Below are positions 1 to 64,000 of a stretch of DNA of 64,000 nucleotides, piece after piece. Below the pieces are notes generated by a model, which was given only the letters and a program-made list of their open reading frames with translations, did no database searches and was not told where the DNA came from. The first letter of the stretch is position 1. Each line of letters starts with the position of its first letter. Source of the stretch: Chromatiales bacterium (GTDB lineage Bacteria > Pseudomonadota > Gammaproteobacteria > JAGRGH01); assembly GCA_020445605.1 (NCBI GenBank), contig JAGRGH010000006.1, positions 69,465 to 133,464 of the forward strand. Direction: 5' to 3'. The position numbers and the translations under genes are program-made.

Positions 1-314
1 ACTGCGTATTCAGCATCCGGCTCCTGCATCACATCGTCGCGCCCGAAGACCGGCTGCGCATCCTGCGTGAATATCATCGCGTGGCACGCCAGAGCGCAAT
101 CGTCTCGCTGTGGGTCGATGGCAGCGTGCAGGCACGGTCGCGACAGAAGCGCGATGCGCGTCGCGCACGCGACGGTTACCAGAACCGACTCGTCATCCCG
201 CGCGCCACGATCGAATCCGAGTTCGCACAATCCGGCTTCGAAATCGTTGCCGCGCTCGACGTGTTGCCGCGCATTTCGATGTGGCGGATGTACGCGCTAC
301 GCAAACGACCGTGA
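1..314 (+). CDS. hypothetical protein, C-terminal fragment (5' end lies outside window)
   Basis: Open frame from window edge (codon phase begins at nt 3) to TGA 312-314; stop overlaps ATG of next gene (ATGA), suggesting translational coupling; no confident family assignment. Confidence 0.4.
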   Translation, partial: CVFSIRLLHHIVAPEDRLRILREYHRVARQSAIVSLWVDGSVQARSRQKRDARRARDGYQNRLVIPRATIESEFAQSGFEIVAALDVLPRISMWRMYALRKRP

Positions 315-1096
315 TGCATGACGGCGAACTTCAGTTCGCAACCGAGTCCTGGCGTGCAGTGTTCGCGAGCGACGGCATCAGAGATTTCGATTCGTTATGG
401 AACCTGGACGGCACGGCCGCCGAACCCGCCAATGAGCGCCGCGGTGGCTGGAGTGGCGTGACGATCATCGAACTCGGTGATCCGCAGGCACCGCAACGCT
501 TCTTTCTGAAGCGACAGCTGAACCACGGCACCCGCAACTGGCGTCACCCGCTGCGTGGCGAACCCACGTTCGCGCGTGAATGGCGCAATATCCGGCGGCT
601 TCTTCAGCTCGGCGTTCCGACCGTCGAACCCGTCGTGTTCGCCAAGCGGCGCGGCCCAGACGGGACACGCGCAATGCTGGTGACGGCCGCGCTGGAAGGC
701 TATCGTCCGCTGGACGAATTCCTTGCCGAGACAGCCGTCTTCAACATGCCGCGCGCAGGCGCGGGCGCGCTGTCGCGGCGCATCGCGCAGGCCGTGGCAC
801 CAATGCATCGTGCACGCATGCGTCATGGCAGCCTCTATCCGAAACATCTGTTCGTGCGTGCAACCGACGCTGCGATGCGCGATTTCGATGTGCGACTGAT
901 CGACCTGGAAAAGGCACGTTCGACACTCACGATCATGAGCGCCGCGCTGCGCGACATCTCCCAGCTCGACCGACACTCGCCCGCCATGCCCCTGAAGCGG
1001 CGGCTGCGCTTCCTGCGCGACTACTGGAATGCACTGGGTATCGGTGGATCGCCGTTCCGCCTGCGCGAAAGGCTCGTCGAACGGGCGTCCAGATAG
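314..1096 (+). CDS. lipopolysaccharide kinase family protein (Kdo kinase/WaaP/InaA-like)
   Basis: ORF 110..1096 trimmed to the ATG at 314 (ATGA overlap with upstream stop); length ~260 aa; protein-kinase-like motifs (…LYPKHLF…DFDVRLIDLEKA…) typical of LPS core kinases. Confidence 0.55.
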   Translation: MHDGELQFATESWRAVFASDGIRDFDSLWNLDGTAAEPANERRGGWSGVTIIELGDPQAPQRFFLKRQLNHGTRNWRHPLRGEPTFAREWRNIRRLLQLGVPTVEPVVFAKRRGPDGTRAMLVTAALEGYRPLDEFLAETAVFNMPRAGAGALSRRIAQAVAPMHRARMRHGSLYPKHLFVRATDAAMRDFDVRLIDLEKARSTLTIMSAALRDISQLDRHSPAMPLKRRLRFLRDYWNALGIGGSPFRLRERLVERASR

Positions 1097-1120
1097 GCTT
1101 CGGTTCGCGCGAAAGCCGGA

Positions 1121-2557
1121 TCAGGACAGTCCGGCATTTCCGCGCACCGCGCCGGCCTGGCCGCGCGGCCAGGTCACCGAGACACGCAGACCGCCAAGCC
1201 CGCTCGTGCCCAGTTCGACCCGACCGCCATGGTGTTCGACGATGCGCCGCACAATCGACAACCCCAGACCGGCGCCGCCGCCGGAACGCCGTTGCAGCCG
1301 GTGAAACCGCGCGAATGCATCGGAGCGTTGATCAGGTTCGATGCCGGGGCCGCTGTCATCCACATGCAACACACCATACGCGCTGCCGTTGCTGACCCGC
1401 ACATGCACGCGCCCGCCGTCCGGTGTGTAGCGCAATGCGTTGTCGACGAGGTTTCGCACCACGACGTTTGCGAGATCCGCATTTGCGCGCACGAATACCG
1501 GATCGTCCGCCGAGCAAACGAGTTCATGTGCTTTGGTGGTCCCATTCGGGTCTGAGTCCATGCAGACAGCGCGCGCGATCGCCGCAAGGTCGATCTCGTG
1601 ATCGCGTTCGATCGTCGTTTCGTCCACCCGTGCCAGTGTCAGCAATTGTTCAACCAGCCGCGCCGTGCGATCAGCCGCATCCTGCAAGCGTTCCAGTGCA
1701 TGATTGCGCTGACTGGCATCGGCCGTGCGTCGGGCCACCTGTGCCTGGGTACGCATCGCCGCCAGCGGCGTGCGGAGTTCATGTGCTGCATCCGCGGTAA
1801 ACCGGCGCTCGCGTTCAAACGCCGCGCCAAGCCTCAGAAACAGGCGGTTCAGCGCTTCGACGAGCGGCCGCACCTCGACCGGCGTGCTTTCGATCGAAAG
1901 TCCGTCCAGCCGATCCGGATCGCGCAGGGCAACCCGCTGTGCAAGCCGGTCGATCGGTTGCAACGCGCGACCGACACCGAACCAGATGAGCAAGGCCATT
2001 GATGGGAGCAGCACAAACAGCGGCCCGATCAGCTGCAACGTAAAGTCGTTGATGAGGTGGCCGCGCACATCCAGGGTTTCGGCCACATGCACGACGATCT
2101 CGTCACCGTCGGTGGCCGTGAATACCCGCCACACCTCGCCAGCATAGTCGCCTTCGGAAAACGCGTTCGGACGACCGGTAAAGCGTTGCGTCGGCGCCGC
2201 CTGCGAACGATAGAACTGCCTCCCGTTTCCGACCTCGATCTGAAAGGCGACCTTGCGACGCAGCTCATGTTCGTCGTCAAACTGTGAGACGAGGTCCTCT
2301 ACAACGGCGACCACCGTCTCACCGGTGCCGCCCGAATGCTCCAGTTCACCACGCTCGTGGGCAATCAGCGACAGCAGCAGTTCGGCAAACTGCACCAGCC
2401 GCGCGTCGAACATCTCGCCAATGTCCTCGCGGGTGTCCCAGAAACTCCACGGAACGAATGCCGCCCAAGCGAGCGTGGTCACGCCTACCAGCCACGCCAG
2501 CAACCGGCGGCGGATGGAATTCACACCGGATACGGTCTTGCGGTCCGTCCGCGTCAC
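1121..2557 (-). CDS. two-component sensor histidine kinase (QseC/PmrB-like)
   Basis: 478-aa ORF; N-terminal TM segments; H-box HELRTPLAAMRTQ; HATPase G-boxes (GGGAGLGLSIV); start overlaps stop of the RR gene by 4 nt. Confidence 0.85.
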   Translation of the reverse strand: MTRTDRKTVSGVNSIRRRLLAWLVGVTTLAWAAFVPWSFWDTREDIGEMFDARLVQFAELLLSLIAHERGELEHSGGTGETVVAVVEDLVSQFDDEHELRRKVAFQIEVGNGRQFYRSQAAPTQRFTGRPNAFSEGDYAGEVWRVFTATDGDEIVVHVAETLDVRGHLINDFTLQLIGPLFVLLPSMALLIWFGVGRALQPIDRLAQRVALRDPDRLDGLSIESTPVEVRPLVEALNRLFLRLGAAFERERRFTADAAHELRTPLAAMRTQAQVARRTADASQRNHALERLQDAADRTARLVEQLLTLARVDETTIERDHEIDLAAIARAVCMDSDPNGTTKAHELVCSADDPVFVRANADLANVVVRNLVDNALRYTPDGGRVHVRVSNGSAYGVLHVDDSGPGIEPDQRSDAFARFHRLQRRSGGGAGLGLSIVRRIVEHHGGRVELGTSGLGGLRVSVTWPRGQAGAVRGNAGLS

Positions 2558-3219
2558 GCGTGCGCGCTGTCGATCACGTAGCCCAGACCACGCTCGGTGC
2601 GGATCAGATCCCGCCCCAGCTTGCGACGCAGATAGTGCACGTAGACCTCGACGGCGTTGCTTTCGATCTCACCGCCCCATTCATACAGAACGTCCTCGAT
2701 CTGTGCACGCGAAACCACCCGGCCGACCCGCTCGAGCAGCACGCGCAATACATCGAATTCGCGCGGCGTCAATGCGACATCGCGGTTGCCCAGGCTGACC
2801 CGCCGTGCGGCCGGATCGAGCGCAACCTCGCCGTGGCGCAGCACCGGCTCGGCATGTCCCAGCCGGCGGCGATGCAACGCACGAATGCGCGCCAGCAGTT
2901 CGTCCAGATCGAACGGCTTGGAAAGGTAGTCGTCCGCGCCACGATCCAGGCCCCAGATACGATCGCGCACCTCGCCACGCGCTGTCAGGACGAGAACCGG
3001 CGTTTCCTTTCCGGCGCGGCGCCACGCCACGAGCCGCTCCAGCCCGTCCCCGTCGGGCAGGCCACGGTCAAGGATCACGGCATCGAATTCGTTGGCCGCC
3101 AGCGCCGCGTCGCCCTGCCGACCCGTGTGGCACCATTCCACGCGCTCGCCGGCGAGGCGCAGACCGGCCACGATGCCATCGCCAAGCAGTTCGTCGTCCT
3201 CAATCAACAGAATTCGCAT
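2554..3219 (-). CDS. OmpR-family DNA-binding response regulator
   Basis: ORF 2554..3291 trimmed to MRILLIEDDELL (ATG at 3219); receiver Asp plus winged-helix C-terminus (…LTPREFDVLRVLLERVGRVVSR…GYVI). Confidence 0.85.
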   Translation of the reverse strand: MRILLIEDDELLGDGIVAGLRLAGERVEWCHTGRQGDAALAANEFDAVILDRGLPDGDGLERLVAWRRAGKETPVLVLTARGEVRDRIWGLDRGADDYLSKPFDLDELLARIRALHRRRLGHAEPVLRHGEVALDPAARRVSLGNRDVALTPREFDVLRVLLERVGRVVSRAQIEDVLYEWGGEIESNAVEVYVHYLRRKLGRDLIRTERGLGYVIDSAHA

Positions 3220-3366
3220 CGCACTTTGCCCTGACAAAAAACGCAGCAGCCGGCAGCCGATGTACCCCCCGGGGAGGCCATCGTCCGCCACTGTCGCAGT
3301 TTCGATCGGCGGCCTTAGGCCCAGCTTAAGAAATATGGAGATTTTGTGTGGTTTTTGTGCGGCGCG
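3220..3366 (-). promoter_or_regulatory. intergenic region expected to hold the promoter of the RR–HK operon
   Basis: 147-bp non-coding gap immediately upstream of the RR start, relatively AT-rich (ttaagaaatatggagattttgtgtggtttttgtg); no specific -35/-10 assigned. Confidence 0.3.
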
Positions 3367-4281
3367 TCACAATCCAATCGCGGAATCCACCGTCGAAGGC
3401 CTCCGCAAATGCGTGTGCAGGAATCCATAGACCCGCTCCGCATAGTCCGGACCGGCGAATCTCGCCAGGTCTACATGCCCGGCACCGGGCACCAGCCAGA
3501 GTTCCTTGGGCTCATTGGCGCGCTCGTGGAGTCGGCGGGTTTCCGCGGCCGTGGTGTGGCGATCTTCCTGGCCGGAAACCACCAATGCCGGCATGCGCCA
3601 GCGTTCGATCCGGTCGATCGGGCGAAGTTGATCGGCGCCGATGCCCAGCCGCGCGGGCAGCTGCCAGAGCAGCGCCGGCGCAAGCAGCGAACCCAACGGG
3701 CCAAATCGGATCTTCAGGCGGTTATCGACCGCCTCGCCGATGGTCGGATACAGGGCTTCCAGGACGACTGCGTCGGGCGCGCGCTCCCAGTGCGAGAACA
3801 GCAGCGCTGCCGCGCCAAGCGAAGCGCCGATCACGCCGACCCGTTCGCCGGGAAATTCCGCCTCGATGAACCGCGCGGCGGCCTCGACGCCGCGCGCCTC
3901 ATGCCAGCCGAAGCTGATCCGCGCGCCGTCACTCTCGCCATGCGCGGGCAGATCGATCAGTACGACGCCGAAACCCTGATCCCGCAGTGCAATGGCTCGG
4001 GCGGTCATCTGTCGGCGATCGCTGCGCACGCCGTGCAACAGCAACACCACCCCACCTCCGGATTCGCCGCGCGCGAACCAGCCGGCGACGGCCCCGCCAC
4101 CTTCCGCAGTCAGGGCAACCCGCCTTGCCGACAATGCGGCGGGCGGCGGCCCAACCGTCAGTTGCACCGGGCGAGCGAGGTATTCACCGGCGGCGAGGAC
4201 CGCCGCGATGCCAAGGATGGCGACAACGAGAATTGCGCTGAACCCGAAACGCCACCACCGGCCCGGCGCCTTGAGCCGCAT
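3367..4281 (-). CDS. membrane-anchored alpha/beta hydrolase
   Basis: ORF trimmed to MRLKAPGRWW; N-terminal TM; nucleophile-elbow motif GASLGAAA (G-x-S-x-G), HG(V/E)S region; ~305 aa. Confidence 0.7.
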   Translation of the reverse strand: MRLKAPGRWWRFGFSAILVVAILGIAAVLAAGEYLARPVQLTVGPPPAALSARRVALTAEGGGAVAGWFARGESGGGVVLLLHGVRSDRRQMTARAIALRDQGFGVVLIDLPAHGESDGARISFGWHEARGVEAAARFIEAEFPGERVGVIGASLGAAALLFSHWERAPDAVVLEALYPTIGEAVDNRLKIRFGPLGSLLAPALLWQLPARLGIGADQLRPIDRIERWRMPALVVSGQEDRHTTAAETRRLHERANEPKELWLVPGAGHVDLARFAGPDYAERVYGFLHTHLRRPSTVDSAIGL

Positions 4282-4356
4282 GGAATCACGCCCACGCAAT
4301 CGGTCGCAATGCACGGATCCTGTGGGCGATCGGCAGCCGCTGGTTCGCGGACGGGC

Positions 4357-4758
4357 TCAGAACCGAATCACCGACTCGACTCCGACATACTCGGCAGATT
4401 TCTCGTGCACGACGACGGGGTGGAGAATCCATTTGTCGGTCACGAACGCGCCTATTGCCGAACCGGCCGCATGGGAGAACATGTCCAGTGCCGAGGTTCC
4501 GGTCGTGACCAACTCGCCGATCACGCCCAGCGCGCTGCTGAGCCCGAAGCCGATCCATGCACGATTCTTGCGCGAGACCTCATACTGGTCAGCGATATAG
4601 GTAATCCCACCGGCAAGCAACGCACCGCCACCGGCATGCGAAAGTTCACTGGACCAACCGTCGTAGGCCTGCACGGGTTCGGCAACCGCGGCGATCAAGC
4701 CGACGAGAATGTAAGCGATGACGATCTTGTGCCGGCAAGCGGACTGAGAGGCGTTCAC
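4357..4758 (-). CDS. hypothetical small membrane/exported protein
   Basis: 133-aa ORF with N-terminal hydrophobic segment; strong RBS ggaggttaaaa 5 nt upstream of the ATG at 4758; Gly/Ser/Ala-rich. Confidence 0.45.
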   Translation of the reverse strand: MNASQSACRHKIVIAYILVGLIAAVAEPVQAYDGWSSELSHAGGGALLAGGITYIADQYEVSRKNRAWIGFGLSSALGVIGELVTTGTSALDMFSHAAGSAIGAFVTDKWILHPVVVHEKSAEYVGVESVIRF

Positions 4759-4922
4759 TTTTAACCTCCGGTTTCACGGCGCAGTGTTCATTGCGGGGAC
4801 GCGGCAGTAGTTGATCGAAATGCCGGGCCAGAACGACCTTTCCCAAAAGTATAGGGCGGTGCGGTCGTCTGCGGCTTAAGTGACTTTAATCCGGGAGACC
4901 GGCCCCATGAGTTGGGCCCGTG

Positions 4923-6299
4923 TCAATCGCGCGGAAAGCGGACGCGCACGATCAGGCCCGGCGCGTTGTCGTCGAGTGTCAGCTCGGCCTGATGCAGGCG
5001 CACGGCGGCGCGAACCAGACTCAGACCGAGGCCGTTGCCGTCGGTGCCGCGCGACGCATCGAGCCGCACGAAGCGTTCGAACACGCGCTCGCGCTCCTCG
5101 GCCGGTATGCCCGGACCGGAATCGGCGACGGTGAGTTCAACGGCATTGCGCCGGCCGCGCACGGCGACGTCGATCACGCCATCGACCGGCGTGTATTTGA
5201 TCGCGTTGTCGATCAGGTTGCCGATGACCGGCGCAAGCAGATCACGACTGCCGACGATGCGCGTATCGCCTTCCATCTCGAGCCGCAGGTCCTGACCGCG
5301 CTCCTCGGCCAGCGGTCGGTACAGATCGACAAGATCGTCCACGATACTGCGCAGATCGATCTCGTCCCACTCACTGCGATGATTGCCGGCCTCGACCTGG
5401 GCAATGCTGAGAAGCGCGTTGAAGGTCTGGATCAAACCGGCGGCGTCCTCGATGGCGCGCTCCAGTTCCTCGCGGTATTCGGCTTCGCTGCGCGGTTCGA
5501 GCAGGGCGACCTCGAGCCGGTTGCGCAACCGCGTCAACGGTGTGCGCAGATCGTGCGCGATGTTGTCGGTGACCGTGCGAATGCCGCGCACCAGCTGCTG
5601 GATGCGTTCGAGCATCGAATTGAGGCGCCGGGCCAGGTTGTCGAACTCGTCGTTGCGTACGGACACCGGCACCCGGCGGCCAAGGTCGCCGGCCATGATG
5701 CTCGCCGCCGTGCGGTCTATCGAACGCATGCGCCTTTCGAACGCCAGTGCCAGCGTGATCCCCATCAGCAGCATAAGCGGTATCCCCATGGCCATGCCTT
5801 CGATGAGAACGTCCGCGGCTTCACGCAGGCCCTCGGCCTGTTCGACGGGTTGCGCGACGAGCACGCGGCTGCCATCGGCGAATGCGCCACTGATGGCCGG
5901 CCAGTACGCTTGGTCTTCGATCACACCCGGCAGGTCCTCCTCGTCGATCCAGACCTGGTGCACGCGAGAGTCGGGCTCGATATCGGCCTCGCCCGGCCAG
6001 CGCACGAAACTGCCGGCAATCCATTCAGCCTCGGCATCGACGAGCGCGAAGTACTGGCCTTCCTCCGCCTCGGCTTTCTCGTGCCGCGCAAGTCTCGCGG
6101 ACACGGCTGCATGCCCGCCCTGTCGATACGCGGCATCCAGATCGCCAAGCGTGTTGACCAGCGCTGCGGTGACCGCGTCATCCACTCCGCGCCCGGCATA
6201 CCAGACGGTTGCGCCAAGCAGCACCGCGGCCGCGATCGCGTAGATCAGCGTGTATTTGAGCGCGAGACGCAGCGCGCTGCTGCGCAGCAGGCTACGCAT
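4923..6299 (-). CDS. two-component sensor histidine kinase with HAMP domain (BaeS/CpxA-like)
   Basis: 458 aa; 2 TM plus periplasmic loop; HAMP; H-box HDLRTPLTRLRNR; HATPase (GNGLGLSLVRAAV); start overlaps RR stop by 8 nt. Confidence 0.85.
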   Translation of the reverse strand: MRSLLRSSALRLALKYTLIYAIAAAVLLGATVWYAGRGVDDAVTAALVNTLGDLDAAYRQGGHAAVSARLARHEKAEAEEGQYFALVDAEAEWIAGSFVRWPGEADIEPDSRVHQVWIDEEDLPGVIEDQAYWPAISGAFADGSRVLVAQPVEQAEGLREAADVLIEGMAMGIPLMLLMGITLALAFERRMRSIDRTAASIMAGDLGRRVPVSVRNDEFDNLARRLNSMLERIQQLVRGIRTVTDNIAHDLRTPLTRLRNRLEVALLEPRSEAEYREELERAIEDAAGLIQTFNALLSIAQVEAGNHRSEWDEIDLRSIVDDLVDLYRPLAEERGQDLRLEMEGDTRIVGSRDLLAPVIGNLIDNAIKYTPVDGVIDVAVRGRRNAVELTVADSGPGIPAEERERVFERFVRLDASRGTDGNGLGLSLVRAAVRLHQAELTLDDNAPGLIVRVRFPRD

Positions 6300-6969
6300 T
6301 CGTGCCCAGGCGATAGCCTGCTCCGCGCACCGTATGCAGAAGTGGACTGTCGAATCCGCGATCGATCTTCGAACGCAGCCGGCTGACCTGCACGTCGATC
6401 ACATTGGTCTGAGGATCGAAACTGAAATCCCAGACGTTTTCCAGCAACATCGTGCGCGTCACGACACGACCGGCCTGACGCATGAGGTATTCCAGCAAAC
6501 GGTACTCGCGCGGCTGTAAGCGAATCGCACGGTCCCCGCGCCGCGCGGTCTGCATGCGCAGATCGAGCTCCAGGTCGCCGACGTGCAGGCGTTCGGTCGT
6601 CGTATCCGGCTGGGCACGCCGTGCCAGTGCGTCGATGCGCGCCAGCAGTTCTGAAAACGCGTACGGCTTGACCAGATAATCGTCCCCTCCGGCGCGCAGA
6701 CCGGCGACACGATCATCCACCTCGCCGAGCGCCGACAACACCAGCACCGGTGTCTGGTTGGCATCGGCCCGCAGCATGCGCACGATCGCAAGCCCGTCAC
6801 GCTTCGGCAGCATGCGGTCACAGATGATGACGTCGTAACTCCCGGTCAACGCGAGGTGCAGACCGTCATCGCCATCCTTCGCGTGATCGACGACATGACC
6901 CGACTCGCCAAGCCCCTTGACCAGGTACTCGGCCGCGCGCAGGTCGTCTTCGATCAGTAAAAGATGCAT
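6292..6969 (-). CDS. OmpR-family DNA-binding response regulator
   Basis: 225 aa, MHLLLIEDDLR… receiver plus winged-helix (LQPREYRLLEYLMRQAGRVVTR…GAGYRL). Confidence 0.85.
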   Translation of the reverse strand: MHLLLIEDDLRAAEYLVKGLGESGHVVDHAKDGDDGLHLALTGSYDVIICDRMLPKRDGLAIVRMLRADANQTPVLVLSALGEVDDRVAGLRAGGDDYLVKPYAFSELLARIDALARRAQPDTTTERLHVGDLELDLRMQTARRGDRAIRLQPREYRLLEYLMRQAGRVVTRTMLLENVWDFSFDPQTNVIDVQVSRLRSKIDRGFDSPLLHTVRGAGYRLGTNA

Positions 6970-7124
6970 GCCTACAGCATAGCGATTCGGATCGCCGCCG
7001 ACATTACGGTGCGGTAATGTTCGGGCAAGCGCATGGCAATGCGCGGTGTGAAGAATTGATCACGAGCCTGGGCAACCGCATCGACCCCGGCTCGACCCGA
7101 TTCAGTCACATGAGGAACCGTGTC

Positions 7125-8144
7125 ATGAAACCGCTTCAACGCACCACGCTCGGCTGTGCACTCGTCGCCGCCGGCCTGCTCATCGCCATCCCGCCCGCAT
7201 TCGCCGACGGCATCTGTACTTCCACGGCCAAGCTGCAACTGAAGGCCTGCAAGGAGGACGCCAAGGACGATTACTATCTCACGCGCGCGCAGTGCGAAAA
7301 TCTCGCCGACCCAGCTGCACACGCCGAGTGCGTGGCCGACTCCAAGCCCGAGCGGGACGCTGCGATCGACGAATGCCGTGTGCAGTATTTCTCCCGCCTG
7401 GACCTCTGCGGACTGGTCGGCGAGAACGCCTACGATCCACAGATCGATCCGGCGAACTTCGTCGATCCGCTCGCGATTGGCGACACCGTCGAGCCGAATC
7501 CGTATTTCCCGCTGACCCCAGGCTGGACGCGCGTCTACGAGGCTGGTGACGAGACCATCGTCGTGACCAACACCTATGAAACGGTCGAGATTCTCGGCGT
7601 GACCTGTCTCGTCGTGCGTGACACGGTGAGCGAGGACGGCGAACTCGTCGAAGACACCACCGATTGGTTCGCACAGCACATCGACGGCAGCGTCTGGTAC
7701 TTCGGCGAGATCGCGCGCAACTTCGAGGACGGCGAGCTGACCGATCTCGACGGTTCGTTCAAGGCCGGTGTCGACGGCGCCAAGGCCGGCATCGTCATGC
7801 AGGCCATGCCGATGGCCGGCGTGAGCTATCGCGAGGAATGGGCGCTCGGCGATGCCGAGGATGCCGCAACGGTGATCAGCACCGCGGCATCGGAGAGCTC
7901 GCCGTTCGTCGACTGCGTCGGCGACTGTGTGCAGACCTCGAACTTCACCCCGCTCGAACCGGGCATCTTCGAGAGCAAGTTCTATGCGCCGGGTATTGGC
8001 GTCATCGTCGGCTACAACGACGCCGAGACCGAGGATCGCGAGGAACTCGTCGACCGCTTCTTCACCGAACCCGAGGCCGATGAAGAAGAAGACCAGGAGG
8101 AAGGCGAGGATGACGACGACGAGGAAGACGAAGAGGACGATTGA
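7125..8144 (+). CDS. secreted Cys-rich protein with poly-Asp/Glu C-terminal tail (hypothetical)
   Basis: ORF 7017..8144 trimmed to ATG 7125 preceded by gaggaa RBS; signal peptide MKPLQRTTLGCALVAAGLLIAIPPAFA; 9 Cys; C-terminal ~35 residues almost exclusively D/E; divergent from the TCS at 4923-6969. Confidence 0.6.
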   Translation: MKPLQRTTLGCALVAAGLLIAIPPAFADGICTSTAKLQLKACKEDAKDDYYLTRAQCENLADPAAHAECVADSKPERDAAIDECRVQYFSRLDLCGLVGENAYDPQIDPANFVDPLAIGDTVEPNPYFPLTPGWTRVYEAGDETIVVTNTYETVEILGVTCLVVRDTVSEDGELVEDTTDWFAQHIDGSVWYFGEIARNFEDGELTDLDGSFKAGVDGAKAGIVMQAMPMAGVSYREEWALGDAEDAATVISTAASESSPFVDCVGDCVQTSNFTPLEPGIFESKFYAPGIGVIVGYNDAETEDREELVDRFFTEPEADEEEDQEEGEDDDDEEDEEDD

Positions 8145-8170
8145 TTCCCGTACCGATTCGTGAATCGTCA

Positions 8171-8187
8171 CGGCACAGGGAAGTGCC
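8171..8187 (+). promoter_or_regulatory. solo copy of palindrome CGGCACAGGGAAGTGCC (GGCAC-N6-GTGCC)
   Basis: Same 17-nt palindromic motif as at 8415-8431 and 55151-55167 (cggcacGgggaagtgcc); candidate operator. Confidence 0.3.
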
Positions 8188-8414
8188 CCATCCGACGTCC
8201 CCCCACAGCATCAGTCATCAAATGCCACGGCAATGTCCGAGACCGCCGTCCCCACAGACAGCACTCTCTCGACGCGCCAGGGCCCTACCAATCTCCCGCA
8301 TCGGCCTGTGTCCGCCCCTTCCGGACGCAGGCCATTTTTTCGTTTCCACGGGCCTGTACATGCACAACCCCACGCGACAACCTAAGGAAACTCTGAACAA
8401 TTCAGAGTTTCCCG

Positions 8415-8535
8415 CGGCACAGGGAAGTGCCGCCATTTTCAACGGACGTAAGACGTTGAAAATGAGAGAAAGCGAAAAATGACACTTTTTCGGTTTCGCT
8501 GCTCTGGCAATCCGGGACGGATTGATCAGAGCTTC
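8415..8535 (+). repeat. ~120-bp structured extragenic element, family A copy 1 (immediately upstream of OMP gene)
   Basis: Aligns along its length with 55151-55271: GGCAC-N6-GTGCC palindrome, hairpin ttttcaacg…cgttgaaaa, hairpin cgaaaaa…tttttcg, shared 3' end tggcaatcc…ggattgatcagagcttc; ends 15 nt before the ATG at 8550. Confidence 0.5.
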
Positions 8536-8549
8536 GCTAAAGTATCTGC

Positions 8550-9662
8550 ATGAAACAACCCTTCGAGACGCCGTTCCGGGCAAGACCGACACGCACGCTG
8601 TACGCAGCCGCGGCGGCATTGCTCTGGATGATCGCGAACGCGACGCACGCGAACGATGAGCCGGGCAGCGAACCGCAGCGGTTCTACCGCACGCCGCAGG
8701 AACGCCGCGAGGCCGGCATACGCCATGAGATCTACGACTGGCTCACGGTCACGGCACTGGTTGAATTCGAGACCGAACGACGCCGCACAAGCACCGACAA
8801 TCCGCACGGTCATGTGCGCGAACAGGACAACGGTCAGTCGCTGCAGATTGCCGCCGAGATCACGCCGGCGGAATGGCTCGAAGCCGAGGTCGTTTACGAA
8901 TATGACCCGGACCTCGGTCGCCATGGCATCGACGAGGCGGTCGTGGCCCTGCTCGGCGGGCCGTTCGAACTCAGCGCCGGCAAACAGGACACCGCGCTCA
9001 GCGAGTTCTACAGCCACTTCATCATCGGCCCGGTGTTGGAGTTCGGCGAGACCGTCGCGCCTGGCGTGGCACTGAGCTGGAAACCGGCGGCTGGCACCGA
9101 GTTGACGCTGTTCGGCTATCGCGGTGAAGCGCGTCGCGAAGGCGGCGGCCGACATGGCCGCGACGACTGGGGCCTGGCGTTCGTCGCCGAGCCGTTCGAC
9201 GGCGTGACGCTGGGGCTCGGCTATCAGTCCGATCTGGCGGATTCCGACGCCGGCTTCTACGCCGACGAAGGCGACCGTTATCCGCGCCGGGTCGATGTGG
9301 CCGCCGCGCACCTGCTCGTGGAATTCGACGCCTTCGAGATCAGCGCCGAATTCGTCCGGGCACTCGACCGGCTGGCGGACTTCGACGACGACCGCAACCA
9401 ACCGCGCGCCTGGAACGTCGAACTTGCGTGGTTCGCCACGCCGCAGCTGTCACTGGCGCTGCGTGCCGAAGGCAGCGCGGAGATCGAGGACGAACCGCGA
9501 CGGCGGTTCGGGGTCGGTCTGAGCTGGCTTGCCAGCGAACGCGTCAGCGCACGCGTGGAATTCATGCGCGGGCGCTTTCGCCGTGGCCTGGCACAGACCG
9601 ACGAGGACGCGGACCTGCGCACCAGCCATGAACTCGCGGCACAGATCAGCATCGCGCTTTAG
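8550..9662 (+). CDS. putative outer-membrane beta-barrel (porin-like) protein
   Basis: 370 aa; signal peptide ending …ANATHA; alternating amphipathic beta-strand pattern, abundant Asp/Gly/Tyr/Phe turns; no family assigned. Confidence 0.5.
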   Translation: MKQPFETPFRARPTRTLYAAAAALLWMIANATHANDEPGSEPQRFYRTPQERREAGIRHEIYDWLTVTALVEFETERRRTSTDNPHGHVREQDNGQSLQIAAEITPAEWLEAEVVYEYDPDLGRHGIDEAVVALLGGPFELSAGKQDTALSEFYSHFIIGPVLEFGETVAPGVALSWKPAAGTELTLFGYRGEARREGGGRHGRDDWGLAFVAEPFDGVTLGLGYQSDLADSDAGFYADEGDRYPRRVDVAAAHLLVEFDAFEISAEFVRALDRLADFDDDRNQPRAWNVELAWFATPQLSLALRAEGSAEIEDEPRRRFGVGLSWLASERVSARVEFMRGRFRRGLAQTDEDADLRTSHELAAQISIAL

Positions 9663-9700
9663 CGAGCGGTTGTGATCGAGAGACAGGAATACCTTGGACG

Positions 9701-9752
9701 CAAACCGCGCTTTTCGGTTGCGCCGTTGAAATGGCCTTTGTCTTCGACAAGC
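9701..9752 (+). repeat. degenerate partial copy of extragenic repeat family B
   Basis: aaaccgcgcttttcggttgcgccgttgaaatggcc resembles the B1 core aaaccgcactcttcagttgcgatgttgaaaaggcc. Confidence 0.3.
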
Positions 9753-9859
9753 TTCCAGACGCAACCCACGACTCGATCGGCGATCCGCGCGCCATGACGG
9801 ATGGGTGCGTTTCGACAAACTGCTAAGCTTCTGCCCAGTTCCGCGCCACGCGTGCATGC

Positions 9860-10804
9860 ATGCAGACGGCAAGCGATCCCTACGCCACTCCAATGCTCGG
9901 CCCGGCCGATCTCGCACGGCTGCGCGCACTCGCGCGCGGCTGCGACTTCCCGCCGCAGAGTCCGCCCTGGATCGAGGCCGCCGCACATGGCGACCGGCTC
10001 GCGCGCATCACCGGCAGCGGCCTGGAACTCGAGGAGCTGCGCCCCTACCAGCCCGACGACGAACTGCGTCGCATCGATCCACGTGCCAGCCAGCGGCTGG
10101 GTCGGCCGATCGTGCGCGTTTATCGAGAAGAACAGCTGCCGAGCGCCTATGCCGTCTGCGACGCCGGCTCGAGCATGCGCTTCGGCACCCGCGGCGGCCT
10201 CAAGCTCGCACAGGCCGCGCGCGTCAGCGCCCTGTTCGGGATTGCGGCGGCGCGGCATGGCTTTGCGGTGGGCGGCGAGCGCGCCGATGCCGGCGGCCGC
10301 ATCGACCCGGTGCCACCACGCACCGGCGACGCGCACCTGGCACGCTGGCTGGCGCGACTCGCCGAACCCGCCCCGCCGCTCGCAGACGATGGCGGACGGG
10401 CACTCGCCAGTGCCCTGCAGGCACTTGCGCGGCGTGTACCGGCCGGTGCGTTCGTGCTGATCGCCAGTGACTGGCGCTTTCTCGACGCCGTGCCGGAGGC
10501 CACGCTTGCCGAACTCGCGCGGCGCACCCACCTGCGCGCGGTCGGTATCCAGGACGCCGCCGAATACGCGCTGCCCGACGTCGGCCAGCAGCGGTTCGGC
10601 CGCGATGCAGACGCAGTCCCCATGACCCTTGCGACCGGGGATTCCGCCGTGCAGGCCACCACCGCCGGCGAACTGGCCGCACAGCGCGAACGCGCAGGCC
10701 GACGCCTGGCCCGCCATGGCGTGGTGCTGCACTGGTTCGCGCCCGGGATCGACTGTGCCGAACGCCTCTGCCAGCTGCTGCGATGGAACCCGACCTCACG
10801 CTGA
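9860..10804 (+). CDS. DUF58 domain protein (MoxR/Bat-operon associated)
   Basis: Motif GSGLELEELRPYQPDDELRRIDPRASQRLGRPIVRVYREE matches the DUF58 signature (G.G.EF..LR.Y.pGDD.R.IDW…R…V.R.YE.E); start could alternatively be the ATG at 9893. Confidence 0.75.
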   Translation: MQTASDPYATPMLGPADLARLRALARGCDFPPQSPPWIEAAAHGDRLARITGSGLELEELRPYQPDDELRRIDPRASQRLGRPIVRVYREEQLPSAYAVCDAGSSMRFGTRGGLKLAQAARVSALFGIAAARHGFAVGGERADAGGRIDPVPPRTGDAHLARWLARLAEPAPPLADDGGRALASALQALARRVPAGAFVLIASDWRFLDAVPEATLAELARRTHLRAVGIQDAAEYALPDVGQQRFGRDADAVPMTLATGDSAVQATTAGELAAQRERAGRRLARHGVVLHWFAPGIDCAERLCQLLRWNPTSR

Positions 10805-11217
10805 TCCGCGACATCATCGAGCCGCGCGGCCCCGCGACGGCTTCGGCCGAGGACCCGCTCGCCGCCGCGCCGGGCTTCGCAATCACGGAACCAGCGATCC
10901 TGGCCGGCATCGCAGCCGTGCTGATCGTCGCCGTGGTTCTGTGGTGGCGCCGTCGCACGGCCTGGCGCCGCGGGATCCAGCGCGCACTCAACGCCGCCGG
11001 GAACGATGCGCCCGGCGCACGCCAGGCCGCATTCGCGACCGCTGCCGGACTGCGCCGGCGCTTCGCCCGGTCGCAGCTGGACGCCGACGATCCACCGCAG
11101 GACATCGACGCCGCCGTGTGGCGCGAACTGGTCGCGAGCCTCGACGCACTGCGCTACCCGTCGACCGTGGAGCCGGCCGCAATGGATCGCCTGCGTGGCG
11201 CGGTCGCGCGACTGTGA
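10783..11217 (+). CDS. DUF4381-like single-TM protein (Bat operon)
   Basis: 144 aa, one TM (ILAGIAAVLIVAVVLWWRRR), Arg/Ala-rich tail; overlaps DUF58 end by 22 nt and BatA start by 4 nt. Confidence 0.5.
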   Translation: MEPDLTLIRDIIEPRGPATASAEDPLAAAPGFAITEPAILAGIAAVLIVAVVLWWRRRTAWRRGIQRALNAAGNDAPGARQAAFATAAGLRRRFARSQLDADDPPQDIDAAVWRELVASLDALRYPSTVEPAAMDRLRGAVARL

Positions 11218-12152
11218 GCTTCGCCGAACCGTGGTGGCTCGCGCTGGGTGTGCTGCCGTGGCTGGCGCTGCGCGCAGTCGGCGCCGGTCCGGTCGGGCGC
11301 CGGCCACTGCTGCGCCATCCGTTCGCGGATCGGCTCGGCGTCGCGCAGCGCAGCGTCGCGCCGCGACGCAGCGGCTCACTGGCCGCCGCGCTGGGCTTCA
11401 GCCTGCTCGCCGTCGCGCTGGCGCGCCCGCAGACCGTCGGCGACTGGCTCGCCCCGCCGGTCGCGAGCCGGCAGATCGTCATGGTCGTCGACAGCTCGCA
11501 GAGCATGTCGATCCGCGACTATCGGCTCGGCGACGCGCCCGCCTCGCGCATGCAGGTGCTGCGCGCAACGCTGGCGCGGTTCGTCGGTGCACGGCGTGGC
11601 GACGAGTTCGCGCTGGTGAATTTCGCCACGCGCGCGGCGACCTTCCTGCCGATGACCCACGATGCGGATGTGGCGCTTTCCATGATCGAACGCCTGCGTG
11701 CCGGGCTCGGCGGCGACGACACGGCGATCGGCGACGGCATCGGGCTCGCGCTGCGCGAGATCACGGGTGCCGACGGCCCGCGTCCGGCCCTGCTGGTGTT
11801 CAGCGACGGTGAACAGAATGCCGGCGAGCTGTCGCTGGCCGAGGCCGGCGCCCTGGCCCGCGCCGCCGGCGTGCCGGTGTACGTGATCCGGGTCAGCGCC
11901 CGACCGCCACCCGAAACCGGCGCCGGCTACGACCTGCGCCGGCTCGCCGCTGACACCGGCGGGCGCTGGTTTCAGGCCGGCAGCGGCGCGGACCTGGACG
12001 CCGTGATCGCGACGGTCGGCGCACTCGAGCCCCTGGTACAGCGCGCGCCGACGCAGCGAGCGCAGATCGAGTGGTATCCGCCGCTCGTGTGGGCGGCCGC
12101 GACGCTGCTCGTGCTGGCCGCGGTCGCGCGCATCCGGCGCCTCGCGCGATGA
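11214..12152 (+). CDS. BatA-like von Willebrand factor A domain membrane protein
   Basis: GTG start overlapping upstream stop (GTGA); N-terminal TM pair (WWLALGVLPWLAL…), VWA MIDAS motif VMVVDSSQSMS…, C-terminal TM. Confidence 0.75.
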   Translation: MSFAEPWWLALGVLPWLALRAVGAGPVGRRPLLRHPFADRLGVAQRSVAPRRSGSLAAALGFSLLAVALARPQTVGDWLAPPVASRQIVMVVDSSQSMSIRDYRLGDAPASRMQVLRATLARFVGARRGDEFALVNFATRAATFLPMTHDADVALSMIERLRAGLGGDDTAIGDGIGLALREITGADGPRPALLVFSDGEQNAGELSLAEAGALARAAGVPVYVIRVSARPPPETGAGYDLRRLAADTGGRWFQAGSGADLDAVIATVGALEPLVQRAPTQRAQIEWYPPLVWAAATLLVLAAVARIRRLAR

Positions 12153-13762
12153 TCGGCGGCGACCTGCGGCTCGACTTCCCCGTCGCCGTCGCGCTGGCGC
12201 TGGTCCCGGCCGCGCTGACGTTCTGGTGGCGTCGCAAGGCCGACCCGGCGTTGCGCTACGCAGACACCGCGCTGCTGCCCTGGGCGGTCATCGGCGACCA
12301 CACGCGGACGCGCGCCTGGCGCGTCTGGGCCTGGTGGCTGGGCTGGCTCGCGCTGGCCATTGCCGCCGCCGGGCCGAGCCGTCCGGCCGGCGACAGCGAA
12401 CCCGGCGTCAGCGCCTCGGCGCGCGGCGCGCTGGTGATCGTGGTGCTCGATGCCAGCGACCCGTCGACGGACCGCTTCGGACCCAGCTTTCACGAACAGG
12501 CCCGCATCGCGCTGGCCGATCTCACCGCGCAGATGCGCGGCGCCCGCTTTGCGCTGATCGCCTACGCCGCGGACGCGGGCGTGCTGCTGCCGGAAACCAT
12601 CGATCCGGCGCTAGTCGCGCATTTCGCGGATGTCGCCGTGGATGTGTTTCTTTCCATCGACGCCGAGGATCCGGCCGCGGGACTGGGCGCCGCGCTCGCG
12701 CTGGCCAATGCCATCGCAGGCGAGCGCAGGCCGGCGATCGCCTTGCTCGCGCACCAGCTGCCGCGCGGCGCCGACCGCGCCCTGGGTGTAGGACTGGCCG
12801 CCGATCGCCTGCGCGGCACGGGTCAACCGATCGTCGCGCTGGCACCGCCCGCCTTGCAGACCAATCTGCGCACGCTCACCGATGCGCGCGTTTTCGGGTT
12901 CGACGACACGCAGAGCTGGGTGGCCGCCGTGGACGCCGCGGCCGAACGCGATGAACAGACTGCGAAAGACTCCGCGACGACCCGCGGCCAGCCGGCGGCC
13001 CGGCTCTGGCTGGTGCTGGCGCTGCTGCTGCTGGGCGCGGCACACATCGAGCCCGGCCGGCTGCGCCGCCTCGTGCCCGGACTTGCGCTGGCTGCGGGCC
13101 TTGGCGCGAGCACGGGCGCGGACGCAAGCGAAGCCGAGGTCGCGGCCTGGGATGCCTATCGCGGCCAGGACTACGCGAACGCCCAGTTGCGCTACCACCG
13201 GATCGAGGGCTTCACCGCGCGTTTTGGTGAAGGCGCGGCGGCCTACCGACGCGGTGCCTGGGGCGCGGCCGCGGAGCAGTTCGCCACCGCGGCGCTGCTG
13301 GCCGAGGAAGACCGCAATCGCGCGGCGGCGCTCTACAACCTCGGCAATGCGGAATATGCCGGCGGCGACCCGCGCGCGGCGGTCGAGGCCTGGCTCGCCG
13401 GCCTGCTGCTGAACCCGGCCGACAGTGCACTGCGCCACAACCTGCAGATGATCCTGCAACAGCTGCCGCAGGCGGCACCGAACGACCCGAACCGGCCGGG
13501 ACGCGCGGCCGAGGCGCAGAACCTGCCGCAGGACAACACGCCGCCGGGCTTCGGCGAGGACCCGGCCGGCGAGCTCGGCCCGCTGGCAATCGAGGCGGAC
13601 GCCGCGGGCGGCTGGGCGATTGGCCGCGGGATCGCGCACTCGGGCACCGTCGTTCAGGGCGCGTCGACTGCGGAACTGCGCGCGGCCCGGCGCAAGCTCG
13701 AGTTCGTGCGTGACGAGCCCGGCCAGATGCTGCGCGAGCTGGTCGACGCGGAGCGCAAATGA
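12149..13762 (+). CDS. BatB/BatC-like VWA plus TPR-repeat protein
   Basis: ATG 12149 overlaps BatA stop (ATGA); TM, VWA-like region (LVIVVLDASDPS), C-terminal TPR-like repeats (AAYRRGAWGAAAEQFATA…ALYNLGNAEYAGGDPRAAVEAW). Confidence 0.7.
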   Translation: MIGGDLRLDFPVAVALALVPAALTFWWRRKADPALRYADTALLPWAVIGDHTRTRAWRVWAWWLGWLALAIAAAGPSRPAGDSEPGVSASARGALVIVVLDASDPSTDRFGPSFHEQARIALADLTAQMRGARFALIAYAADAGVLLPETIDPALVAHFADVAVDVFLSIDAEDPAAGLGAALALANAIAGERRPAIALLAHQLPRGADRALGVGLAADRLRGTGQPIVALAPPALQTNLRTLTDARVFGFDDTQSWVAAVDAAAERDEQTAKDSATTRGQPAARLWLVLALLLLGAAHIEPGRLRRLVPGLALAAGLGASTGADASEAEVAAWDAYRGQDYANAQLRYHRIEGFTARFGEGAAAYRRGAWGAAAEQFATAALLAEEDRNRAAALYNLGNAEYAGGDPRAAVEAWLAGLLLNPADSALRHNLQMILQQLPQAAPNDPNRPGRAAEAQNLPQDNTPPGFGEDPAGELGPLAIEADAAGGWAIGRGIAHSGTVVQGASTAELRAARRKLEFVRDEPGQMLRELVDAERK

Positions 13763-15207
13763 GGCGCTGGCTGGCACTCGCGTGGCTCGCGGCCCTGGCG
13801 TTTCCGGCCCGGGGCGAATTCACGCTGGAACCCAGCCGCCGGGTACTGGAGGTCGGCCAGTCCGTGACGCTGTACTTCCGCGCCAGCGACGCACCGGGGT
13901 CGCTGGACGACCTCGACCTCAAGCGCATTCCCGCCGACGACTTCTTTCAGGAACCATCGGAGTTCTCGCGTGGCAGCGGCGTCGGCGAGTTCGGTGAACG
14001 CGTGATCGTGCAGACCCTGAGCGTGCGTCTGTTCGCCCGGCGGGCCGGACAACTGACCATCCCGGCGTTCGAGTTCGACGGCGTCACGCGCGGCCCCCTC
14101 ACGTTCGAGGTGGCACCGCCCGCGGGGGATCTGCGCATCGAACCGCGCGTCGTACCGCGGGCCAGCGGCGGCGCTGCGGTGGGCCGTGCGGATGCACGCA
14201 TGGAGCGCGAGACCTTCGAGCTGCAGGTGGTGATTTCGGCCGCGGCCCGCAAGCTCGACGCACAGATGCTCCTGCCGAGCACACGCGCGTATCACGCCCG
14301 CGCCCTGGAGACCGAAAGGCCCGGCGCCCGCGACGGCCGCGAAACCGTCGTATTGCGCCACGCCCTCACGGTGCTCGCGGCCTCGGGTTTCGAGGTGGAG
14401 TTTCCGCCGATTGAAGTCCGCAGCCAGGACGCCGTGGTCGGACGACGACTAATCCAGCCGCGCGCATTCGGTGTCGCCGTTCAGCCCCTGCCCGGCTTCG
14501 TGCCGGCCTGGGTGCCGGTGGGGCCCGTCGCGCTGGAGTCCGAGCTGGACCCGCCCACGGCCCGGCTCGGCGAGCCCGCGGTCTGGCGCGTGCGCCTGCA
14601 CGGCGCCGGGCTCACCGAGACGACCCTGCGCCAGATGTTCACACTCAATCCGCCGCAGGCCGACGCCATCGAGGTGCTGGCGCCGGCGTTTTCGATCACG
14701 CGCGGCCCTGTGAGCACCGAAGAGACCGCCCGGCTCGACATCCCGCTGCGCCTGCTGCGCGGCGGCGAACTGAAACTCCCGCGACTGCGCCTGCCGTATG
14801 TGGACGCCACGACCGGGCGCCTGGAAAACCTCGCGACCGGCGGCGACACAGTGACCGTGATCGACCCGCGCGCGGGGCGCGTGCCGGGTGGACTGGCGCT
14901 GATCGCGCTGGTGCTTGGACTGTATGTCGCGGCACTGGCGCTCGCGCCGAGTGTCCGGCGGTGGCACGAACAGCGCGCGCTGCGCAGACGCGTCCGTGGC
15001 AGCGCAGACGCCCGCGAACTGCACGCCGCCCTGCTGACCGGATCGGCGGCACGCACGCTCGGCCAGTGGTTCGGGCGCGAGCTGCCGCATCGGCAGGAGC
15101 TGCGCAACCACCTGGAGCGCCTGCGCTATGCCCGGTACGCCGAACCGCAGGACGAGTTTCCGCGCCTGCGCACGGCACTGCTCGCGGCACTCGATTCCGC
15201 GCACTGA
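13759..15207 (+). CDS. BatD-like oxygen-tolerance protein
   Basis: ATGA overlap with upstream gene; signal peptide MRRWLALAWLAALAFPARG; 482 aa with C-terminal TM (GLALIALVLGLYVAALALA) as in BatD. Confidence 0.65.
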   Translation: MRRWLALAWLAALAFPARGEFTLEPSRRVLEVGQSVTLYFRASDAPGSLDDLDLKRIPADDFFQEPSEFSRGSGVGEFGERVIVQTLSVRLFARRAGQLTIPAFEFDGVTRGPLTFEVAPPAGDLRIEPRVVPRASGGAAVGRADARMERETFELQVVISAAARKLDAQMLLPSTRAYHARALETERPGARDGRETVVLRHALTVLAASGFEVEFPPIEVRSQDAVVGRRLIQPRAFGVAVQPLPGFVPAWVPVGPVALESELDPPTARLGEPAVWRVRLHGAGLTETTLRQMFTLNPPQADAIEVLAPAFSITRGPVSTEETARLDIPLRLLRGGELKLPRLRLPYVDATTGRLENLATGGDTVTVIDPRAGRVPGGLALIALVLGLYVAALALAPSVRRWHEQRALRRRVRGSADARELHAALLTGSAARTLGQWFGRELPHRQELRNHLERLRYARYAEPQDEFPRLRTALLAALDSAH

Positions 15208-15327
15208 CCGGACCCGGCCGCGCGCAATAGTCCCGGTCAAACGCCACCATCGGCGCATTCAACTGGATGCAATCGGGGCGCCGGGTTACCATCAAAGTTC
15301 CTGAATCCCCCTTGTTGCCGCAACACC

Positions 15328-16413
15328 ATGGCCGCCGTGCGTTACCAGACCGACGATGTCCGCATCGTCTCGCTGAAGGAAGTCGTCCCGCCCGAAACGC
15401 TGCATGCCGAATTTCCGGTCAGCGACGAGGCGGCGACCCTGATTCACGACACACGCGAGCGCATCCACCGCATCCTGCACGGCGAGGACGACCGCATGCT
15501 CGTGATCGTCGGGCCGTGCTCGATCCACGATCCGGTCGCGGCGATCGATTACGCGAAACGCCTCAAGCGCGTGCGCGACCGGCTGGCCGGCGATCTGGAG
15601 ATCGTCATGCGCGTGTATTTCGAAAAGCCGCGCACGACGGTCGGCTGGAAGGGGCTGATCAACGACCCGGACCTCGACGAAAGCTTTCATATCAATCTGG
15701 GGCTGCAGCTCGCGCGCAAGCTGCTGAGCGACCTGAACCGCATGGGCATGCCGGCGGCCACGGAGTTCCTCGACCTGATCACGCCGCAGTATGTCGCGGA
15801 CCTGATCAGCTGGGGTGCGATCGGTGCACGCACGACCGAATCGCAGGTTCATCGCGAACTCGCCTCGGGCCTGTCCTGCCCGGTCGGGTTCAAGAACGGC
15901 ACCGACGGCGGTCTGCGCGTGGCGATCGACGCCATCGGCGCGGCCTCGCGTCCGCATGTGTTTCTGTCGCTGACCAAGCAGGGGCATTCGGCGATCTTCT
16001 CGACGACCGGCAACACCGACTGCCACATCATCCTGCGCGGTGGCGCACGCGGGCCGAACCACGACGCGGCCTCCGTCAACGACGCCGCCACACAGCTCGA
16101 AGCCGCCGGGCTGGACCCGATCCTGATGATCGACTTCAGTCACGCGAATTCGCAGAAGGACCCGAAACGCCAGGTCGATGTGGGCGCGGATGTCGCCGCG
16201 CAGGTCGCCAGCGGTGACGGCCGCATCATTGGCGCGATGATCGAAAGCCATCTGGTTGGCGGACGGCAGGATGTCGTGCCGGGCCAGGACCTCTGCTACG
16301 GCCAGAGCATCACGGACGCCTGCCTCGCCTGGGATGCGACCGAACCGCTGCTCGAATCACTGGCCGCGGCCGTACGCGCCCGCCGCGGCAGCGCGCAGCG
16401 CGCCGCCGGCTGA
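15328..16413 (+). CDS. 3-deoxy-7-phosphoheptulonate (DAHP) synthase, class I (AroG/F/H type)
   Basis: 361 aa; conserved blocks LVIVGPCSIHD, KPRTTVGWKGLINDP, GARTTESQVHRELASGLSCPVGFKNGTDG, IMIDFSHANS. Confidence 0.9.
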   Translation: MAAVRYQTDDVRIVSLKEVVPPETLHAEFPVSDEAATLIHDTRERIHRILHGEDDRMLVIVGPCSIHDPVAAIDYAKRLKRVRDRLAGDLEIVMRVYFEKPRTTVGWKGLINDPDLDESFHINLGLQLARKLLSDLNRMGMPAATEFLDLITPQYVADLISWGAIGARTTESQVHRELASGLSCPVGFKNGTDGGLRVAIDAIGAASRPHVFLSLTKQGHSAIFSTTGNTDCHIILRGGARGPNHDAASVNDAATQLEAAGLDPILMIDFSHANSQKDPKRQVDVGADVAAQVASGDGRIIGAMIESHLVGGRQDVVPGQDLCYGQSITDACLAWDATEPLLESLAAAVRARRGSAQRAAG

Positions 16414-16433
16414 AACCGGAGTCCCGCACGACC

Positions 16434-16799
16434 ATGGAGTGGCTCGCCCGGATCGCAGTCGCCATCGTCGCCGTGCTGCATCTCGGCTTTCTGGTGCTGG
16501 AGATATTCCTGTGGAAACGCCCGGTCGGGCGGCGCATTTTCGGGCTGTCGCGTGAGGTCACCGATGGCGCCGCGGCACTCGCCGCGAACCAGGGTCTCTA
16601 CAACGGTTTCCTCGCCGCCGGGCTCGTCTGGGGCCTGCTCGATGCACGCGCCGGTACGCCGGTGCTCGTGTTCTTTCTCGCATGCGTCATTATCGCGGGC
16701 ATCTTCGGCGCCCTGACCGCGAAGCAGAGCATCCTGTGGATTCAGGCGCTGCCGGGTGCAATCGCACTCGCGCTGGTGCTGGCGACCGCAATGCGCTGA
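16434..16799 (+). CDS. DUF1304-like small membrane protein
   Basis: 121 aa, 4 predicted TM helices. Confidence 0.55.
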   Translation: MEWLARIAVAIVAVLHLGFLVLEIFLWKRPVGRRIFGLSREVTDGAAALAANQGLYNGFLAAGLVWGLLDARAGTPVLVFFLACVIIAGIFGALTAKQSILWIQALPGAIALALVLATAMR

Positions 16800-16816
16800 C
16801 GAACCCGCGCAACCGG

Positions 16817-16850
16817 CTGTTGAAACGAGAACTTCAACGGCCTGCCAGGC
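16817..16850. repeat. partial family-B repeat / hairpin between convergent genes (overlaps znuA stop codon)
   Basis: gttgaaacgagaacttcaac stem-loop followed by ggcctgccaggc; near-identical to 55009-55043 (gttgaaacgagaatttcaacagcctgccaaac). Confidence 0.35.
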
Positions 16851-17703
16851 AGCTGGCGACGGTATCGGCGATCCCTTCCAGCAGTCGGGCGTAGAGCTGC
16901 GCACCGGGCTCGATGTCGTATCCCAGCGGGTCGAGTTCGGCGCGGTGTACTTCGAGCCCGGCGGTCAGCCGTTCGGCGATGCGCGGCGCAAACTGCGGCT
17001 CGGTGAACAGACAGCGCGCGCCGTCGGACTCGAACAGCCTGCGCAGTTCGGCGAGGTGCCCGGCGGTTGGCGGGCGATCGGCATCCAGCGTCACGCTGGC
17101 GGCAACGGCAAGCCCATAGCGCGCGGCAAAGTAGGCAAAGGCGTCGTGAAAGGTCACGAACGGCCGCCCACGCAGCGGCTCGAGCCGGGTGCGCACACGC
17201 GCATCGAGCGCCGCGAGTTCCTGTTCAACACGCTCGGCATTCGCCCGGTACGCGGCAGCGTGCACCGGATCGCGCCGGGCGAATTGGTCGGCCAGCACGC
17301 GAGCCAGCGCGGCCATGTTCGCAGGGTCGAGCCAGGCGTGCGGATCCACCTCGGCGGCGGAATCCCCGGCGCGACGCAGCGAGACGCCTTCGGTTTCGAG
17401 CAAGGCCACGGCGGTCTGGCCCGGATGCCGCGCGATACTGCCCGCGAGCGCCGTTTCCAGCGCCGGCCCGACCCAGACCACGACATCGGCGGCATCCAGC
17501 GCGCGCGCCTGCGATGGCTTGAGTTGCAGGTGGTGCGGCGAAACGGCACCCGGCAGCAGCAAGCTCACGGACGTGCTTTCGCCGGCCACGGCCACGGCGA
17601 TCGAGTGCAGCGGTCGAATCGTTGCGACGACCTGGATTGGTGGCTCCGCAGCGGCCGCGCCTACCAGTGCAAGAATCAGGGGAACGACCCAGACACGCGA
17701 CAT
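16834..17703 (-). CDS. znuA: zinc ABC transporter periplasmic substrate-binding protein
   Basis: ORF 16834..17721 trimmed to the ATG 17703 (aagagg RBS 9 nt upstream); signal peptide; metal-binding His and a His/Asp/Glu-rich segment; TroA-like fold signature …VFTEPQF…. Confidence 0.8.
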   Translation of the reverse strand: MSRVWVVPLILALVGAAAAEPPIQVVATIRPLHSIAVAVAGESTSVSLLLPGAVSPHHLQLKPSQARALDAADVVVWVGPALETALAGSIARHPGQTAVALLETEGVSLRRAGDSAAEVDPHAWLDPANMAALARVLADQFARRDPVHAAAYRANAERVEQELAALDARVRTRLEPLRGRPFVTFHDAFAYFAARYGLAVAASVTLDADRPPTAGHLAELRRLFESDGARCLFTEPQFAPRIAERLTAGLEVHRAELDPLGYDIEPGAQLYARLLEGIADTVASCLAGR

Positions 17704-17853
17704 CAACGGGAGCCTCTTCATGGTGTGTACTGGCCTGGCCGCTGCATGCGCCCCCGGCCCCGGGTTACCATCGGCGGCTACGATACCGCATGTTCATTCT
17801 GCGGCATGACCGCCCCGCTCCAACACCTGAGCCTACGTCACCCCTTCGAACCC

Positions 17854-18882
17854 ATGTTTGATTCAAGAACCCTGCTGATCACCGGTGGCACCGGGTCGTT
17901 CGGTAACGCCGTTGTCCGACGATTTCTCGGTTCGAACCTGCGCGAGATTCGCATCCTGAGCCGAGACGAAAAGAAACAGGATGACATGCGCAAGCTCTAC
18001 GACAGCCCCAGGCTGAAATTTCACCTGGGCGATGTGCGCGATTACCAGTCGGTCCTGAATGTTACACGTGGGGTTGATTTCATCTTTCATGCAGCCGCGC
18101 TCAAGCAGGTGCCGTCCTGCGAGTTTCATCCGCTGGAGGCGGTCAAGACCAACGTACTGGGCACGGAAAACGTGCTCGAGGCCGCGATCAATTGCGGCGT
18201 CAGCCGCGTGATCTGTCTCAGCACCGACAAGGCCGTCTACCCGATCAACGCCATGGGCATCACCAAGGCCATGATGGAGAAGGTCGCCGTCGCAAAGTCC
18301 CGATCCAGCGGTGACACCGTCATCACGGTGACCCGCTACGGCAACGTCATGGCCTCACGTGGCTCGGTGATCCCCCTGTTTACGAACCAGATTCGCGCAG
18401 GACAAGCACTGACCATCACCGATCCTGCGATGACCCGTTTCATGATGACGCTGGACGACGCGGTGGACCTGGTTCTGTTTGCGTTCGAGCACGGCAACCC
18501 GGGCGAGATTTTCGTACAGAAGGCGCCCGCCGCCACCATCGAAACGCTTGCCAGGGCACTTACCCGGCTGCTTGATGTGCCTGAACACGCCATCAACATC
18601 ATCGGCACTCGCCACGGCGAAAAGCTGTTCGAGGTGCTGCTCAGCCGCGAGGAAATGGTGTCGGCGCAGGATCTCGGCAACTACTTTCGCATCCCGCCTG
18701 ACCTGCGCGACCTGAACTACGGAAAATTCGTCGAACAGGGGGAAGTCACCATCTCCGAGTCAGTCGAATACACCTCTCACAACACCACCCGCCTGGACGT
18801 ACCCGGCATGCAGGCATTGCTGATGAAGCTGCGTTTTATCGAGGCCGCGGTACGCGGCGAGTATGTGGAGCCCGAGGAGTGA
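17854..18882 (+). CDS. UDP-N-acetylglucosamine 4,6-dehydratase/epimerase (FnlA/CapE/WbjB-like)
   Basis: 342 aa; TGGTGSFG Rossmann, short SDR-extended family; …MTRFMMTLDDAVDLVLFA… and C-terminal …LLMKLRFIEAAVRG typical of the CapE family. Confidence 0.8.
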   Translation: MFDSRTLLITGGTGSFGNAVVRRFLGSNLREIRILSRDEKKQDDMRKLYDSPRLKFHLGDVRDYQSVLNVTRGVDFIFHAAALKQVPSCEFHPLEAVKTNVLGTENVLEAAINCGVSRVICLSTDKAVYPINAMGITKAMMEKVAVAKSRSSGDTVITVTRYGNVMASRGSVIPLFTNQIRAGQALTITDPAMTRFMMTLDDAVDLVLFAFEHGNPGEIFVQKAPAATIETLARALTRLLDVPEHAINIIGTRHGEKLFEVLLSREEMVSAQDLGNYFRIPPDLRDLNYGKFVEQGEVTISESVEYTSHNTTRLDVPGMQALLMKLRFIEAAVRGEYVEPEE

Positions 18883-19004
18883 TCCTGACCCGTTGCGGCC
18901 AACGACACCGGGACCGGTCGGAGCCAGGTTCTGTCTCCACGCACGCAGTCCGTGCAAGCACGCAAAGTCGCAGCCTGAAACGTGTCGCAGCACCCTGATC
19001 CATC

Positions 19005-20141
19005 ATGAAGAAACTCAGAATCATCACCGTGGTTGGCACCCGCCCGGAGATCATCCGGCTGTCACGCGTGATCGCCCTGCTGGATCGACATTGCGATCAT
19101 GTCCTCGTGCACACAGGGCAAAACTTCGACTACGAACTCAACCAGGTATTCTTTGACGATCTGGAGATTCGCAAGCCGGACTTCTTTCTGAACAGCACGG
19201 AAGGAAGCACGGGAGCGGCCAACACGATCGGCAACGTGATCACCGCCATCGACAGGGTTCTGGAGCAGGTCAAACCCGAGGCGATGCTGGTACTGGGCGA
19301 CACGAACAGTTGTCTGGCGGTCATACCGGCGAAGCGCCGCAAGGTCCCGATTTTCCACATGGAGGCCGGAAACCGCTGCTTCGATCAGCGCGTTCCGGAA
19401 GAAACCAACCGGCGCATCGTGGACCACACCGCGGATGTCAACCTGACCTACAGCTCGATCGCGCGGGAAAATCTGCTGCGCGAAGGGCTGCCAGCGGACC
19501 AGATCATCAGGACCGGCAGCCCGATGTACGAAGTGCTGCACCACTACATGCCGCGGATCACGGCATCCGACGCGCTCCGGCGCCTCGCCGTTGAGCGGCA
19601 CCAGTACTTCGTCGTGAGCGCGCACCGCGAGGAAAACGTCGATTCGGATCACGGTCTGGAGAAGCTGGCGAGCATCCTGAATGCGCTCGCCGACGACCAC
19701 GCCCTGCCGGTGCTGGTGTCAACACATCCGCGCACCCGCAGGCGCATCGACGAGGCCGGCGTGCAATTTCATGCGCAGGTGCGCCTGATGAAGCCACTGG
19801 GCTTTCTGGACTATGTTCAGCTCCAGATCCACGCGAGAGCAGTTCTGTCGGACAGCGGGACGATCAGCGAAGAGTCGTCGATCCTGAATTTTCCGGCATT
19901 GAACCTTCGAGAGGCACACGAGCGACCCGAAGCCATGGAGGAAGCCGCGGTCATGATGGTCGGGCTCGATGTCGATCGGGTACGCCAGGGCCTGTCCATT
20001 CTGGAAACCCAGCCGCGTGGCGACGGACGCGGGCTGCGACTGGTTGCCGACTACGGCATGCCGAACGTCAGCGAAAAGGTGTTGCGCATCGTGCACAGTT
20101 ACACCGACTACGTGAAGCGCGTGGTCTGGAGGAAATACTGA
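19005..20141 (+). CDS. non-hydrolysing UDP-sugar 2-epimerase (FnlC/Cap5G/WbjD-like)
   Basis: 378 aa; N-terminus MKKLRIITVVGTRPEIIRLS characteristic of the Cap5G/WbjD branch of the WecB family. Confidence 0.8.
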   Translation: MKKLRIITVVGTRPEIIRLSRVIALLDRHCDHVLVHTGQNFDYELNQVFFDDLEIRKPDFFLNSTEGSTGAANTIGNVITAIDRVLEQVKPEAMLVLGDTNSCLAVIPAKRRKVPIFHMEAGNRCFDQRVPEETNRRIVDHTADVNLTYSSIARENLLREGLPADQIIRTGSPMYEVLHHYMPRITASDALRRLAVERHQYFVVSAHREENVDSDHGLEKLASILNALADDHALPVLVSTHPRTRRRIDEAGVQFHAQVRLMKPLGFLDYVQLQIHARAVLSDSGTISEESSILNFPALNLREAHERPEAMEEAAVMMVGLDVDRVRQGLSILETQPRGDGRGLRLVADYGMPNVSEKVLRIVHSYTDYVKRVVWRKY

Positions 20142-20151
20142 GTCGGCTGCG

Positions 20152-21342
20152 ATGCGCATCGCGTTGATCGCCGACACCTACCCGCCGCTGCGCACCTCCG
20201 GTGCGGTGCAACTGCGCGACCTTTCCAGGGAACTGGTGCGACAAGGTCACGAAGCGACCGTCATGCTCCCGGCCCCGGGCCAATCCGCGCGCTGGACCGT
20301 CGAACACATCGATGGCGTCCGTGTCGTTCGGCTGCGGGCACCAAGAACCAAGGACATCGGCTACGTCCGCCGCACGCTGGCCGAATTCCGGATGCCGTTC
20401 GCGATGCTGCGAAGCCTGCGTGCCAGCCCTGTCGCAGATGAGCGCTGGGATGGGGTCGTGTGGTACGCACCATCGATCTTCCATGGCCCCATGGCGAGTG
20501 CGCTGAAGAAATCCAGCGGGTGCAAAGGCTACCTGATCATTCGCGATATCTTTCCGGAATGGGCGGTCGACATGGGTCTCATGGGGCGGGGGCTTCCCTA
20601 CCGGCTGCTGAGCACCGTAGCCCGCTACCAGTACTCGGTCGCCGACGTGATCGGCGTCCAGACGGCGGGCAACCGGCGCTATTTTGCAGACTGGATGCGC
20701 AGCCCGGGGCGAACACTGGAGGTTTTGCAGAACTGGCTGGACCAGCCAGCGCAGCTGCGCTGTCGCATCCGGATCGATGAAACCGCACTGGCCGGACGAA
20801 GGATCTTTGTATATGCGGGCAACATGGGCGTTGCGCAGGGGATGGACATCCTCGTCGATCTCGCGGAGCGGATGCGCCTGCGTCCGGACGTCGGATTCGT
20901 GTTCGTCGGCCGCGGCAGCGATGGCGCGCGCCTGAAACGCGTCTGCCGTGACCGGGATCTCGACAACGCCCTGTTCTTCGACGAAATCGACCCCGACGAG
21001 ATTCCCGACCTGTACCGACAGTGCAGCGCCGGCCTGGTCGCGCTGGACCCCCGCCACCGGTCGCACAACATCCCCGGGAAGTTCCTGACCTATATGCAAA
21101 GCGGACTTCCGGTGCTGGCCAGCCTCAATGCCGGAAACGACCTGGCTGAAGTCATCCGCACGGAGCAGGTCGGACAGGTCTGCGAGACCCATCGCATCGA
21201 CGATCTGCTTGCCTTTGCCGACCGGCTGCTCGAGCAGATCGAGACCGACGGGTCGCTACCGGACCGATGCCGGGCGCTGTTCGAGCGGGAGTTCTCGGTC
21301 ACCCGGGCCGCGGCACAGGTCGTTGCGGCTCTGTCGGCCTAG
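20152..21342 (+). CDS. glycosyltransferase family 4 (WbuB/WbjE-like aminosugar transferase)
   Basis: 396 aa; GT-B with EX7E-type C-terminal domain (IFVYAGNMGVAQG…FLTYMQSGLPVLAS). Confidence 0.75.
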   Translation: MRIALIADTYPPLRTSGAVQLRDLSRELVRQGHEATVMLPAPGQSARWTVEHIDGVRVVRLRAPRTKDIGYVRRTLAEFRMPFAMLRSLRASPVADERWDGVVWYAPSIFHGPMASALKKSSGCKGYLIIRDIFPEWAVDMGLMGRGLPYRLLSTVARYQYSVADVIGVQTAGNRRYFADWMRSPGRTLEVLQNWLDQPAQLRCRIRIDETALAGRRIFVYAGNMGVAQGMDILVDLAERMRLRPDVGFVFVGRGSDGARLKRVCRDRDLDNALFFDEIDPDEIPDLYRQCSAGLVALDPRHRSHNIPGKFLTYMQSGLPVLASLNAGNDLAEVIRTEQVGQVCETHRIDDLLAFADRLLEQIETDGSLPDRCRALFEREFSVTRAAAQVVAALSA

Positions 21343-21713
21343 TGTCCTGTCCCGCAGTGATCTGTCATTCCTGAGGGTTCCTACGGTTCGAGGGCAAGGC
21401 GCGTCGTGAAGGCGACGGTCATTCCATTGGCAAGCGGCGCAACACAGTCCTCGAACCGTAGAAGCCGTCCCTGCGGTCGCGGCGCCCGCACGGCTCCAGA
21501 ACGGCCCACAGGAAGGGCGAGGGCAAAAACTTCGCCGATATAATGACCAGTGCGACGCCGAACTCGCGAGACCCTTTTTCGGCCTGCCATTCCGGGTAAT
21601 ACTGCGTTGCAATGCCTGCGCGTCTGCCCGGCTCCGACTGGTTTCCCCGTTGATCCCGACCCAGCCATGCCTGCCGCCCGCACACACCAAAGCCCCCCAC
21701 TGTCCACTGCGCG

Positions 21714-22466
21714 ATGGCCGATCAATTTCTGATCGAGGCGCGCGGCGTGCGGCTGAGCCGCGCGGGCCGACGCATTCTCGACGGCGTGAGTCTGGCCGTG
21801 CCGCGGCGGCGCATCGTCACGGTGATCGGCCCGAACGGTGCGGGCAAGACCATGCTCGCGCGCGTGCTGCTCGGGCTGACGCCGCCCGACGCGGGCAAAG
21901 TACATCGCGCCGCGGGTGTGCGCATCGGCTACGTCCCCCAGCGGCTCACCGCCGAACCGCTGCTGCCGCTGACCGTCGCACGATTCCTGACCCTGACGAT
22001 GCGTGCCGATCGTGATACCTGTGTCGCCGCGCTCGCTCGCGTCGACGTCGACGATCTGATCGACGCCGACCTCTACCGCATCTCCGGCGGCGAACTGCAA
22101 CGCGTGCTGCTCGCCCGCGCGCTGCTCCGGCGCCCCGACCTGCTGGTGCTCGACGAACCGGCGCAGGGGGTCGATCTGACCGGACAGCTGGAGATGTACG
22201 AACTGATCGCCGCGCTGCGCGATGAACTCGGCTGTGGCGTGTTGCTGATCTCCCACGACCTGCATCTGGTCATGGCCAAGACCGACGAGGTCGTGTGCCT
22301 GAACTCGCATGTTTGCTGTACCGGACACCCGGAAGCCGTGAGCCGTCATCCGGAATATCTCGCGCTGTTTGGCGAGCCGGCGCCGGCCGCGCTGGCCGTC
22401 TACCGGCATCACCACGACCACCAGCACGACGTGCACGGACGCGTCGTGGAGGACGGCCATGACTGA
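21714..22466 (+). CDS. znuC: zinc ABC transporter ATP-binding protein
   Basis: Walker A GPNGAGKT, signature ISGGELQRV, Walker B LLVLDEP, His-rich C-terminal tail (HHHDHQHDVH). Confidence 0.85.
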   Translation: MADQFLIEARGVRLSRAGRRILDGVSLAVPRRRIVTVIGPNGAGKTMLARVLLGLTPPDAGKVHRAAGVRIGYVPQRLTAEPLLPLTVARFLTLTMRADRDTCVAALARVDVDDLIDADLYRISGGELQRVLLARALLRRPDLLVLDEPAQGVDLTGQLEMYELIAALRDELGCGVLLISHDLHLVMAKTDEVVCLNSHVCCTGHPEAVSRHPEYLALFGEPAPAALAVYRHHHDHQHDVHGRVVEDGHD

Positions 22467-23265
22467 GTTCTGGGTCTGGCCGCTGGCTGCCGCACTGACC
22501 GTCGCACTGGTCGCCGGGCCACTGGGCTGTTTCGTCGTCTGGCGCCGCATGGCCTATTTCGGCGACGCGCTGGCGCACTCCGCGCTGCTGGGCGTGACGT
22601 TGGGTTTTGCGATCGGGCTGGCGCCGACCGCGGGCGTCGCGCTGGTCATGATCGCCGTTGCCGCCCTGCTGGTGTGGCTGCAGGAACACACGGCGTTCGC
22701 CTCCGACACCCTGCTCGGCATCCTCGCGCATCTGGCGCTCGCGCTCGGCATCGTGCTGGCGAGTCGCGAGACCAACCTGCGCGTGGACCTGCTCGGCTAC
22801 CTGTTCGGCGATGTGCTCGCGGTCGGACCGGCCGACTTCGCAGGGATCGCCGCGATCACGATCACGGTGGGGATTGCGCTGGCGCTGGCCTGGCGCGGAC
22901 TGCTCGCGTCCGTCGTGCACGGCGAACTCGCCGCCGTAGAGGGTGTGCGCGTGGTGGCGCTGCGCTGGCTGTTCGTGATGCTGATCGCCGCGCTCGTGGC
23001 CGTGGCCATGCGGGTGGTCGGCATGTTGCTGATCACCGCGCTGCTGATTCTGCCCGGGTCGGCGGCGCGCGCGCTGGCGCGCACCCCGGAAGGCATGGCG
23101 CTGATTGCGGCCGGCGTCGGCGTGGTCTCGGTGCTGGGCGGGCTTGCCGCCTCCTTCGCGTTCGACTGGCCCAGCGGACCGACGATCGTGCTCGCGGCCG
23201 GCGTCGTGTTCGTTGTCATGCAGCTTGCCGGCGCCCTGCGTTCACGCGCCGCTCAGGGCTCATGA
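22459..23265 (+). CDS. znuB: zinc ABC transporter permease
   Basis: ATG 22459 overlaps znuC stop; ~268 aa, 8 TM, MTEFWVWPLAAAL… typical ZnuB N-terminus. Confidence 0.85.
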   Translation: MTEFWVWPLAAALTVALVAGPLGCFVVWRRMAYFGDALAHSALLGVTLGFAIGLAPTAGVALVMIAVAALLVWLQEHTAFASDTLLGILAHLALALGIVLASRETNLRVDLLGYLFGDVLAVGPADFAGIAAITITVGIALALAWRGLLASVVHGELAAVEGVRVVALRWLFVMLIAALVAVAMRVVGMLLITALLILPGSAARALARTPEGMALIAAGVGVVSVLGGLAASFAFDWPSGPTIVLAAGVVFVVMQLAGALRSRAAQGS

Positions 23266-24320
23266 ATCGTCACGCGGGCGCGCCCAACGACAGCGCACAC
23301 CCGGCGCTGCCCGCGCTTCTGCAATCGTCCGATGCGCTGCGCGCCGGATTCATCGACGGGCTGGAGCGGCTGCTGGCACGCGACAGCCTCGGCGCCCTGA
23401 TCCTCGTGCACGCGAACGCGGCGATCGACCCCGGGCTGTGGCCTGACTTTGAGCCGCGGCTCGCCGAACGTCGCGATGCAGCGCTGGCCGCGGAGGCCGC
23501 CGGTGCGGCATGGCCCGGGTCGGCCGATGATCGCGCCGTGTTCAGCACCCTGAGCAGGCAGGCCAGCGAATTCGCCGTCTGTCAGCGGACGCGCGAATGC
23601 GGTCCCTGGCGAATCTGCGTCAACCCCATGCGCGCCCTGCGCCCGGCCCGCGCGGCCGAACAGCCGGTCCATCAGCTGCGCGCGCCGTTCAACCCGGACG
23701 GCTTTCACTTCGCGCGGCCGTTTTTGCAACCGGAAATCCTCTGGCAGGGCGTTCTCGCGGGACGCGAAACGGGCCTGCTCTACAACAAGTTTCCGTTTGT
23801 ACCGCTGCATGGCCTGCTGGTGCCGACGCCCACGGCCGGACGCGAGCAGTTTCTGCGCGAAGACGATCTCGGCTGGCTGGTCACGCTTGCCGGCACGCTC
23901 GCCGTCCGCATTCCGGGATTCGGCATCGCCTATAACGCCTACGGCGCCTCGGCGTCGGTCAATCAGCTGCACTTGCAGACCTTCGCCAGCGACGCCGCGC
24001 TGGCCATTGAGTCGCCGACCTGGCGACACAACGGCGGTGCCGATGCGTATCCGGTTCGGGTAGAGACATTTGTCGACGCCGACACCGCATGGAGCGCCAT
24101 CGAGGCACTGCACGCGCGTGAGCGGCCCTACCATCTGGTGTTGCGGAACGCGCGGATTTATCTCATCGAACGCGCGTTCCAGGGCCGGTTCGAAGCGCCG
24201 GTGTGGAGCAGCGGACTGGCCTGGCACGAGTTTGCCGGCGGATTTACCACCGAGTCCGCAACCGCCTTTGCAGCGATGCAGCCCGCTGAACTCTACGAGG
24301 CGCTCGAGGCCGCGCGCTGA
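23262..24320 (+). CDS. hypothetical protein with GalT/Ap4A-phosphorylase (HIT-superfamily)-like motifs
   Basis: ATG overlaps znuB stop (ATGA); motif LLYNKFPFVPLHGLLVP and downstream NQLHLQ resemble the nucleotidyl-transferase/phosphorylase branch of the HIT superfamily; family call is tentative. Confidence 0.4.
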   Translation: MNRHAGAPNDSAHPALPALLQSSDALRAGFIDGLERLLARDSLGALILVHANAAIDPGLWPDFEPRLAERRDAALAAEAAGAAWPGSADDRAVFSTLSRQASEFAVCQRTRECGPWRICVNPMRALRPARAAEQPVHQLRAPFNPDGFHFARPFLQPEILWQGVLAGRETGLLYNKFPFVPLHGLLVPTPTAGREQFLREDDLGWLVTLAGTLAVRIPGFGIAYNAYGASASVNQLHLQTFASDAALAIESPTWRHNGGADAYPVRVETFVDADTAWSAIEALHARERPYHLVLRNARIYLIERAFQGRFEAPVWSSGLAWHEFAGGFTTESATAFAAMQPAELYEALEAAR

Positions 24321-24328
24321 AGCCGCTA

Positions 24329-25330
24329 TCAGGCCAGACCAAGCACGGCCAGGTCTTCCAGCCAGGCATCGAGCAGCACACGCTCGCCGGATTCGATCCA
24401 GCCGTTCGAGATCATGCCCTCGTAGGCGAGCCGAAGATTCCGGCCCATGCCGGCGGCCGAGCCGGAGAGCCGGAGTTCATCGAGCATCGCGCCGATTGCG
24501 GCGTTATGCAGATAGCCCGGGATCTCGTCGGCGAAGTCACGCATCAGGTCGTGTTCATTGCGCGCCTGCTCCACGGTCGCGGCATGAAACAGCACGCTCC
24601 AGTCACGCGCCCAGGCCAACCGCTGCGCGATGAATCCACGCCAGATATCCGTCATACGAAACGAACACAATGCCGGCAGGTACATGAGCGCAAACGCGTC
24701 GCGAAACCAGGTCGTGTTCTGCGAATTGAACGGACAGAAGGCGCGGTCACCGAGCGCAACCGGCGTCGCCTGTTCAAAACGCACCGGCAACGGCCGGGTC
24801 AGGCGATAGATCGCGTCAACGTCGGGATTGTCATCGGCTAGGCCCTGCTGGATCGGGCAGTCGAGCTCTGAGTCGGGTTCCGGATCCGGGACACCGGCAT
24901 TTACCGACGCAAGCGGCAGCCCGCGCGGCCAGATCGCGGCCTGAGTGAAATAGCGATACACATTGACCCAGCCAGCGCGGGCGACCCGACGCGCGCGCCG
25001 GCCGCGCGTGCGTGGCGCCCAGAACGCCGGCAGCGGAAGATTGTCGTCATCGGTCTCGATGATGCATTCGGCACCTTCGCGCATCGCCAGCAGATAGCCG
25101 ATGTTCTTGCGCGCGTAATGACGTTCCGGGCAGGCCAGCGCGGTCGCCAGCCCCGTTGCTCGCTGCCGTTCGAGATCGTAGTAGTCCGCGCCGTCGAGCC
25201 TGAAATCGGGCGGGCTCGATCGATCACCGATCACGATCATGTGGATGTCGTGCGCCCGGCAACCCGCGGCAAGCCGGCGCATGGCCTCATTGGGCGCGCC
25301 GATGGTCGTCACCACGAGTGCCGTTTTCAT
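24329..25330 (-). CDS. putative GT-A-like glycosyltransferase (DxD-type), hypothetical
   Basis: 333 aa; Rossmann-like start VVTTIG…, NIGYLLAMREGAECIIETDDDNLP (DxD); last gene of the minus-strand GT operon. Confidence 0.4.
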   Translation of the reverse strand: MKTALVVTTIGAPNEAMRRLAAGCRAHDIHMIVIGDRSSPPDFRLDGADYYDLERQRATGLATALACPERHYARKNIGYLLAMREGAECIIETDDDNLPLPAFWAPRTRGRRARRVARAGWVNVYRYFTQAAIWPRGLPLASVNAGVPDPEPDSELDCPIQQGLADDNPDVDAIYRLTRPLPVRFEQATPVALGDRAFCPFNSQNTTWFRDAFALMYLPALCSFRMTDIWRGFIAQRLAWARDWSVLFHAATVEQARNEHDLMRDFADEIPGYLHNAAIGAMLDELRLSGSAAGMGRNLRLAYEGMISNGWIESGERVLLDAWLEDLAVLGLA

Positions 25331-26061
25331 CTGCGAAGGGTCCTGCGCCGTGCGCGAAGGCGTTTCAGCCCGGCGAAGGCGTCCGCGAGCGCACTGCGGC
25401 CGATCGCGTGGCTCGGCGATCGGTAGTGAATCGGGACCTGCGTCCAGTTCAATTCGTGGGCGTGGGTACGAATCTCGGTCTGGAAAAACGGGCCACGCGA
25501 CTCGATGCCAGCGTCGAGAATCGCGCGCAGGGCGTCCGCCGTAAAAATTTCGAAGCCGCTGGTCATGTCCGTCATTTTCGTTCCGAGCATGCGGTTCGCT
25601 AGCCAGGTGCCGCCCTGGCTGACGATCCGACGCTTCAGGCTGCCATCGAAGCGCGCGCCCTCAAGCCCGAAGCGCACACCAAACGCGCAGTCATGGCCGT
25701 CGGCAAGGGCCTTGAAGAACGCCGGGATCGACCGCGGATCGTGGCTGAAACCGGCGTCCAGTTCGAGCAGCCAGTCGGCCCCCCAGGCGAGCGCCTCGCG
25801 ATATCCGCGCAGATAGGCATCCACAACACTTCGATTTTCCGGGGCCCAGACGACCTTGAGCCGCAGTTCGCCCGCAGCGATGTCCTGAAGCTGCTCCCCT
25901 GTTGTGTCCGTACTGACGCGATCGAGGATCACGAACCAGCGCAGTCGCGCGAACGGGAAGCGTTCACAGACCGCGAGCACCTCCGTAACGAATCGCTCGA
26001 CGGTCGCCGCCTCGTTGGCCATGGGCGTGACAATCGCGAGATCTACGTCGCGAACGGGCAT
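25327..26061 (-). CDS. glycosyltransferase family 2 (Dpm1-like polyprenyl-phosphate sugar transferase)
   Basis: ORF trimmed to MPVRDVDLAIVTPMANE; GT2 DxD region (LELDAGFSHDP), ~245 aa. Confidence 0.7.
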   Translation of the reverse strand: MPVRDVDLAIVTPMANEAATVERFVTEVLAVCERFPFARLRWFVILDRVSTDTTGEQLQDIAAGELRLKVVWAPENRSVVDAYLRGYREALAWGADWLLELDAGFSHDPRSIPAFFKALADGHDCAFGVRFGLEGARFDGSLKRRIVSQGGTWLANRMLGTKMTDMTSGFEIFTADALRAILDAGIESRGPFFQTEIRTHAHELNWTQVPIHYRSPSHAIGRSALADAFAGLKRLRARRRTLRR

Positions 26062-26221
26062 TTTCGGCGTGCGAGGCTGCTCCGGCGACATGCGCGGTCA
26101 ACTAGGCGCGCGTCGGGACACCCGCCCGTCGCGTGGAACAAGAGGCACCATCATGCGCCGGGAGGATACGCGAGGTGCGCGGCTCAGAGCGCGAACTGCC
26201 GCTGCCGCGATGCGATCGGCG

Positions 26222-27265
26222 TCAGTCCGCCGCGTCGGGCTGCGGGGCGGAATGGCCCGCCCAGAACCAACCGAACAGGGTGTAGCCGGTGAACACGCCA
26301 ATGAAGAGCCAGAACATCAATGCCTCGGACACCCCCGCGTAGTCGGCCGCCAAGCCCATGCCGGCGGTTGCGACCGCAAGCAGCGCCTCAAAGCCCAGCG
26401 CCCGACGCGGACCGAGCCGGTCGCGCAGCAGATGGTGCAGATGCCAGCGATCGGCCGAAAACGGTGAACGCCGCCGTAACAGGCGTCGCACGATCAGGCT
26501 GACCGTATCGATCAGCGGCACAGCCAGGATCCACAGCGCGGTCACCGGCGCAATCGCACGATCCTCACCTTGTGTCAGCGCCACTGCGAACCAGGCAAGC
26601 ACCAACCCGAGCAGCATGCTGCCGGCGTCACCCATGAATACGAGCGCAGGCCCGCGTGCACGCAGATTGAAGAACAGAAATGCCGCTACGACGGCCATCA
26701 GCAGACCCAAGGTCCAGGCGGACTGCGCGTGTCCGCCCAATGCCGCGGCCAGCGCGAGCGCACCCGCAGCGACAAGTGTCAGCGTTCCGGCCAGTCCGTC
26801 CATGCCGTCGCTCATGTTCAGCGCATTGATGACGCCGACGGTCGCGAACACGGTCAGCGGCACCGACCAGCCACCGAGCCACATGATCTCGTCAGGCGCA
26901 CCGAGATGGCCGAGGTTCGCAAGCGTGACCCCGGCCCCCAGTGTCATCACCAGTCCGGCGGCGGTCTGCGCGGCCAGGCGCAGGGTCGACCCGAGCTCAA
27001 GCCGGTCGTCGGCAACGCCGACAATGACTACGATTCCTCCCGCCGCAATCAGCCAGCCAGTTGTCGGACCACTCGCCAGCAGCGTAGCACCGACGATCAG
27101 CCCCATGAACATGCCGATTCCGCCGACCAGCGGCGTGGCCGCCGCGTGGTGTTTTCTTGCATCGGGGTGATCGACCAGCCCCCAGCGTCGGGCGCGGTGC
27201 CGCAGTTCTGCGATGGCGGCGGCGGTCACGAGGGCGGCAAGCAACAGTCCGATTGCATGGAGCAT
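26222..27265 (-). CDS. undecaprenyl-phosphate N-acetylhexosamine-1-phosphate transferase (WecA/WbpL-like initiating transferase)
   Basis: 347 aa, ~10 TM; MraY/WecA signatures NALNMSDGMDGLAGT and VFMGDAGSMLLG. Confidence 0.8.
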   Translation of the reverse strand: MLHAIGLLLAALVTAAAIAELRHRARRWGLVDHPDARKHHAAATPLVGGIGMFMGLIVGATLLASGPTTGWLIAAGGIVVIVGVADDRLELGSTLRLAAQTAAGLVMTLGAGVTLANLGHLGAPDEIMWLGGWSVPLTVFATVGVINALNMSDGMDGLAGTLTLVAAGALALAAALGGHAQSAWTLGLLMAVVAAFLFFNLRARGPALVFMGDAGSMLLGLVLAWFAVALTQGEDRAIAPVTALWILAVPLIDTVSLIVRRLLRRRSPFSADRWHLHHLLRDRLGPRRALGFEALLAVATAGMGLAADYAGVSEALMFWLFIGVFTGYTLFGWFWAGHSAPQPDAAD

Positions 27266-27326
27266 TCAGCGGTCCGGGAGTGGTCGCGCTGCAAGTATAG
27301 CGTTGTGGGTGGAATCGAGATTGCCG

Positions 27327-28520
27327 TCAGGCATGGCGCGATCCACCCTGCGCTGGACGTCCAGCGCATGCTTCGGCGATCGCATCGAGCGTGGCGCGCG
27401 CGATCGTCGGCCACTGATAGCGCTCGCGCACCAGCGCCGCGCCGGCGCGACCCATCGCGTTGGCCAGGCCGCCGTCACCCGCGATCTCGATCAGCGCCGC
27501 TGCAACCGCATCGATATCGAGTGGCACCACGCGGCCGGCCCCGGTCTCGGCCACCTCCGGAAAGTGACAGGCCTCGCTGACGACCACGGGCACGCCGCAG
27601 GCCAGCGCCTCGGTGATCGCCACCGAAAACCCCTCCTGCCGGCTCGGCAGGCAGAAACAGGCCGCATCCACAAGCACCTCGAATTTTTCGGCCCCGTATA
27701 TCGCGCCGACCAGATGCACCCGTCCGTCAATTCCGAGGTCGACAATCTGCCGCTCGAACGCGGCCCGTGCGCCGCCATCAGGACCGGCCACCACCAGCCG
27801 CAGGCGCGGGTGTACGGCCAGCGCCCTGGCAAAGGCAGGCGCAAGCAGATCAAGGCCCTTCTTGTAGTGCAGCCGCGAAAGAAACAGGACGAACGGATCG
27901 TCGCCCAGCTCAGAATGCTGCGCGCGAAACCGCCCGCGCGCGGGCAGCGGCTCGATCTCTTCCAGAAAGATGCCGTTGGGAATGACACGGACCGGGGACG
28001 ATAGGGAAAGCGGTGCAAAGCCACGCACTTCATCAGCATTCAGCGCGTGCAGAAATGCGGCGTGCTCGAGCATGGAACGATAGGACAACGCCAGCGCAAG
28101 CCGCTTCTTTGTGCGTTTCTGACGCAGACTCCACGGATCGAGCTGGCCGTGGGGCGCCACGGCATACGGAACGCCGGCCTGCGCGGCCAGCTTCGCGGTC
28201 ACGCGCAGGATGGGATCCCAGATTTCGTGGATATAGACGCAATCGCTATCGAGAATGTGTGGGGCGAGTCTGGCGCGCGCCTTGCGTGCCAGCAAACGCT
28301 CCATGCGTCCAGCCCCATCAACACGTTCAAGCGCGACGTGCTGGAGTCCGGGCACGGCCGCGCATTCGCGCTGGATACTTTCATCGGCCTCATCCGGCGC
28401 GTAAGCGATGACGCGCACCTCGTGCCCTAGCGATGCCTGTGCGGCAGCCAGGCGCACGCACACCTGCTGCGGTCCACCGCTGGCCGGATCCAGGCTCGCG
28501 GCAACATGGAGGATTTTCAC
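27327..28520 (-). CDS. glycosyltransferase family 4
   Basis: ORF 27327..28697 trimmed to GTG (VKILHVAASLD…) with ggag upstream; GT-B; EX7E region (FCLPSRQEGFSVAITEALACGVPVV); start position uncertain (alternative ATG 28610). Confidence 0.65.
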   Translation of the reverse strand: MKILHVAASLDPASGGPQQVCVRLAAAQASLGHEVRVIAYAPDEADESIQRECAAVPGLQHVALERVDGAGRMERLLARKARARLAPHILDSDCVYIHEIWDPILRVTAKLAAQAGVPYAVAPHGQLDPWSLRQKRTKKRLALALSYRSMLEHAAFLHALNADEVRGFAPLSLSSPVRVIPNGIFLEEIEPLPARGRFRAQHSELGDDPFVLFLSRLHYKKGLDLLAPAFARALAVHPRLRLVVAGPDGGARAAFERQIVDLGIDGRVHLVGAIYGAEKFEVLVDAACFCLPSRQEGFSVAITEALACGVPVVVSEACHFPEVAETGAGRVVPLDIDAVAAALIEIAGDGGLANAMGRAGAALVRERYQWPTIARATLDAIAEACAGRPAQGGSRHA

Positions 28521-29494
28521 CTCGACGCGGCTCCGGAGCCGGCCCAACGTGCACGAATCTCTGCAAGCATCGTCGCCGCAACGTTTGCCGGGGCGTGCTC
28601 TTTCATCCATTCGGCGCGTTGCGAGCCGACGGCCGATGCGCGGGTGATTGCCAGGTCTACCGCACGCTGCCACGAGCCAACGTCGCGCTCCGAACATACG
28701 ACGACGCCCGGTGCGGCACCAAGAATCGTACTGGTGCGCCCGCGCGACATCACGACCGGTGCATCACAGGCAAGCGCCTCCAGGATTGCCGTCTGGCCGG
28801 CGGGGTGGTTGAAACTCGTGAGCGGCAGCAAGACTGCCGAAGCACGCTGGTAAAGATCACGCAGTTCACGGTACGGCACCCGAACCCGCACATCGACCAG
28901 CGGTTCCCGGTGCGCCTGGTGGTAGTTTGCCACCGCGGGATCGAGGCTGACGCGAACCATGCGATGTCCGGCCCTGGCAAGCGCACAGACCAGAGCCTCG
29001 TCGCGGTCGTTGTCGCCCGGTACGAGCCAGAAGTTGTCGCGTGGCGATGCCGGCGGACGGAAGTAGTCGGTATCGACGAGATAGGGCACCCGTAACGCAT
29101 TCACCCCGTAGACCACACGCATCTGTCGCTCCGTTACGCGGTCGTTGACGAACACCAGCGTTGCACGACGAGCGATCACTCCTAGGCGCCAGGCCTTCAC
29201 GCGATATCGCCAGGTGCCGCAGGGACGCGGCGCGCCCCAGCTCAGAAACGCATGGGCACCCCCACGCAGCGCATACAGAAACGCCTGCGGATCAGGTGCG
29301 ATGCTGAAAAGCAGACTGCGTGCCCTCAGCCACTGCCGCCAGTCCAGGCGTCGCAAGGGGGGATCAGGTAGACTGGCCCCGATCATCTCGAGGACATCGA
29401 AAATGTTTTTCGGATCGTCTTCGCCGAAGCGCGCGCGCCGAAGCGCCATTTCACCGAGTATGAAATCCGATACCAACACGGGCGTTGAGACCAA
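28517..29494 (-). CDS. glycosyltransferase (group 1 / GT-B C-terminal domain)
   Basis: 325 aa; C-terminal GT1 motif (LPLTSFNHPAGQTAILEALACDAPVVMS); 4-nt overlap with downstream GT4. Confidence 0.6.
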   Translation of the reverse strand: MVSTPVLVSDFILGEMALRRARFGEDDPKNIFDVLEMIGASLPDPPLRRLDWRQWLRARSLLFSIAPDPQAFLYALRGGAHAFLSWGAPRPCGTWRYRVKAWRLGVIARRATLVFVNDRVTERQMRVVYGVNALRVPYLVDTDYFRPPASPRDNFWLVPGDNDRDEALVCALARAGHRMVRVSLDPAVANYHQAHREPLVDVRVRVPYRELRDLYQRASAVLLPLTSFNHPAGQTAILEALACDAPVVMSRGRTSTILGAAPGVVVCSERDVGSWQRAVDLAITRASAVGSQRAEWMKEHAPANVAATMLAEIRARWAGSGAASR

Positions 29495-29624
29495 TCATGC
29501 CCGGCGCCGGCCGCGCCCAGGCGGCCGCCATGCTAACAGACGCCTCGGACCTGATCCAGCAAGTCCGGAAGCGAACTCGCGCAAGCCACCAGGCACCTGT
29601 CGCTAGTGTGAACGGGCCCTGACG

Positions 29625-31040
29625 ATGGTGCTACTCTATCTGTCGTTCATACTGGTGGCGCTGGCCGCAAGCCTGGCGCTGTTCAGAAGTCCGCTACACC
29701 CGCACTTCCTCTTCACGCTGGCATTTTCCAACGTACTCGTTATCCCGTATATCGCCGAAGGAAATGAGCACCCGCTGATTCAGGTCATTGCAACCCCGGA
29801 ACGATACTACTATCAGCTCGACCTGCTGGTGGCTTATGTCGCCGTGTTGTTCACCACCGCGATCTACGCGCTGATGCGGCCGGTCAACCTGCGCTTCTCG
29901 TCCATCATGCCCCGCCCGTCGCGCTCGCAGGCGGCGTGGATTGCATTCACCTCGGTCGCATTCATTTTTCTCGAAATCGGCAAGCGACTGTACGCCACGG
30001 ACTGGTCGATAGACGATGCAATCCACCACTCGCTCGCGCCCCGCGGCGAACAACCATGGAGCCGAAAAACCCTGACCGGCGGCGCGCTGCATTTCTATTT
30101 CCTGATCGGGTTCACCATGCCGTTGGCCGGCGTCGCATTTGCATATCTGTCCGCGGCCATGCGACGCGGGCGCCTGCTGAACACCGCTGGACTGCTGATC
30201 ACCTGCATGCTGCTACTTACGGAGGGTTCCCGTACGCCACTGGTCTTTGTACTGGGCGCATGGATCGTCTTCTCGCTACTGTTTCAGCGCACCTGGTTCA
30301 CCCGCCTACTGCCTGTCGCGCTGGCAGGCGGATTGATCGTCGTCGGCACCTCGATCATGATCGAATATCGGGCGACGGGCCTGTCGAATTTTGTCGACGC
30401 CCGATTTGGAATCGACGAAAGCAGTTTCGAAACGCGCTACCACCAGGACGACAGTTATTACTGGGCCTTGCTGGCTCTGCAGCATGCAGACGAGACCGGG
30501 GAACGGCTGGAGGCGAAGGATTTTTTCCTGTCCATGCTGGTCAACCCAATTCCTCGCGCATGGTGGCCGGGTAAACCGCAGACTGACAAGTCGTACTGGA
30601 AGGGATTCAAGCCGTACTGGATCACCAGCAGCGTGTTTGGCGAGATGATCGGAATATTTGGCAGCATTCTGGGCTTGGTAATCGGCTGGATCATGGCCAG
30701 CCTGTCATACGTTCTCCTGCATCGTGTCTCGCCGATCGCATTGCGGCCGCTGGGAATCATGCCGTATCTGGCCATTGCACTGTACGTGTACATGTTCCTG
30801 CGATCCGCCCTGAATCTGACGCAGTTCATCTACCTGCCGGCCGCGGTGTTTCTCGTTTACGCCCTGTTCTCACGGTCAGGCAAGCGACGCCGGAAAACGA
30901 TGCAGCGCCGCCCGATTGCACCAACGCTGCAACAACCACCGCGTCCACCTGAAGAATTGCGCCAGGCCCCGCGCCGCACACCAGGTCACTCGCCGGAACT
31001 CGCCCGCGAACCCCGGCTCACCGGTAACCCGCTGGCCTGA
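29625..31040 (+). CDS. O-antigen/oligosaccharide repeat-unit polymerase (Wzy-like) membrane protein
   Basis: 471 aa, ~11 TM with a large periplasmic loop; divergent from the GT operon, within the polysaccharide locus. Confidence 0.55.
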   Translation: MVLLYLSFILVALAASLALFRSPLHPHFLFTLAFSNVLVIPYIAEGNEHPLIQVIATPERYYYQLDLLVAYVAVLFTTAIYALMRPVNLRFSSIMPRPSRSQAAWIAFTSVAFIFLEIGKRLYATDWSIDDAIHHSLAPRGEQPWSRKTLTGGALHFYFLIGFTMPLAGVAFAYLSAAMRRGRLLNTAGLLITCMLLLTEGSRTPLVFVLGAWIVFSLLFQRTWFTRLLPVALAGGLIVVGTSIMIEYRATGLSNFVDARFGIDESSFETRYHQDDSYYWALLALQHADETGERLEAKDFFLSMLVNPIPRAWWPGKPQTDKSYWKGFKPYWITSSVFGEMIGIFGSILGLVIGWIMASLSYVLLHRVSPIALRPLGIMPYLAIALYVYMFLRSALNLTQFIYLPAAVFLVYALFSRSGKRRRKTMQRRPIAPTLQQPPRPPEELRQAPRRTPGHSPELAREPRLTGNPLA

Positions 31041-31083
31041 TTCAAGCCATCGTTCCGCAGGTCGGGCGGCCATCTCCCGCAGC

Positions 31084-32043
31084 CTATCGTCGCGCGAGGC
31101 GTGCTATCCAACGAAGGACGATGAACCGGACCATGATCAAAAGCTGTGCAGGATAGATCATCTCGAGCGCAACCGAACGCCAGCCACGCCCCATCAGCGC
31201 GGTTGTTTGCTTTCGAGGAGCCTCCGGCACACCCACCAGCGCACGCAAGATCATCACCCTTCGCACGTCATAGCGCCCGAGCACCCTTTGAACCGAAACC
31301 GGCACGAGCCCGAGCTTCGCAATGAACTGACGCAGGGTGGTCATGGAAAAGTAACCGACGTGACATGAATCCCCGAGCTTGCGTTTGACCATGGGTGTGT
31401 ACAGCTCGAACGGAACCTCGATATACAGATGCCCACCTGGGCGCACCACGGCAATGGCGCGTTCGAGCAATTCCGTGGGCGACCACACATGCTCAAGGAT
31501 GTGGTTCATGATTGCGAGGTCGTAGCTCTTCTCCGACCCGAGCCGATCAACCGTCGTACGTCGGATCTCGATGGTCGGGTGGACTGGCGCGCCGCCCGAC
31601 ATATCGACCACGGTCACCCGATGCCCGTGTTCCGCGAGCACCCGGCTCACGTGCCCGATTCCGCCACCGATGTCCAGAACCCGCCGTGGTGAATCGAGAT
31701 TCAGATGCCGCCGAAGGAACTGGAACAGTTCATCTGCCCTGCGATCATGACCAGCGAGTTCCGTGGACACCACATGTTCGCCGCCGCGTTGAGCGTACAA
31801 ACGGGTCAATTGTTCATCGCTTAGCACTCCGGGCTTGAACGTCCATCCGCAATTGCGGCAGGCAACGGTCGTGTATGCCGACCCGGTCACACCGAGCGAT
31901 GCAAGCTCGGCGTCGGTGCGCGGGTCGCGGGCAACCAGTTCAACGAATGGTGCCGGCTGTCCGCAGAGATCGCAGTGATCGACCCAGCGGACCGGGGCCT
32001 CCCCGGGCTGTTCCTGCACTCGCTTGTCCGTCATGTCAGTCAT
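31084..32043 (-). CDS. class I SAM-dependent methyltransferase with N-terminal Cys4 zinc-ribbon
   Basis: CDLCG…CRNCG ribbon; motif I VLDIGGGIGHVS, motif post-I VTVVDMS, acidic motif II AIMNHILEHV. Confidence 0.7.
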   Translation of the reverse strand: MTDMTDKRVQEQPGEAPVRWVDHCDLCGQPAPFVELVARDPRTDAELASLGVTGSAYTTVACRNCGWTFKPGVLSDEQLTRLYAQRGGEHVVSTELAGHDRRADELFQFLRRHLNLDSPRRVLDIGGGIGHVSRVLAEHGHRVTVVDMSGGAPVHPTIEIRRTTVDRLGSEKSYDLAIMNHILEHVWSPTELLERAIAVVRPGGHLYIEVPFELYTPMVKRKLGDSCHVGYFSMTTLRQFIAKLGLVPVSVQRVLGRYDVRRVMILRALVGVPEAPRKQTTALMGRGWRSVALEMIYPAQLLIMVRFIVLRWIARLARR

Positions 32044-33335
32044 CGATTGGCTCGCCCCATTGCGGCCGACAGTATTCGTCGGACCATCGAAAGACGCAGC
32101 GACAGCAACTCGACGGTGTTCGCCTCGAAGTGACTGGCCGCCGCCCGCGCAAGCACGTAAAGCTCACACAGCGCGCCCACATTCACACCCAGCACCACGC
32201 CGTAGACACCAAGCGATGGCTCAGTGACCACGGAAACGCCGATCACCAACAGCACACCGAGAGCACGCGCGCGGATGCCGCCGCGAACCACACCGCGGCC
32301 ACGCAGTACGTGGTCGAACATCAGCGCGACACCGCTGAGCGCGCTCGCGGGCACGATAGCCAGCATGATCGGCACGGCCGCCGAGAACGCCTCGCCGAAC
32401 AGCAGCGGCAGCAAGTGGGGACCGACCACCATTACGATCAACATGATCGCCACGGCGGCAACGATGGCGATCTGCGCCCGCTCGATCAACCACTGTGCAC
32501 CCAGTTCGTCGCCCGCCGATGCCACACGCGCGAACGACAGCGACGCCATCGCCGTGGCAAAGCTTGACTGCGCGGATGCGAAAACGAACGCGACCGCATA
32601 CAGACCCAGGGTATGCGAATCCGACAGCGCGATCAGCATCACCTGCGCGATATAGATGTTGAGGGCCTGCAATGCGTTTGATCCCGCGAACGGCCAGGCA
32701 CCGCGCAACAAGCTCCGCAGCGTAAAATCCGGTTCGGCCATTGCCGCCGGTTCGTGACCGCGCAGCACGATGACCAGCGAGACCACCACGCCGAGCGCCG
32801 CCGCAAATCCAAACGCGGCGGCGACGACAGACACTTGCGCAGATGCCGAAAGCGCCACAACGCTAAGCAATGTCACGTAGACGAGGCTGAACGACAGACG
32901 GCTCAGGTTGTATGCGCGATGGTCCTCGCGCCCGAGTGCGATCGAAAATACCAGCACGTTGGCGACGCTGGCGGCGATCACCAGCAACATCGCGCGGCTC
33001 GTGCCCAGCAGATGCAGCTTGTCGCCCGGCAATACCGCGGGCAACAACCACCAGCCGATGAACGCGCCCAGGCCGCCGGCAATCAATGCCGCCCTCAATG
33101 CAAGACCGACCAACGCTCGGACCGAACGTCGGTTCGCGGCCGCCAGGCGCGCGGTCTCCACATCCATGCCGACCAGCGCGACATTGGCGAGCAGCATTGG
33201 CCAAAGAAGTACGGCTGCAAACTCGCCGCGTCCTTCCGGACCGAGCATGCGAGCCAGCAGCACGCCGGACACGGCGGCCAAAGCCTGGATGCCCAGGTTC
33301 GTGGCCGTGGTGTAAACAACCGCGCGGCGCATCAC
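32040..33335 (-). CDS. polysaccharide biosynthesis flippase (Wzx / MOP superfamily)
   Basis: 431 aa, 12-14 TM, typical N-terminal LGPEGRGEFAAV…; 4-nt overlap with the methyltransferase gene. Confidence 0.65.
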   Translation of the reverse strand: MMRRAVVYTTATNLGIQALAAVSGVLLARMLGPEGRGEFAAVLLWPMLLANVALVGMDVETARLAAANRRSVRALVGLALRAALIAGGLGAFIGWWLLPAVLPGDKLHLLGTSRAMLLVIAASVANVLVFSIALGREDHRAYNLSRLSFSLVYVTLLSVVALSASAQVSVVAAAFGFAAALGVVVSLVIVLRGHEPAAMAEPDFTLRSLLRGAWPFAGSNALQALNIYIAQVMLIALSDSHTLGLYAVAFVFASAQSSFATAMASLSFARVASAGDELGAQWLIERAQIAIVAAVAIMLIVMVVGPHLLPLLFGEAFSAAVPIMLAIVPASALSGVALMFDHVLRGRGVVRGGIRARALGVLLVIGVSVVTEPSLGVYGVVLGVNVGALCELYVLARAAASHFEANTVELLSLRLSMVRRILSAAMGRANR

Positions 33336-33400
33336 GGGTCAGGCGTTCGCCCCGGTAACGAAACGAAGTGTGCAGGCTTACAACACGGAGGCATGCTCAG

Positions 33401-34426
33401 TCAATCTGGATGCTCTAACAAATAATCACCGAGCACCCGGGCCACCAGACGATGCCCGTCGGCGGTCCAGTGAGGATCATGTGCAAAATGGTAACGTAGT
33501 GGTTCGCCTCCCGCCTCCAGCGCCGCACGGGGGTCGACGACCTCAAAGCCCCGCCGTCGTGCTCCGTCCACGAACGCCCGGTGGTAACGATCCGCCAACT
33601 CGCGGTAGCCGTCCAGCCACAGGCCGCGTGACGGGACGATCAAAATCACACGCCGCTCAATGCCGACACTGATCTCCTCGAGTCGCTTGAGCGAGTCGTC
33701 GATGACCTGCTGGTCAAAGTCGCCCGCGACCAATCCGTCATGGGGCGTTCCCGCCAGGCCCGCGTCCACCGTAAGCTCATGCAGCCAGGGTGAACGCCGC
33801 AGCATCGTGGTTGCATACACATACAGCGCCGAATGTGCTTTAAGCGCCTGCTTTGTCCGAACCGTCAACGATGCACCCTGTGTACCGCTAGCTCGCGACT
33901 CCGTCGTGGCCTGCGAGTAGCGATACAGGTCATTCTCCATGCAAATTCCAAAGATGACTTTTTCGACAGGCGCATTGAAGCCGCGCGCGTAGTGAATCAG
34001 GCGCCCGTAATTGTTGAAGTCGCCCGGAATGGCGACATTGAAGATGTCACGGCCCAGTCGTTGCACCAGCAGTTCGCCGAACCGCTCCGTCGCTTCTACG
34101 CCGTGCCCCATGCTGTAGGAGTCTCCAACAAGGAACCAGTCGTCAGCGTCCGCGCGGGCGAGATCCCGCGCATCGCGCAATCCGTACCCATTGAAACGCA
34201 TCTCGACATCAAAGTCGCCGGACGGATCGACATGCCGAACCACCGTCGCCTTCGGACCCAGGGTTGGCTGGTCACCGTCGCCCGTCACGAACCGAACCAG
34301 TCCACTCGGATCGTAGGCCGGCAGCAGAATTCGCACCGCGAATTCCGCAAGCACGAGGCTCACGGCGAGCACAAATAGAGTCAAGGGCAGGTTTGCAATC
34401 AGGCGCTTCATCGCGTTCCGGATCAT
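33401..34426 (-). CDS. SGNH/GDSL-family hydrolase (polysaccharide-modifying esterase/acyltransferase-like), N-terminal TM
   Basis: 341 aa; block I FLVGDSYSMG, C-terminal HFAHDPHWTADGH (catalytic Asp-x-x-His); paralogue of 44616-45701. Confidence 0.65.
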   Translation of the reverse strand: MIRNAMKRLIANLPLTLFVLAVSLVLAEFAVRILLPAYDPSGLVRFVTGDGDQPTLGPKATVVRHVDPSGDFDVEMRFNGYGLRDARDLARADADDWFLVGDSYSMGHGVEATERFGELLVQRLGRDIFNVAIPGDFNNYGRLIHYARGFNAPVEKVIFGICMENDLYRYSQATTESRASGTQGASLTVRTKQALKAHSALYVYATTMLRRSPWLHELTVDAGLAGTPHDGLVAGDFDQQVIDDSLKRLEEISVGIERRVILIVPSRGLWLDGYRELADRYHRAFVDGARRRGFEVVDPRAALEAGGEPLRYHFAHDPHWTADGHRLVARVLGDYLLEHPD

Positions 34427-34712
34427 CAGCGGGCCTCGCCTGCAAACGCTGTCGCGGTCGACGTTTCAGGACGCATTGCAGAAAACCGGTCGAAGTGACC
34501 TCGACTGCCCGGCCGCCACTCGTCCCGCAGACGAAGCATAGACCGGCAAGCCGCAGACTCCCCTCCGGCCGGCACCTTGTTTTCCGATCTCGCGCATCAG
34601 ACTGGCAACGGCCAGTCGCGACGCGAATCGGTTCCCACCGGTGCCCGGGCGCCACCGGTAAGGGGCGCAGTCTGTGGCGGCGTCCGAGCGAGGTCAAGCC
34701 TGCCCACGCCCG

Positions 34713-34721
34713 TCCGCGGTG
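34713..34721 (+). promoter_or_regulatory. candidate extended -10 element (TGTTAGAAT) for the carbamoyltransferase operon
   Basis: TGn-TAGAAT ~40 nt upstream of the TTG start at 34760; embedded in the 11-mer gcggtgttaga that recurs upstream of the rSAM gene (54839-54850). Confidence 0.3.
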
Positions 34722-34759
34722 TTAGAATCGCGGCCCTTTGCTGCGCCAGTGACCCCGGT

Positions 34760-36610
34760 TTGACCGCCCCGACCCGCATCCTCGGCCTGTCCGCCTACTA
34801 CCACGACGCCGCGGCCGCGCTGGTCGAGGACGGCCGCATCGTCGCGGCCGCGCAGCAGGAACGATTCACCCGCAAGAAGCACGATGCAGCGTTTCCGGAC
34901 GCGGCAATCCGCTACTGTCTGGGCGAGGCCGGCATCGCGCTGGCCGATGTCGATCGCATCGTCTTCTACGACAAGCCGCTGCTCAAGTTCGAGCGCCTGC
35001 TGGAGACCTATCTGGCGTACTCGCCGCAGGGCTTCCGCTCGTTTTTGGCCGCAATGCCCGTGTGGCTCAAGGACAAGCTGTTCCTGAAGACCACGCTCCG
35101 ACGCGAACTCGCAGCCCTCGGGGACATCTCCGAGAAGGCGCTGCCGTCGCTGCTGTTCTCCGAACACCACCAGTCGCACGCGGCTTCGGCGTTCTTCCCG
35201 AGCCCCTACCAGCGCGCCGCGGTCATGTGCCTGGACGGGGTCGGTGAGTGGGCCACGACCTCGGTCTGGCTCGGCCACGACAATCAGGTCGAGGCGCAAT
35301 GGGAGATCGACTTCCCGCATTCGCTGGGCCTGCTCTACTCGGCGTTCACGTATTTCACCGGTTTCAAGGTCAACTCCGGCGAGTACAAGCTGATGGGGCT
35401 CGCGCCCTACGGCGAGCCGAAATACGTCAGGACCATCCGGGAGAACCTGCTGGACATCAAGGACGACGGCACCTTCCGGCTGAACATGAAGTACTTCAAC
35501 TACGCGACGGGACTGACGATGACCAACCGTCGCTTCGCCGAACTGTTCGGCGGACCGGCGCGCAAACCCGAGAGCCCCGTGACGCAGCGCGAGATGGACC
35601 TGGCCGCATCGGTACAGGTCGTGACCGAAGATGTCGTGCTTGCGCTCGCGCGTACGGTTGCGAAAGAGACCGGCGAGAAGAACCTGTGCCTGGCCGGCGG
35701 CGTGGCGCTGAACTGTGTGGCGAACGGCCGCCTGCTGCGCGAGGGACCGTTCGAGTCCGTCTGGATCCAGCCCGCGGCCGGAGATGCCGGCGGCGCGCTG
35801 GGTGCGGCACTCATGGCCTGGCATCAATATCTGGACCGTCCACGGTCGGTGAACGGCAGTGATGCCATGCACGGTGCCTACCTCGGCCCGCGCTATGGCG
35901 ATGGGGCGATCCGCGCGTCACTCGACGAACTGGGTGCGAGCTACGAGCGACTCGATGACGCGGCGCTGTTCGAGCGGCTTGCGGAAATCCTCGACAATGA
36001 AAACGTCGTCGGCTGGTTCCAGGGCCGCATGGAGTTCGGTCCGCGCGCGCTGGGTGGTCGCTCGATCGTCGGCGATCCGCGCAGCGCGAAGATGCAGTCG
36101 GTCATGAACCTGAAGATCAAGTACCGCGAATCGTTCCGGCCATTCGCCCCGGCGGTGAAGGCCGAGCGCGTGTCCGAATGGTTCGGACTCGACAGCGAAA
36201 GCCCCTACATGCTCATCGTCGCGCCCGTCGCTGAACCGCGCCGCCGTGAGATGAGCGATGAGGAAAAAGGCCTGTTCGGCATCCAGAAACTCCACGTGCC
36301 ACGCTCGGAGATTCCCGCGGTGACGCATGTGGACTACTCCGCGCGCATCCAGACCGTGCACACCGCAACCAATCCGCGCTTTCATGCACTGCTCGATGCC
36401 TTCGAGCAGCGCACGGGTTGCCCGGTGCTCGTGAACACCTCGTTCAACGTGCGCGGCGAGCCGATTGTGTGCACGCCCGAAGACGCCTACCGCTGCTTCA
36501 TGCGCACCGAGATGGACTATCTGGTCCTCGAAAACTACCTGCTCGCCAAGCCTGCCCAGCCGGAATGGGTCGAACAGGGCGACTGGCGCAACGAGTTCGA
36601 ACTGGATTGA
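34760..36610 (+). CDS. carbamoyltransferase (NodU/CmcH/TobZ family)
   Basis: N-terminus …RILGLSAYYHDAAAALVEDGRIVAAAQQERFTRKKHD is the canonical family N-terminus; ~617 aa; start assigned to TTG 34760 (the upstream 60 codons of the ORF are Arg-rich and low-complexity); exact start uncertain. Confidence 0.8.
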   Translation: MTAPTRILGLSAYYHDAAAALVEDGRIVAAAQQERFTRKKHDAAFPDAAIRYCLGEAGIALADVDRIVFYDKPLLKFERLLETYLAYSPQGFRSFLAAMPVWLKDKLFLKTTLRRELAALGDISEKALPSLLFSEHHQSHAASAFFPSPYQRAAVMCLDGVGEWATTSVWLGHDNQVEAQWEIDFPHSLGLLYSAFTYFTGFKVNSGEYKLMGLAPYGEPKYVRTIRENLLDIKDDGTFRLNMKYFNYATGLTMTNRRFAELFGGPARKPESPVTQREMDLAASVQVVTEDVVLALARTVAKETGEKNLCLAGGVALNCVANGRLLREGPFESVWIQPAAGDAGGALGAALMAWHQYLDRPRSVNGSDAMHGAYLGPRYGDGAIRASLDELGASYERLDDAALFERLAEILDNENVVGWFQGRMEFGPRALGGRSIVGDPRSAKMQSVMNLKIKYRESFRPFAPAVKAERVSEWFGLDSESPYMLIVAPVAEPRRREMSDEEKGLFGIQKLHVPRSEIPAVTHVDYSARIQTVHTATNPRFHALLDAFEQRTGCPVLVNTSFNVRGEPIVCTPEDAYRCFMRTEMDYLVLENYLLAKPAQPEWVEQGDWRNEFELD

Positions 36611-37017
36611 ACGCGCCGCCCACCACACCGCCGGGCGCGAAGGAACTGCGCAGCTTCGGTCTGATCATGGGCGGCATCATCGCCGCGCTGTTCGGGCTGC
36701 TGATTCCGTGGCTGTTCGATCACGCCTGGCCGCTGTGGCCATGGATCGTCGCGGGTGCGTTCGCGCTCGTGGCGCTGGCCTATCCGCCAGCACTGGCGCC
36801 GGTCTACCGCGGCTGGATGGCCTTCGGCCGCATCGCCGGGGCGATCAACACGCGCATCATTCTGGCGATCCTGTTCTACGGCATGTTGTTGCCGATCGGC
36901 TTCGTGCTGCGGCTGTTCGGGCGCGATCCGATGTTCCGCCGCTACGATCCACGCGCCGAAACCTACCGCGTCGCCAGCCGGCGGCGCGAACGCAATCACC
37001 CGGAGCGACCCTTCTGA
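36607..37017 (+). CDS. SxtJ-like small membrane protein (carbamoyltransferase-associated)
   Basis: TTG overlapping the upstream stop (TTGA); 2-3 TM (…KELRSFGLIMGGIIAALFGLLIPWLF…); sits in the conserved carbamoyltransferase–SxtJ–DUF5989 position; start alternatively ATG 36664. Confidence 0.5.
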   Translation: MNAPPTTPPGAKELRSFGLIMGGIIAALFGLLIPWLFDHAWPLWPWIVAGAFALVALAYPPALAPVYRGWMAFGRIAGAINTRIILAILFYGMLLPIGFVLRLFGRDPMFRRYDPRAETYRVASRRRERNHPERPF

Positions 37018-37169
37018 TGCTGGACCTGCTCAAAGACCTGTGGGCCTTCATGCGCGAGCGCAAGAAATTCTGGCTGGCGCCAATCATCATCGTGATGCTG
37101 CTGCTCGGCGCACTGCTCGTGCTGGGCTCTGGCTCCGCGGTCGCGCCGTTTATCTACACGCTGTTCTAG
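37017..37169 (+). CDS. DUF5989 (SxtK-like) small membrane protein
   Basis: 50 aa MLDLLKDLWAFMRERKKFWLAPIIIVMLLLGALLVLGSGSAVAPFIYTLF – diagnostic FWLAPII…GS.APFIYTLF pattern; start overlaps upstream stop. Confidence 0.6.
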   Translation: MLDLLKDLWAFMRERKKFWLAPIIIVMLLLGALLVLGSGSAVAPFIYTLF

Positions 37170-37252
37170 AAGCGCCAGATGGACTTGCCGATGCGTACTG
37201 TTCACAGACCGCCGTCGGCCCAGGTTACGGCCCGCGAAGCACTGGCTGCCCG

Positions 37253-38125
37253 GTGAGCGAAACGGCCGGAACGAGGGTTCTGGTGCTGGGCGCGACCGGA
37301 ATGCTCGGCAACGCAATCCTGAGGTTGCTCTCGCAGTCCGATCAACTGGAAGTTCATGGCTCGGCTCGCTCTGCCGGGCTGCCAGTGCGTTTCCCGCAGA
37401 AACTCGGCGGGCGTGTGATCACCGGCGTTGATGTGGAGAATCCGGATGCGCTGATGCGCCTCTTTTCCACGGTGCGGCCGGACGTTGTAATCAACTGCGT
37501 AGGCCTGGTCAAGCAACTGGCAGAAGCGAAAGATCCGCTTGCGGCGTTGCCCATCAACTCGATCCTGCCCCACCGGCTCGCGCGGTTCTGCGAACTGGCC
37601 GGCGCGCGCCTGATCCACTTCAGCACGGACTGTGTGTTCAGCGGTTCGAGGGGCATGTACCAGGAAAGCGACCCGGCGGACGCGAAGGATTTGTACGGAA
37701 GAAGCAAGTATCTGGGGGAAGTCGCCTATTCGAACTGCCTGACGCTGCGAACCTCGATCATTGGACACGAGTTGAACAGCGCCCGCAGTCTTATCGGCTG
37801 GTTCCTGTCGCAGTCCGGCCGCGTGAAGGGATTCAGCAAGGCCGTTTTCTCTGGACTGCCCACGGTGGAAGTAGCAAAGGTACTCAGGGACTTCGTGATC
37901 CCGAAGCCGGATCTGAGCGGCCTTTACCACCTGTCCGCCGAGCCGATCAGCAAGTTCGATCTTTTGAGCCTGGTTGCCGAAATCTACGCCAAGGAGATCG
38001 AAATCCAGCCGGATGATTCATTCGTGATCGATCGCTCGCTGAACTCCGAGCGATTCCGAAAGGCCACCGGATATACGCCAAGCTCATGGCGAACGATGAT
38101 CGAGACCATGCGTGATTTCGGCTGA
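37253..38125 (+). CDS. NAD(P)-dependent sugar-nucleotide reductase (RmlD / dTDP-4-dehydrorhamnose reductase-like SDR)
   Basis: GTG start; LVLGATGMLG Rossmann, YGRSK catalytic Tyr-x3-Lys, ~290 aa. Confidence 0.7.
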   Translation: MSETAGTRVLVLGATGMLGNAILRLLSQSDQLEVHGSARSAGLPVRFPQKLGGRVITGVDVENPDALMRLFSTVRPDVVINCVGLVKQLAEAKDPLAALPINSILPHRLARFCELAGARLIHFSTDCVFSGSRGMYQESDPADAKDLYGRSKYLGEVAYSNCLTLRTSIIGHELNSARSLIGWFLSQSGRVKGFSKAVFSGLPTVEVAKVLRDFVIPKPDLSGLYHLSAEPISKFDLLSLVAEIYAKEIEIQPDDSFVIDRSLNSERFRKATGYTPSSWRTMIETMRDFG

Positions 38126-38148
38126 TCCGCGGATCAGCCGAAATCACG
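38111..38148. other. perfect 38-bp palindrome (hairpin) overlapping the reductase stop codon, between convergent genes
   Basis: cgtgatttcggctgatccgc|ggatcagccgaaatcacg: 19-nt arms, zero mismatches; no downstream U-tract. Confidence 0.5.
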
Positions 38149-38239
38149 CCGCAACCCGCAAATCTTCCCCGCAATTTGGTAGCCCGTGGCACAGCCGACC
38201 TGCACCACGGTCTCGTTGCCGGGGGAAGCGGCGTCGCGC

Positions 38240-38821
38240 CTAAATCGTGCGGTGCTGCCGCACCGCCACGACACCCAGGGCGAAGATCAACAGTGCCAGG
38301 CCGAACAAGGCGCCTGACGAGGATGCAGGCACCGCGGCACAATCATCCCCCGCGGCGGGTTCAATGCGGATGGACATGCCCCCGGAGTTGTCCCCCTCCT
38401 CACCGGGCGTTTCACCCGACAGGAACACCGCTACGTCCTGATCGTATGGCACACAGAACGTGCCGGACTGTGCGGCGTTCAGCGCCTGCTGCGGAGTCGC
38501 AAAGCTGATGGCGGAACGAAACCTCCGCTCGCCCGCGCTGGTTCGCACCGTGAAGTCGTTCAGCCAGCCGTGCGCGCAGTTTTCGCCACTGCCGTCACAG
38601 CCGGTGGGCGTGTCGCCCCACTTGGTCCACGCCTGGTAGGTTCCGTCAAACGGAGTCGCCGTATAGGCACCCCGCGTCAGTCCAATGATGATCACCGGCG
38701 CCGATACGATGTGGACCGTACCGACGAGATCAACATCGATCGCGCGGGCGCCGGTCGGAATTGCAATCAGTACGGCGAACACCACCCAGACACGTGGATG
38801 GAAAAGTTTCAGGATCGACAT
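38240..38821 (-). CDS. secreted protein with PEP-CTERM-like C-terminal sorting signal (variant motif VPA)
   Basis: Trimmed to MSILKLFHPRVWVVFAVLIAIPTGARA (signal peptide; RBS ggaaggg); C-terminus …AVPASSSGALFGLALLIFALGVVAVRQHRTI = short motif + TM helix + basic cluster, the architecture of exosortase/PEP-CTERM-type anchors. Confidence 0.5.
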   Translation of the reverse strand: MSILKLFHPRVWVVFAVLIAIPTGARAIDVDLVGTVHIVSAPVIIIGLTRGAYTATPFDGTYQAWTKWGDTPTGCDGSGENCAHGWLNDFTVRTSAGERRFRSAISFATPQQALNAAQSGTFCVPYDQDVAVFLSGETPGEEGDNSGGMSIRIEPAAGDDCAAVPASSSGALFGLALLIFALGVVAVRQHRTI

Positions 38822-39168
38822 GCTTGCCCTTCCAGCAGTCGCATCTTTCGCGTGAACGGATTTATTGTTACCGAATCCAGCCATCGCGGCAGTTCAGAGC
38901 GTGCCGGAAATCTGAGGTGTGATCTCCGGACACTCGCCTGCGCCGCCACAATCTGCCTACTGGCGCTCGCGCCGCCCAACTGACGGCGGTCGGACCGTAA
39001 CACGACCCGCTTTGAGGGATCAAATCTCGATGTCAGCGCAGGGAGCTTGGCCCGGGCTGTTGAACGAACTACCAGCTACACCGCGACCCGGGTGATTCGA
39101 CCGCGGTGGAAAGCAAGGGAAACAATGGGGGCACGCGCAGCACGAATCTCGTGGCGCGCGGGAGCAGG

Positions 39169-39645
39169 CTAGAACGGTACGTCGTCGTCCGGGTCGTCTC
39201 CGAAGCCACCGCCTGCGGGTCCGCCGCCATAGTTGTCCGAACCACCGCCGCGCGAGCCGCCACCGGAGCGGCCGGCACCGCCGCCACCCCCGAAGCCTTC
39301 ACCGCCACCGCGGCCGTCGAGCATCTGCATGTCGTTGGCGACGATCTCGGTGGTGTATTGATCCTGACCCTCCTTGTTCTGCCATTTGCGGGTCTGTATC
39401 CGTCCCTCGACATAGATCTTGGCGCCCTTCTTCAGATATTCACCAGCGATCTCGCCCAGCCGTCCGAACATCACCACGCGGTGCCATTCCGTACGCTCCT
39501 GCGATTCGCCGGTGTTCTTGTCCTTCCACTGTTCGCTGGTCGCCAGGCGCAGGTTCGCGACCGCGCCGCCGCTCGGCATGTAACGGACCTCGGGGTCCGC
39601 GCCAAGATTGCCGATCAGAATGACCTTGTTGATGCCTCTAGCCAT
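39169..39645 (-). CDS. ssb: single-stranded DNA-binding protein
   Basis: [38 protein letters not shown]…; Gly-rich linker; acidic C-terminal tail DDDVPF. Confidence 0.95.
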
Positions 39646-39692
39646 GGCCGCCTCTGGTAACTGATTGATTATTTGAAGAAAGCACGGGGATT

Positions 39693-40907
39693 CTACGCGC
39701 CGCCCCGGGAGAATTCATCCGCGACCGACGAGCCCGAGACCGTCTCGGCCCGGCGCGCAGGCACCCGCATGCCGGTCGCGACCACGGCCCAGACCGCCGC
39801 CATGCCGGCCAGCATGAGAAACACGGCGTCGATGCCGTAGTGCTGGTGCAGCCAGCCACCGAACGTCCCGCCCGCGAACGCGCCGAAGAACTGCGAACTC
39901 GAATAGACCCCGAGTGCCGCGCCCTTGCGCGCGGCGGGGGCCAGACGCGAAACCAGCGAGGGCAGCGTCGCCTCGAGCAGGTTGAAGGCGGCGAAGAACG
40001 GCACCAGCACGACAACGACCGACCACAGCGCCCGCGGCCCCTGCGCCAGCAGCAGATTCGCCGCGGCCAGCACGGCGACCGCCCCGATGAACGCCAGCCG
40101 GGTCCGCTGGTGCCGTTCGGCGCTGATCAGCACCGGCACCATGACGGCGATCGCCGCGATCATCACGCCGAGATACAGCCAGGTGTGGTGGATCAGCGGA
40201 ATTTGCAGACGATCGACCAGCACCAGCGGAAACACGACAAACATCGCAGTGAGCATCATGTGCAGCACGAACACGCCGAAATCCAGGCGCAGCAGCTGGG
40301 CATCCAGCAGCACATCGCGAAACCGGGTCGCCGCCGCCGGCGCCGCCGGGGCCTGTGGGCGCGGGACGAAGCCGAATAGCAGCCCGATTGCGGCAATTGC
40401 CAGACAAGCGGTGAGCAGGAAGATGCCGGGCACGCCGATCAGGGAATCCAGCGCCGGACCGAGCATCAGCGCCGCCATGAAGGCCACCCCGATGCCACCA
40501 CCGATCACGGCCATGACCTTGGAGCGCTGCGACTCGCGCGACAGATCGGCCGCGAGCGCCATGATCGCCGCGGCGATCGCACCGGTGCCCTGCAGGGCGC
40601 GCCCGGCGATGACCGTCCAGATGGAGTCGCCGACCGCGGCGAGCAGGCTGCCGGCGGCAAACAGGAGCAGCCCGACGGCGATTACCGGCTTGCGCCCGAA
40701 ACGGTCGGACAGCCAGCCGAACGGGATCTGCAATGCGGCCTGCGTCAGCCCGTAGGCGCCGATCGCGAGCCCAGCGAGGGCCGGACTGAAGCCGTCGAGG
40801 CCGCGCGCATAGACCGCGAACACCGGCAGGATCAGGAACAGCCCGAGCATCCGCGTCGCGAAGATCGCCGCCAGCCCGAACGCGGCACGGCGCTCGGCGG
40901 GGGCCAT
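39693..40907 (-). CDS. MFS transporter
   Basis: ORF 39693..41198 trimmed to [11 protein letters not shown] (the longer ORF would overlap uvrA); 12 TM; MFS motif [11 protein letters not shown]. Confidence 0.8.
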
Positions 40908-41064
40908 CGGGTCGCGGGAGTGTCTGTTTTGGGCCAAGGGTTTGGGCGGCGGGCGGTTCGCGTTTGGAAACAGCGCGGCCGGTGCACCACGCCATGCACA
41001 GGCGGGCACCTGCCGCGCCGGGCCGCGTATAGTAACAGGTTGCCCAAAGCCGGATTCCGCCCCG

Positions 41065-43908
41065 ATGGACTCGATCCGCATCCGTGGAGCGCGCACGCAC
41101 AACCTGCGCGACATTGACCTGGACCTGCCCCGCGACCGGCTGATTGTCGTGACCGGGCTGTCGGGCTCGGGCAAGTCCTCGCTCGCATTCGACACCATCT
41201 ACGCCGAGGGCCAGCGCCGCTATGTGGAGTCGCTGTCGGCCTACGCGCGGCAGTTTCTGGCGCGCATGGAGCGCCCGGACGTCGACCTGATCGAAGGCCT
41301 GTCGCCGGCCATCTCCATCGAACAGAAGGCCGCCTCGCACAATCCGCGCTCGACCGTCGGCACCATCACCGAGATCCACGACTACCTGCGCCTGCTGTTC
41401 GCGCGCGTGGGCACCCCGCACTGCCCCGAACATCATCAGCCGCTGGTCGCGCAGACCGTCAGCCAGATGGTCGACACCGTGCTGTCCTGCCCCGAAGACG
41501 CGCGCATCGTCGTGCTCGCGCCGTTGGTCGCCGAGCGCAAGGGCGAACACCAGCGCGTGTTCGAGGAACTGCGCGCCCAAGGTTTCGTGCGGGTGCGGAT
41601 CGACGGCGATATCCATGACCTGGACGAAGTCCCGCCGCTCGATCCGGCCCGGACGCACACGATCGAGGCCGTGGTCGATCGCCTGCGCGTACGCGCGGAC
41701 CAGGGCCTGCGGCTCGCCGAGTCGTTCGAGGCGGCGTTGAAACTGGGCGCCGGCGTCGCGCGTGTTGAATCGCTCGACGACGGCGGTCGGGCGCCGCTGG
41801 TGTTCTCGGAACGCTACGCCTGCCCGCAGTGCGGCTTCGCGCTCGCGGAACTCGAACCGCGACTGTTCTCGTTCAACAGTCCCGTGGGCGCCTGTCCGCG
41901 CTGTGACGGCCTGGGCAGCGAACAGTTTTTTGATCCGGAACGCGTCGTGCGCCACCCGGAACTCAGCCTCGCCGCCGGCGCCGTGCGGGGCTGGGACAAA
42001 CGCAACGCCTACTACTATCAGCTGCTGCGGGCACTCGCCGCGCATTACGGCTTCGACATCGAAACGCCCTGGAACGAACTGCCCGAGGCCGTGCGCACAG
42101 CCGTCCTGCATGGCAGCGGCGCGGAGAGCATTCGCTTCGAATACATCGGCGAACGCAATCCGCGCAGCCATCCGTTCGAGGGCGTCATCCCGAACCTGGA
42201 ACGCCGTTATCGCGAGACCGAATCACAGGCCGTACGCGAAGAAATCGCGCGCTTTCAGTCCCAGCGTCCATGCCCGGAATGCAACGGCACGCGACTGAAC
42301 CGCGGTGCCGGTGCCGTGCGCCTGGGTGGGCGGTCACTGCCCGCGGTCGAGGACATGACGATTGCCGAAGCACTGGAGTTCTTTGATGCGCTGAAGCTCG
42401 TCGGCCAGCGCGCTGAAATCGCCGACAAGATCCTGAGCGAGACACAGCAGCGCCTGCGCTTTCTCGTCAACGTCGGGCTGAACTACCTGACGCTGGCACG
42501 CTCGGCCGACACGCTTTCGGGCGGCGAGGCACAGCGCATCCGGCTGGCGAGCCAGATCGGCGCCGGGCTGGTCGGCGTGATGTATGTGCTCGACGAACCT
42601 TCCATCGGACTGCACCAGCGCGACAATGCACGCCTGATCGCAACACTCACGGAACTGCGGGACATCGGCAACACCGTCATCGTTGTGGAACACGACGAAG
42701 CCGCCATCCGCGCCGCGGATCACGTCGTGGACATCGGTCCCGGCGCGGGCCGCCATGGCGGACGCATCATCGCCAGCGGTCCACCCGCGGTGATCGAGGC
42801 GAACCGCGAATCGCTGACCGGCGCGTATCTCTCGGGCCGGCTGGCGATCGAGGTTCCGGCCAGGCGCAACCAGCCGGATCCGGAACGCTGGCTGCGCATC
42901 CGCGGCGCGCGCGGCAACAACCTGCAAAACGTCGATGCCGCGCTTCCGTTGGGCCTGCTGAGCTGCGTGACGGGTGTCTCCGGATCCGGCAAATCCACGC
43001 TGGTCAACGACACGCTGTATGCGGTCGCGGCACGCGATCTGAACGGCGCCTCCACGCAGCCGGCACCGCACGATGGCATCGACGGACTGGACCAGTTCGA
43101 CCATGTCGTCGCAATCGACCAGTCGCCGATCGGCCGCACGCCGCGCTCGAACCCGGCGACGTATACGGGCCTGTTCGCGCCGATCCGCGAACTGTTCGCC
43201 GCCGTGCCCGAGGCACGCTCGCGCGGGTATCGCTCCGGGCGCTTCAGCTTCAACGTCAAGGGCGGGCGCTGCGAGGCCTGCCAGGGCGACGGAATGATCC
43301 GCGTGGAGATGCATTTCCTGCCCGACGTGTATGTGCGCTGCGATGTCTGCGAAGGCCGTCGCTACAACCGCGAAACCCTGCAGATTCGCTACCAGGGCCT
43401 GAACATTCACGAGGTGTTGTCGCTGACGGTCGAAGACGCCGCGCGCCGTTTCGCGCAGATACCGGTGCTCGCGCGCAAGCTTGAGACCCTGCTCGACGTC
43501 GGCCTCGGCTACGTCACGCTCGGTCAGAGCGCGACAACGCTTTCAGGCGGTGAGGCACAGCGGGTAAAACTCGCAAAGGAACTTTCGCGCCGCGACACCG
43601 GGCGCAACCTGTACATCCTCGACGAACCCACGACCGGCCTGCACTTCCATGACGTGCAGCAGCTGCTGAGCGTGCTTGCGCGTCTGCGTGATCACGGCAA
43701 CACCGTCGTCGTGATCGAACACAACCTCGATGTCGTCAAGACCGCGGACTGGGTCATCGATCTTGGCCCGGAAGGCGGGGCCGGCGGCGGGCGCGTGATC
43801 GCGTCCGGCACTCCGGAGGCCATTGCCGCCGCCACTGACTCTCATACCGGTCGATACCTCGCCGAACTGCTTGAACCGGCGCCAGCCGCAAAGGTGAAAC
43901 ACGCATGA
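41065..43908 (+). CDS. uvrA: excinuclease ABC subunit A
   Basis: 947 aa; two ABC modules ([10 protein letters not shown] / [10 protein letters not shown]), zinc-finger Cys clusters, LSGGEAQR signatures; N-terminus [15 protein letters not shown]. Confidence 0.97.
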
Positions 43909-44597
43909 CCAAGATCCTATTCGTCATCGTTCTGGTGGCCATCGTCGCGTTCGCGCTCTGGCATCAGAGCCGGCACCGGGACGCTCTGGCCGGCGCGGCA
44001 AGCGCGCTCGGCCTGCCATTTGAGCGCGGCGAGCAGGCGTTGCCGGCGACTGTCGCCAGCGCCGGTTTCCACCTGTTCACACAGGGCGACGCGCGCATCT
44101 CCAACCGCATGTACGGCAGACGCGACGGACACGAAATCGAGGTGTTCGAGTACGGCTATCTCGCCGCGCTGGGTCAGGAGGGGGAGCCGGGCGAACCTTC
44201 GCGCAAGGTCGACGACGCCAACATCCGCGACCGGCGACAGACCGTGATCTGGATCCGTACGCCGGGCCAGCGGCTGGCGGATTTCGACATCGCCCCGGCC
44301 GACAGTGCGATACGCTCAGTCACTGAGCGCACCGGGCTGCAACTGGTCACGCTCGACGACGCGCAGGACTTCAACGCCGCGTTCCGTGTGCATGCCCGGG
44401 ATGCGGATCGCATACGCGCCCTGCTGACACCTGAACTGCGAGAGTCATTGATGCAACGTCCGCGCCGCGTGATTGAATCTCGCGGTGATGCCGTTCTGAT
44501 CTTCGCGCCCGAGGTCGTCCTGGACCCCGACCGACTCAACAGCGCGATCAATGACAGCCTGTCCACCGTGTCGGGGTTTCAACGACCAGCGAACTAA
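43905..44597 (+). CDS. hypothetical membrane-anchored protein
   Basis: ATG overlaps uvrA stop (ATGA); 230 aa; N-terminal [21 protein letters not shown]. Confidence 0.5.
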
Positions 44598-44615
44598 GCA
44601 AGCGCAACGACAACA

Positions 44616-45701
44616 TCAATTCGACTGTGAACGGGGCAAGACCGCCTCGGTGAGATAGCGGGCCAGCAGCGCGTGCCCTTCCACGGACAGGTGCATTGGA
44701 TCATGGCTCAGGAAGTAGTCGGCCGGATTGCCGCCGGCGTTCTGAAACGCACCCGCCGCATCGTGGGCCTCGATGCCTGCAAGTCGCATCTGTTCCGTCA
44801 GAAACCGCTGCGGCAACCAGACCGCTGAATCACGCGAGCGCAGCTGCGCCTCGTAGGGCGTGATCACGATCGTCAAGGGGATGCCCTTCGACATCAGCTC
44901 GCGTTCGACACTACGCAGGTCGTCGATCACCGAAGCGAGACGTTCCTTGCCATCGAGGTAGGGTTCGAAGTCGGCCTTGAAATAGCGCCCGCTGGTGTCG
45001 GTGACCAGCGCGCGAACCAGTACGTAGAGCTTCGAGCGATCCGCAAGAAACCGGTTCGCGCGCTCGATGAATCCAATGCGCCGCAGTGTCTCAACCCAAT
45101 TGTCGCCGGCGGCCGCCGGCCGCGATTCGAGCACTGGCGGTGCCTGCCCGGCATCGCGCGCAGCGAGACGGGCGTTGATCTCGACTGACGACTCCCGATG
45201 TACGTCATTGAGACAGAACACCAGAAGTACCTGATCGAATTGCGACCGGCTGAGGTCGACATGGCGAACGAAGTTCAGATAGTCGTAGGTTGAATAACCG
45301 ATCACCGCGGCGTTTTCGACACCGCGCCCGAGCATCGAGCGCAACAGGGCGGCGAACGTCTCTGATTCGGCCACGCCCGGCCCGAACGCGACGGAGTCTC
45401 CGAGTACCAGCAGCGAAGGGGCCGGATATAACGCGGCGCGATAGGAACCAGAAGCATCGTCCAGCGCGGTCCGAAACCCCCGCGTGTCCGTCTGGACAGG
45501 GATCCCGAAGGCCTCGCCGCGAAAATCCTTCGCGTTACCGAAGCTGGATCCATGCACGTTGGGCACGAACAGTGCCTCGCTCGTGGCCTGGCTGGGCACT
45601 TGCGAAAAAACCCGTGCCGCAATCTCGCCCACGGCCAGAAGGACGCTGACACCAACGGTCACCGACACGAGATTCTTGAGCCAGGTCAGCAGGCGGTGCA
45701 T
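44616..45701 (-). CDS. SGNH/GDSL-family hydrolase, N-terminal TM (paralogue of 33401-34426)
   Basis: Trimmed to MHRLLTWLKNL…; block I LLVLGDSVAFG; C-terminal FLSHDPMHLSVEGH mirrors HFAHDPHWTADGH of the paralogue. Confidence 0.6.
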   Translation of the reverse strand: MHRLLTWLKNLVSVTVGVSVLLAVGEIAARVFSQVPSQATSEALFVPNVHGSSFGNAKDFRGEAFGIPVQTDTRGFRTALDDASGSYRAALYPAPSLLVLGDSVAFGPGVAESETFAALLRSMLGRGVENAAVIGYSTYDYLNFVRHVDLSRSQFDQVLLVFCLNDVHRESSVEINARLAARDAGQAPPVLESRPAAAGDNWVETLRRIGFIERANRFLADRSKLYVLVRALVTDTSGRYFKADFEPYLDGKERLASVIDDLRSVERELMSKGIPLTIVITPYEAQLRSRDSAVWLPQRFLTEQMRLAGIEAHDAAGAFQNAGGNPADYFLSHDPMHLSVEGHALLARYLTEAVLPRSQSN

Positions 45702-45869
45702 CGGTGAGAGCGGCGGGAAAACCGGATGAAGCGGGAGGCGAAGCTGCCAAAATCCGCGGGGATTGTAACCCGTTGATCCGGGCGCACGGTGAACGAGCCA
45801 AACCACTCCGTCGCCTGACGGGCTGTTAGAGCAAGGCCGGAACGTCTCGCCGGCAAATCGAATACCCAG

Positions 45870-45967
45870 GTGTTTGATTTTCGCGAGCGACCGAAAACCG
45901 CACTCTTCAGTTGCGATGTTGAAAAGGCCATAGAGAGGCCTGTTTCAACCACCTGCCAAACATCCGG
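45870..45967 (-). repeat. extragenic repeat family B, full copy (B1)
   Basis: gtgtttgattttcgcgagcgaccgaaaaccgcactcttcagttgcgatGTTGAAAaggccatagagaggcctgTTTCAACcacctgccaaac; reverse-complement matches 54868-54960 nearly base for base. Confidence 0.5.
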
Positions 45968-46070
45968 CCCGGTCTGTCACACAAACAAAAACGCCACGTA
46001 CGCAGGACGTACGTGGCGTCGTCAAGCGGTCCGGGGACAAATCCCCGGCCACTCGGATCACGCGCGGGAA

Positions 46071-46334
46071 CTAGCCGTCGCCGCCGCCGGCACTCTTGTC
46101 CTGGCCCACGGGCCAGATGTTTGGCATGTCTTTCAGGCATTGGGTGATGTAGGCCGCCTGGTCGGCGGCACCGCTTGCCGGCGCCCAAGCCTGACACTGA
46201 CGCTGATAGTACGCGACAACGCGCGCGTCCGATTCGTCGACTGCGCCGGGGGGCGAAGCATCCCCGGCATAGGCGCCGCTCGTCACCGCGCCCAGCGCGG
46301 AAACCAACAACAAACCTGACAGTCTCTTATACAT
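46071..46334 (-). CDS. hypothetical small secreted protein
   Basis: Trimmed to MYKRLSGLLLVSALGAVTSGAYA (signal peptide); 87 aa, 2 Cys. Confidence 0.4.
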   Translation of the reverse strand: MYKRLSGLLLVSALGAVTSGAYAGDASPPGAVDESDARVVAYYQRQCQAWAPASGAADQAAYITQCLKDMPNIWPVGQDKSAGGGDG

Positions 46335-46570
46335 ACAAGTGAAGAACTCCAATTCGAGCAGGCGCACAATTGCGCGCAGTAAATGCTCCGCTCGTGCAAT
46401 ACGCTCCGCAAGCAGATTCCATTTATCCCCCCGGTCCGCGGGGCGCCCGATCGAGCCGCTTTATGGAGTTCGGCAAGAACCACCTCAGCCAAAACCCGGC
46501 TATTCTCTGTCCGACGGGGCTCACACCCGGGGGTGCGTGCGGATTCATCCCCGTTTCACGCGCCCCAGGC

Positions 46571-46596
46571 TCAGCATTACCACCGACAATGCTGAA
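46571..46596. promoter_or_regulatory. 8-bp perfect inverted repeat TCAGCATT-N9-AATGCTGA upstream of prpE (candidate operator)
   Basis: Seen directly in the sequence, ~180 nt upstream of the prpE TTG start. Confidence 0.3.
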
Positions 46597-46774
46597 TCTT
46601 GAACGATGCAATTTCCTTAATGATGGCCACTTAGGCTACCGTCAGGGTTCGAACATCCGTCGGCGGTAATCGCCTGCGCGCACGGTACGGGCTTTGCCGC
46701 CGGCGCAACGACAACAAGACCCGACCCGCCCCGCGGGATCGCGAAACCTGCGAGCGACGAGGAGGAACGCCGAA

Positions 46775-48679
46775 TTGACCACCTACGCGGAGCTGTATCG
46801 GCAATCGCTGGACGACCCGGACGCGTTCTGGGGCCAGGCGGCGGATGCGATCGACTGGTCGACGCCGCCAACGCGGGTGCTGGACGCCGGCGCGCGCCCG
46901 GCCGCGCGCTGGTTCGGCGGTGGTCGGCTGAACTCCTGCCGCAACGCGCTGGACCGTCACGTCGACGCCGGCTGCGGTGATCGCGCGGCGCTGATCTACG
47001 ACTCCCCGGTCACCGCCCAAAAGCGGCGCTACAGCTACGCCGAACTGCGCGATGCCGTCGCGAAAGTGGCCGGCGCCCTGCACGATCTCGGCGTGCGGCG
47101 CGGCGACCGCGTGATCCTCTACATGCCGATGATTCCCGAGGCCGTGATGGCCATGCTCGCCTGTGCGCGCATCGGCGCGATCCACTCGGTGGTATTTGGG
47201 GGCTTCGCATCGAACGAACTCGCCACACGCATCGACGACGCGAAGCCGAAACTGATCATCGCGGCATCCTGCGGTATCGAACCGGGGCGCGTGGTCGAGT
47301 ACAAACCACTGCTCGACGCCGCCATCGACATGGCCCGCCACAAGCCCGACCACTGCCTTGTTTACCAGCGCGAACAGGCCAGCGCCGCGATGACACCCGG
47401 GCGCGACCGCGACTGGCTGGAGACCGTCGAAAACGCCGAACCGCAGCCCTGCGTGGAGGTCGAGGCGACCGACCCGCTGTACATCCTGTACACCTCGGGC
47501 ACCACCGGTCAGCCGAAAGGCGTGGTGCGCGACAACGGCGGTCATGCCGTCGCGATGACCTGGTCGATGCGCAACATCTACGACATCGGGCCCGGCGACG
47601 TGTTCTGGGCCGCCTCCGACGTCGGCTGGGTCGTCGGCCACAGCTACATCGTCTATGCGCCGCTGCTCACCGGCGCGACAACCCTACTCTACGAGGGCAA
47701 GCCGGTCGGCACGCCGGACGCCGGTGCGTTCTGGCGGGTCATCTCCGAATACGGCGTAAAGGCGCTGTTCACGGCGCCGACCGCGTTTCGCGCCATCAAG
47801 AAGGTGGATCCGAACGGCGAGTTCATCGGCCGCCATGACCTCGCCTGCATGCAGGCGCTGTTTCTGGCCGGCGAACGCTGCGATCCGGACACCCTGTTCT
47901 GGGCGCGCGACAAACTCGGCGTGCCGGTGGTCGATCACTGGTGGCAGACCGAGACCGGCTGGGCCATCGCGGCGAATCCGCTCGGGCTCGAACCGCATGA
48001 GCTCAAGCCCGGCTCGCCGAGCATCGCGATGCCCGGCTACGACGTTCAGGTGCTCGACGAGGAGACCGGCAAACCGGTCGCCGACGGCAACATGGGCAGC
48101 ATCGTGCTGAAACTGCCGATGCCGCCCGGCTGCCTGCCGACGCTGTGGAACAACGACGGGCGTTTCATCGACGCCTATCTGAAACGCTTCCCCGGGTACT
48201 ACCTGACGGGAGATGCCGGCTTTCGCGACAGCGACGGCTACCTGTGGATCATGAGCCGCACCGACGACGTGATCAACGTCGCCGGCCATCGCCTTTCGAC
48301 CGGGCAGATGGAAGAAGTCCTCGCCGGCCATCCGGCCGTCGCCGAATGCGCGGTGATCGGCGTGCAGGACCCGCTCAAGGGCCAGCTGCCGCTCGGACTC
48401 GTCGTGCTGCGCGCCGGGGTCGACCGGCCGGAGGCCGACGTCGTCAGGGAACTCGTCAAGCGCGTGCGCGACCAGATCGGACCGGTGGCTGCGTTCAAAC
48501 TCGCAACCGTCGTCTCAAGACTGCCCAAGACACGTTCGGGAAAGATCCTGCGCGGCACCATGGCGAAGATCGCCGACGGCGAAGCATGGAAGATGCCGGC
48601 CACCATCGACGATCCGGCCATTCTCGATGAAATCACCGCGGCGCTGAAGGGCCTCGGTTACGCAACGGGGAATACATGA
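46775..48679 (+). CDS. prpE: propionate--CoA ligase (propionyl-CoA synthetase)
   Basis: TTG start 8 nt downstream of GGAGGA; aligns end to end with enterobacterial PrpE (…[11 protein letters not shown]…, [38 protein letters not shown]). Confidence 0.9.
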
Positions 48680-49569
48680 ACCATTCCATGCCCAGTCCGG
48701 GCGCGCGACTGCGCGCGGCCCTGCGCGATGAAAGTCCCCTGCAGTGCGTCGGCGCGATCAACGCCTACCACGCACGGCTCGCCGAGGCCAGCGGATTCCG
48801 CTCCCTGTACATCTCCGGCGGCGGTGTCGCAGCCGGCTCGCGCGGCATCCCGGATCTCGGCATCACGACCATGAACGACGTGCTGGTCGATCTCGAACGC
48901 ATCACCGCCGTGACCGACCTGCCGGTGCTGGTCGACATCGATACCGGCTGGGGCGGCGCGTTCAACATCGCGCGCGCGATCCGTTCGATGATCCGCTGTG
49001 GTGCGGCGGCCGTGCATATCGAGGATCAGGTTCAGCAGAAGCGCTGCGGACATCGTCCGAACAAGGTCATCGTCGCGCAGTCGGAAATGGTCGACCGCAT
49101 CAAGGCCGCGGTCGACGCGAAGACCGATCCGGACTTCGTGATCATGGCCCGGACGGACGCGCTCGCCAGCGATGGGCTCGAAGCAGCGATCGAACGCGCC
49201 CGTGCCTGCGTGGAGGCCGGCGCCGACATGATCTTCCCCGAAGCCGTCACGACACTCGACGAATACCGCGCGTTCACCAACGCCGTCGGTGTTCCGGTGC
49301 TGGCGAACATCACGGAGTTCGGTTCGACGCCGTTGTTTACGGTCGAGGAACTAGCGTCGGCCGGTGTCGGCATCGCGCTGTATCCGCTGTCGGCTTTTCG
49401 CGCGGCAAATGCCGCCGCGCTGAACGTCTATCGCACGCTGCGCGCCGAGGGTACGCAGAAAGAGGTGATCCAGACCATGCAGACTCGCGCCGAGCTGTAT
49501 GACTTCCTCGATTATCACGCCTATGAACAGAAGCTCGATGCGCTGTTCGCAGGCTCTGACGAAGACTGA
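48676..49569 (+). CDS. prpB: 2-methylisocitrate lyase
   Basis: ATGA overlap with prpE; [39 protein letters not shown] blocks; 297 aa. Confidence 0.9.
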
Positions 49570-49581
49570 GAGAGAAACACC

Positions 49582-50733
49582 ATGAGCGAAACCGCCCAGA
49601 TTCTTCCCAAGGCCAAGAAATCCGTGGCCCTGTCCGGAACCGCGGCCGGCAATACGGCCATCTGCACCGTCGGGCGCACCGGCAACGACCTGCACTACCG
49701 CGGCTACAGCATCGAAGACCTTGCCGCACACTGCGAGTTCGAGGAAGTCGCGCACCTGATCGTGCACGGCCGCCTGCCGACACAGGCCGAGCTGACGGCC
49801 TACAAACAGAAGCTGCGCCGTCTGCGTGGACTGCCGATGCCGGTGCGAACCGCACTCGAGGCCCTGCCGCCGTCCACGCACCCCATGGATGTCATGCGTA
49901 CGGGTTGTTCAGTGCTCGGCAGCTGCATGCCGGAGTCCGAGGCGCACCCCGCCGCGGCCGCACGCGACATCATCGACCGGCTGATGGCGAGCTTCGGTTC
50001 CATGCTGCTGTACTGGTATCACTACGCCGCGAATGGCCGCCGCATCGATGTCGAGACCGACGATGACTCGATCGGCGGGCACTTCCTGCACCTGCTGCAC
50101 GGCAGGCCCCCCAGCGATTCGCTCGTGCGTGCGATGCACGTCTCGCTGGTGCTGTATGCCGAACACGAATTCAACGCTTCCACCTTCACCGCGCGCGTGG
50201 TCGCCGGCACGAATTCCGATCTGTATTCCTGCATCACCGCAGCCATCGGCGCGCTGCGCGGCCCCAAGCACGGCGGCGCCAACGAAGAGGCGTTTCGCGT
50301 ACAGAGTCGCTATCGCTCCGCCGACGAGGCGGAGGCCGACATCCGCGAGCGGGTCGGCCGCAAGGAAATCGTCATCGGTTTCGGCCACCCGGTCTATACC
50401 ATCGGCGATCCACGCAACCCCATCATCAAGGAGATCGCGCGCGAACTCAGCACGGCACGCGGCGACACAACCATGTTCGATGTCGCGGACCGGCTGGAGG
50501 CCGTGATGTGGGAAATCAAGAAGATGTTTCCGAACGCCGACTGGTTCTCCGCGGTTTCCTATCACATGATGGGTGTGCCGACCGAGATGTTCACGCCGCT
50601 GTTCGTGATCTCGCGCACCAGCGGCTGGGGTGCGCACGTCATCGAACAGCGCGAGGACGGCAAGATCATCCGTCCGTCGGCCTACTACACGGGACCGGAA
50701 AACCTCGGGTTCGTGCCGATCGACGCACGCTGA
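49582..50733 (+). CDS. prpC: 2-methylcitrate synthase
   Basis: 383 aa citrate-synthase fold (…[14 protein letters not shown]…; HGGANEEA). Confidence 0.9.
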
Positions 50734-50823
50734 CACCGCGGACGCACGATCATCGCGCGCGAGGCCCGAACCACCCACGCTTGCTTTTGATGACTCGAAA
50801 ACCCCGATCAGCCCGGGGCCTGC

Positions 50824-53331
50824 TCAGCTGAGCGACGATTCGCTTGCGACCTGGTCGGCGTATTCACGCGCCAGCGCAAGGCCCTGATCGACCAGCTTTC
50901 GCAGCCGCGCGATGGTCTGCGGCGCCGCACGCCGGGACTCCTCAATCTCGCGGGCGAGCGCGCTGGCATCAGGCAGACCAATGTTTCCGCAGGTTCCGCG
51001 GATCGAGTGCGCGACCTGCGAACAACCATCCGCGTCCTGTGAACCGCAGGCTGCTTCGAGCCGGGCGAACAGCCCGTCGAGTTCACCCCGGGCCTGCGCG
51101 ACGACCGCGCGCACGAACCCCATATTGGCGCCGAGCGCATACATGGATTCGAGCTGCGCAGGGTCGAACATCCCCGTCTGCGTCCGGCGCGGCTCGACGG
51201 GTGCCGCCCTCGGTGCATGCAGGATCGACGGATCGACGCCGGCCGCCACGGCAACGGATTCGCACAGCAACACGCCATCGACCGGCTTGGTCATCACGCG
51301 CGCAATGCCCAGTTCGCGGGCGCGCTCGCGCAGATCGGTGGTCGCATCCGCGGTCAGCAGCACCCAACCCGGTGAATTCGCAGGATTCGTGAACTGGTAG
51401 GTCGAGAACACGTGCAGGCCATCGATGTCCGGCAGGTTGTAATCGAGCACCACGACGTCGGGCCGCATGGTTTCGAGCAGTTCCAGGGCTTCCAGCCCCG
51501 AGCGTGCTCCGATGCACTCGTGGCCAACCCGCTCGAGATGCCAGCGCGTGACCATGAGGTTCGCCTCGTTGTCCTCGATCACGAGAACCTTGAGCCGTTC
51601 CGCCGCCTGGCCGGCCTCGCCTTCGCGTACGGGCGCGACGGCGCGCAGATCCGCGCGCGTTCCGCGACAGGCATGCAGGGTGTTCCACAGTCGACCACGC
51701 TCGAACTGCGTACCCATTCGGTAACCGACGAGCCCGCTGCCCATCCATGCCGTCTCGAGCGCCTCGCCGTAAACGACGAATCCCGGACGCTCGGCCGGTT
51801 CGAGTTGCAGGAGGGTCTCGACCACGCGGCCAACTTCACCATGCGACGCGCGCCGCCCGGTGTGGAGCACGATGATGTCGTGATGAAAACCGCGCGCCGC
51901 GCTCGTGAGTACCCGCTCGCGCGCTGGCGAAACAGAGTCGAACGAATCGACACGCACGCCCCAGTTCGCCAGCGCCTCGCGAATGCCCGCGGTGTCGCCA
52001 CCGAGATCGATCAGCACCACGGCCACTCCGGTGAGACCGGCATCGCCGCCTTCCGCGGACTCTAGCCGCTGCAGGGGCAGATCGAACCAGAACGTCGAAC
52101 CCCGGCCAGGCGTCGAGCGCACAACAATGCGCCCGCCAAGCAGTTCGACCAGGTCCTTTGCAATCGTGGTGCCCAACCCGGTACCGCCATAACGACGCGT
52201 GGTCGAGGCGTCGGCCTGGGCAAACGGCGCGAAGATGCGCCCGGATTCCTCAGGCGTCATCCCAATGCCGGTGTCCGTGATCTCAAACCGCACCAGGCTT
52301 TCGCCCGCAACGCGCCGGACTTCACGTACATGACCGGTCACGGCGCCGTGATCGGTGAACTTGATCGCGTTGTTGACTAGATTCGTGACGATCTGCCGCA
52401 GCATCAGCGGGTCCGAACGCACCTGCCACGGCGCGCCCGCATCGATGTCCAGCGTGAACTCGAGTGCCTTGCCGTGCGCGAGCGGCTCGAACATGCGCCA
52501 GATCGAGCGCATCAGCGCGTGCAGGTTGAACTCGGCCGGATCCGGCGTGGTGCGGCCGGCTTCGATCTTGGAGATGTCCAGCACGTCATTGAGCAGCGCG
52601 AGCAACACGCGCGAGGCGTCGTGGGCGCTCTGGGCCACTTCGCGCTCGGCCTGCGGCAGTCGGCCGACCCGAAGCATGTCCGTAAGCCCGATGATTCCGT
52701 TCAGCGGGGTGCGGATCTCGTGACTCATGTTCGCGAGAAACCGGCTTTTCGCCTGGTTGGCATCCTCGGCCTGCTTGCGTGCCGCATCCAGACGCCGCAG
52801 CAAAACCCCCTGGTAGAGCGGAATCAGCGCCAGCCCGACCCACAACCCGATCGACAGCGGCAGAATGCCCTGCCAGGTCGGACTCGCGGCAATCACCGCC
52901 CCGAAGCCAACCAGCGACAGCATCATGCTGTAGTTGAGCAGCGACCGCCCGAAGCGCGCGCCCATGCCCACGATGACCCACAGGTAGATCAGATAAAACG
53001 GCCAGCCGAGTTCGCCGGCCAACGCCAGCGCCACACTGAGGCTCACGATATCCAGGGTTGCACAGACGTAGCGGCGCGCAATGACGATGCGCGGTTCGAC
53101 CAGCACCCAGGCGATCAACCCCAGCGCCACCAGCACATAGCCCGCCGCCATGAGCCGCGGAATGTGCAGGCCCTCGCCGCCCGGGTTGTAGATCAGAACC
53201 GCGATCGCAACGACGATCGAGATCGCCAGCCGGATCAGGGCCTGTTCGAACTCTCCGCCCGGCAGATCACGGGCGGATTTCAGACGCCCCGCGAACCCGA
53301 GCACGCGGTGCACGATCTCAGCCATGTGCAA
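50824..53331 (-). CDS. unorthodox hybrid sensor histidine kinase (multi-TM input – HisKA – HATPase – pseudo-receiver – receiver – HPt)
   Basis: 835 aa; ~6 TM N-terminal domain with no periplasmic domain; H-box [18 protein letters not shown]; HATPase [19 protein letters not shown]; [18 protein letters not shown]…[12 protein letters not shown]; C-terminal HPt ([17 protein letters not shown]); start overlaps the rSAM stop by 14 nt (alternative ATG 53325). Confidence 0.85.
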
Positions 53332-54808
53332 CCTTGGCCTGGCGGTTGGTTTCTTCGTCGCGCGCCGACAACTTCAGGGAGGCGGGCAGCGGCGCATCAT
53401 GAATGTCAAAGCGCGCGCGGCGCAGTGCAAGGTAGTCGTCGCGACGATCGATTTCGACCGGACCGATGCCGCCGGACATCGGGTGCAGATGCTGCTTTGC
53501 GGACAGTCGCGCGAGCGCGGCGATATTTCGTTCCTCGGGCGTGGCCAGCCGGCCGCTGCGCCAGAGAAACTCATAGTGCGAGACGTAGGCGTCGTACATC
53601 TGCGTTTCGAGTTCCCGCGTGCTCATGTTCGGATGATGCCATGTCGGACAGCCCCCGTCGAAGCGGTCCATGTTGGTCTCCCAGATCAGTCCGTCGCGGC
53701 GGAACTCCTCATACTGTTCGGTGCCCGGGATCGGCGTAAGGATGTAGAACGAAACGACCTTTGGCGCCAGCCCGCGCAGCGCCTCCAGGTGTTCGGCGAT
53801 CGACGCCGGCGTATCCTGCGGAAAACCGATGATGTTCGAGTAATGCGCGCGGATTCCGGCGGCCGCGCACTGCTCGATGATCGAGCGATAGGTCTCCGGG
53901 TGGTTGTGATATTTGTGCGCGGCCTTGAGCGTCGCGCGCGAAAACGACTCCACACCGACGAACATCTCAAAGCAACCCGCCCGACCAAGCAGTTCAATGA
54001 ACTCCGGCTGGCGCGCGACCACGGTGTCGCACTGGCAGAAAAATCGCAGGCCCAGGTCCTCCTCGATCATGGCCTCGAGAAGAGCCGGCGCACTCGGCGC
54101 CTTGTTGAAGTTGTCGGACACGAACATGACCGTCTCGACGCCGCCCGCACGCGCGCGACGCAGGCTCTCGATCGTCGCATCCACGGACTGTTCGCGCACC
54201 GCACGACCTGCGATCTGGATCACCGCGCAAAACTTGCACTGGTAGGGGCAGCCGCGCATCGGCACCAGGCCCACCATCGGCGAGAAGTAGCGTTTCAGGT
54301 CATCGCGGGACGGCGGCGTGATCGGCGTCGGCGGCAATTCGGTCGCCCAGCGCTGGCCCTCGCCATAGACGGCCTTGAGTCCATGACCAGCGGCGGCATC
54401 GGCGAGGATTTCCGGCCACACGCGTTCGGCTTCGGCCAGCGCGAAGCTCACCCCCCGGCCCTGCAAGGCCGAGGTGTCGCAGGTCATCGGGTGCGGGCCG
54501 CCGATCACGACGTTGCGCACGCCGCGATCCAGCGCCAGGGCGGCAAGATCGAGTGCACGATGAAACTGGTGCGACTGCACCCCGACCATCGCCACGAGCG
54601 TGTCGCGCCCCGCAAGCCAGTCCAGGTAGTCGAGATCGCAGTGCACGTACTCATCGACCATGCGCGTTTCGACCGGCCGGTCCGCGAACCGCGCCGGAGT
54701 GAGAGCGGCCAGGTGGGTCAGGGTCGCATTGGGCATGAAGCCGGTACGGAAGCGTTCCACGCTACCGCTGCGGGTGTACTTGCTCGGCTTGATCAACACT
54801 ACGCGCAC
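53318..54808 (-). CDS. B12-binding domain-containing radical SAM protein
   Basis: 496 aa; N-terminal cobalamin-binding-like Rossmann (MRVVLIKP…VIGGPHP), rSAM cluster CPYQCKFC (CxxxCxxC); RBS gggagga 5 nt upstream of the ATG. Confidence 0.85.
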
Positions 54809-54838
54809 GGCAGTCCTCCCGCTACGCCCCCGCTTTTC

Positions 54839-54850
54839 AGTCTAACACCG
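54839..54850 (-). promoter_or_regulatory. candidate extended -10 (cggTGTTAGACT on the minus strand) for the rSAM–kinase operon
   Basis: TGn-TAGACT ~30 nt upstream of the rSAM ATG; shares the 11-mer gcggtgttaga with 34711-34721. Confidence 0.3.
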
Positions 54851-54867
54851 CCGCGGAGATTTGCCGC

Positions 54868-54960
54868 CTCTTAACAGGTTGTTGAAAAAGGTCCATCGAT
54901 GGCCTTTTCAACATTGCAACCGAAAAGCGCGGTTTTCGGCTGCTCTCGAAAATCAAACAC
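54868..54960 (+). repeat. extragenic repeat family B copy (B2), inverted relative to B1
   Basis: ggttGTTGAAAaaggtccatcgatggccttTTCAACattgcaaccgaaaagcgcggttttcggctgctctcgaaaatcaaacac ≈ reverse complement of 45870-45950. Confidence 0.5.
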
Positions 54961-54961
54961 T

Positions 54962-55045
54962 TGTGTGTTCGATTTTCGGGCGAGACGTCCCTGTCTCGCG
55001 CCAACAGACCGTTGAAACGAGAATTTCAACAGCCTGCCAAACCCG
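54962..55045 (+). repeat. diverged family B copy (B3), head to head with B2, forming a ~180-bp imperfect palindrome
   Basis: gtgtgttcgattttcgggcgagacg…GTTGAAAcgagaaTTTCAACagcctgccaaac; its 5' end mirrors the 3' end of B2 (aaatcaaacac|ttgtgtgttcgattt). Confidence 0.45.
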
Positions 55046-55150
55046 ACGACACTGGTCCGTCTATGCACCCCTTGCGGCCATCGGGCAAACTGCGGTTTCC
55101 TGGCTCGCGCAATGGTGATAACGTCCGGACCGACTCGGTCGAATGATGAA

Positions 55151-55271
55151 CGGCACGGGGAAGTGCCGCCACAACGACGGCGGCAAGCCGTTGAAAATGA
55201 AAGAAAGCGAAAAACCACGCTGTTTCGTTTTCGCTGCGCTGGCAATCCTTCGATGGATTGATCAGAGCTTC
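55151..55271 (+). repeat. ~120-bp structured extragenic element, family A copy 2 (upstream of the KAS operon)
   Basis: Collinear with 8415-8535, sharing cggcacRgggaagtgccgcc, …ccgttgaaaatgaRagaaagcgaaaaa…ttttcg(g)tttcgctgc(t)ctggcaatcc…ggattgatcagagcttc. Confidence 0.5.
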
Positions 55272-55359
55272 CTTGGTTTTTTAAGGGAATTCAGAACCGT
55301 ATGCCGTACGCGTCGCCCACAAACTCCGGCCCATGCACGGGCTCTTCAGGACCTCGACC

Positions 55360-56559
55360 ATGACAGTAGCCATTACCGGGGTCGGGGTCGTGTCGTCACT
55401 GGGGATTGGCTTCCCGGCGTTTTCGGCGGCACTCGCACAAGGCCGCAGTTCGATCTCGCACTATGACGATCCGGTCAACGGCCGCAGCCGGCTCGCCGCG
55501 CGCATCGGCGACTGGGCGCCGGTACCCCCGCCCCCCGGCACCGGTCTCGGCAACGAGATTGATCCGGCCTGTCAGTACGCGCTGATCGCCGCGCGCGAGG
55601 CCGCGACCCGCGCGCGAGCACTCGAACGCCACGCCGACCGCGACCGGATCGGCGTCGTCGTCGGCTGTGCGGTGCCGGGCAAGATCGTCGACGACGCGGC
55701 CTATGCGAAGTTCTACGCGAATCCGACGCGACGTGTGCACCCGCTTTCGATCCCGCGAATCATGCCAAATGCAGCACCTTCGCTGATTGCGGCCGATCTG
55801 GAACTCGGTGGCACCGCCTATACGGTTTCAAGCGCCTGCACCTCTTCGCTGCACGCGCTGATGCTCGGCGCGACGCTCATCGAAACTGGCCTTGTCGACG
55901 CCGCGATCGTCGGCGGAACCGAGGCGCCATTTGCGCCCGGACTCATGGCGGGCTGGGACTCGATCGGCGTGCTGTCGAAGACCAGCTGCCGGCCGTTCGC
56001 CCCTGACCGCGACGGCACCGTGCTCGGCGAAGGTGCCGCGATGTTCGTATTGGAGTCTGCGCACCGCATCGGGCACGGCGCGATCGCGACAATCGCCGGC
56101 TACGGTGCAACGACCGGCCGCGGCGAAGTCGTCACCCCGGATACCGCGGCAGAAACCAGGGCCATGCGACAGGCGCTGCACGCGGCCGGGTGGTCAGGCG
56201 AGGATGTCGACTACATCGAATCCCACGGCACCGGCACCTGGGCCAACGACACCTCGGAGGCCGATGCCATTCATGCAACACTGGGCTCCGGCGCCGCAGT
56301 TTGGGTACCGGTCGGCGTACTGAAATCACGCATCGGTCACACGCTGGGCGCCGCCGGGGCATTTGCCTTGGCCGCCAGCCTGGCGCTCGCCCGCTCGCCA
56401 CAATGGAGCGGCCCGGAGTATGAATTCGATCCGGCGTTGCGCCTGTCACCAGCCGGCGGCCAGACCATCCGCCCGATCGACCGCAGCCTGGTCAATGCCT
56501 TCGGCTTCGGCGGTGCGAATCTAACGCTGGCCATCCGCCATGGAAGCGGCGGCAACTGA
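55360..56559 (+). CDS. beta-ketoacyl-[ACP] synthase, KAS I/II (FabB/FabF) family
   Basis: ORF 55333..56559 trimmed to MTVAITGVGVVS; active-site Cys in SSACTSSLHA, His in the ESHGTGT block, second His in the GHTLGAAG block; C-terminal NAFGFGGAN. Confidence 0.8.
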   Translation: MTVAITGVGVVSSLGIGFPAFSAALAQGRSSISHYDDPVNGRSRLAARIGDWAPVPPPPGTGLGNEIDPACQYALIAAREAATRARALERHADRDRIGVVVGCAVPGKIVDDAAYAKFYANPTRRVHPLSIPRIMPNAAPSLIAADLELGGTAYTVSSACTSSLHALMLGATLIETGLVDAAIVGGTEAPFAPGLMAGWDSIGVLSKTSCRPFAPDRDGTVLGEGAAMFVLESAHRIGHGAIATIAGYGATTGRGEVVTPDTAAETRAMRQALHAAGWSGEDVDYIESHGTGTWANDTSEADAIHATLGSGAAVWVPVGVLKSRIGHTLGAAGAFALAASLALARSPQWSGPEYEFDPALRLSPAGGQTIRPIDRSLVNAFGFGGANLTLAIRHGSGGN

Positions 56560-56607
56560 ACGCACCCATGCTCACATTCAATGACGCACGGTAGATCATC
56601 GATGGAA

Positions 56608-57396
56608 ATGCCAGAGAATCTTTTCAAGCGGGCTCTAAGGGCTGGCAAGGTTCAGTACGGACTCTGGCTGGGGCTCGGCGAGACGTTCAGTGCGGAGATC
56701 TGCGCCGGCGCCGGATTCGACTGGCTCCTGATCGATTCGGAACACGGGCCGAACGACCTGCGCAGCATTTTCGCCCAGCTCCAGGCGATTGCCCCGTACC
56801 GGTCGCAGCCGGTCGTCCGGCCGCCGCATGGTGACTCGGTGCTCATCAAGCAGCTGCTTGAAACGGGTGTGCAGACACTGCTCGTGCCGATGGTCGAAAC
56901 AGCCGAATATGCAGCCAACCTGGTACGAGCGATGCGATACCCCCCCGACGGCATTCGCGGCGTCGGCAGCGCGCTGGCACGCGCTTCGCGCTGGGGACGT
57001 GTCCCGGATTACATGGAGCGGTCGAACGACGAGATGTGTCTGCTGATCCAGATCGAAACCAAGACAGGCGTCGAAAACATCCACGAAATCCTCGGTGTCG
57101 ACGGTATCGATGGTGTGTTCTTTGGGGCGGTCGACCTCGCAGCATCCTACGGCCTGCTTGGCGAATCGACTCACCCGCGGGTTGTCGACACCATTGTGGA
57201 AGGCATCAGGACCGTGTGCGCCCGTGGGCTCTCCGCAGGCGTGCTGTGCAGCGACCCGGATCTGAACCGGCGCTACATCGAAGCGGGCGCCAACTTCGTC
57301 GCCGTTGGCGTCGACGCACTGCTGCTGGCGGCGGCCACCAGCGAGCTTTGCGGAAGGTATAAAAAGACCGAAGTCGACCTGTCGAACACCTATTGA
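56608..57396 (+). CDS. HpcH/HpaI-family aldolase (2-keto-3-deoxy-acid / 2,4-dihydroxyhept-2-enedioate aldolase-like)
   Basis: Trimmed to MPENLFKRALRAGKVQYGLWLGL (HpaI N-terminus pattern); DWLLIDSEHGP and divalent-metal ligands (…IQIET…, …FFGAVDLA…); alternative ATG 56581/56602. Confidence 0.8.
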   Translation: MPENLFKRALRAGKVQYGLWLGLGETFSAEICAGAGFDWLLIDSEHGPNDLRSIFAQLQAIAPYRSQPVVRPPHGDSVLIKQLLETGVQTLLVPMVETAEYAANLVRAMRYPPDGIRGVGSALARASRWGRVPDYMERSNDEMCLLIQIETKTGVENIHEILGVDGIDGVFFGAVDLAASYGLLGESTHPRVVDTIVEGIRTVCARGLSAGVLCSDPDLNRRYIEAGANFVAVGVDALLLAAATSELCGRYKKTEVDLSNTY

Positions 57397-57503
57397 TTTC
57401 GTGCGCACGGCGCATACCGACGACGCGCCCCGCGTTCTGGATATGCGCGTAGCCGCGTAGCATAATTTTCGGCTGGCACAGCCGATTTTCCCACCCCTCG
57501 GAA

Positions 57504-58676
57504 ATGCATTCGGGCGCACCCCCAAAGAAAGCCACTCGCCTGTCGAGGATTCGTCCCTTCTACGTCATGGAGGTGCTGGAGAAGGCGTTCCGGATGGTGA
57601 CGAGTGGCGCGGATGTCATCCACCTGCAGATGGGTGAGCCGGACTTCAGCACCCCGGACCCCATCACCCGCGCCGGCATACGCGCGCTCGAGGAACGGCG
57701 CACGCGCTACACGCAGGCGCTGGGCATCCCCGAGCTGCGCGAGAAAATCGCGCTTTCCTATCCCGAGACCTGCCGACCACCCGTCGACCGCATCGCGGTG
57801 ACACCCGGCTCGTCGGCCGGACTGCAGATGGTCTTCGCATGCCTGGTTGATCCGGGCGACGAAGTACTGCTTGCAGACCCGAACTACCCGTGTAATTTCA
57901 ATTTCATCAAACTCTACGGCGGCAACCCGCGTGCATTGCCCGCGGATGCGTCAACCGGCTACCAGCTGACGGCCGAGATGATTCGTCACGCCTGGACGCC
58001 GCAGACACGCGCGGTGCTGATTGGATCGCCGTCCAATCCGACCGGTTCGGTCGTATCCCGGGAACAGATGGGCGCCATCGCCCGAACCGTGCGAGCGCTC
58101 GGTGGACATCTGATCGTCGACGAGATCTATCACGGCCTCGTCTATGACGCGGATCTTCGAAGTGCGTTGCACGATGGCGACGACATCTTCGTCGTCAACA
58201 GCTTCTCGAAGTTCTACGGGATGACCGGCTGGCGGCTGGGCTGGATGGTGGTGCCGGATGCATTCATCGACGAAATCACCCGCCTGACACAGAACCTGTT
58301 CATCTCCGCCAGCACGCCCGCGCAGTTTGCCGCGCTGCACGCGTTTGATGGCGAAACCCTGGACGAACTGGAACGCCGCAGGGCCCTGTTTCAGACCCGC
58401 CGCGACTTCTTCGTGCCCGCACTGCGCGAACTCGGATTCAGCGTCCCGCTGATGCCCCAAGGCGCGTTCTATGTCTATGCCGACAGCAGCCGGTTCAGTG
58501 ACGACAGCGACGCACTGGCCATGGACATGCTCGAAAAGGCCCTGGTCGGCAGCGCCCCGGGCAAGGACTTCGGCGCATATCGCCACCGGGAACATCTTCG
58601 TTTCAGCTACGCGAACTCCCTGGAAAACATTGAACGCGCCGTGGATCGGATGGCGGGCTACCTGAAACAACGGTAG
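57504..58676 (+). CDS. PLP-dependent aminotransferase, class I (AspAT-like fold type I)
   Basis: 390 aa; …IHLQMGEPDF…, …SPSNPTG…, PLP-Lys block NSFSKFYGMTGWRLGW. Confidence 0.85.
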   Translation: MHSGAPPKKATRLSRIRPFYVMEVLEKAFRMVTSGADVIHLQMGEPDFSTPDPITRAGIRALEERRTRYTQALGIPELREKIALSYPETCRPPVDRIAVTPGSSAGLQMVFACLVDPGDEVLLADPNYPCNFNFIKLYGGNPRALPADASTGYQLTAEMIRHAWTPQTRAVLIGSPSNPTGSVVSREQMGAIARTVRALGGHLIVDEIYHGLVYDADLRSALHDGDDIFVVNSFSKFYGMTGWRLGWMVVPDAFIDEITRLTQNLFISASTPAQFAALHAFDGETLDELERRRALFQTRRDFFVPALRELGFSVPLMPQGAFYVYADSSRFSDDSDALAMDMLEKALVGSAPGKDFGAYRHREHLRFSYANSLENIERAVDRMAGYLKQR

Positions 58677-58680
58677 GTGC

Positions 58681-59847
58681 ATGAACCGGGACAGGCTCAG
58701 ACTGCTGATCATCGGTGCCGGCGGTATCGGGGCGTATTACGCGGCCCGCCTGGTCGACGCCGGCCACCCCGCCACATTGCTCGCCCGCGGCGCGCATCTC
58801 GCGGCAATGCAACGAGGTGGCCTGCGGGTCGAACATCCCGATTTCGGATTCAGCGGTGCGGTCGATGCCCTCGATGCAGACGAACTGCTCACCTCGCGCG
58901 ACGCCGCGGATTTTGATCTCGTTCTGCTGACGACCAAGGCCAACAGCACGGTCGACCTGATGCGGCAGCTGGGGGACTGGATCATGTCCGGCCCGGGGCT
59001 GAGCGTGATGTCCTTGCAGAACGGGATCGATAACGAACCGGCCATCGCGGGCCGGCTCGGCCTGCCCCGCACGCTGGGCGGTCTCGCCGTGCGCATCGGC
59101 GGTCATGTCACGGAACCCGGACATGTAATCGCGACAGGGCCGGCGCAGGTGGTCTGTGGCGCCTGGCCGAACCACCATGCGAATTACGGTGTACCGACTG
59201 AACGGATTCCGGCCGGCGAACTACTGGAGACCGGCGAGCGGGTCCGTTTCACGATCCCGACCGGACACGTGATCGAACTCTATGCACGGAAGACGGCCAC
59301 CGGCGGCACCTTGCCCGCAGTCAATCCCGAGGCATGGTCTCCCGAGGCGGAGCACGGCATCGCGCCGATCCGCATGGACCACATCCTGCTCTATGGCCCG
59401 GATATCGACGGAGCGCACGCCATCTTCCGTGACGTACTCGGCTTCTATCTGGTCGAGCACATCGTCCAGGACGACGAATCAGATCTGGCGATCTGGTTGT
59501 CCTGCTCGATCAAGGCGCACGACATTGCGTTCGTTAAACACGACGAGCCCGGCAAGCTGCATCACATCGCGTTCGTGCTGGAAACCTGGGAAAAGGTGCT
59601 GCGCGCGGCTGACCTGATGTCCATGCATCGCGTACCCATCGACATCGGCCCGACCCGCCACGGCGTGACACGTGGCACCACGATCTATGCGTTCGATCCG
59701 TCGGGCAACCGCTTCGAGACCTACTGCGGTGGCTACCAGCCCTACCCGGACTGGCAACCAACGAAATGGACAATGGAGGAAATCGGCGCGGGCATCTTCT
59801 ATCACAACCGCCAGCTGAACGAAGCGTTCCTCACCGTCCTGACGTAG
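58681..59847 (+). CDS. chimeric protein: ketopantoate-reductase (PanE/ApbA) N-terminal Rossmann domain fused to the catalytic C-terminal domain of a catechol 2,3-dioxygenase-type extradiol dioxygenase
   Basis: Residues 1-~160 LLIIGAGGIGAYYAARL…VLLTTKANST…SLQNGIDNE (ApbA_N); residues ~170-388 align with the XylE catalytic domain (…VRFTIPTGHVIELYA…VNPEAWSPE…IRMDHILLYGPDIDGAHAIFRDVLGFYLVEH…SIKAHDIAFVKH…KLHHIAFVLETWEKVLRAADLMSMHRVPIDIGPTRHGVTRGTTIYAFDPSGNRFETYCGGY…IFYHNRQLNEAFLTVLT); single uninterrupted 388-codon ORF. Confidence 0.75.
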   Translation: MNRDRLRLLIIGAGGIGAYYAARLVDAGHPATLLARGAHLAAMQRGGLRVEHPDFGFSGAVDALDADELLTSRDAADFDLVLLTTKANSTVDLMRQLGDWIMSGPGLSVMSLQNGIDNEPAIAGRLGLPRTLGGLAVRIGGHVTEPGHVIATGPAQVVCGAWPNHHANYGVPTERIPAGELLETGERVRFTIPTGHVIELYARKTATGGTLPAVNPEAWSPEAEHGIAPIRMDHILLYGPDIDGAHAIFRDVLGFYLVEHIVQDDESDLAIWLSCSIKAHDIAFVKHDEPGKLHHIAFVLETWEKVLRAADLMSMHRVPIDIGPTRHGVTRGTTIYAFDPSGNRFETYCGGYQPYPDWQPTKWTMEEIGAGIFYHNRQLNEAFLTVLT

Positions 59848-60012
59848 GAAAATTTCGGCTTGGGGATATGCGCGACGCAGTGGGCGTTTCCTGGCGGTCA
59901 GGGCACAGATCGAGCACGACGGCCCCGTCAGGGCCTGCCGACCGAGCTGTACAACCAGAGCGGCATCAATGAACCGAAGGGGCAGAACTGGCTGCCAATC
60001 AACCGGCCCCCG

Positions 60013-63000
60013 TCATTCTGCTCGATGCTCCAGTTCCGCCTCCAGTCGCTTCTGGATCTGCTTTGGGGAGCCGGTCTTGCGTGCGAACAGCTCATAGGAC
60101 GTCGGCACGACGAACAACGTAAACAGGGTCGCCGCCAGCACACCGTAGAGCACCACCGTGCCGATGACCGCACGGGTTTCGGCGCCAGCCCCTTCTGAGA
60201 TCAGCAGCGGCAACGACCCTGCCGCTGTCGTGATGCCGGTCATGACGATCGGTCTGAAACGCACGCGAGTGGCTTCTATCAGTGCATCGTGCAACTGTTC
60301 CCCCTGATCGCGCAGCTGGTTGGCGAACTCCACGATCAGAATGCCGTTTTTCGCGGCAAGCCCGACCAGCATGATCAGACCGATCTGGCTGTAGACGTTC
60401 AGGGTCTGGTCTGTCAGGTGCAACCCCAGCAGTGCACCTGCCATTGCCAGCGGCACCGTCAGCATGATGACGAGCGGATGTATCCAGCTTTCGAACTGCG
60501 CGGCCAGCACCAGGTACACCACCAACACTCCCATGACCAGCACAAACACGATCGACTGCGCGCTGGTTTTGAAGTCACGCGACTGACCCTTGTAGTCGAC
60601 GATGACCTTCCCGGGCAGATTTTCCGCAACCAGGTTGTCCAGATACTCCAGCGCCTTGCCGAGCGATACGTCATCTTCCAGATTCGCTTCCAGTGTGATA
60701 CTGCGAACCCGGTTGAACCGATTGAGCTTGATGGAGTCCGCCACTTCCTCGAGGGTCACCAGACTCGCCAGTGGAATGAGCTTGCCGCTGCCCTGTGACC
60801 GAACGTACAGGTTGCTGAGATCAGTCGTAGTGCGCTGATCGGAGGCCTCGCCCTCCAGTATGACGTCATACTCCTCACCTTCTTCGATGTATGTGGTCAC
60901 CCGACGCGAGCCAAGCATGGTCTCCAGCGTGCGACCGATCTCACCAACCGTCACACCAAGGTCCGCCGCGCGGTCATAGTCGATCAACACCTGCAACTGC
61001 GGTTTGGTTTCCTTGTAATCCCAGTCCAGACCGACCAGCCCGGGGTTCGACGCGTTGATCCTGTCCAGCAGGATATCGCGCCATTGCACCAGTTCGTCGT
61101 AGGTGCCGCCCCCGATCACGTATTGCACCGGCTTCTGTATACGTGCGCCGAACCCCTGACGCATGACGGGGAACGCGCGCACGCCGGACAAGCCGCTCAG
61201 CCGCTTGCGCACGTCATCCATGATCGCCCAGGCCGAGCGCCGGTCGCGCCAGTCGCTCAGCACATTGATGACGATTCCGCTGTTGAAAATCTCAAAGTTG
61301 CTGAATGTTCTCGGCGCGCGAACCAGCAGCCGCGAGACCTCGCCCGCCTCTACCAGGGGCATCATGCGTCTTTCGATTTCATCCATGTAATCCTTCATGT
61401 AATCGTATGTCGCCCCTTCCGGCCCGTTGACCAGCACAAAGAATGCGCCACGATCCTCCTTCGGGGCATATTCGCTGGGAATCTGTTCGATCAGCCAATA
61501 CGTCGCGTACAGCATGCCGACAAACACCAGGCCAACCACCCACTTGGCCCGCAACGCCACCTTCAGAACGGCGAGGTAACCATTGCGCAGCTTGCCGAAC
61601 ACCACGTCCACACCATGCGCCAGACTGGCCTTGCCCGCATCCTCGGGCATGATCTGTGAAGCCAGCATGGGCGACAGAGACAATGCCACGAAGCTAGAGA
61701 ACGCCACCGCTGCCGCCATGGTCAGCGCAAATTCGGAAAACAGTCGGCCGACATCGCCCTGCAGGAATGCTATCGGTACAAACACCGCAACGAGTACAAC
61801 GGTCGTTGCGATGACGGCGAAGGCGACCTGTCGAGAACCGCGATAGGCGGCGACGAGCCGGCTCTCGCCGTACTGATCCATTCGTCGGTGGATGTTCTCC
61901 AGAACCACGATCGCATCATCCACCACCAGACCGATCGCCAGCACCAATGCCAGCAGGGTCAGAATGTTGATCGAAAAGCCCAGCATCCACAGCACCAGGG
62001 AAGTCGCAATCAATGACACCGGCACGGTCACGGCCGGCACGATGGTCGCGCGAAAACTGCCCAGGAACACAAAGATCACCAGCACCACAAGCCCGATGGC
62101 GATCGACAAGGTTTTGTAGACCTCCTCGATCGCCCCCTTCACAAACACCGAGGTGTCATAGCTCTGCTTTATGGTCATCCCTTCAGGCAGAACGGGATTG
62201 ATCCTGGCCATTTCCGCCTTGGCCGCATCGGCGACGTCAATGGTGTTTGCGGTGGACTGCTTGATGATGCCGATGCCGACCATCGGCACGCCATTTCCGC
62301 GGAAAAACGTGCGCGATTCATCGGAACCTTTCTCAACCCTGGCCACATCCCCCAGCCTGACGAGGTATCCATTCTCACCACGGACGAGCACGAGTCTGGC
62401 GAAATCCTCGGCGTGTTTGAACAGCCGGGAAACCCGCACCGTGAACTGGCGGTCGACCGAGTCCAGACTGCCTGCGGGCAGTTCGAGATTCTCTTCCCGA
62501 AGGGCCTTTTCCACATCCGCCACCGAAAGATTTCTGGCTGCCAGGGCCTTGCGATCCAGCCAGATCCGCATGGCAAAGGTCTGGCCGCCACCGACCCTGA
62601 CACGCGCTACACCATCCAGCACGGAGAAGCGGTCGACCAGATAACGCCTCGCATAGTCGGACAACTCCGGCACGGTCATGCGATCGCTGACCAGGTTCAG
62701 CCACATGATCACATCGTCATTGCTGTCGACTTTCTGGATTTCCGGCGGGTCCGCTTCATCCGGCAGATCCGCCAGCACGGTGGACACCCGGTCCCGAACA
62801 TCATTCGCGGCGCCGTCAAGGTCACGCGACACATCGAATTCAATGGTGATGGCGGATCGTCCATCCTCGCTGGTCGATTCCATGAAACGAATGCCCTCGA
62901 CTCCCGCAAGGCGGTCCTCGATCACTTGCGTGATTCGGCTCTCGATAACGTTCGCCGCCGCGCCGGGGTAGATCGTTTCGACCGAAACCACGGGTGGATC

Positions 63001-63120
63001 GATGTCCGGATACTCGCGCAGTGGCAGCCGATCGAACGCCACCAGACCAAACGCTATGAGGAGGAGCGACATGACCGATGCGAACACCGGTCGGGTGATC
63101 GAAACATCGGAGAGGACCAT
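60013..63120 (-). CDS. RND multidrug efflux transporter permease (HAE1/AcrB family)
   Basis: 1035 aa, 12 TM with two large periplasmic loops; start overlaps the stop of the upstream MFP gene. Confidence 0.95.
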   Translation of the reverse strand: MVLSDVSITRPVFASVMSLLLIAFGLVAFDRLPLREYPDIDPPVVSVETIYPGAAANVIESRITQVIEDRLAGVEGIRFMESTSEDGRSAITIEFDVSRDLDGAANDVRDRVSTVLADLPDEADPPEIQKVDSNDDVIMWLNLVSDRMTVPELSDYARRYLVDRFSVLDGVARVRVGGGQTFAMRIWLDRKALAARNLSVADVEKALREENLELPAGSLDSVDRQFTVRVSRLFKHAEDFARLVLVRGENGYLVRLGDVARVEKGSDESRTFFRGNGVPMVGIGIIKQSTANTIDVADAAKAEMARINPVLPEGMTIKQSYDTSVFVKGAIEEVYKTLSIAIGLVVLVIFVFLGSFRATIVPAVTVPVSLIATSLVLWMLGFSINILTLLALVLAIGLVVDDAIVVLENIHRRMDQYGESRLVAAYRGSRQVAFAVIATTVVLVAVFVPIAFLQGDVGRLFSEFALTMAAAVAFSSFVALSLSPMLASQIMPEDAGKASLAHGVDVVFGKLRNGYLAVLKVALRAKWVVGLVFVGMLYATYWLIEQIPSEYAPKEDRGAFFVLVNGPEGATYDYMKDYMDEIERRMMPLVEAGEVSRLLVRAPRTFSNFEIFNSGIVINVLSDWRDRRSAWAIMDDVRKRLSGLSGVRAFPVMRQGFGARIQKPVQYVIGGGTYDELVQWRDILLDRINASNPGLVGLDWDYKETKPQLQVLIDYDRAADLGVTVGEIGRTLETMLGSRRVTTYIEEGEEYDVILEGEASDQRTTTDLSNLYVRSQGSGKLIPLASLVTLEEVADSIKLNRFNRVRSITLEANLEDDVSLGKALEYLDNLVAENLPGKVIVDYKGQSRDFKTSAQSIVFVLVMGVLVVYLVLAAQFESWIHPLVIMLTVPLAMAGALLGLHLTDQTLNVYSQIGLIMLVGLAAKNGILIVEFANQLRDQGEQLHDALIEATRVRFRPIVMTGITTAAGSLPLLISEGAGAETRAVIGTVVLYGVLAATLFTLFVVPTSYELFARKTGSPKQIQKRLEAELEHRAE

Positions 63121-63122
63121 GC

Positions 63123-64000
63123 CTAGGGTACCGCTGGCGCATTTTTCGGCGCGGACTGCAAGATATCAGCGACTGATCGGGAGCCATCGTCGACGTCTTT
63201 TATCGTTACCGCCGTGCCCGGCCGTACGGAAATGGTTCCGTGAGTGACGACCCGCTCGCCCGCTTTCAGGCCATCCAGAACTTCAACCTCGCCCGGACGG
63301 CGGCCGCCAATGCTGATTTTCCTGCGTTCGGCCTTGTGTCCGTCGCCATTGGGCACGACAACCAGCACGAACTGCTCGCGGCTGACCGGCATCAATGCGG
63401 CTTCGGGGATGGCAAGCGCATCCCGTCGATTGTTGCTGACCGTCACCTGCATCAGCATGCCCGGTTTCAACAAACGCTCTCGGTTGGGCAATAGCGCGCG
63501 AACACGAACCGTACGTGTTACGGGGTCAATCCGGCTGTCCACACCGCTGACCTTGCCGGTGAAGCTGCGATCGGCATAGGCATCCGTGCTCGCAGAGATC
63601 ATCAGACCGGATCTGAGTGAAGCGAGATAAATGCTGGGGACCGACACATCCAGCTTCATGACGCTGTCGTCGTCGAGTGTGGCGATCAGGTCCCCGGGCT
63701 CCACCAGGGCACCGACACTGATGGTTCTCAGGCCAATCACGCCGTCAAAGGGCGCCCTGATCAAGCGATCCGCAAGGCGCGACTCAATGACGGCCAATCG
63801 GGCACGCGCCGTTTCCAGCTCACGCGAGCGCTCGTCCAGAAGGGACTTTGCCGCCGCGCCCGTCGTCTCGAGCGACTTCACGCGGTGATACTGGCGTCGC
63901 GCTTCCTCGACGAGGGCCTTGCCCTCCTCCAGTTGGGCATGCTCCTCGGCCGACGTCATTTCCACCAGAACCTGCCCCTTCGACACGCGAGCGCCATCGT
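63123..64000 (-). CDS. RND efflux periplasmic adaptor (membrane fusion protein), 3' portion; 5' end beyond window
   Basis: Coiled-coil hairpin (…EEARRQYHRVKSLETTGAAAKSLLDERSRELETARARLAVIESRL…), beta-barrel and MP domains; frame open to the window edge. Confidence 0.85.
   Translation of the reverse strand, partial: DGARVSKGQVLVEMTSAEEHAQLEEGKALVEEARRQYHRVKSLETTGAAAKSLLDERSRELETARARLAVIESRLADRLIRAPFDGVIGLRTISVGALVEPGDLIATLDDDSVMKLDVSVPSIYLASLRSGLMISASTDAYADRSFTGKVSGVDSRIDPVTRTVRVRALLPNRERLLKPGMLMQVTVSNNRRDALAIPEAALMPVSREQFVLVVVPNGDGHKAERRKISIGGRRPGEVEVLDGLKAGERVVTHGTISVRPGTAVTIKDVDDGSRSVADILQSAPKNAPAVP

Follow-up and report, generated by a model that had tools for sequence, protein, structure and literature searches.

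A structured element upstream of a porin-like gene is one copy of a dispersed, REP/BIME-like intergenic repeat family with CsrA/RsmA-type hairpin loops

The window analysed here is a stretch of 64,000 nt of a Chromatiales genome, in which a structured element, referred to as copy A, is located on the plus strand at 8416-8534, upstream of the porin-like gene that starts at 8550. Copy A aligns collinearly with a second copy, copy B (plus strand, 55152-55270; 92.4 bits; A subfamily), in agreement with the proposal of the earlier note that an element of 120 bp occurs collinearly at these two loci. The similarity of these copies, which that note put at about 75%, is in fact higher, as the global identity is 84.9% over ~119 nt, with a gap-free block of 72 nt at 85% (D1). 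The earlier description of the element as a palindrome with two further hairpins is right as to the hairpins and wrong as to their number, since three hairpins (H2, H3 and H4) follow the palindromic hairpin H1, and another one, H0, precedes it in copy A. All five are on the plus strand. H0 (8386-8412), with the predicted fold GGAAACTCTGA-ACAAT-TCAGAGTTTCC, recapitulates in its stem the outer stem of H4, with A-A-GGA-A at the start of the 5' arm. H1 (8416-8431) consists of a 5-bp stem, GGCAC/GTGCC, and the hexaloop AGGGAA. H2 (8434-8464) is a long, variable spacer hairpin with a predicted stem of 11 bp, whereas H3 (8465-8500) is conserved in its apical part, where an A-run and a U-run flank a YCRCRY loop. 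H4 and the conserved tail TTC (8501-8537) complete the element; the outer stem of H4 is GCTCTG/CAGAGC, and its apical loop GGGAC includes GGA.

The intergenic region of copy A also includes a terminator (8303-8333). From this terminator to the start codon of the porin-like gene there are 216 nt, of which copy A occupies 152, and about 12 to 15 nt are found between the end of copy A and the ATG at 8550. Because the terminator precedes copy A and the ATG follows 15 nt after it, copy A must be largely transcribed, and it is almost certainly within the 5' leader of gene 8550. Ahead of the terminator, the gene that ends at 8144 has in its 3' UTR a solo H1 hairpin (plus strand, 8172-8187; 16 bits, matching model positions 1-16 only), preceded by a small hairpin and having the same sequence as H1 of copy A. 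This is the third, solo copy of the palindrome that had been noted before, confirmed as an identical 16-mer. The 16-mer GGCACRGGGAAGTGCC occurs at 8172, 8416 and 55152, always on the plus strand, which makes three observed occurrences for 0.17 expected, and three is reached in none of 100 shuffles. When a site without the element was sought for comparison, all of the 23 contigs with an identical porin-like protein were found to share the 405-nt spacer; the other relatives of this protein are at most 44% identical.

Copy B is located about 90 nt 5' of the KAS start as called (55360; the KAS protein is called at 399 aa), and it is partly decayed, with the H1 loop GGGGAA, four broken H2 pairs and the H4 loop UUCGAU. 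Two further copies in the window were overlooked in the earlier note. Copy C (minus strand, 54879-54997, extending with its H0 to 55038; 57.1 bits) belongs to a second subfamily and shares one intergenic region with copy B, between the divergent KAS and radical-SAM genes. It is sense to the radical-SAM gene (53318-54808, minus strand), 70 nt upstream of it. Its H0 (about 55003-55038) has the stem GTTGAAA/TTTCAAC, its H1 (54982-54997) is GAGACAGGGACGTCTC (GAGAC-AGGGAC-GTCTC), and H2 to H4 continue down to 54879, ending in an H4 whose loop, AUCGAU, has lost the GGA. Copy D (plus strand, 45833-45951; 26.7 bits) is of the C-type subfamily, with 81.5% identity to copy C; it has a degenerate H1 and H4 loop and runs antisense to the genes on either side. 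The neighbours of a fifth copy (L269:13669-13786), which lies shortly beyond the window, are likewise in antisense orientation to it. The statement that all copies share one orientation with respect to the downstream gene is therefore correct for copies A, B and C and for the solo H1, and incorrect for copy D and for the fifth copy. In all, the covariance model finds one or two copies, this one included, in 18 kb of flanking contig. There is also a solo H0-type hairpin of the C subfamily (minus strand, 16810-16847), directly after a stop codon, with 87% identity to 55002-55039 (repeat family D13). An ANGGAN hairpin at 29216-29325 was considered as an extra copy and rejected; it scores 8.6 bits and does not have the H2-H4 architecture. 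On 82 kb of this contig a copy occurs about every 16 kb, and in this genome only copy A retains both GGA loops, one or both being lost in copies B, C, D and the flanking copies.

The fold of the element was assessed in two samples of copies, whose pair counts refer to alignments fitted to the covariance model. In the first sample, ascertained on the H1 16-mer, 92.4% of the cells are paired, compared with 63% when shuffled and 34-49% when slid, and compensatory changes are seen in 32 of the 34 pairs. In the second sample, ascertained on the H3 loop and a downstream GGAT, and thus independent of H1, 95.1% are paired compared with 68% when shuffled, and H1 has compensatory changes at all five of its pairs. 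In the first sample (A4) compensatory changes are seen at all 12 modelled pairs of H2, and the lower-stem pairs of H3 covary in both samples. The H0 stems of other subfamilies are different and also covary. G-U and U-G pairs greatly outnumber A-C and C-A pairs (67 versus 19 and 38 versus 4), from which it follows that one strand folds. Clearly, every stem is kept by compensatory change, and selection for the fold acts on a single strand. This one-strand covariation strongly supports the earlier view of the element as structured. The predicted hairpins have a high stability (-55 to -85 kcal/mol), and the conserved parts are the loops, C-ANGGAN-G in H1 and CA(N)GGA(U)G in H4.

The fold does not support the interpretation of the palindrome as a DNA operator, which the earlier note had suggested. 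Conservation lies in the asymmetric A-GGA- spacer, and the two half-sites change in concert (GGCAC/GTGCC, AGCGC/GCGCT, GGTAT/ATACC, GACCC/GGGTC); a dyad operator was rejected on these grounds and for the excess of G-U over A-C pairs. Several other identities were considered and rejected. In sigma-54 promoters, with the consensus TGGCAC-N5-TTGCW, GG and GC are exactly 10 bases apart; in GGCACAGGGAAGTGCC they are arranged as GG-N11-GC, which is one base too long, GTGC replaces TTGC, and the stem covaries in other copies, as is not expected of a promoter. A small toxic peptide of the SIB/LDR type is also excluded: the ATG at the H2/H3 junction opens six codons in copy A and unrelated ORFs of 14-26 codons elsewhere, there is no ORF in the GC-rich copies, and the stems evolve by compensatory change. 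A MITE is not supported either, as neither family-wide terminal inverted repeats nor flanking direct repeats are found, including at the 100%-identical copies of loci L026 and L056 and at others. The window and 15 loci give no match in Rfam 15 at the gathering score, and an integron attC site, a riboswitch and a known sRNA were rejected since no Rfam match was obtained. A phage or plasmid origin was discarded as well, as the 16-mer has only 22 matches in 2.9 million viral contigs, with weak model scores, and the phage, plasmid and E. coli collections have no match to the element.

The searches outside the source genome show about 90 copies of the element, with 48 covariance-model matches in genome loci and 37 in metagenome loci. 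The carriers are Halomonas, Microbulbifer and metagenome-assembled genomes of Steroidobacteraceae, Lysobacteraceae, Porticoccaceae and Chromatiaceae. Halomonas elongata 153B (L080) and Microbulbifer okhotskensis OS29 (L117) are among the cultured carriers. The family unit is H1-H2-H3-H4, of 105-120 nt, which is usually preceded by H0, giving about 150 nt in total (up to 155). The units occur singly, in tandem, head-to-head or as fragments (solo H1, solo H0), as seen for example in the tandem triple array of locus L154 and the head-to-head pairs of L222 and L190. The triple array has six CANGGANG hairpins followed by a terminator-like hairpin, and the expanded relatives in L061 and L090 have 5-7 GGA hairpins. 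The hairpin CTCTGA..TCAGAG(Y)TTCC is found 5' of H1 also in L007, L111, L060, L061, L026, L056 and L032. Outside the stretch bounded by H0 and the tail, the flanks show no conservation among copies, and in two cases IS110-family insertion sequences adjoin or interrupt elements.

All copies surveyed are intergenic, many of them 8-45 nt past a stop codon or between co-directional genes. The neighbouring genes are unrelated, encoding an RND MFP, a DsrC/TusE-like protein, AceF, FlgG, topoisomerase III, TrpB, QueF, a peroxiredoxin and PstC (in an apparent pst operon), and including a tRNA-tufB operon; a regulon of related downstream genes was rejected on these grounds. Among 65 instances there is no preferred orientation, with seven sense and seven antisense copies in co-directional contexts, and the counts for same and opposite orientation of the neighbours, which depend on crude gene calls, are 23/19 and 21/23. 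A sense bias of 12:6 in the first 44 matches is gone, at 7:7, with 65 matches and a neighbour limit of 600 nt. The element strand is likewise not biased with respect to the local GC skew (25/50). The solo H1 hairpins are nine sense and five antisense, a number too small for a reading as 5'-UTR sites. Plain dispersal, against which the earlier note had set its proposal, is thus what is observed, with about one copy per 16 kb, multiple copies in at least seven other genomes and no orientation preference in 65 instances. The identity between copies within one genome reaches 99-100%. The element is one copy of a dispersed, modular, REP/BIME-like structured intergenic repeat family that is widespread in non-enteric Gammaproteobacteria. 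In the open-access literature searched no described family matching the element was found, and the family is apparently undescribed.

H1 of copy A reads A-CAGGGAAG-U, which matches the RsmE/CsrA consensus A/U-CANGGANG-U/A (PMC6849547, PMC5864733). In the second sample, with 23 distinct versions, the H1 loop has A (22/23), N, G (23/23), G (22/23), A (19/23) and N, mostly closed by C-G, and the variation falls at the N positions of the consensus. The central GGA of H4, present as CA(N)GGA(U)G, is found in 23 of the 26 distinct versions, in at least 12 different stems. By sequence and predicted structure, the element thus has ANGGAN cores in hairpin loops with consensus flanks, as expected of CsrA sites. 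CsrA is a dimer with two binding surfaces (PMC5864733). On sense transcripts, H1 and H4 would offer two high-affinity sites to one CsrA/RsmA dimer, kept apart by the stable spacer hairpins H2 and H3, and any transcript with a copy would recruit or sequester CsrA. Candidate cases are the leader with copy A, the divergent KAS and radical-SAM leaders with copies B and C, an element located within the tRNA-tufB operon and another upstream of pstC. The copies would be spread by a putative trans-acting mechanism and then decay neutrally. An operator dedicated to the joint control of the porin-like gene and the KAS operon is therefore not what the element is. The best reading is a REP/BIME-like selfish repeat whose sense RNA offers two putative CsrA/RsmA sites, a reading derived from the match in sequence and structure, in which our confidence is evenly balanced. 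More tentatively, and with less than even confidence, the family may act as a portable Csr box, a proliferating repeat bringing CsrA-binding capacity to arbitrary transcripts and forming a distributed sponge of hundreds of copies per genome. No link of CsrA to REP-like repeats was found in the literature searched. Some observations speak against the CsrA reading. A sense-only, co-transcribed module under selection at its locus should show an orientation bias, and none is seen. A consensus scan of copies A-C finds no promoter of the element's own from which antisense-inserted copies could yield sense RNA. The loss of one or both GGA loops in every full copy of this genome other than A speaks against selection at the level of the locus.

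The leading alternative is a mobile repeat acting purely at the DNA level, of the REP/RAYT or IS200/IS605-derived type. Here a transposase, of the Y1/HUH type or another, would recognise H1 and H4 as hairpins in single-stranded DNA, and their resemblance to CsrA sites would be due to chance; this is somewhat unlikely in our judgment. It agrees with the dispersed, multi-copy occurrence in both orientations, in tandem, head-to-head and as fragments, with the near-identical copies at separate loci and with the decay of copies in this genome, and IS110-family insertions adjoin or lie inside the elements, as has been reported of REPs (PMC1525189). A strand-specific fold is also what transposition of single-stranded DNA predicts. 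Systems of this kind too select strand-specific hairpins with conserved loops. However, the GTAG/CGTC tag is missing from the model consensus, a unit of 105-155 nt with 4-5 different hairpins contrasts with a palindrome of 20-40 bp, the strand is unbiased with respect to local GC skew, and the H1 loop varies precisely where N stands in the CsrA consensus. A tblastn search of 1.97 Mb of loci with E. coli RAYT and IS200 TnpA sequences gives no match, which is a weak test, as RAYTs occur in single copy. Moreover, H1 and H4 have only the loop motif in common, their stems being different and covarying independently, as would be expected of an RNA-binding protein that recognises loops more than of a transposase that recognises the hairpin foot. 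The conserved loop bases (A-GGA and the H3 loop), persisting through the turnover of the stems, are also left unexplained by a generic structural role without a specific protein partner, as a barrier to 3'-5' exonucleases, an mRNA stabiliser, an intercistronic insulator or a terminator. Such roles have been proposed for REP, ERIC and BOX elements, and the very stable hairpins and the many copies shortly after stop codons or between co-directional genes would suit them, but no U-tract is present 3' of the hairpins and an orientation bias is absent. This role is considered quite unlikely.

It is very unlikely that each unit or array is an independent sRNA gene that has its own promoter and belongs to the Csr/Rsm sponge type, as a functional counterpart of CsrB/RsmXYZ in these lineages. 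Self-transcription would make the orientation independence natural, both H1 and H4 match the CsrA consensus, GGA-rich expanded forms exist, and a terminator-like hairpin follows the six CANGGANG hairpins of the L154 array; yet a consensus scan finds neither a sigma-70-like promoter nor a terminator belonging to copies A-C, the flanks outside the H0-to-tail region vary, the copies are 9-45 nt from neighbouring ORFs or within operons, no Rfam Csr/Rsm model matches, and regulated sRNA genes are not expected at a density of about one per 16 kb or to decay so often. Least credible, and highly improbable, is the locus-specific leader put forward in the earlier note, in which a palindromic operator and a structured 5' UTR co-regulate the porin-like gene and the KAS/aldolase operon. 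Each of copies A, B and C is indeed 5' of a gene and sense, and copy A lies past a terminator, 15 nt from a start codon, but this genome also has copy D and the L269 copy, both antisense to the adjoining genes, the copies elsewhere have unrelated neighbours and no orientation bias, a covarying stem with a conserved asymmetric loop is a hairpin and not a dyad operator, and key loop bases are already gone in B and C. A regulatory link between the two genes is hence not upheld for a dispersed repeat that stands beside unrelated genes.

These data define a large family of structured repeats, with strong covariation support, in poorly studied and environmentally abundant Gammaproteobacteria, and as long as such an element family is not recognised, its members are prone to be mistaken for riboswitches, leaders or operators. 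If the preferred CsrA reading is true, the proliferation of a repeat would be tied to a global RNA-binding regulator, genes could be brought into the Csr/Rsm regulon when a repeat inserts and drop out when it decays, and hundreds of dispersed sites could buffer the pool of free CsrA. If the portable Csr box exists, it would be a sponge across the Chromatiales, Steroidobacterales, Lysobacterales and the Cellvibrionales-type and Halomonas-type Gammaproteobacteria; post-transcriptional regulons would be rewired by the spread of the repeat, and the arrays and expansions of L154, L061 and L090 could be raw material for sponge sRNAs. To our knowledge, no antagonists of the CsrB/RsmXYZ type have been described for these lineages, and the element is a candidate Csr/Rsm antagonist where no CsrB/RsmXYZ is recognisable. 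The H0 hairpin is also a natural target for recombinases of the IS110 family, which are of current interest as RNA-guided recombinases.

When compared with known systems, the element resembles the REP/BIME repeats of E. coli, Pseudomonas and Stenotrophomonas in its high copy number, its strictly intergenic location, its hairpins, its single, tandem and inverted arrangements in either orientation, its sites after stop codons and in operons, and its role as an insertion target of the IS110 family (PMC1525189, PMC2817692). According to PMC3733652, there are two large REP superfamilies, defined by a single imperfect palindrome of 20-40 bp that ends on one side in the tag GTAG or CGTC. The element differs in having 105-155 nt, 4-5 distinct hairpins, no GTAG or CGTC at any hairpin foot, and conservation in the loops instead of the stem foot; furthermore, REPs are species-specific, while the architecture of the element spans several gammaproteobacterial orders. 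As to the trait of REPs of flanking RAYT genes, no RAYT match is found among 1.97 Mb of loci, a weak test for genes present in single copy.

The pneumococcal BOX (boxA-B-C), enterobacterial ERIC/IRU and Neisseria Correia elements are modular intergenic repeats of 100-150 nt with strong predicted RNA structure and variable modules, which are co-transcribed with their neighbours. The element is like them in size, modularity and predicted structure, and different in its sequence, with no match in E. coli genomes, plasmids or phages, and in having no terminal inverted repeats or target-site duplications. We know of no description of CsrA-type loops in these elements. The TwoAYGGAY RNA motif, described from the human gut, Gammaproteobacteria and Clostridiales (Weinberg et al. 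2010, PMC2864571), has two adjacent hairpins with AYGGAY loops, and several subfamilies of the element have ACGGAU or AUGGAU in H1 and H4. In the element, by contrast, the GGA hairpins are parted by two long spacer hairpins and position 2 of the loop can be any base, and the Rfam model of the motif gives no match at E up to 10 with copy A and with the AYGGAY-rich L154 array. Unlike CsrA leaders, copy A has no GGA site overlapping the Shine-Dalgarno sequence, and unlike the Csr/Rsm sponge sRNAs, the element is dispersed, of high copy number and present in both orientations, with no promoter or terminator of its own found in the consensus scan of copies A-C. Among the weak Rfam likenesses, the only thematically relevant one is RsmV, with fragments at 12-14 bits compared with a gathering score of 100. 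The element nevertheless shares with CsrB, RsmX/Y/Z/V and dual-site leaders such as that of hcnA the short, C-G-closed hairpins with an A-N-GGA-N loop and at least two sites per RNA, and it shares multi-site forms with the sponge sRNAs, as its arrays and expansions carry 5-7 sites.

Scanning the whole window, with filters off, with a covariance model (R1) that was trained on eight clear instances of the dispersed element, and that was calibrated quickly and gives rough E-values, finds copy A at 8416-8534 (plus strand, 106.6 bits), upstream of the porin-like gene, and copy B at 55152-55270 (plus strand, 92.4 bits), upstream of the KAS operon. Copy C (54879-54997, minus strand, 57.1 bits) shares its intergenic region with copy B and is directed at the divergent radical-SAM gene, and copy D (45833-45951, 26.7 bits) is degenerate. 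Copies A and B are collinear, in agreement with the earlier note, and their identity, claimed there as about 75%, is 85% in a 72-nt block without gaps and 84.9% globally. The solo copy of the palindrome (hairpin H1) is also recovered, at 8172 on the plus strand, where only model positions 1-16 are matched. Three occurrences of the 16-mer GGCACRGGGAAGTGCC are present (8172, 8416 and 55152), always on the plus strand, against an expectation of 0.17, and none of 100 shuffles gave as many. Folding of copy A gives H0 (8386-8412), H1, H2 (8434-8464), H3 (8465-8500) and H4 (8501-8532); the palindrome is thus accompanied by further hairpins, as had been noted, although three of them, not two, follow H1 and another precedes it. 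H0 of copy C is at about 55003-55038 and has a relative standing alone at 16810-16847. Two subfamilies are distinguished, with identities of 85% (A/B) and 81.5% (C/D) within and about 62% across them. Past both window ends, a further 18 kb of this metagenomic contig adds another good copy, the fifth (L269:13669-13786, 69.6 bits), and a decayed sixth, such that the density in the window and these flanks is approximately one copy per 16 kb. Just past window position 64000, a densely packed toxin-antitoxin island (L270:1-9000, with two HipA, ParE, Fic, PIN/MazE-like and several HTH proteins) adjoins the RND efflux genes at the right end of the window; no repeat copies are found within this island.

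A scan for the 16-mer, with one genome per species, gave at least 120 matches; the counts from the collection scans are samples and are to be taken as lower bounds. Among the matches listed, those with G at position 6 are mostly chance matches within actinobacterial coding sequence, those with A at this position are overwhelmingly gammaproteobacterial and intergenic, and several genomes contribute two or three loci each. Applied to these loci, R1 gives at least 48 hits at E < 0.01, among others in the cultured species Halomonas elongata and Microbulbifer okhotskensis and in MAGs of Steroidobacteraceae, Lysobacteraceae, Sulfurifustis, Porticoccaceae, Chromatiaceae, Sedimenticola and various Pseudomonadales; identity between copies of the same genome can be 94-100%. 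Since this sample was chosen on H1, a second, H1-independent scan was run on metagenome contigs, anchored on the H3 loop with GGAT downstream, which gave at least 37 further elements. Nothing resembling the element was found in the E. coli, plasmid and phage collections, and viral contigs gave weak R1 scores only. The exact H1 16-mer also occurs in a second multi-copy repeat, present in one MAG (L072:4860-5080, L095 and L106) and at L006, L041 and L114, in which GTTTGCGGACCGAAGGATGGAA after H1 adds three more GGA motifs and a long stem, CCCAGGGC...GCCCTGGG, encloses the repeat; it has no Rfam match.

The claim that the element is structured is borne out by covariation of its stems among homologous copies. 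In the 48-sequence alignment, 92.4% of the pair cells are canonical, compared with 63% when shuffled and 34-49% when the partners are slid, and compensatory double changes are seen at 32 of the 34 pairs; in the H1-independent alignment the values are 95.1% and 68%, with compensation at all 5 pairs of H1. Both alignments are model-fitted, which flatters these figures; the raw folds give the same four hairpins in each subfamily. The asymmetric loops fix the strand, and G·U/U·G pairs are more numerous than A·C/C·A pairs, with ratios of 67:19 and 38:4 in the two alignments. This indicates that one strand has been selected to fold, as RNA or as single-stranded DNA, and argues against the suggestion that the palindrome is a duplex-DNA operator.

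Across the family, the stems vary and the loops are constant. The H1 stems of the H1-independent sample include GGCAC/GTGCC, AGCGC/GCGCT, GGTAT/ATACC, GACCC/GGGTC and GACAC/GTGTC, while the hexaloop, in 23 distinct versions, reads A (22/23), any, G (23/23), G (22/23), A (19/23), any; its closing pair is usually C-G, giving C-ANGGAN-G. The optimal contact sequence of the global RNA-binding regulator RsmE/CsrA is A/U-CANGGANG-U/A (Schubert et al. 2007, as quoted in PMC6849547 and PMC5864733). The H1 loop fits this consensus and varies exactly at its two N positions, copy A having A-CAGGGAAG-U. Of 26 distinct versions of the apical loop of H4, CANGGAUG or CAGGA(U/G)G, 23 have GGA at their centre, on at least a dozen unrelated stems. 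A third A-N-GGA-A opens the 5' arm of H0 in the CTCTGA subfamily, H4 is enlarged to a cluster of 5-7 GGA hairpins at L061 and L090, and at L154 three tandem units provide six CANGGANG hairpins. More than anything else, it is telling that the CsrA/RsmA recognition motif is carried by two distinct hairpins amid drifting surroundings. The H3 apex, an A-run, a YCRCRY loop and a U-run (T-run in DNA), is also kept across the subfamilies (for example at 8476-8490 and 55212-55226; loops CCACGC, TCGCA and TGACAC), and its lower stem covaries.

Every copy is intergenic, many of them 8-45 nt past a stop codon or 9-90 nt ahead of a start codon, and the downstream genes are unrelated (RND adaptor, DsrC/TusE-like, AceF, FlgG, topoisomerase III, TrpB, QueF, peroxiredoxin and PstC). 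When considering 65 instances, with crude ORF calls from a home-made composition score, no orientation preference is seen (neighbours on the same/opposite strand, 23/19 and 21/23; co-directional contexts, 7 sense versus 7 antisense), nor are the copies biased with respect to local GC skew (25 of 50). The single orientation previously claimed for all copies holds for A, B and C, which are sense, but not for the copy at L269:13669-13786, which is antisense to both its neighbours. Copy A is very probably transcribed in the sense direction, because it is preceded by a strong hairpin of intrinsic-terminator type (8303-8333; 12 bp, 9 G-C, then ATTTTTT), where transcription of the 7125-8144 gene ends, and because the element occupies 152 of the 216 nt from this terminator to ATG 8550. 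Copies B and C are sense-oriented within divergent leaders, the 3' end of B being about 90 nt upstream of the KAS start as called. A sense copy at L111:2715-2850, in a complete gammaproteobacterial MAG, lies within a tRNA-tufB operon, with tRNA genes on either side (2508-2589 and 2865-2935), and must belong to a very abundant primary transcript.

Several features of these neighbourhoods are recorded here. The 7125-8144 gene is followed by the solo H1 hairpin, which is situated after its stop codon and ahead of the terminator; the product of this gene (339/375 aa) has no Pfam hit, and its C-terminal approximately 25 residues are nearly all Asp/Glu (EADEEEDQEEGEDDDDEEDEEDD; 8075-8144). No recognisable Shine-Dalgarno sequence is present in the 15 nt between the element and ATG 8550 (GCTTCGCTAAAGTATCTGCATG; 8535-8552), whose 370-aa product has a signal peptide and no Pfam hit, with Porin_4 in one distant homologue. 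One ORF (58681-59847), in which a ketopantoate-reductase (ApbA/PanE) domain at the N terminus is joined to catechol-dioxygenase-like and glyoxalase domains, closes the KAS - HpcH aldolase - aminotransferase cluster, which forms a small and unusual operon of biosynthetic or catabolic function.

We propose, as the likeliest reading though with slightly less than even confidence, that the RNA of the sense-strand element binds CsrA/RsmA, as suggested by the presence of the recognition motif in two different hairpins while the surroundings drift. In a sense transcript, CsrA/RsmA dimers would bind at H1 and H4, with H2/H3 acting as a rigid spacer that separates them. The strand-specific fold is also compatible with single-stranded DNA. 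A serious rival is single-stranded-DNA transposition, in which the loops would be recognition determinants of the enzyme; we consider it somewhat less likely than CsrA binding. About 2 Mb of loci, a weak test, contained no RAYT or IS200-type transposase. The earlier proposal, in which the porin-like gene would share an exclusive leader with the KAS operon, is abandoned, as the copies are dispersed over intergenic regions without orientation preference, the very outcome that the earlier note had set against it. This orientation neutrality, together with the loss of the GGA loops in copies B, C and D and in the flanking copies, means that locus-level selection does not maintain most copies in this genome; what is conserved may then benefit the propagation of the repeat itself, or have a collective effect only. 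If CsrA binding is confirmed, proliferation of the repeat would be able to rewire or buffer a global post-transcriptional regulon, and the elements would be candidate Csr/Rsm antagonists for lineages without CsrB/RsmXYZ; we know of no antagonists of this type in the carrier lineages.

We class the element as a dispersed repeat of REP/BIME-like type. It is not a classical REP (it has no GTAG/CGTC tag and its size is wrong) or a MITE (neither terminal inverted repeats nor target duplications were seen at the copies examined), and the spacing, GG-N11-GC, is not that of a sigma-54 promoter. No Rfam 15 family matches the window, any of 15 diverse loci or the expanded variants, and no open-access full text was found with the element sequence, or with CsrA in connection with REP-type repeats. 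REPs are known targets of insertion sequences (PMC1525189), and the element is likewise hit by them. At L154, a tandem triple array has IS110-family transposase genes (1162-2118 and 2167-2539; Pfam DEDD_Tnp_IS110 and Transposase_20) about 50 nt ahead of its first H1, and at L190 (reverse strand, transposase 94-1035) an IS110-family element lies within the palindromic H0 that is common to a head-to-head pair. From these positions, insertion of IS110-family elements seems to favour the repeat, or its H0 hairpin. Structured intergenic repeats are a known kind of object, of which this family appears to be undescribed; what is new is a five-hairpin module that combines consensus CsrA loops with a range over several orders.

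Follow-up and report, generated by a model that had tools for sequence, protein, structure and literature searches.

Radical-SAM enzyme, ketosynthase, and membrane-embedded hybrid kinase genes as a probable reduced Rpf-type lipid-signal locus in a Chromatiales bacterium

ORF calling and Pfam/profile searches of the window (the whole 64-kb stretch of Chromatiales DNA analyzed here) found all flagged open reading frames and domains present, with genes and domains lying where the original prediction had placed them. The features of the locus are as follows.

50824..53325 (ORF to 53331), minus strand: hybrid sensor kinase, 833 amino acids from ATG 53325 (Pfam, hydropathy, full-length alignment)
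53242..53265, minus strand: kinase residues L21-Q28 (LPGGEFEQ), equivalent to RpfC R15-Q22, immediately N-terminal of transmembrane helix 1 (TM1)
53318..53325, minus strand: overlap of radical-SAM stop and kinase start (ATGGCTGA), 8 nt; 14 nt with TTG 53331
53318..54808, minus strand: radical-SAM (rSAM) enzyme (PF04055), class-B-like architecture, uncharacterized family
54809..55359, no strand: divergent intergenic spacer, repeat copies at 54881-55039 and 55151-55271
55360..56559 (ORF from 55333), plus strand: stand-alone KAS II-type ketosynthase (profiles, Cys-His-His triad)
56602..57396 (ORF from 56581), plus strand: HpcH/HpaI-family class II aldolase, a neighbor outside the conserved module
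57504..58676, plus strand: class I/II PLP aminotransferase, PRK08960-like, a neighbor outside the conserved module
58681..59847, plus strand: PanE/ApbA-N plus extradiol dioxygenase singleton chimera, junction near 59180
60013-63120, minus strand: RND permease, a convergent neighbor not conserved with the module
63123 onwards, past the window end (64000), minus strand: RND periplasmic adaptor, a convergent neighbor not conserved with the module

For the ketosynthase (KAS), the most probable start codon is ATG 55360 (MTVAITG), the one called for most contigs; counted from it, the spacer is 551 bp. It had been described as repeat filled. The repeats are real but are not specific to the locus, as the spacer is built largely of copies of dispersed intergenic elements; for this reason they were rejected as candidate operators.

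Pfam matches in the kinase comprise HisKA (PF00512), HATPase_c, a single REC (residues 582 to 693), and HPt; the H-box is present, and the HATPase_c, REC, and HPt matches are full length. About 130 amino acids between HATPase and REC match no profile, and the profile search gave no support for the predicted pseudoREC. Hydropathy places 5 to 6 TM helices in residues 26 to 176, and because the loops between them are no longer than 10 residues, the input lacks a periplasmic domain, as had been proposed. The more likely kinase start is ATG 53325, preceded at 7 nt by an AAGG. From this codon the overlap with the rSAM gene is 8 nt rather than the 14 nt first reported. Because conservation in the kinase sets in at residue 25, translational coupling of the two genes stands with either start codon. 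This coupling is a derived, tighter arrangement.

The rSAM family is tightly conserved (52 to 63% identity, with over 150 columns invariant). The window enzyme retains these invariant positions along with the CxxxCxxC cysteines (C187, C191, and C194; DNA positions 54227-54250). Its description as B12 binding holds at the level of architecture only: Pfam detected no B12 domain, and the best PDB matches of its AlphaFold model are class-B-type enzymes, with AprD4 at the top and TsrM, MgmA, OxsB, CysS, and TokK also among them. AprD4 is B12-domain-like but is not known to depend on cobalamin. The predicted fold, an N-terminal Rossmann-like domain plus an rSAM core, resembles those of AprD4 and of CysS and TokK, which act on carrier-bound substrates, and the rSAM gene in relatives shares an operon with acyl carrier protein (ACP) and KAS genes. 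However, sequence similarity to known class-B enzymes is limited to the rSAM core (62 bits or less), and no named rSAM subfamily threshold was approached in profile searches.

The KAS is of the KAS II type with an intact Cys-His-His triad, and against FabF structures in the PDB it scores no more than 163 bits. Sequence comparison assigns it to a subtype of about 400 amino acids encoded next to the kinase and rSAM genes in clusters of the Sedimenticolaceae type, in which no ACP gene was found; it is 35 to 42% identical to these cluster KAS proteins and has the ACxSxxHA signature in common with them.

The plus-strand genes were at first read as one operon, tentatively within a seven-gene pathway: a small metabolite made by the rSAM enzyme together with KAS, aldolase, aminotransferase, and dioxygenase fusion would be sensed by the kinase and possibly exported by the RND pump. 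In favor of this, all of these genes are neighbors, the four on the plus strand are codirectional with gaps of 42, 107, and 4 nt, and no convincing terminator was found between them. Neighborhood comparisons make this pathway very improbable. Among 80 loci with rSAM orthologs, HpcH was nearby in one and a distant aminotransferase in one; neither the fusion nor the RND pump was near any of them. In 80 loci of aminotransferase relatives, HpcH, KAS, rSAM, PanE, and dioxygenase genes were all absent. The first 166 or so residues of the fusion are a truncated PanE/ApbA N-domain; the rest corresponds to residues 89 to 309 of a catechol 2,3-dioxygenase, so that the first 88 residues of the normal enzyme are missing. 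No other such fusion was found among 5.8 billion proteins, and this singleton, known from this organism only, is a deletion chimera. Its closest full-length relative examined with extended flank lies within an ordinary meta-cleavage operon. The HpcH aldolase scored 361 bits against TIGR02311 (cutoff, 368.8). The RND pair is convergent as described and had no link to the module in the loci compared; its region has a lower GC content and lies next to a toxin-antitoxin island. We read the aldolase, aminotransferase, chimeric dioxygenase, and RND pump as neighbors with no role in common. Because KAS and HpcH are codirectional and 42 nt apart, these two genes may still be cotranscribed.

A different set of partners is conserved. 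Across some 20 genomes of proteobacteria (Sulfuricaulis, Sedimenticolaceae, and others), rSAM orthologs lie together with this KAS type, an RpfF-clade crotonase, a c-di-GMP response regulator, and a hybrid kinase of the same architecture, often with an ACP as well. KAS and/or kinase lay within the fetched flanks in 23 of 28 proteobacterial-type loci, and two more of the 28 end just past an ACP. The suspected pairing of rSAM and hybrid kinase is conserved, as part of a functionally linked set that includes KAS, and the set of rSAM, KAS, crotonase, kinase, and c-di-GMP regulator occurs in five gene orders. The cluster crotonase passes PRK08788, has the diffusible signal factor (DSF) synthase RpfF as its second-best NCBIfam match, and retains both catalytic Glu residues. 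It scored 160 to 182 bits against the RpfF structures 3m6m, 6dgn, and 5fus, whereas ordinary enoyl-CoA hydratases all scored 60 bits or less. The regulator in relatives' clusters is an RpfG-like REC plus HD-GYP protein.

In Xanthomonas RpfC, R-x-D-[S/T]-E-x-x-Q residues defined by experiment for DSF docking (R15-Q22) are essential to DSF binding (PMC5391125). All five occur with the same spacing ahead of TM1 in 15 cluster kinases; the window kinase (LPGGEFEQ) keeps two of five, E and Q only. The comparison with RpfC made in the original prediction was apt, given the multi-TM input, the lack of a periplasmic domain, and the subsequent order HisKA, HATPase, REC, HPt; relatives add the RpfF-clade synthase, the RpfG-like regulator, and the docking residues. 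Both window and cluster kinases are about 130 residues longer than RpfC between HATPase and REC. The window kinase has the architecture of the kinases of rSAM-linked rpf clusters, and its end-to-end alignment with them gave 34% identity over residues 5 to 825 and 47% over residues 90 to 428. Its input domain scored 124 bits against the cluster-kinase profile, no better than unrelated plasmid hybrid kinases (121 to 123 bits), and kinase orthology therefore rests on architecture plus synteny.

Taken together, the kinase, rSAM enzyme, and KAS probably represent (at about 60%) a reduced, diverged member of a conserved Rpf-type lipid-signal cluster. The full cluster type occurs in sulfur-oxidizing Gamma- and Betaproteobacteria, and its addition of rSAM, KAS, and often ACP to an rpfF-rpfC-rpfG-type (DSF fatty-acid quorum-sensing) system is conserved and apparently undescribed. 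Against this reading, the window contains no crotonase, ACP, or HD-GYP regulator; six-frame HMM searches of the 64 kb for the synthase and regulator were negative, bearing out the predicted lack of a cognate response regulator. The two-of-five docking motif also counts against it, as do a KAS-ACP-kinase locus without rSAM (L184) and the rSAM orthologs in Acidobacteriota, Planctomycetota, and others that have no KAS or kinase nearby, so that the enzyme need not be signal specific.

These solitary orthologs would also fit a housekeeping lipid modifier, in which case rSAM and KAS might alter membrane acyl chains while the kinase, like DesK, monitors the bilayer's physical state. B12-rSAM enzymes that modify lipid tails are well known (PMC13459092). 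A wholly membrane-embedded input domain, the loss of docking residues from the window kinase, and a locus (L068) where an rSAM-kinase pair precedes a NarL-type regulator and a fatty-acid desaturase are all consistent with such lipid homeostasis. It is nonetheless unlikely, as the main partners are RpfF-clade synthases and c-di-GMP regulators rather than lipid-synthesis genes, 15 cluster kinases keep the ligand-docking residues, and the window kinase has HisKA (PF00512), REC, and HPt, unlike DesK.

Absence of the synthase and output regulator, a degenerate docking motif, and a rearranged neighborhood with a chimeric gene and repeat-element insertions in the spacer could instead mark an evolutionary remnant, with crotonase, ACP, and regulator lost and three genes left uncoordinated or decaying. 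This is a distinctly unlikely outcome for three intact ORFs in which the rSAM cysteines, the KAS triad, and the kinase H-box and domains are in place and the rSAM-kinase coupling is derived and tighter. Motif-poor kinases also occur together with KAS and/or rSAM at loci L034, L083, and L068.

For the reduced Rpf-type cluster, we infer chemistry, ligand, and output from the homology, synteny, and motifs found. In full clusters, KAS would build an acyl-ACP, with or without a dedicated ACP, which the rSAM enzyme would modify; C-methylation is the likeliest chemistry, though a guess. The RpfF-like crotonase would then dehydrate the product and release a cis-2-enoic-acid-type signal, to be bound by the multi-TM kinase at the R-x-D-S/T-E-x-x-Q site. 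The phosphate would be relayed from His via Asp to HPt, and from there to a regulator of the HD-GYP or GGDEF-EAL kind, altering c-di-GMP levels. The window locus retains only KAS, kinase, and the rSAM enzyme coupled to it. The docking motif is changed, and the window carries no crotonase, ACP, or c-di-GMP regulator; the ligand expected for this kinase is therefore a different acyl-derived one, whose synthesis presumably still involves KAS and rSAM, and the signal is expected to go to a regulator encoded elsewhere in the genome.

Beyond the Xanthomonas RpfF/RpfC/RpfG system, reports of rpfFCG clusters cover Thiobacillus, Methylobacillus, Methylophaga, and Leptospirillum (PMC4504480, PMC8357829). 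Nothing equivalent to the rSAM enzyme, dedicated KAS, or ACP is present in the rpf clusters described so far, in which rpfB (acyl-CoA ligase) is the usual neighbor. An RpfC-like sensor without a cognate RpfF is known from Pseudomonas aeruginosa (PA1396/PA1397); PA1396 lacks HPt, has a regulator that binds DNA as its partner, and detects DSF or BDSF of foreign origin (PMC4504480). Compared by description, both loci pair an RpfC-type membrane input domain with the lack of a DSF synthase, but the window kinase has HPt, lacks the adjacent regulator and docking residues, and is coupled to rSAM and KAS. By analogy, the enzyme-plus-kinase locus may follow the same logic as Ralstonia PhcB/PhcS and Vibrio CqsA/CqsS. 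In both, the gene for a fatty-acyl-derivatizing enzyme adjoins that for a kinase with a TM-bundle sensor; the enzyme is a classical SAM methyltransferase in the case of PhcB and an AONS-type PLP enzyme in that of CqsA. In profile searches, the window aminotransferase is of the aspartate-aminotransferase type (PRK08960) rather than CqsA-like.

The rSAM enzyme, the hybrid kinase, and the KAS of this locus are conserved together in other genomes. The locus and its neighbors are arranged in the window as follows:

50824-53325, minus strand: hybrid kinase
53318-54808, minus strand: radical SAM (rSAM) enzyme
54809-55359: spacer between the divergent gene groups
55360-56559, plus strand: ketosynthase (KAS)
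56602-57396, plus strand: HpcH-family aldolase
57504-58676, plus strand: aminotransferase
58681-59847, plus strand: PanE-N::dioxygenase chimera
60013 onwards, minus strand: RND pair

ORF and Pfam/NCBIfam profile checks found all listed ORFs and domains present as originally described. Because the window sequence (GC content of ~65%) recurs in more than 20 assembled metagenome contigs, these features are not assembly artifacts. The kinase contains HisKA, HATPase_c, one REC, and HPt domains (Pfam), and its input consists of 5 to 6 membrane segments (residues 26 to 176) with loops of about 10 residues or fewer and no periplasmic domain, as judged by a hydropathy scan. This is the RpfC-type architecture, in which a multi-transmembrane (TM) input is followed by HisKA, HATPase, REC, and HPt. 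No Pfam or NCBIfam model matched the input domain or the segment previously labeled a pseudoREC, leaving that label without profile support. The kinase most probably starts at the ATG at 53325, which has AAGG seven bases upstream, and from this codon the gene shares 8 nt (ATGGCTGA) with the end of the rSAM gene, stop codon included. Kinase conservation begins at residue 25, so the proposed translational coupling between the rSAM enzyme and the kinase is not an artifact of a misassigned start codon. Promoter and terminator scans gave signals at or below shuffle expectation, and an Rfam search of the whole window returned no matches.

When one genome per species was scanned, 168 carriers of the rSAM gene were identified, and the best 80 of these 168 loci were examined with 10-kb flanks. 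When window proteins were compared with these best 80 loci by tblastn, the kinase was found in 23 loci, the KAS in 23, the HpcH aldolase and a distant aminotransferase in 1/80 each, and the fusion protein, RND permease, and RND adaptor in 0/80. The KAS- and kinase-positive loci were essentially all the proteobacterial ones; the KAS, the kinase, or both were present in 23 of the 28 proteobacterial loci, and a further two stopped directly after an acyl carrier protein (ACP) gene. The rSAM gene was alone in about 50 loci from Acidobacteriota, Planctomycetota, and Gemmatimonadota. Orthologs from these phyla (loci L036 to L094; 52 to 58% identity) had lineage-specific housekeeping neighbors, such as VIT1/ferritin-like, aconitase, and HEAT-repeat genes, and their solitary position suggests that the substrate is shared by these bacteria and may be an acyl chain or membrane lipid. 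One locus labeled Bacteroidota (L015), whose cluster proteins are ~62 to 86% identical to those of Sulfuricaulis loci, and three “Doudnabacteria” contigs with an acidobacterial-type rSAM gene (L040, L069, and L075) are probably misbinned.

Clustering of neighboring ORFs revealed a recurring set consisting of the rSAM enzyme, a KAS of 402 to 455 amino acids, a crotonase of ~300 amino acids, a hybrid kinase of ~850 amino acids with the same architecture as the window kinase, and a c-di-GMP regulator, joined in some lineages by an ACP of ~100 amino acids. Its genes were arranged in five different orders, a variety that favors a functional link over one retained by descent. In 15 related loci, the regulator was a REC–HD-GYP protein (RpfG type) or its replacement, a REC-PAS-GGDEF-EAL protein, with the replacement seen in three loci; an RpfF-type crotonase was present in 17 related loci. 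The cluster crotonase keeps both catalytic glutamates and passed the PRK08788 model (356 bits), with the synthase of diffusible signal factor (DSF), RpfF, as the next-best NCBIfam model (217 bits). Among PDB structures, it matched 3m6m and 6dgn (both annotated as RpfF) and 5fus (annotated as a putative enoyl-CoA hydratase, which we take to be a Burkholderia RpfF homolog) at 160 to 182 bits, versus no more than 60 bits for all ordinary enoyl-CoA hydratases.

DSF binding by Xanthomonas RpfC requires residues R15, D17, S18 (T is tolerated), E19, and Q22, which lie just before TM helix 1 (PMC5391125). Fifteen cluster kinases, all from crotonase-containing loci, had the exact motif R-x-D-[S/T]-E-x-x-Q at the same position, with 5/5 docking residues. 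Because of the RpfF-like crotonase, the RpfC docking residues in these 15 kinases, and the HD-GYP regulator, the relatives' clusters are, as judged from sequence, of the rpfF-rpfC-rpfG type. Chemolithotrophs were already known to have clusters of this type (PMC4504480, PMC8357829, PMC4136832). What the clusters found here add to the known type is the rSAM enzyme, the KAS, and the ACP. No description of any of these three linked to rpf or DSF was found in the literature searched, where one match proved to be a hopanoid cluster with no relation to them. The usual view is that RpfF alone derives DSF-family signals from ordinary intermediates of fatty acid synthesis. A conserved operon in which a class B-like rSAM enzyme, a private ACP, and a private KAS stand before a synthase of the RpfF clade leads to the prediction of signals whose structures have yet to be seen, and the kinases adjoining that operon retain the exact RpfC ligand-docking residues. 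This rSAM/KAS/ACP extension of DSF-type clusters is the main interest of the locus that exposed it, providing the first functional handle on an uncharacterized rSAM family of at least 168 species and a pointer to quorum sensing among sulfur-cycling bacteria that are largely uncultured. Clusters of the Sedimenticolaceae type encode an extra protein of 610 to 619 amino acids (8097-9956 in L032; also in L037, L039, and L060) that combines an RpfC-like TM input domain with REC and HPt and lacks a kinase core, recalling Xanthomonas RpfH and the split RpfC of Leptospirillum.

In the 64-kb window, tblastn and profile HMM searches of the six-frame translation found no crotonase, ACP, or HD-GYP in any frame. 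The window KAS is closest (35 to 42% identity) to the ~400-amino-acid KAS of Sedimenticolaceae-type clusters, and an ACxSxxHA signature is common to both. No ACP gene was detected in clusters of that type. Identity of the window KAS as a housekeeping FabF was rejected (TIGR03150 score of 235.6 versus a cutoff of 493.75; best PDB FabF, 163 bits). Over its full length, the window kinase can be aligned with the kinases of the clusters (34% identity, rising to 47% for residues 90 to 428). Its docking positions read L-G-G-E-Q (2/5), compared to R-D-S-E-Q in Xanthomonas RpfC. The kinases of three other loci in which no crotonase was seen (L068, L034, and L083) also had 2/5 docking residues, although the sequence retrieved for L034 and L083 has the KAS at its margin, so the absence of a crotonase there applies to that sequence only; the intervening genes in these two loci were all housekeeping genes.

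As shown by tblastn against plasmids, many unrelated hybrid kinases share the kinase input domain, so similarity in this domain cannot prove orthology. The window input domain scored no better against the cluster kinase profile than did unrelated plasmid hybrid kinases, so the argument for orthology comes from the architecture of the whole protein and from synteny with the rSAM and KAS genes. An input domain profile searched against a set of 5.8 billion proteins recovered just 10 sequences, all of them short fragments and none a named RpfC. Among their contexts, L183 was a classical rpfC/rpfF locus without rSAM, and L184 (2794-9847, from a gammaproteobacterial metagenome-assembled genome) encoded HAD, HD-GYP regulator, and REC proteins, followed by KAS and ACP genes that diverge from the kinase gene. 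L184 also lacked the rSAM gene, indicating that the KAS-kinase link can exist without it. A kinase with a NarL-type regulator occurred in L185, L101, and L102, the first being a PA1396-like pair.

The homology and synteny of the three conserved genes are clear from these comparisons, and we consider it probable (roughly 60%) that the locus represents an Rpf-type lipid-signal module that has diverged and been reduced. As we infer its chemistry, ligand, and output, the KAS and rSAM enzyme would act on an acyl chain, the TM-embedded kinase would sense an acyl-derived ligand, and the signal would pass to an unlinked regulator. A non-functional remnant is quite unlikely: RpfF, ACP, and HD-GYP partners are missing from the window, but the Cys-His-His triad of the KAS is intact (motifs ACTSS, SHGTGT, and IGHTLGA). 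The window variant of this Rpf-type module lacks RpfF, carries a changed docking motif, and has its rSAM gene translationally joined to the kinase gene, which makes it a natural test of the interdependence of its parts. A bolder, rather doubtful proposal is that the rSAM enzyme and KAS form an RpfF-independent synthase of a new modified (e.g., mid-chain methylated) fatty-acyl signal to which the altered docking site of the window kinase has been retuned. By the same proposal, the rSAM/ACP/KAS addition would mean that DSF-family signals of environmental sulfur oxidizers need radical chemistry, and the stand-alone rSAM enzyme of Acidobacteriota would modify acyl chains of membrane lipids.

Sensing of membrane-lipid homeostasis is an unlikely explanation that draws on the stand-alone rSAM genes and on the desaturase of L068. 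That locus (9992-17111) encodes an rSAM enzyme, a hybrid kinase, a NarL-type regulator, a fatty acid desaturase, and Sir2 in a DesK/DesR-like layout. Beside the window locus, in contrast, there is neither a NarL-type regulator nor a desaturase.

The CxxxCxxC core of the rSAM enzyme is recognized by PF04055 (78.8 bits), and C187, C191, and C194 are invariant in a tight family (52 to 63% identity across phyla, with over 150 alignment columns invariant in 12 sequences). Its description as B12 binding was upheld only in part. An AlphaFold model (pLDDT of 74) matches AprD4, TsrM, MgmA, OxsB, CysS, and TokK over both domains, but Pfam detects only the rSAM core, with no match to PF02310. AprD4 is not known to use cobalamin. 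Named B12-rSAM subfamilies (PhpK, HpnJ, HpnR, ladderane-type TIGR04072, and BchE) were rejected, with no score near a curated cutoff (best scores of 94.6 versus 600, 78.9 versus 577.6, and 76.6 versus 360). PDB sequence searches with the rSAM profile gave weak matches confined to the core, and a Tes-like tetraether synthase was also rejected, as GDGT-MAS matched the rSAM core only (TM-score of 0.29).

Comparison with RpfC and grouping of the rSAM enzyme, KAS, and membrane kinase were apt in the original prediction, which had further, as a tentative reading, joined all seven flagged genes into one route for making, sensing, and possibly exporting a metabolite. Such a seven-gene pathway is very improbable. 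Adjacency alone overstated the locus, as 4/7 flagged genes are bystanders, one of them a deletion chimera. Treating the four plus-strand genes as a single pathway fails on conservation, since each bystander occurs in at most one of the best 80 rSAM loci, and 80 loci of aminotransferase relatives contain no HpcH, KAS, rSAM, PanE, or dioxygenase genes. The HpcH aldolase scored 361.0 against HpaI TIGR02311 (4-hydroxy-2-oxoheptanedioate aldolase; cutoff of 368.8), with no homoprotocatechuate pathway genes nearby. Among matches listed from ~5.8 billion proteins, no other organism had the PanE-N::dioxygenase architecture; the other listed matches cover the dioxygenase part only and are nearly all normal catechol 2,3-dioxygenases (~308 to 309 amino acids, 72 to 89% identity). 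The chimera aligns with residues 89 to 309 of catechol 2,3-dioxygenase, also lacks the PanE C-terminal domain (Pfam), and was rejected as a full-length enzyme (TIGR03211 score of 308.3 versus a cutoff of 320.2). The closest full-length relative examined with extended flanks (L095) is in a standard meta-cleavage operon, whereas no meta-pathway genes follow the chimera in the window.

The RND region (60000-64000) has a GC content of 0.60, lower than that of the window, and beyond it the source contig (15500-21000 in L009) carries MazE/PIN, Fic, ParE, and HipA toxin-antitoxin genes, suggesting that this region is variable or acquired. A propionate/methylcitrate operon (46694-50733; prpE-like acyl-CoA synthetase, prpB, and prpC) converges on the kinase gene and is not conserved beside rSAM orthologs.

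The spacer does contain repeats, as originally noted, but these are copies of dispersed intergenic elements rather than locus-specific features. A role as operators was rejected, since the same elements recur in other intergenic regions of the window:

8415-8535: dispersed intergenic repeat
9702-9721: dispersed intergenic repeat
16819-16847: dispersed intergenic repeat
45842-45949: dispersed intergenic repeat
54881-55039: dispersed intergenic repeat, in the spacer
55151-55271: dispersed intergenic repeat, in the spacer

The pieces are 20 to 90 nt long and 87 to 100% identical, and some hold the palindrome GTTGAAA...TTTCAAC, which occurs 3 times in the window versus 0 expected by shuffling. They match no Rfam family and look REP- or MITE-like. 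Elsewhere in the window, a segment at 10000-15200 with a GC content of 73 to 74% (versus ~65% elsewhere) includes a 563-amino-acid ORF with no Pfam match, along with VWA- and BatD-type ORFs resembling a Bat/aerotolerance operon.

Follow-up and report, generated by a model that had tools for sequence, protein, structure and literature searches.

Does an open reading frame in which a ketopantoate reductase (PanE/ApbA) Rossmann domain runs directly into a catechol 2,3-dioxygenase (C23O) encode a new kind of enzyme, or is it what remains of a recombination accident? This question is raised by a gene near one end of the window, by which we mean the whole 64-kb stretch of DNA that was analysed. The chimera is real, as a first-pass annotation made from the letters alone had proposed: the front half of a ketopantoate-reductase-like gene is joined in frame to the back two-thirds of a C23O gene. 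In our view it is, most likely, the product of a recent recombination accident rather than a new kind of enzyme.

The chimeric open reading frame

The reading frame and its parts, the first taken from the ORF listing and the sequence, are the following.

58681 to 59847, forward strand: chimeric ORF of 388 aa with an ATG start and a TAG stop
58681 to 59184, forward strand: PanE/ApbA-derived half, residues 1-168, a complete NAD(P)-binding Rossmann domain, ApbA_C absent
59173 to 59187, forward strand: breakpoint zone, codons 165-169 (H-H-A-N-Y), from protein and codon comparisons among the chimera, L095 (PanE) and the C23Os of L014, L010 and L011
59185 to 59370, forward strand: remnant of the C23O N-terminal VOC domain plus inter-domain linker, residues 169-230, from a partial PF22247 match, the 3hpv/1mpy alignment and AlphaFold
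59371 to 59844, forward strand: complete C23O catalytic domain and C-terminal tail, residues 231-388, from PF00903 and TIGR03211

The public record of the protein, MCB1864075.1, is annotated "VOC family protein [Chromatiales bacterium]", an automatic label that masks the chimera. The identical protein is encoded on ~27 contigs in several assemblies, and in ENA and Logan assemblies we retrieved six loci that cover the junction and match the window at 99.98-100% identity over 5-10 kb; the chimera is therefore not an artefact of one assembly. Given this level of identity, the fetched contigs represent one near-clonal population, and the 90% cluster of the protein has one member. As a marker of expression of the chimera, the peptide VVCGAWPNHHANYGVPTER may serve as an example.

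The PanE/ApbA half

An ApbA N-terminal domain was expected in the first ~160 residues, and the domain scan finds it: in Pfam, PF02558 matches residues 9-163 over profile positions 2-149 of 150 (E 1.9e-28), with 99 bits against a cut-off of 22. The NCBIfam model TIGR00745 (apbA_panE) aligns residues 8-166 with profile positions 2-154 of 305, its whole-protein score of 83.1 bits lying under the PanE/ApbA family cut-off of 141.35, and in a PDB sequence search PanE structures match residues 6-166 only. The half carries the Rossmann motif G12-x-G14-x-x-G17 together with K86 and N114, the equivalents of Lys72 and Asn98 in the PanE/ApbA family, and these five residues fit columns that are 99-100% conserved among 75 full-length PanE representatives. 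Measured against the same representatives, 24 of the 26 conserved columns are kept, and the two deviations equal the family mean of 2.04. The closest relatives of this half are only 52-58% identical to it; the full-length PanE of the related locus L095 shares 56% identity with residues 4-174, the identity running through '...GAWPN'.

With the PanE/ApbA family (E. coli PanE; PF02558 plus PF08546) the chimera has the complete N-terminal NAD(P)-binding domain in common, but it lacks the whole C-terminal helical domain PF08546 (ApbA_C), for which Pfam gives no match in the protein. In PanE the catalytic residues Lys176 and Glu256 sit in this helical domain (PMC3478992, PMC10127515). Because the domain with the catalytic general-acid lysine and the glutamate is gone, PanE chemistry is lost and 2-oxoacids would no longer be reduced; the Rossmann half is probably still able to bind NAD(P)(H). 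Short ApbA-only matches of 176-218 aa looked like a standalone PanE N-domain family. This family was rejected, since an ApbA_C ORF lies directly downstream of these matches, which are therefore ordinary PanE genes split by frameshifts in low-coverage assemblies.

The catechol 2,3-dioxygenase half

The description of the C-terminal ~220 residues as XylE-type is borne out by sequence matches to PDB entries and by profile matches. Residues 168-388 align with residues 88-309 of the LapB C23O (3hpv_A, E 7e-96), and residues 87-307 of XylE (1mpy_A, E 6e-77) align to the chimera as well. TIGR03211 (catechol_2_3, NCBIfam) covers residues 167-388 with profile positions 82-303 of 303 (E 5.5e-92), a match that is not full-length and that scores 308.3 bits, under the equivalog cut-off of 320.2, and the glyoxalase model PF00903 matches residues 231-346 (E 6.6e-18). 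The match scores of both halves lie far outside what chance would give. Two intact environmental C23Os (P0002 and P0003) are 86-89% identical to this half, and the best Foldseek matches of the predicted fold are 3hpy, 3hpv and 1mpy.

The 2-His-1-carboxylate set of Fe(II) ligands is present as H234 (MDH), H295 (LHH) and E346 (RFE), and so are the second-sphere residues H280 (KAHD), H327 (TRHG) and Y336 (IYAFD). With the offset of 81 between chimera and XylE numbering given by the 1mpy alignment, they fall on His153, His214 and Glu265 and on His199, His246 and Tyr255, the iron ligands and second-sphere residues of XylE. The motifs LHHIAF (at 293), IDIGPTRHG and RFETY (at 344) are in place; a further motif had been quoted as IYFFDPSGNR and reads IYAFDPSGNR in the sequence.

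The first-pass annotation also held that the non-catalytic N-terminal VOC module had been replaced by the Rossmann domain. This applies to the first ~87 residues, which comprise module 1 and the beta-alpha start of module 2, but not to residues 169-230: because the C23O part begins at residue ~88, inside the N-terminal domain, three orphan beta-strands (predicted by AlphaFold at 173-176, 187-191 and 197-201) and the linker remain. In agreement with this partial domain, Diox-like_N (PF22247) matches residues 168-204 with only profile positions 23-59 of 60. Class II extradiol dioxygenases possess two complete VOC domains, i.e. four beta-alpha-beta-beta-beta modules (PMC6880040, also for the relationship between class I and class II enzymes), whereas the chimera lacks C23O residues 1-87 and has three strands left of the N-domain. 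XylE of Pseudomonas putida mt-2 (1mpy) and LapB of Pseudomonas sp. KL28 (3hpv), both type I class II two-domain extradiol dioxygenases (TIGR03211), align with it from residue 87/88 to the C-terminus without large gaps and have their N-terminal ~87 residues where the chimera has the Rossmann domain instead.

The small BphC enzymes of Rhodococcus globerulus P6 are one-domain (class I) extradiol dioxygenases, and they provide a precedent for a lone VOC catalytic domain that is active in ring cleavage without a non-catalytic N-terminal domain. These enzymes are, however, independent small proteins with their own oligomer interfaces, unlike the chimera, in which a class II-derived catalytic domain is combined with a broken N-domain remnant and an unrelated Rossmann domain of 168 residues. 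From the residues that it conserves, the C-terminal half might retain catechol cleavage, provided that the truncated protein is able to fold and assemble.

The junction, base composition and structure prediction

PanE identity stops at N164, or possibly at N168, where the AAT codon is the same as in L095, and C23O identity starts at Y169 (TAC, nucleotide 59185), which corresponds to Tyr88 of XylE. The chimera has a single junction, with PanE homology up to '...GPAQVVCGAWPN' and C23O homology from 'YGVPTERIPAGE', which is C23O residue 88/89. At the nucleotide level, blastn homology to C23O loci starts at 59180-59197 and ends at the stop codon of the chimera. No insertion sequence, inverted or direct repeat or mobile-element signature was found at the junction or flanking the C23O segment. 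Both breakpoints lie at structural boundaries: the PanE part breaks off where the Rossmann domain ends, and the C23O part starts where a helix gives way to a strand.

GC3 is ~0.79 in both halves (0.788 in the C23O half) and 0.75-0.83 in the neighbouring genes, and codon usage is host-like. By these two measures of composition, a foreign origin of the C23O half receives no support.

In two AlphaFold runs the pTM was 0.50-0.54, and therefore no packing of the two halves against each other is predicted with confidence. In the first run, a mixed alignment placed full-length PanE sequences over the C23O half and the pLDDT of this half was 30-60, which we treat as an artefact of the alignment. In the second run, with PanE fragments restricted to the N-domain, the C23O half reached a pLDDT of 60-90, with residues 130-167 degraded. 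We give these models no weight on the stability of the chimera.

Gene neighbourhood and related loci

The chimera closes a co-directional run and faces a convergent gene.

55333 to 56559, forward strand: FabF-like beta-ketoacyl synthase, with which the co-directional run opens (PF00109, PF02801; TIGR03150 236 bits, under the cut-off)
56581 to 57396, forward strand: HpcH/HpaI-family aldolase (PF03328, E 3.9e-51; TIGR02311 HpaI 361 bits, cut-off 368.8)
57504 to 58676, forward strand: class I/II aminotransferase with its TAG stop 4 nt before the ATG of the chimera
59848 to 60012, no strand: 165-bp spacer from the stop of the chimera to the stop of the convergent gene
60013 to 63120, reverse strand: AcrB-type RND pump gene, convergent with the chimera

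Given the 4 nt that separate the aminotransferase stop from the chimera start, the two genes probably share a transcript and have coupled translation. In L095, an aminotransferase fragment that is 61% identical is followed directly by a full-length, two-domain PanE of 321 aa; the PanE half of the chimera and this intact PanE thus occupy the same place, directly 3' of an aminotransferase gene. On the dioxygenase side, the C23O gene is also the last gene before a convergent gene in the relatives L010, L011 and L013, and in L010 a Fer2 gene of the XylT ferredoxin type lies upstream of the intact C23O relative. Around aminotransferases with 40-66% identity in GTDB genomes, none of 80 loci has the ketoacyl synthase, the HpaI-like aldolase, PanE or C23O beside the aminotransferase.

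Using full-length PanE and C23O proteins as tblastn queries, we found in the 165-bp spacer neither a trace of ApbA_C nor of a gene usually located 3' of C23O, and full-length queries detected neither an ApbA_C segment nor C23O residues 1-87 anywhere in the window. The absence of the missing halves excludes two adjacent whole genes as well as the product of a reciprocal inversion within the window, and the latter was rejected as an origin on this ground.

In contrast to the XylE and LapB systems, the chimera locus lacks an XylT-type ferredoxin and downstream meta-pathway genes: no meta-cleavage pathway gene or XylT-type ferredoxin was found among the scanned genes of the window or in the 10 kb beyond, and the sole meta-pathway-related neighbour is the HpaI-like aldolase two genes upstream of the chimera. 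A few kb downstream there is a series of toxin-antitoxin modules.

Distribution of the architecture

A search for the same fusion in other genomes yielded no second protein with the PanE_N::C23O architecture, although the search could have overlooked fusions that sit within 50% clusters or whose C23O half is less than ~70% identical. Among the top 120 matches of the full-length chimera, the chimera protein itself is the only one with this architecture, and an exhaustive search with residues 1-230 against 1.84 billion representatives gave no junction-spanning match among the 150 best listed. Metagenome loci related to PanE_N carry ApbA_C in 55 of 80 cases and a C23O segment in none, and no record among 72,556 plasmids covers the junction. 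The negative results of word-indexed searches with sub-queries are given little weight, because these searches missed the query's own protein and favoured short targets. Recurrence in at least two diverged lineages, by which a 'Rosetta-stone' fusion family would be recognised, was not found, and a literature search returned no report of a PanE-extradiol fusion.

Divergence of the dioxygenase half

On the window branch, the C23O half has a dN of 0.036-0.043 and a dN/dS of ~0.07, level with the dN of 0.033-0.040 of the intact sister gene in L014. A phase without constraint, if there was one, is limited to ~0.014 substitutions per site, or roughly 0.034 at most, on a branch with a dS of ~0.6. Polarised amino-acid changes in the catalytic domain number 12 on the window branch versus 4 (p = 0.077), a hint of a slight excess. 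Relaxed constraint on the orphan N-domain remnant was considered and rejected, with 3 changes on the window branch versus 4 on the sister branch. The lack of decay in the C23O half (dN/dS ~0.07) means that either the event is very recent or the dioxygenase half is still under selection for its ordinary ring-cleaving activity.

Origin of the chimera

Combining the junction, neighbourhood and distribution data, we suggest, with a probability of about 0.6, that the gene is a lineage-specific chimera generated by one illegitimate-recombination event, the simplest such event being a deletion between two co-oriented resident genes. Seen directly are the junction, the absence of both lost halves and the intactness of the remaining sequence. 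In the ancestral state, the run of ketoacyl synthase, HpaI-like aldolase and aminotransferase would have ended in a two-domain PanE-family 2-oxoacid reductase. The event would have placed codon ~88 of a resident C23O gene in frame behind codon ~165-168 of this gene, with the loss of (i) the helical domain of PanE, (ii) anything between both genes and (iii) the first 87 codons of the dioxygenase. As the final cistron, 3' of the aminotransferase, the chimera would still be transcribed and translated, and its two halves would be without mechanistic coupling. That the gene is the relic of a deletion had been offered by the first-pass annotation beside a functional reading, and the deletion is favoured by the single junction, the absence of the missing halves, the intact aminotransferase-PanE pair in L095 and the host-like composition. 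Deletion and illegitimate recombination between neighbouring genes are well known to give rise to chimeric genes in bacteria and, like chimeras of this class, the gene has one in-frame junction, has lost the sequence in between, is confined to one population and shows no sign of a mobile element. It differs from them in that the event is one that we infer rather than observe, because the order PanE then C23O was found in no genome searched, and no sister genome with this order came to light. Against an accident speak the intact ORF, a dN on the window branch equal to that of the sister gene in L014, the bound on any unconstrained phase, the retention of the six C23O active-site residues and of the PanE GxGxxG, lysine and asparagine, and the position of the breakpoints at structural boundaries, which is also what a selected, foldable fusion would be expected to have.

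Alternatively, the fusion may be functional and maintained, with the Rossmann module structurally replacing the lost part of the N-domain and the extradiol dioxygenase still at work, perhaps with NAD(P)-dependent regulation or binding of a nucleotide-linked substrate. The complete, in-frame ORF, the conservation of all Fe ligands and second-sphere residues, a dN/dS of ~0.07 without acceleration relative to the intact sister gene, intact PanE_N motifs, adaptation of both halves to the codon usage of the host, tight coupling to the upstream aminotransferase, breakpoints at secondary-structure or domain boundaries and the sufficiency, in principle, of a lone catalytic domain are all in line with this model. 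We nevertheless consider it unlikely. The architecture occurs in one near-clonal population and has no diverged homologue; the PanE half is without ApbA_C; the C23O breakpoint lies inside a domain and leaves three orphan strands of a broken VOC fold; AlphaFold does not place the halves relative to each other with confidence; of meta-cleavage partners and XylT-type ferredoxin, only the HpaI-like aldolase is nearby; and the catalytic domain shows 12 versus 4 changes on the window branch. It is distinctly unlikely that the chimera is a maintained and active extradiol dioxygenase in which the NAD(P)-binding domain now stands in structurally for the lost VOC module; such a protein might also be subject to nucleotide-dependent regulation or channel products of the upstream aldolase and aminotransferase. 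Neither the delivery of reducing equivalents to the ring-cleavage site by the Rossmann domain, i.e. NAD(P)H-to-iron coupling, nor the binding of a nucleotide-linked substrate next to this site, both suggested earlier, finds support. As a hydride donor, NAD(P)H gives up two electrons, oxidised C23O iron is reactivated by a one-electron [2Fe-2S] ferredoxin of the XylT type and, to our knowledge, a Rossmann domain without flavin or another one-electron carrier is unable to reduce Fe(III).

A history in two steps, in which horizontal transfer or a mobile element brought in a C23O fragment that inserted into the PanE gene and took the place of its 3' half, is very unlikely in our view. The region looks plastic in that 80 related genomes do not share the gene order around the aminotransferase, toxin-antitoxin modules lie nearby and C23O genes are common on conjugative plasmids; the GC3 and codon usage of the C23O half are, however, indistinguishable from those of host genes, the segment is without flanking insertion sequence or repeats, and a second deletion would be needed because a 3' remnant of PanE is absent downstream of the insert. 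This scenario differs from a deletion between resident genes in history only and makes the same prediction for the behaviour of the product. Hardly any credence can be given to an assembly or sequencing artefact, be it a chimeric contig or a frameshift that masks two ordinary genes. The window is metagenome-derived and the contigs may all trace to one study re-assembled by several pipelines, but the same junction is present in the six fetched loci and on the ~27 contigs, which come from ENA k141-type, scaffold-type and Logan per-run assemblies and from different samples, and the parent families have no repeat in common that could mislead an assembler. Nor does any frameshift restore two ordinary genes, because PanE lacks ~140 aa and C23O 87 aa here.

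If the chimera is only the young accident that we favour, it matters little beyond being a clean example of the birth of an in-frame chimeric ORF in a bacterial genome; it opens no long-standing question, and new chemistry is unsupported. If it is maintained and active, it would constitute a natural domain-replacement experiment. A soluble and active protein would imply that a class II extradiol dioxygenase can have most of its non-catalytic N-terminal domain replaced by an unrelated fold, which would hold some interest for enzyme engineers and for the study of how new domain architectures arise.

Domain composition of the chimera

The chimera is the last gene of a co-directional run of four genes:

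55333-56559, + strand: FabF-like ketoacyl synthase, first gene of the run
56581-57396, + strand: HpcH-family aldolase, scoring 361 bits with the HpaI (4-hydroxy-2-oxoheptanedioate aldolase) equivalog model, slightly under its cut-off of 368.8
57504-58676, + strand: class I/II aminotransferase, third gene of the run
58681-59847, + strand: chimeric ORF with an ATG start, 388 codons and a TAG stop

Pfam, NCBIfam and PDB-sequence matches agree with the first-pass annotation that a PanE Rossmann domain is joined in frame to catechol 2,3-dioxygenase (C23O). The HMM scan places a full-length ApbA domain, i.e. the N-terminal Rossmann domain of PanE, at residues 9-163 (Pfam, E 1.9e-28), followed by a partial Diox-like_N match at residues 168-204, covering 23-59 of its 60 profile positions, and by a Glyoxalase/VOC domain (residues 231-346). 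In NCBIfam, the PanE model TIGR00745 matches residues 8-166 only (profile 2-154 of 305), and the catechol 2,3-dioxygenase model TIGR03211 matches residues 167-388 (profile 82-303 of 303, E 5.5e-92) with 308 bits, slightly below the 320-bit equivalog cut-off. Similarly, several PanE structures align by their N-terminal halves with residues 6-166, and residues 88-309 of LapB (3hpv, E 7e-96) and 87-307 of XylE (1mpy) align with residues 168-388. The front part of the N-terminal C23O domain is thus gone, as had been proposed; the domain is not replaced as a unit, however, in that the C23O segment starts at about residue 88, which lies within the non-catalytic N-terminal domain and not at the boundary of the catalytic domain.

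Junction and authenticity of the sequence

PanE-family homology extends through "...GPAQVVCGAWPN" (residues 154-164) and C23O homology begins at "YGVPTERIPAGELLETGERVRF" (residue 169 onward, window nucleotide 59185). The four intervening codons, H-H-A-N, have no confident assignment to either parent; the N168 codon, AAT, is that of the PanE gene in L095, a metagenome contig with an intact PanE locus. DNA similarity to intact C23O genes (81% for locus L014, 76% for L011 and 74% for L010) starts at 59180-59197 and stops at the stop codon.

That the chimera is an assembly artefact is very unlikely. The exact protein has a public record (MCB1864075.1, "VOC family protein [Chromatiales bacterium]") and is present on ~27 contigs. 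ENA and Logan assemblies of various samples supplied six loci in which the chimera is identical, gene order is as in the window and identity is 99.98-100% across 5-10 kb. The sole differences, both in L003, are at window positions 60902 (C>A) and 60921 (T>C) in an AcrB-type gene on the - strand, leaving no population polymorphism usable for a pN/pS test. The junction has no repeat able to mislead an assembler. A frameshift hiding two ordinary genes, for which a check had been proposed, is not borne out: the ~140 PanE residues of ApbA_C and the first 87 residues of C23O are absent from the ORF, the 165-bp downstream spacer and the whole window, and therefore no frameshift could yield two ordinary genes. 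Given the near-identity of all contigs, the carriers of the chimera are one near-clonal population and not independent lineages.

Distribution of the architecture

The check for the same fusion in other genomes gave no second case among the collections searched. In a full-length search of 5.8 billion proteins, PF02558 and PF00903 occur together only in the chimera itself among the top 120 matches, the other 119 being ~309-aa C23Os at 57% query coverage; fusions with a C23O half less than ~70% identical would rank below these. An exhaustive phmmer search with residues 1-230 against 1.84 billion cluster representatives, a library that does not contain the chimera itself and in which other fusions may hide inside C23O clusters, gave 150 best matches that are all one-sided, with none across positions 166-168. 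Among 80 metagenome loci encoding relatives of the PanE N-terminal domain, none has the C23O segment and 55 have a normal ApbA_C. No plasmid records cover the junction, and the 90% cluster of the chimera has one member. Two short-query word-indexed searches did not recover the chimera and are given little weight. A candidate family of standalone ApbA proteins of 176-199 aa (L007 8001-8943, L009 8001-8944) was rejected; these loci hold normal PanE genes that frameshifts have broken up in assemblies of low coverage (e.g. 3x).

State of the two halves

The PanE half retains the GxGxxG motif (G12, G14, G17) as well as K86 and N114, which correspond to Lys72 and Asn98 in E. coli. Of 26 columns conserved across 75 full-length PanE representatives, it keeps 24, i.e. 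two deviations compared to a family mean of 2.04. The general-acid Lys176 and Glu256 of PanE are located in the helical domain that is missing here (PMC3478992, PMC10127515) and, therefore, canonical 2-oxoacid reduction by the chimera is not expected. Judged from its sequence, the chimera has probably lost PanE function.

In the C23O half, the Fe ligands H234, H295 and E346 and the second-sphere residues H280, H327 and Y336 are all kept. The chimera deviates at 6 of 126 columns that are ≥95% conserved, with five of the six changes conservative; this exceeds the mean of 1.1 for typical homologues, but the homologues used as controls are a tight cluster, without the chimera's sister lineages. 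Pairwise dN/dS against L014 is 0.064. In three-point estimates, dN is 0.036-0.043 on the window branch versus 0.033-0.040 on that of the intact sister, with dS ~0.6 per branch. For polarised amino-acid changes, the counts are 15 versus 8 overall (p = 0.21); the catalytic domain has 12 versus 4 (p = 0.077) and the orphan remnant 3 versus 4. Read literally, this excess limits any unconstrained period to ~0.014 substitutions per site (roughly 0.034 at most), which amounts to a few per cent of the branch. These comparisons leave two possibilities, a young fusion or continued selection on the dioxygenase half, which are not separable because there is no second lineage with the fusion. The catalytic domain is sequence-intact; its activity is uncertain.

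Two AlphaFold runs with differently built alignments gave a confident Rossmann domain in the first (pLDDT > 90 for residues 10-160) and a moderately confident C23O half in the second (pLDDT 60-90). Foldseek matches the second model best to 3hpy, 3hpv and 1mpy, across ~210-220 residues. Three predicted strands (173-176, 187-191, 197-201) and a linker precede a catalytic domain of two beta-alpha-beta-beta-beta modules (231-286 and 292-349), consistent with the four modules described for class II extradiol dioxygenases (PMC6880040). With a pTM of only 0.50-0.54 in both runs, no inter-domain arrangement is predicted and, since unrelated sequences were forced into shared columns of both alignments, the models say nothing on stability. 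They are consistent with two independent modules.

Gene context and ancestry

The aminotransferase stop lies 4 nt upstream of the chimera ATG. The 2.3-kb contig L095 (JAAUXZ010002706.1) carries, at positions 1-1135, the intact counterpart of this gene pair: the 3' end of an aminotransferase (61% identity to that in the window) is followed directly by a full-length 321-aa two-domain PanE with 56-58% identity to the N-terminal half of the chimera (56% over residues 4-174). Downstream genes in L095 are convergent, and one looks GST-like. This adjacency, together with the tight coupling in the window, argues that the PanE half descends from an ordinary two-domain reductase that was the native last gene of the run. 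A 4-hydroxy-2-oxoacid-making aldolase, a transaminase and a PanE-type 2-oxoacid reductase are a chemically coherent set, and the pairing of aldolase and ketopantoate reductase has been used synthetically (PMC10127515), which fits an intact PanE as a former member of the run.

The intact C23Os closest to the chimera, P0002 (same sample series) and P0003, are 86-89% identical. L010, L011 and L013, the three intact-C23O contigs that extend far enough downstream, match the window in that C23O comes last and a convergent gene follows. GC3 is 0.79 in both halves and 0.75-0.83 in surrounding genes, and codon usage is alike; the C23O part is therefore no recent import from a donor of different composition. 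The intact C23O in L010 has a Fer2 gene directly upstream, whereas the chimera has no such ferredoxin; the window contains neither catechol meta-cleavage genes nor a XylT-type ferredoxin. The HpcH-family aldolase is the only other gene near the chimera from a meta-cleavage-pathway family. In a Marinobacter sp. MAG (L008 3976-8946, JAKRQR010000020.1), a PanE-like gene, frameshift-split in the assembly, ends a meta-cleavage-type cluster with a DmpG-like aldolase, DSBA, GST and 4-oxalocrotonate tautomerase; reductases of this PanE-like subfamily can thus lie beside aromatic meta-pathway genes.

On the 3' side, the chimera faces a convergent RND pump and adaptor. A dense toxin-antitoxin-type run (HTH_26, MazE/PIN, Fic-domain, ParE toxin, HipA_C) lies beyond the 3' end of the window and extends to ~6 kb past it (L001 15513-20958). 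Following the chimera by a few kb, this run points to a region that is plastic or resembles an island. Remaining window genes concern propionate/methylcitrate, UvrA, a carbamoyltransferase and polysaccharide synthesis. At 46694-50733 (+), an acyl-CoA synthetase (ACAS_N and AMP-binding) and, after it, PEP_mutase/ICL-family and citrate-synthase-family genes have an arrangement similar to that of a prpE-prpB-prpC methylcitrate-cycle cluster. Divergent from the ketoacyl synthase is a B12-binding radical SAM protein (53318-54808, -), the best NCBIfam matches of which (PhpK-family P-methyltransferase, HpnJ, lipid-biosynthesis rSAM) are all far under cut-offs. Six long ORFs (7017-8144, 8550-9662, 9659-10732, 12071-13762, 13759-15207, 29625-31040) have no Pfam match at E ≤ 1e-5; they have coding-like GC3 (0.73-0.86) and lie in or beside the glycosyltransferase-rich polysaccharide-biosynthesis region.

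Origin and function of the chimera

Combining these data, we suggest, with a probability of roughly 0.6, that the gene is a young, lineage-specific chimera generated by one in-frame illegitimate recombination, in which PanE function is probably lost, the dioxygenase domain is sequence-intact and the halves are most likely not functionally coupled. A single event of this kind would suffice and, in its simplest form, would be a deletion between co-oriented resident genes. The idea of a deletion relic joining two genes is favored in that a single event explains the data and the missing halves are absent; the lack of decay in the C23O half speaks against it, and we infer the deletion, because PanE-C23O neighbours in the pre-fusion state were found in no genome examined. 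A two-step origin involving foreign DNA is less parsimonious and we regard it as improbable.

Alternatively, the chimera is a maintained functional fusion. In favor of this possibility are the lack of decay, breakpoints that fall on structural boundaries and the fact that one-domain extradiol dioxygenases exist; we nevertheless consider it rather unlikely. In the form first put forward, with the Rossmann domain delivering reducing equivalents to the ring-cleavage site, it is mechanistically implausible, as feeding reducing equivalents to the iron site would need a one-electron carrier. We favor the young chimera formed in one event. The domain combination is new insofar as a second example was not found; both parent families are well known, as is the kind of accident that joined them, and it occurs in one population.
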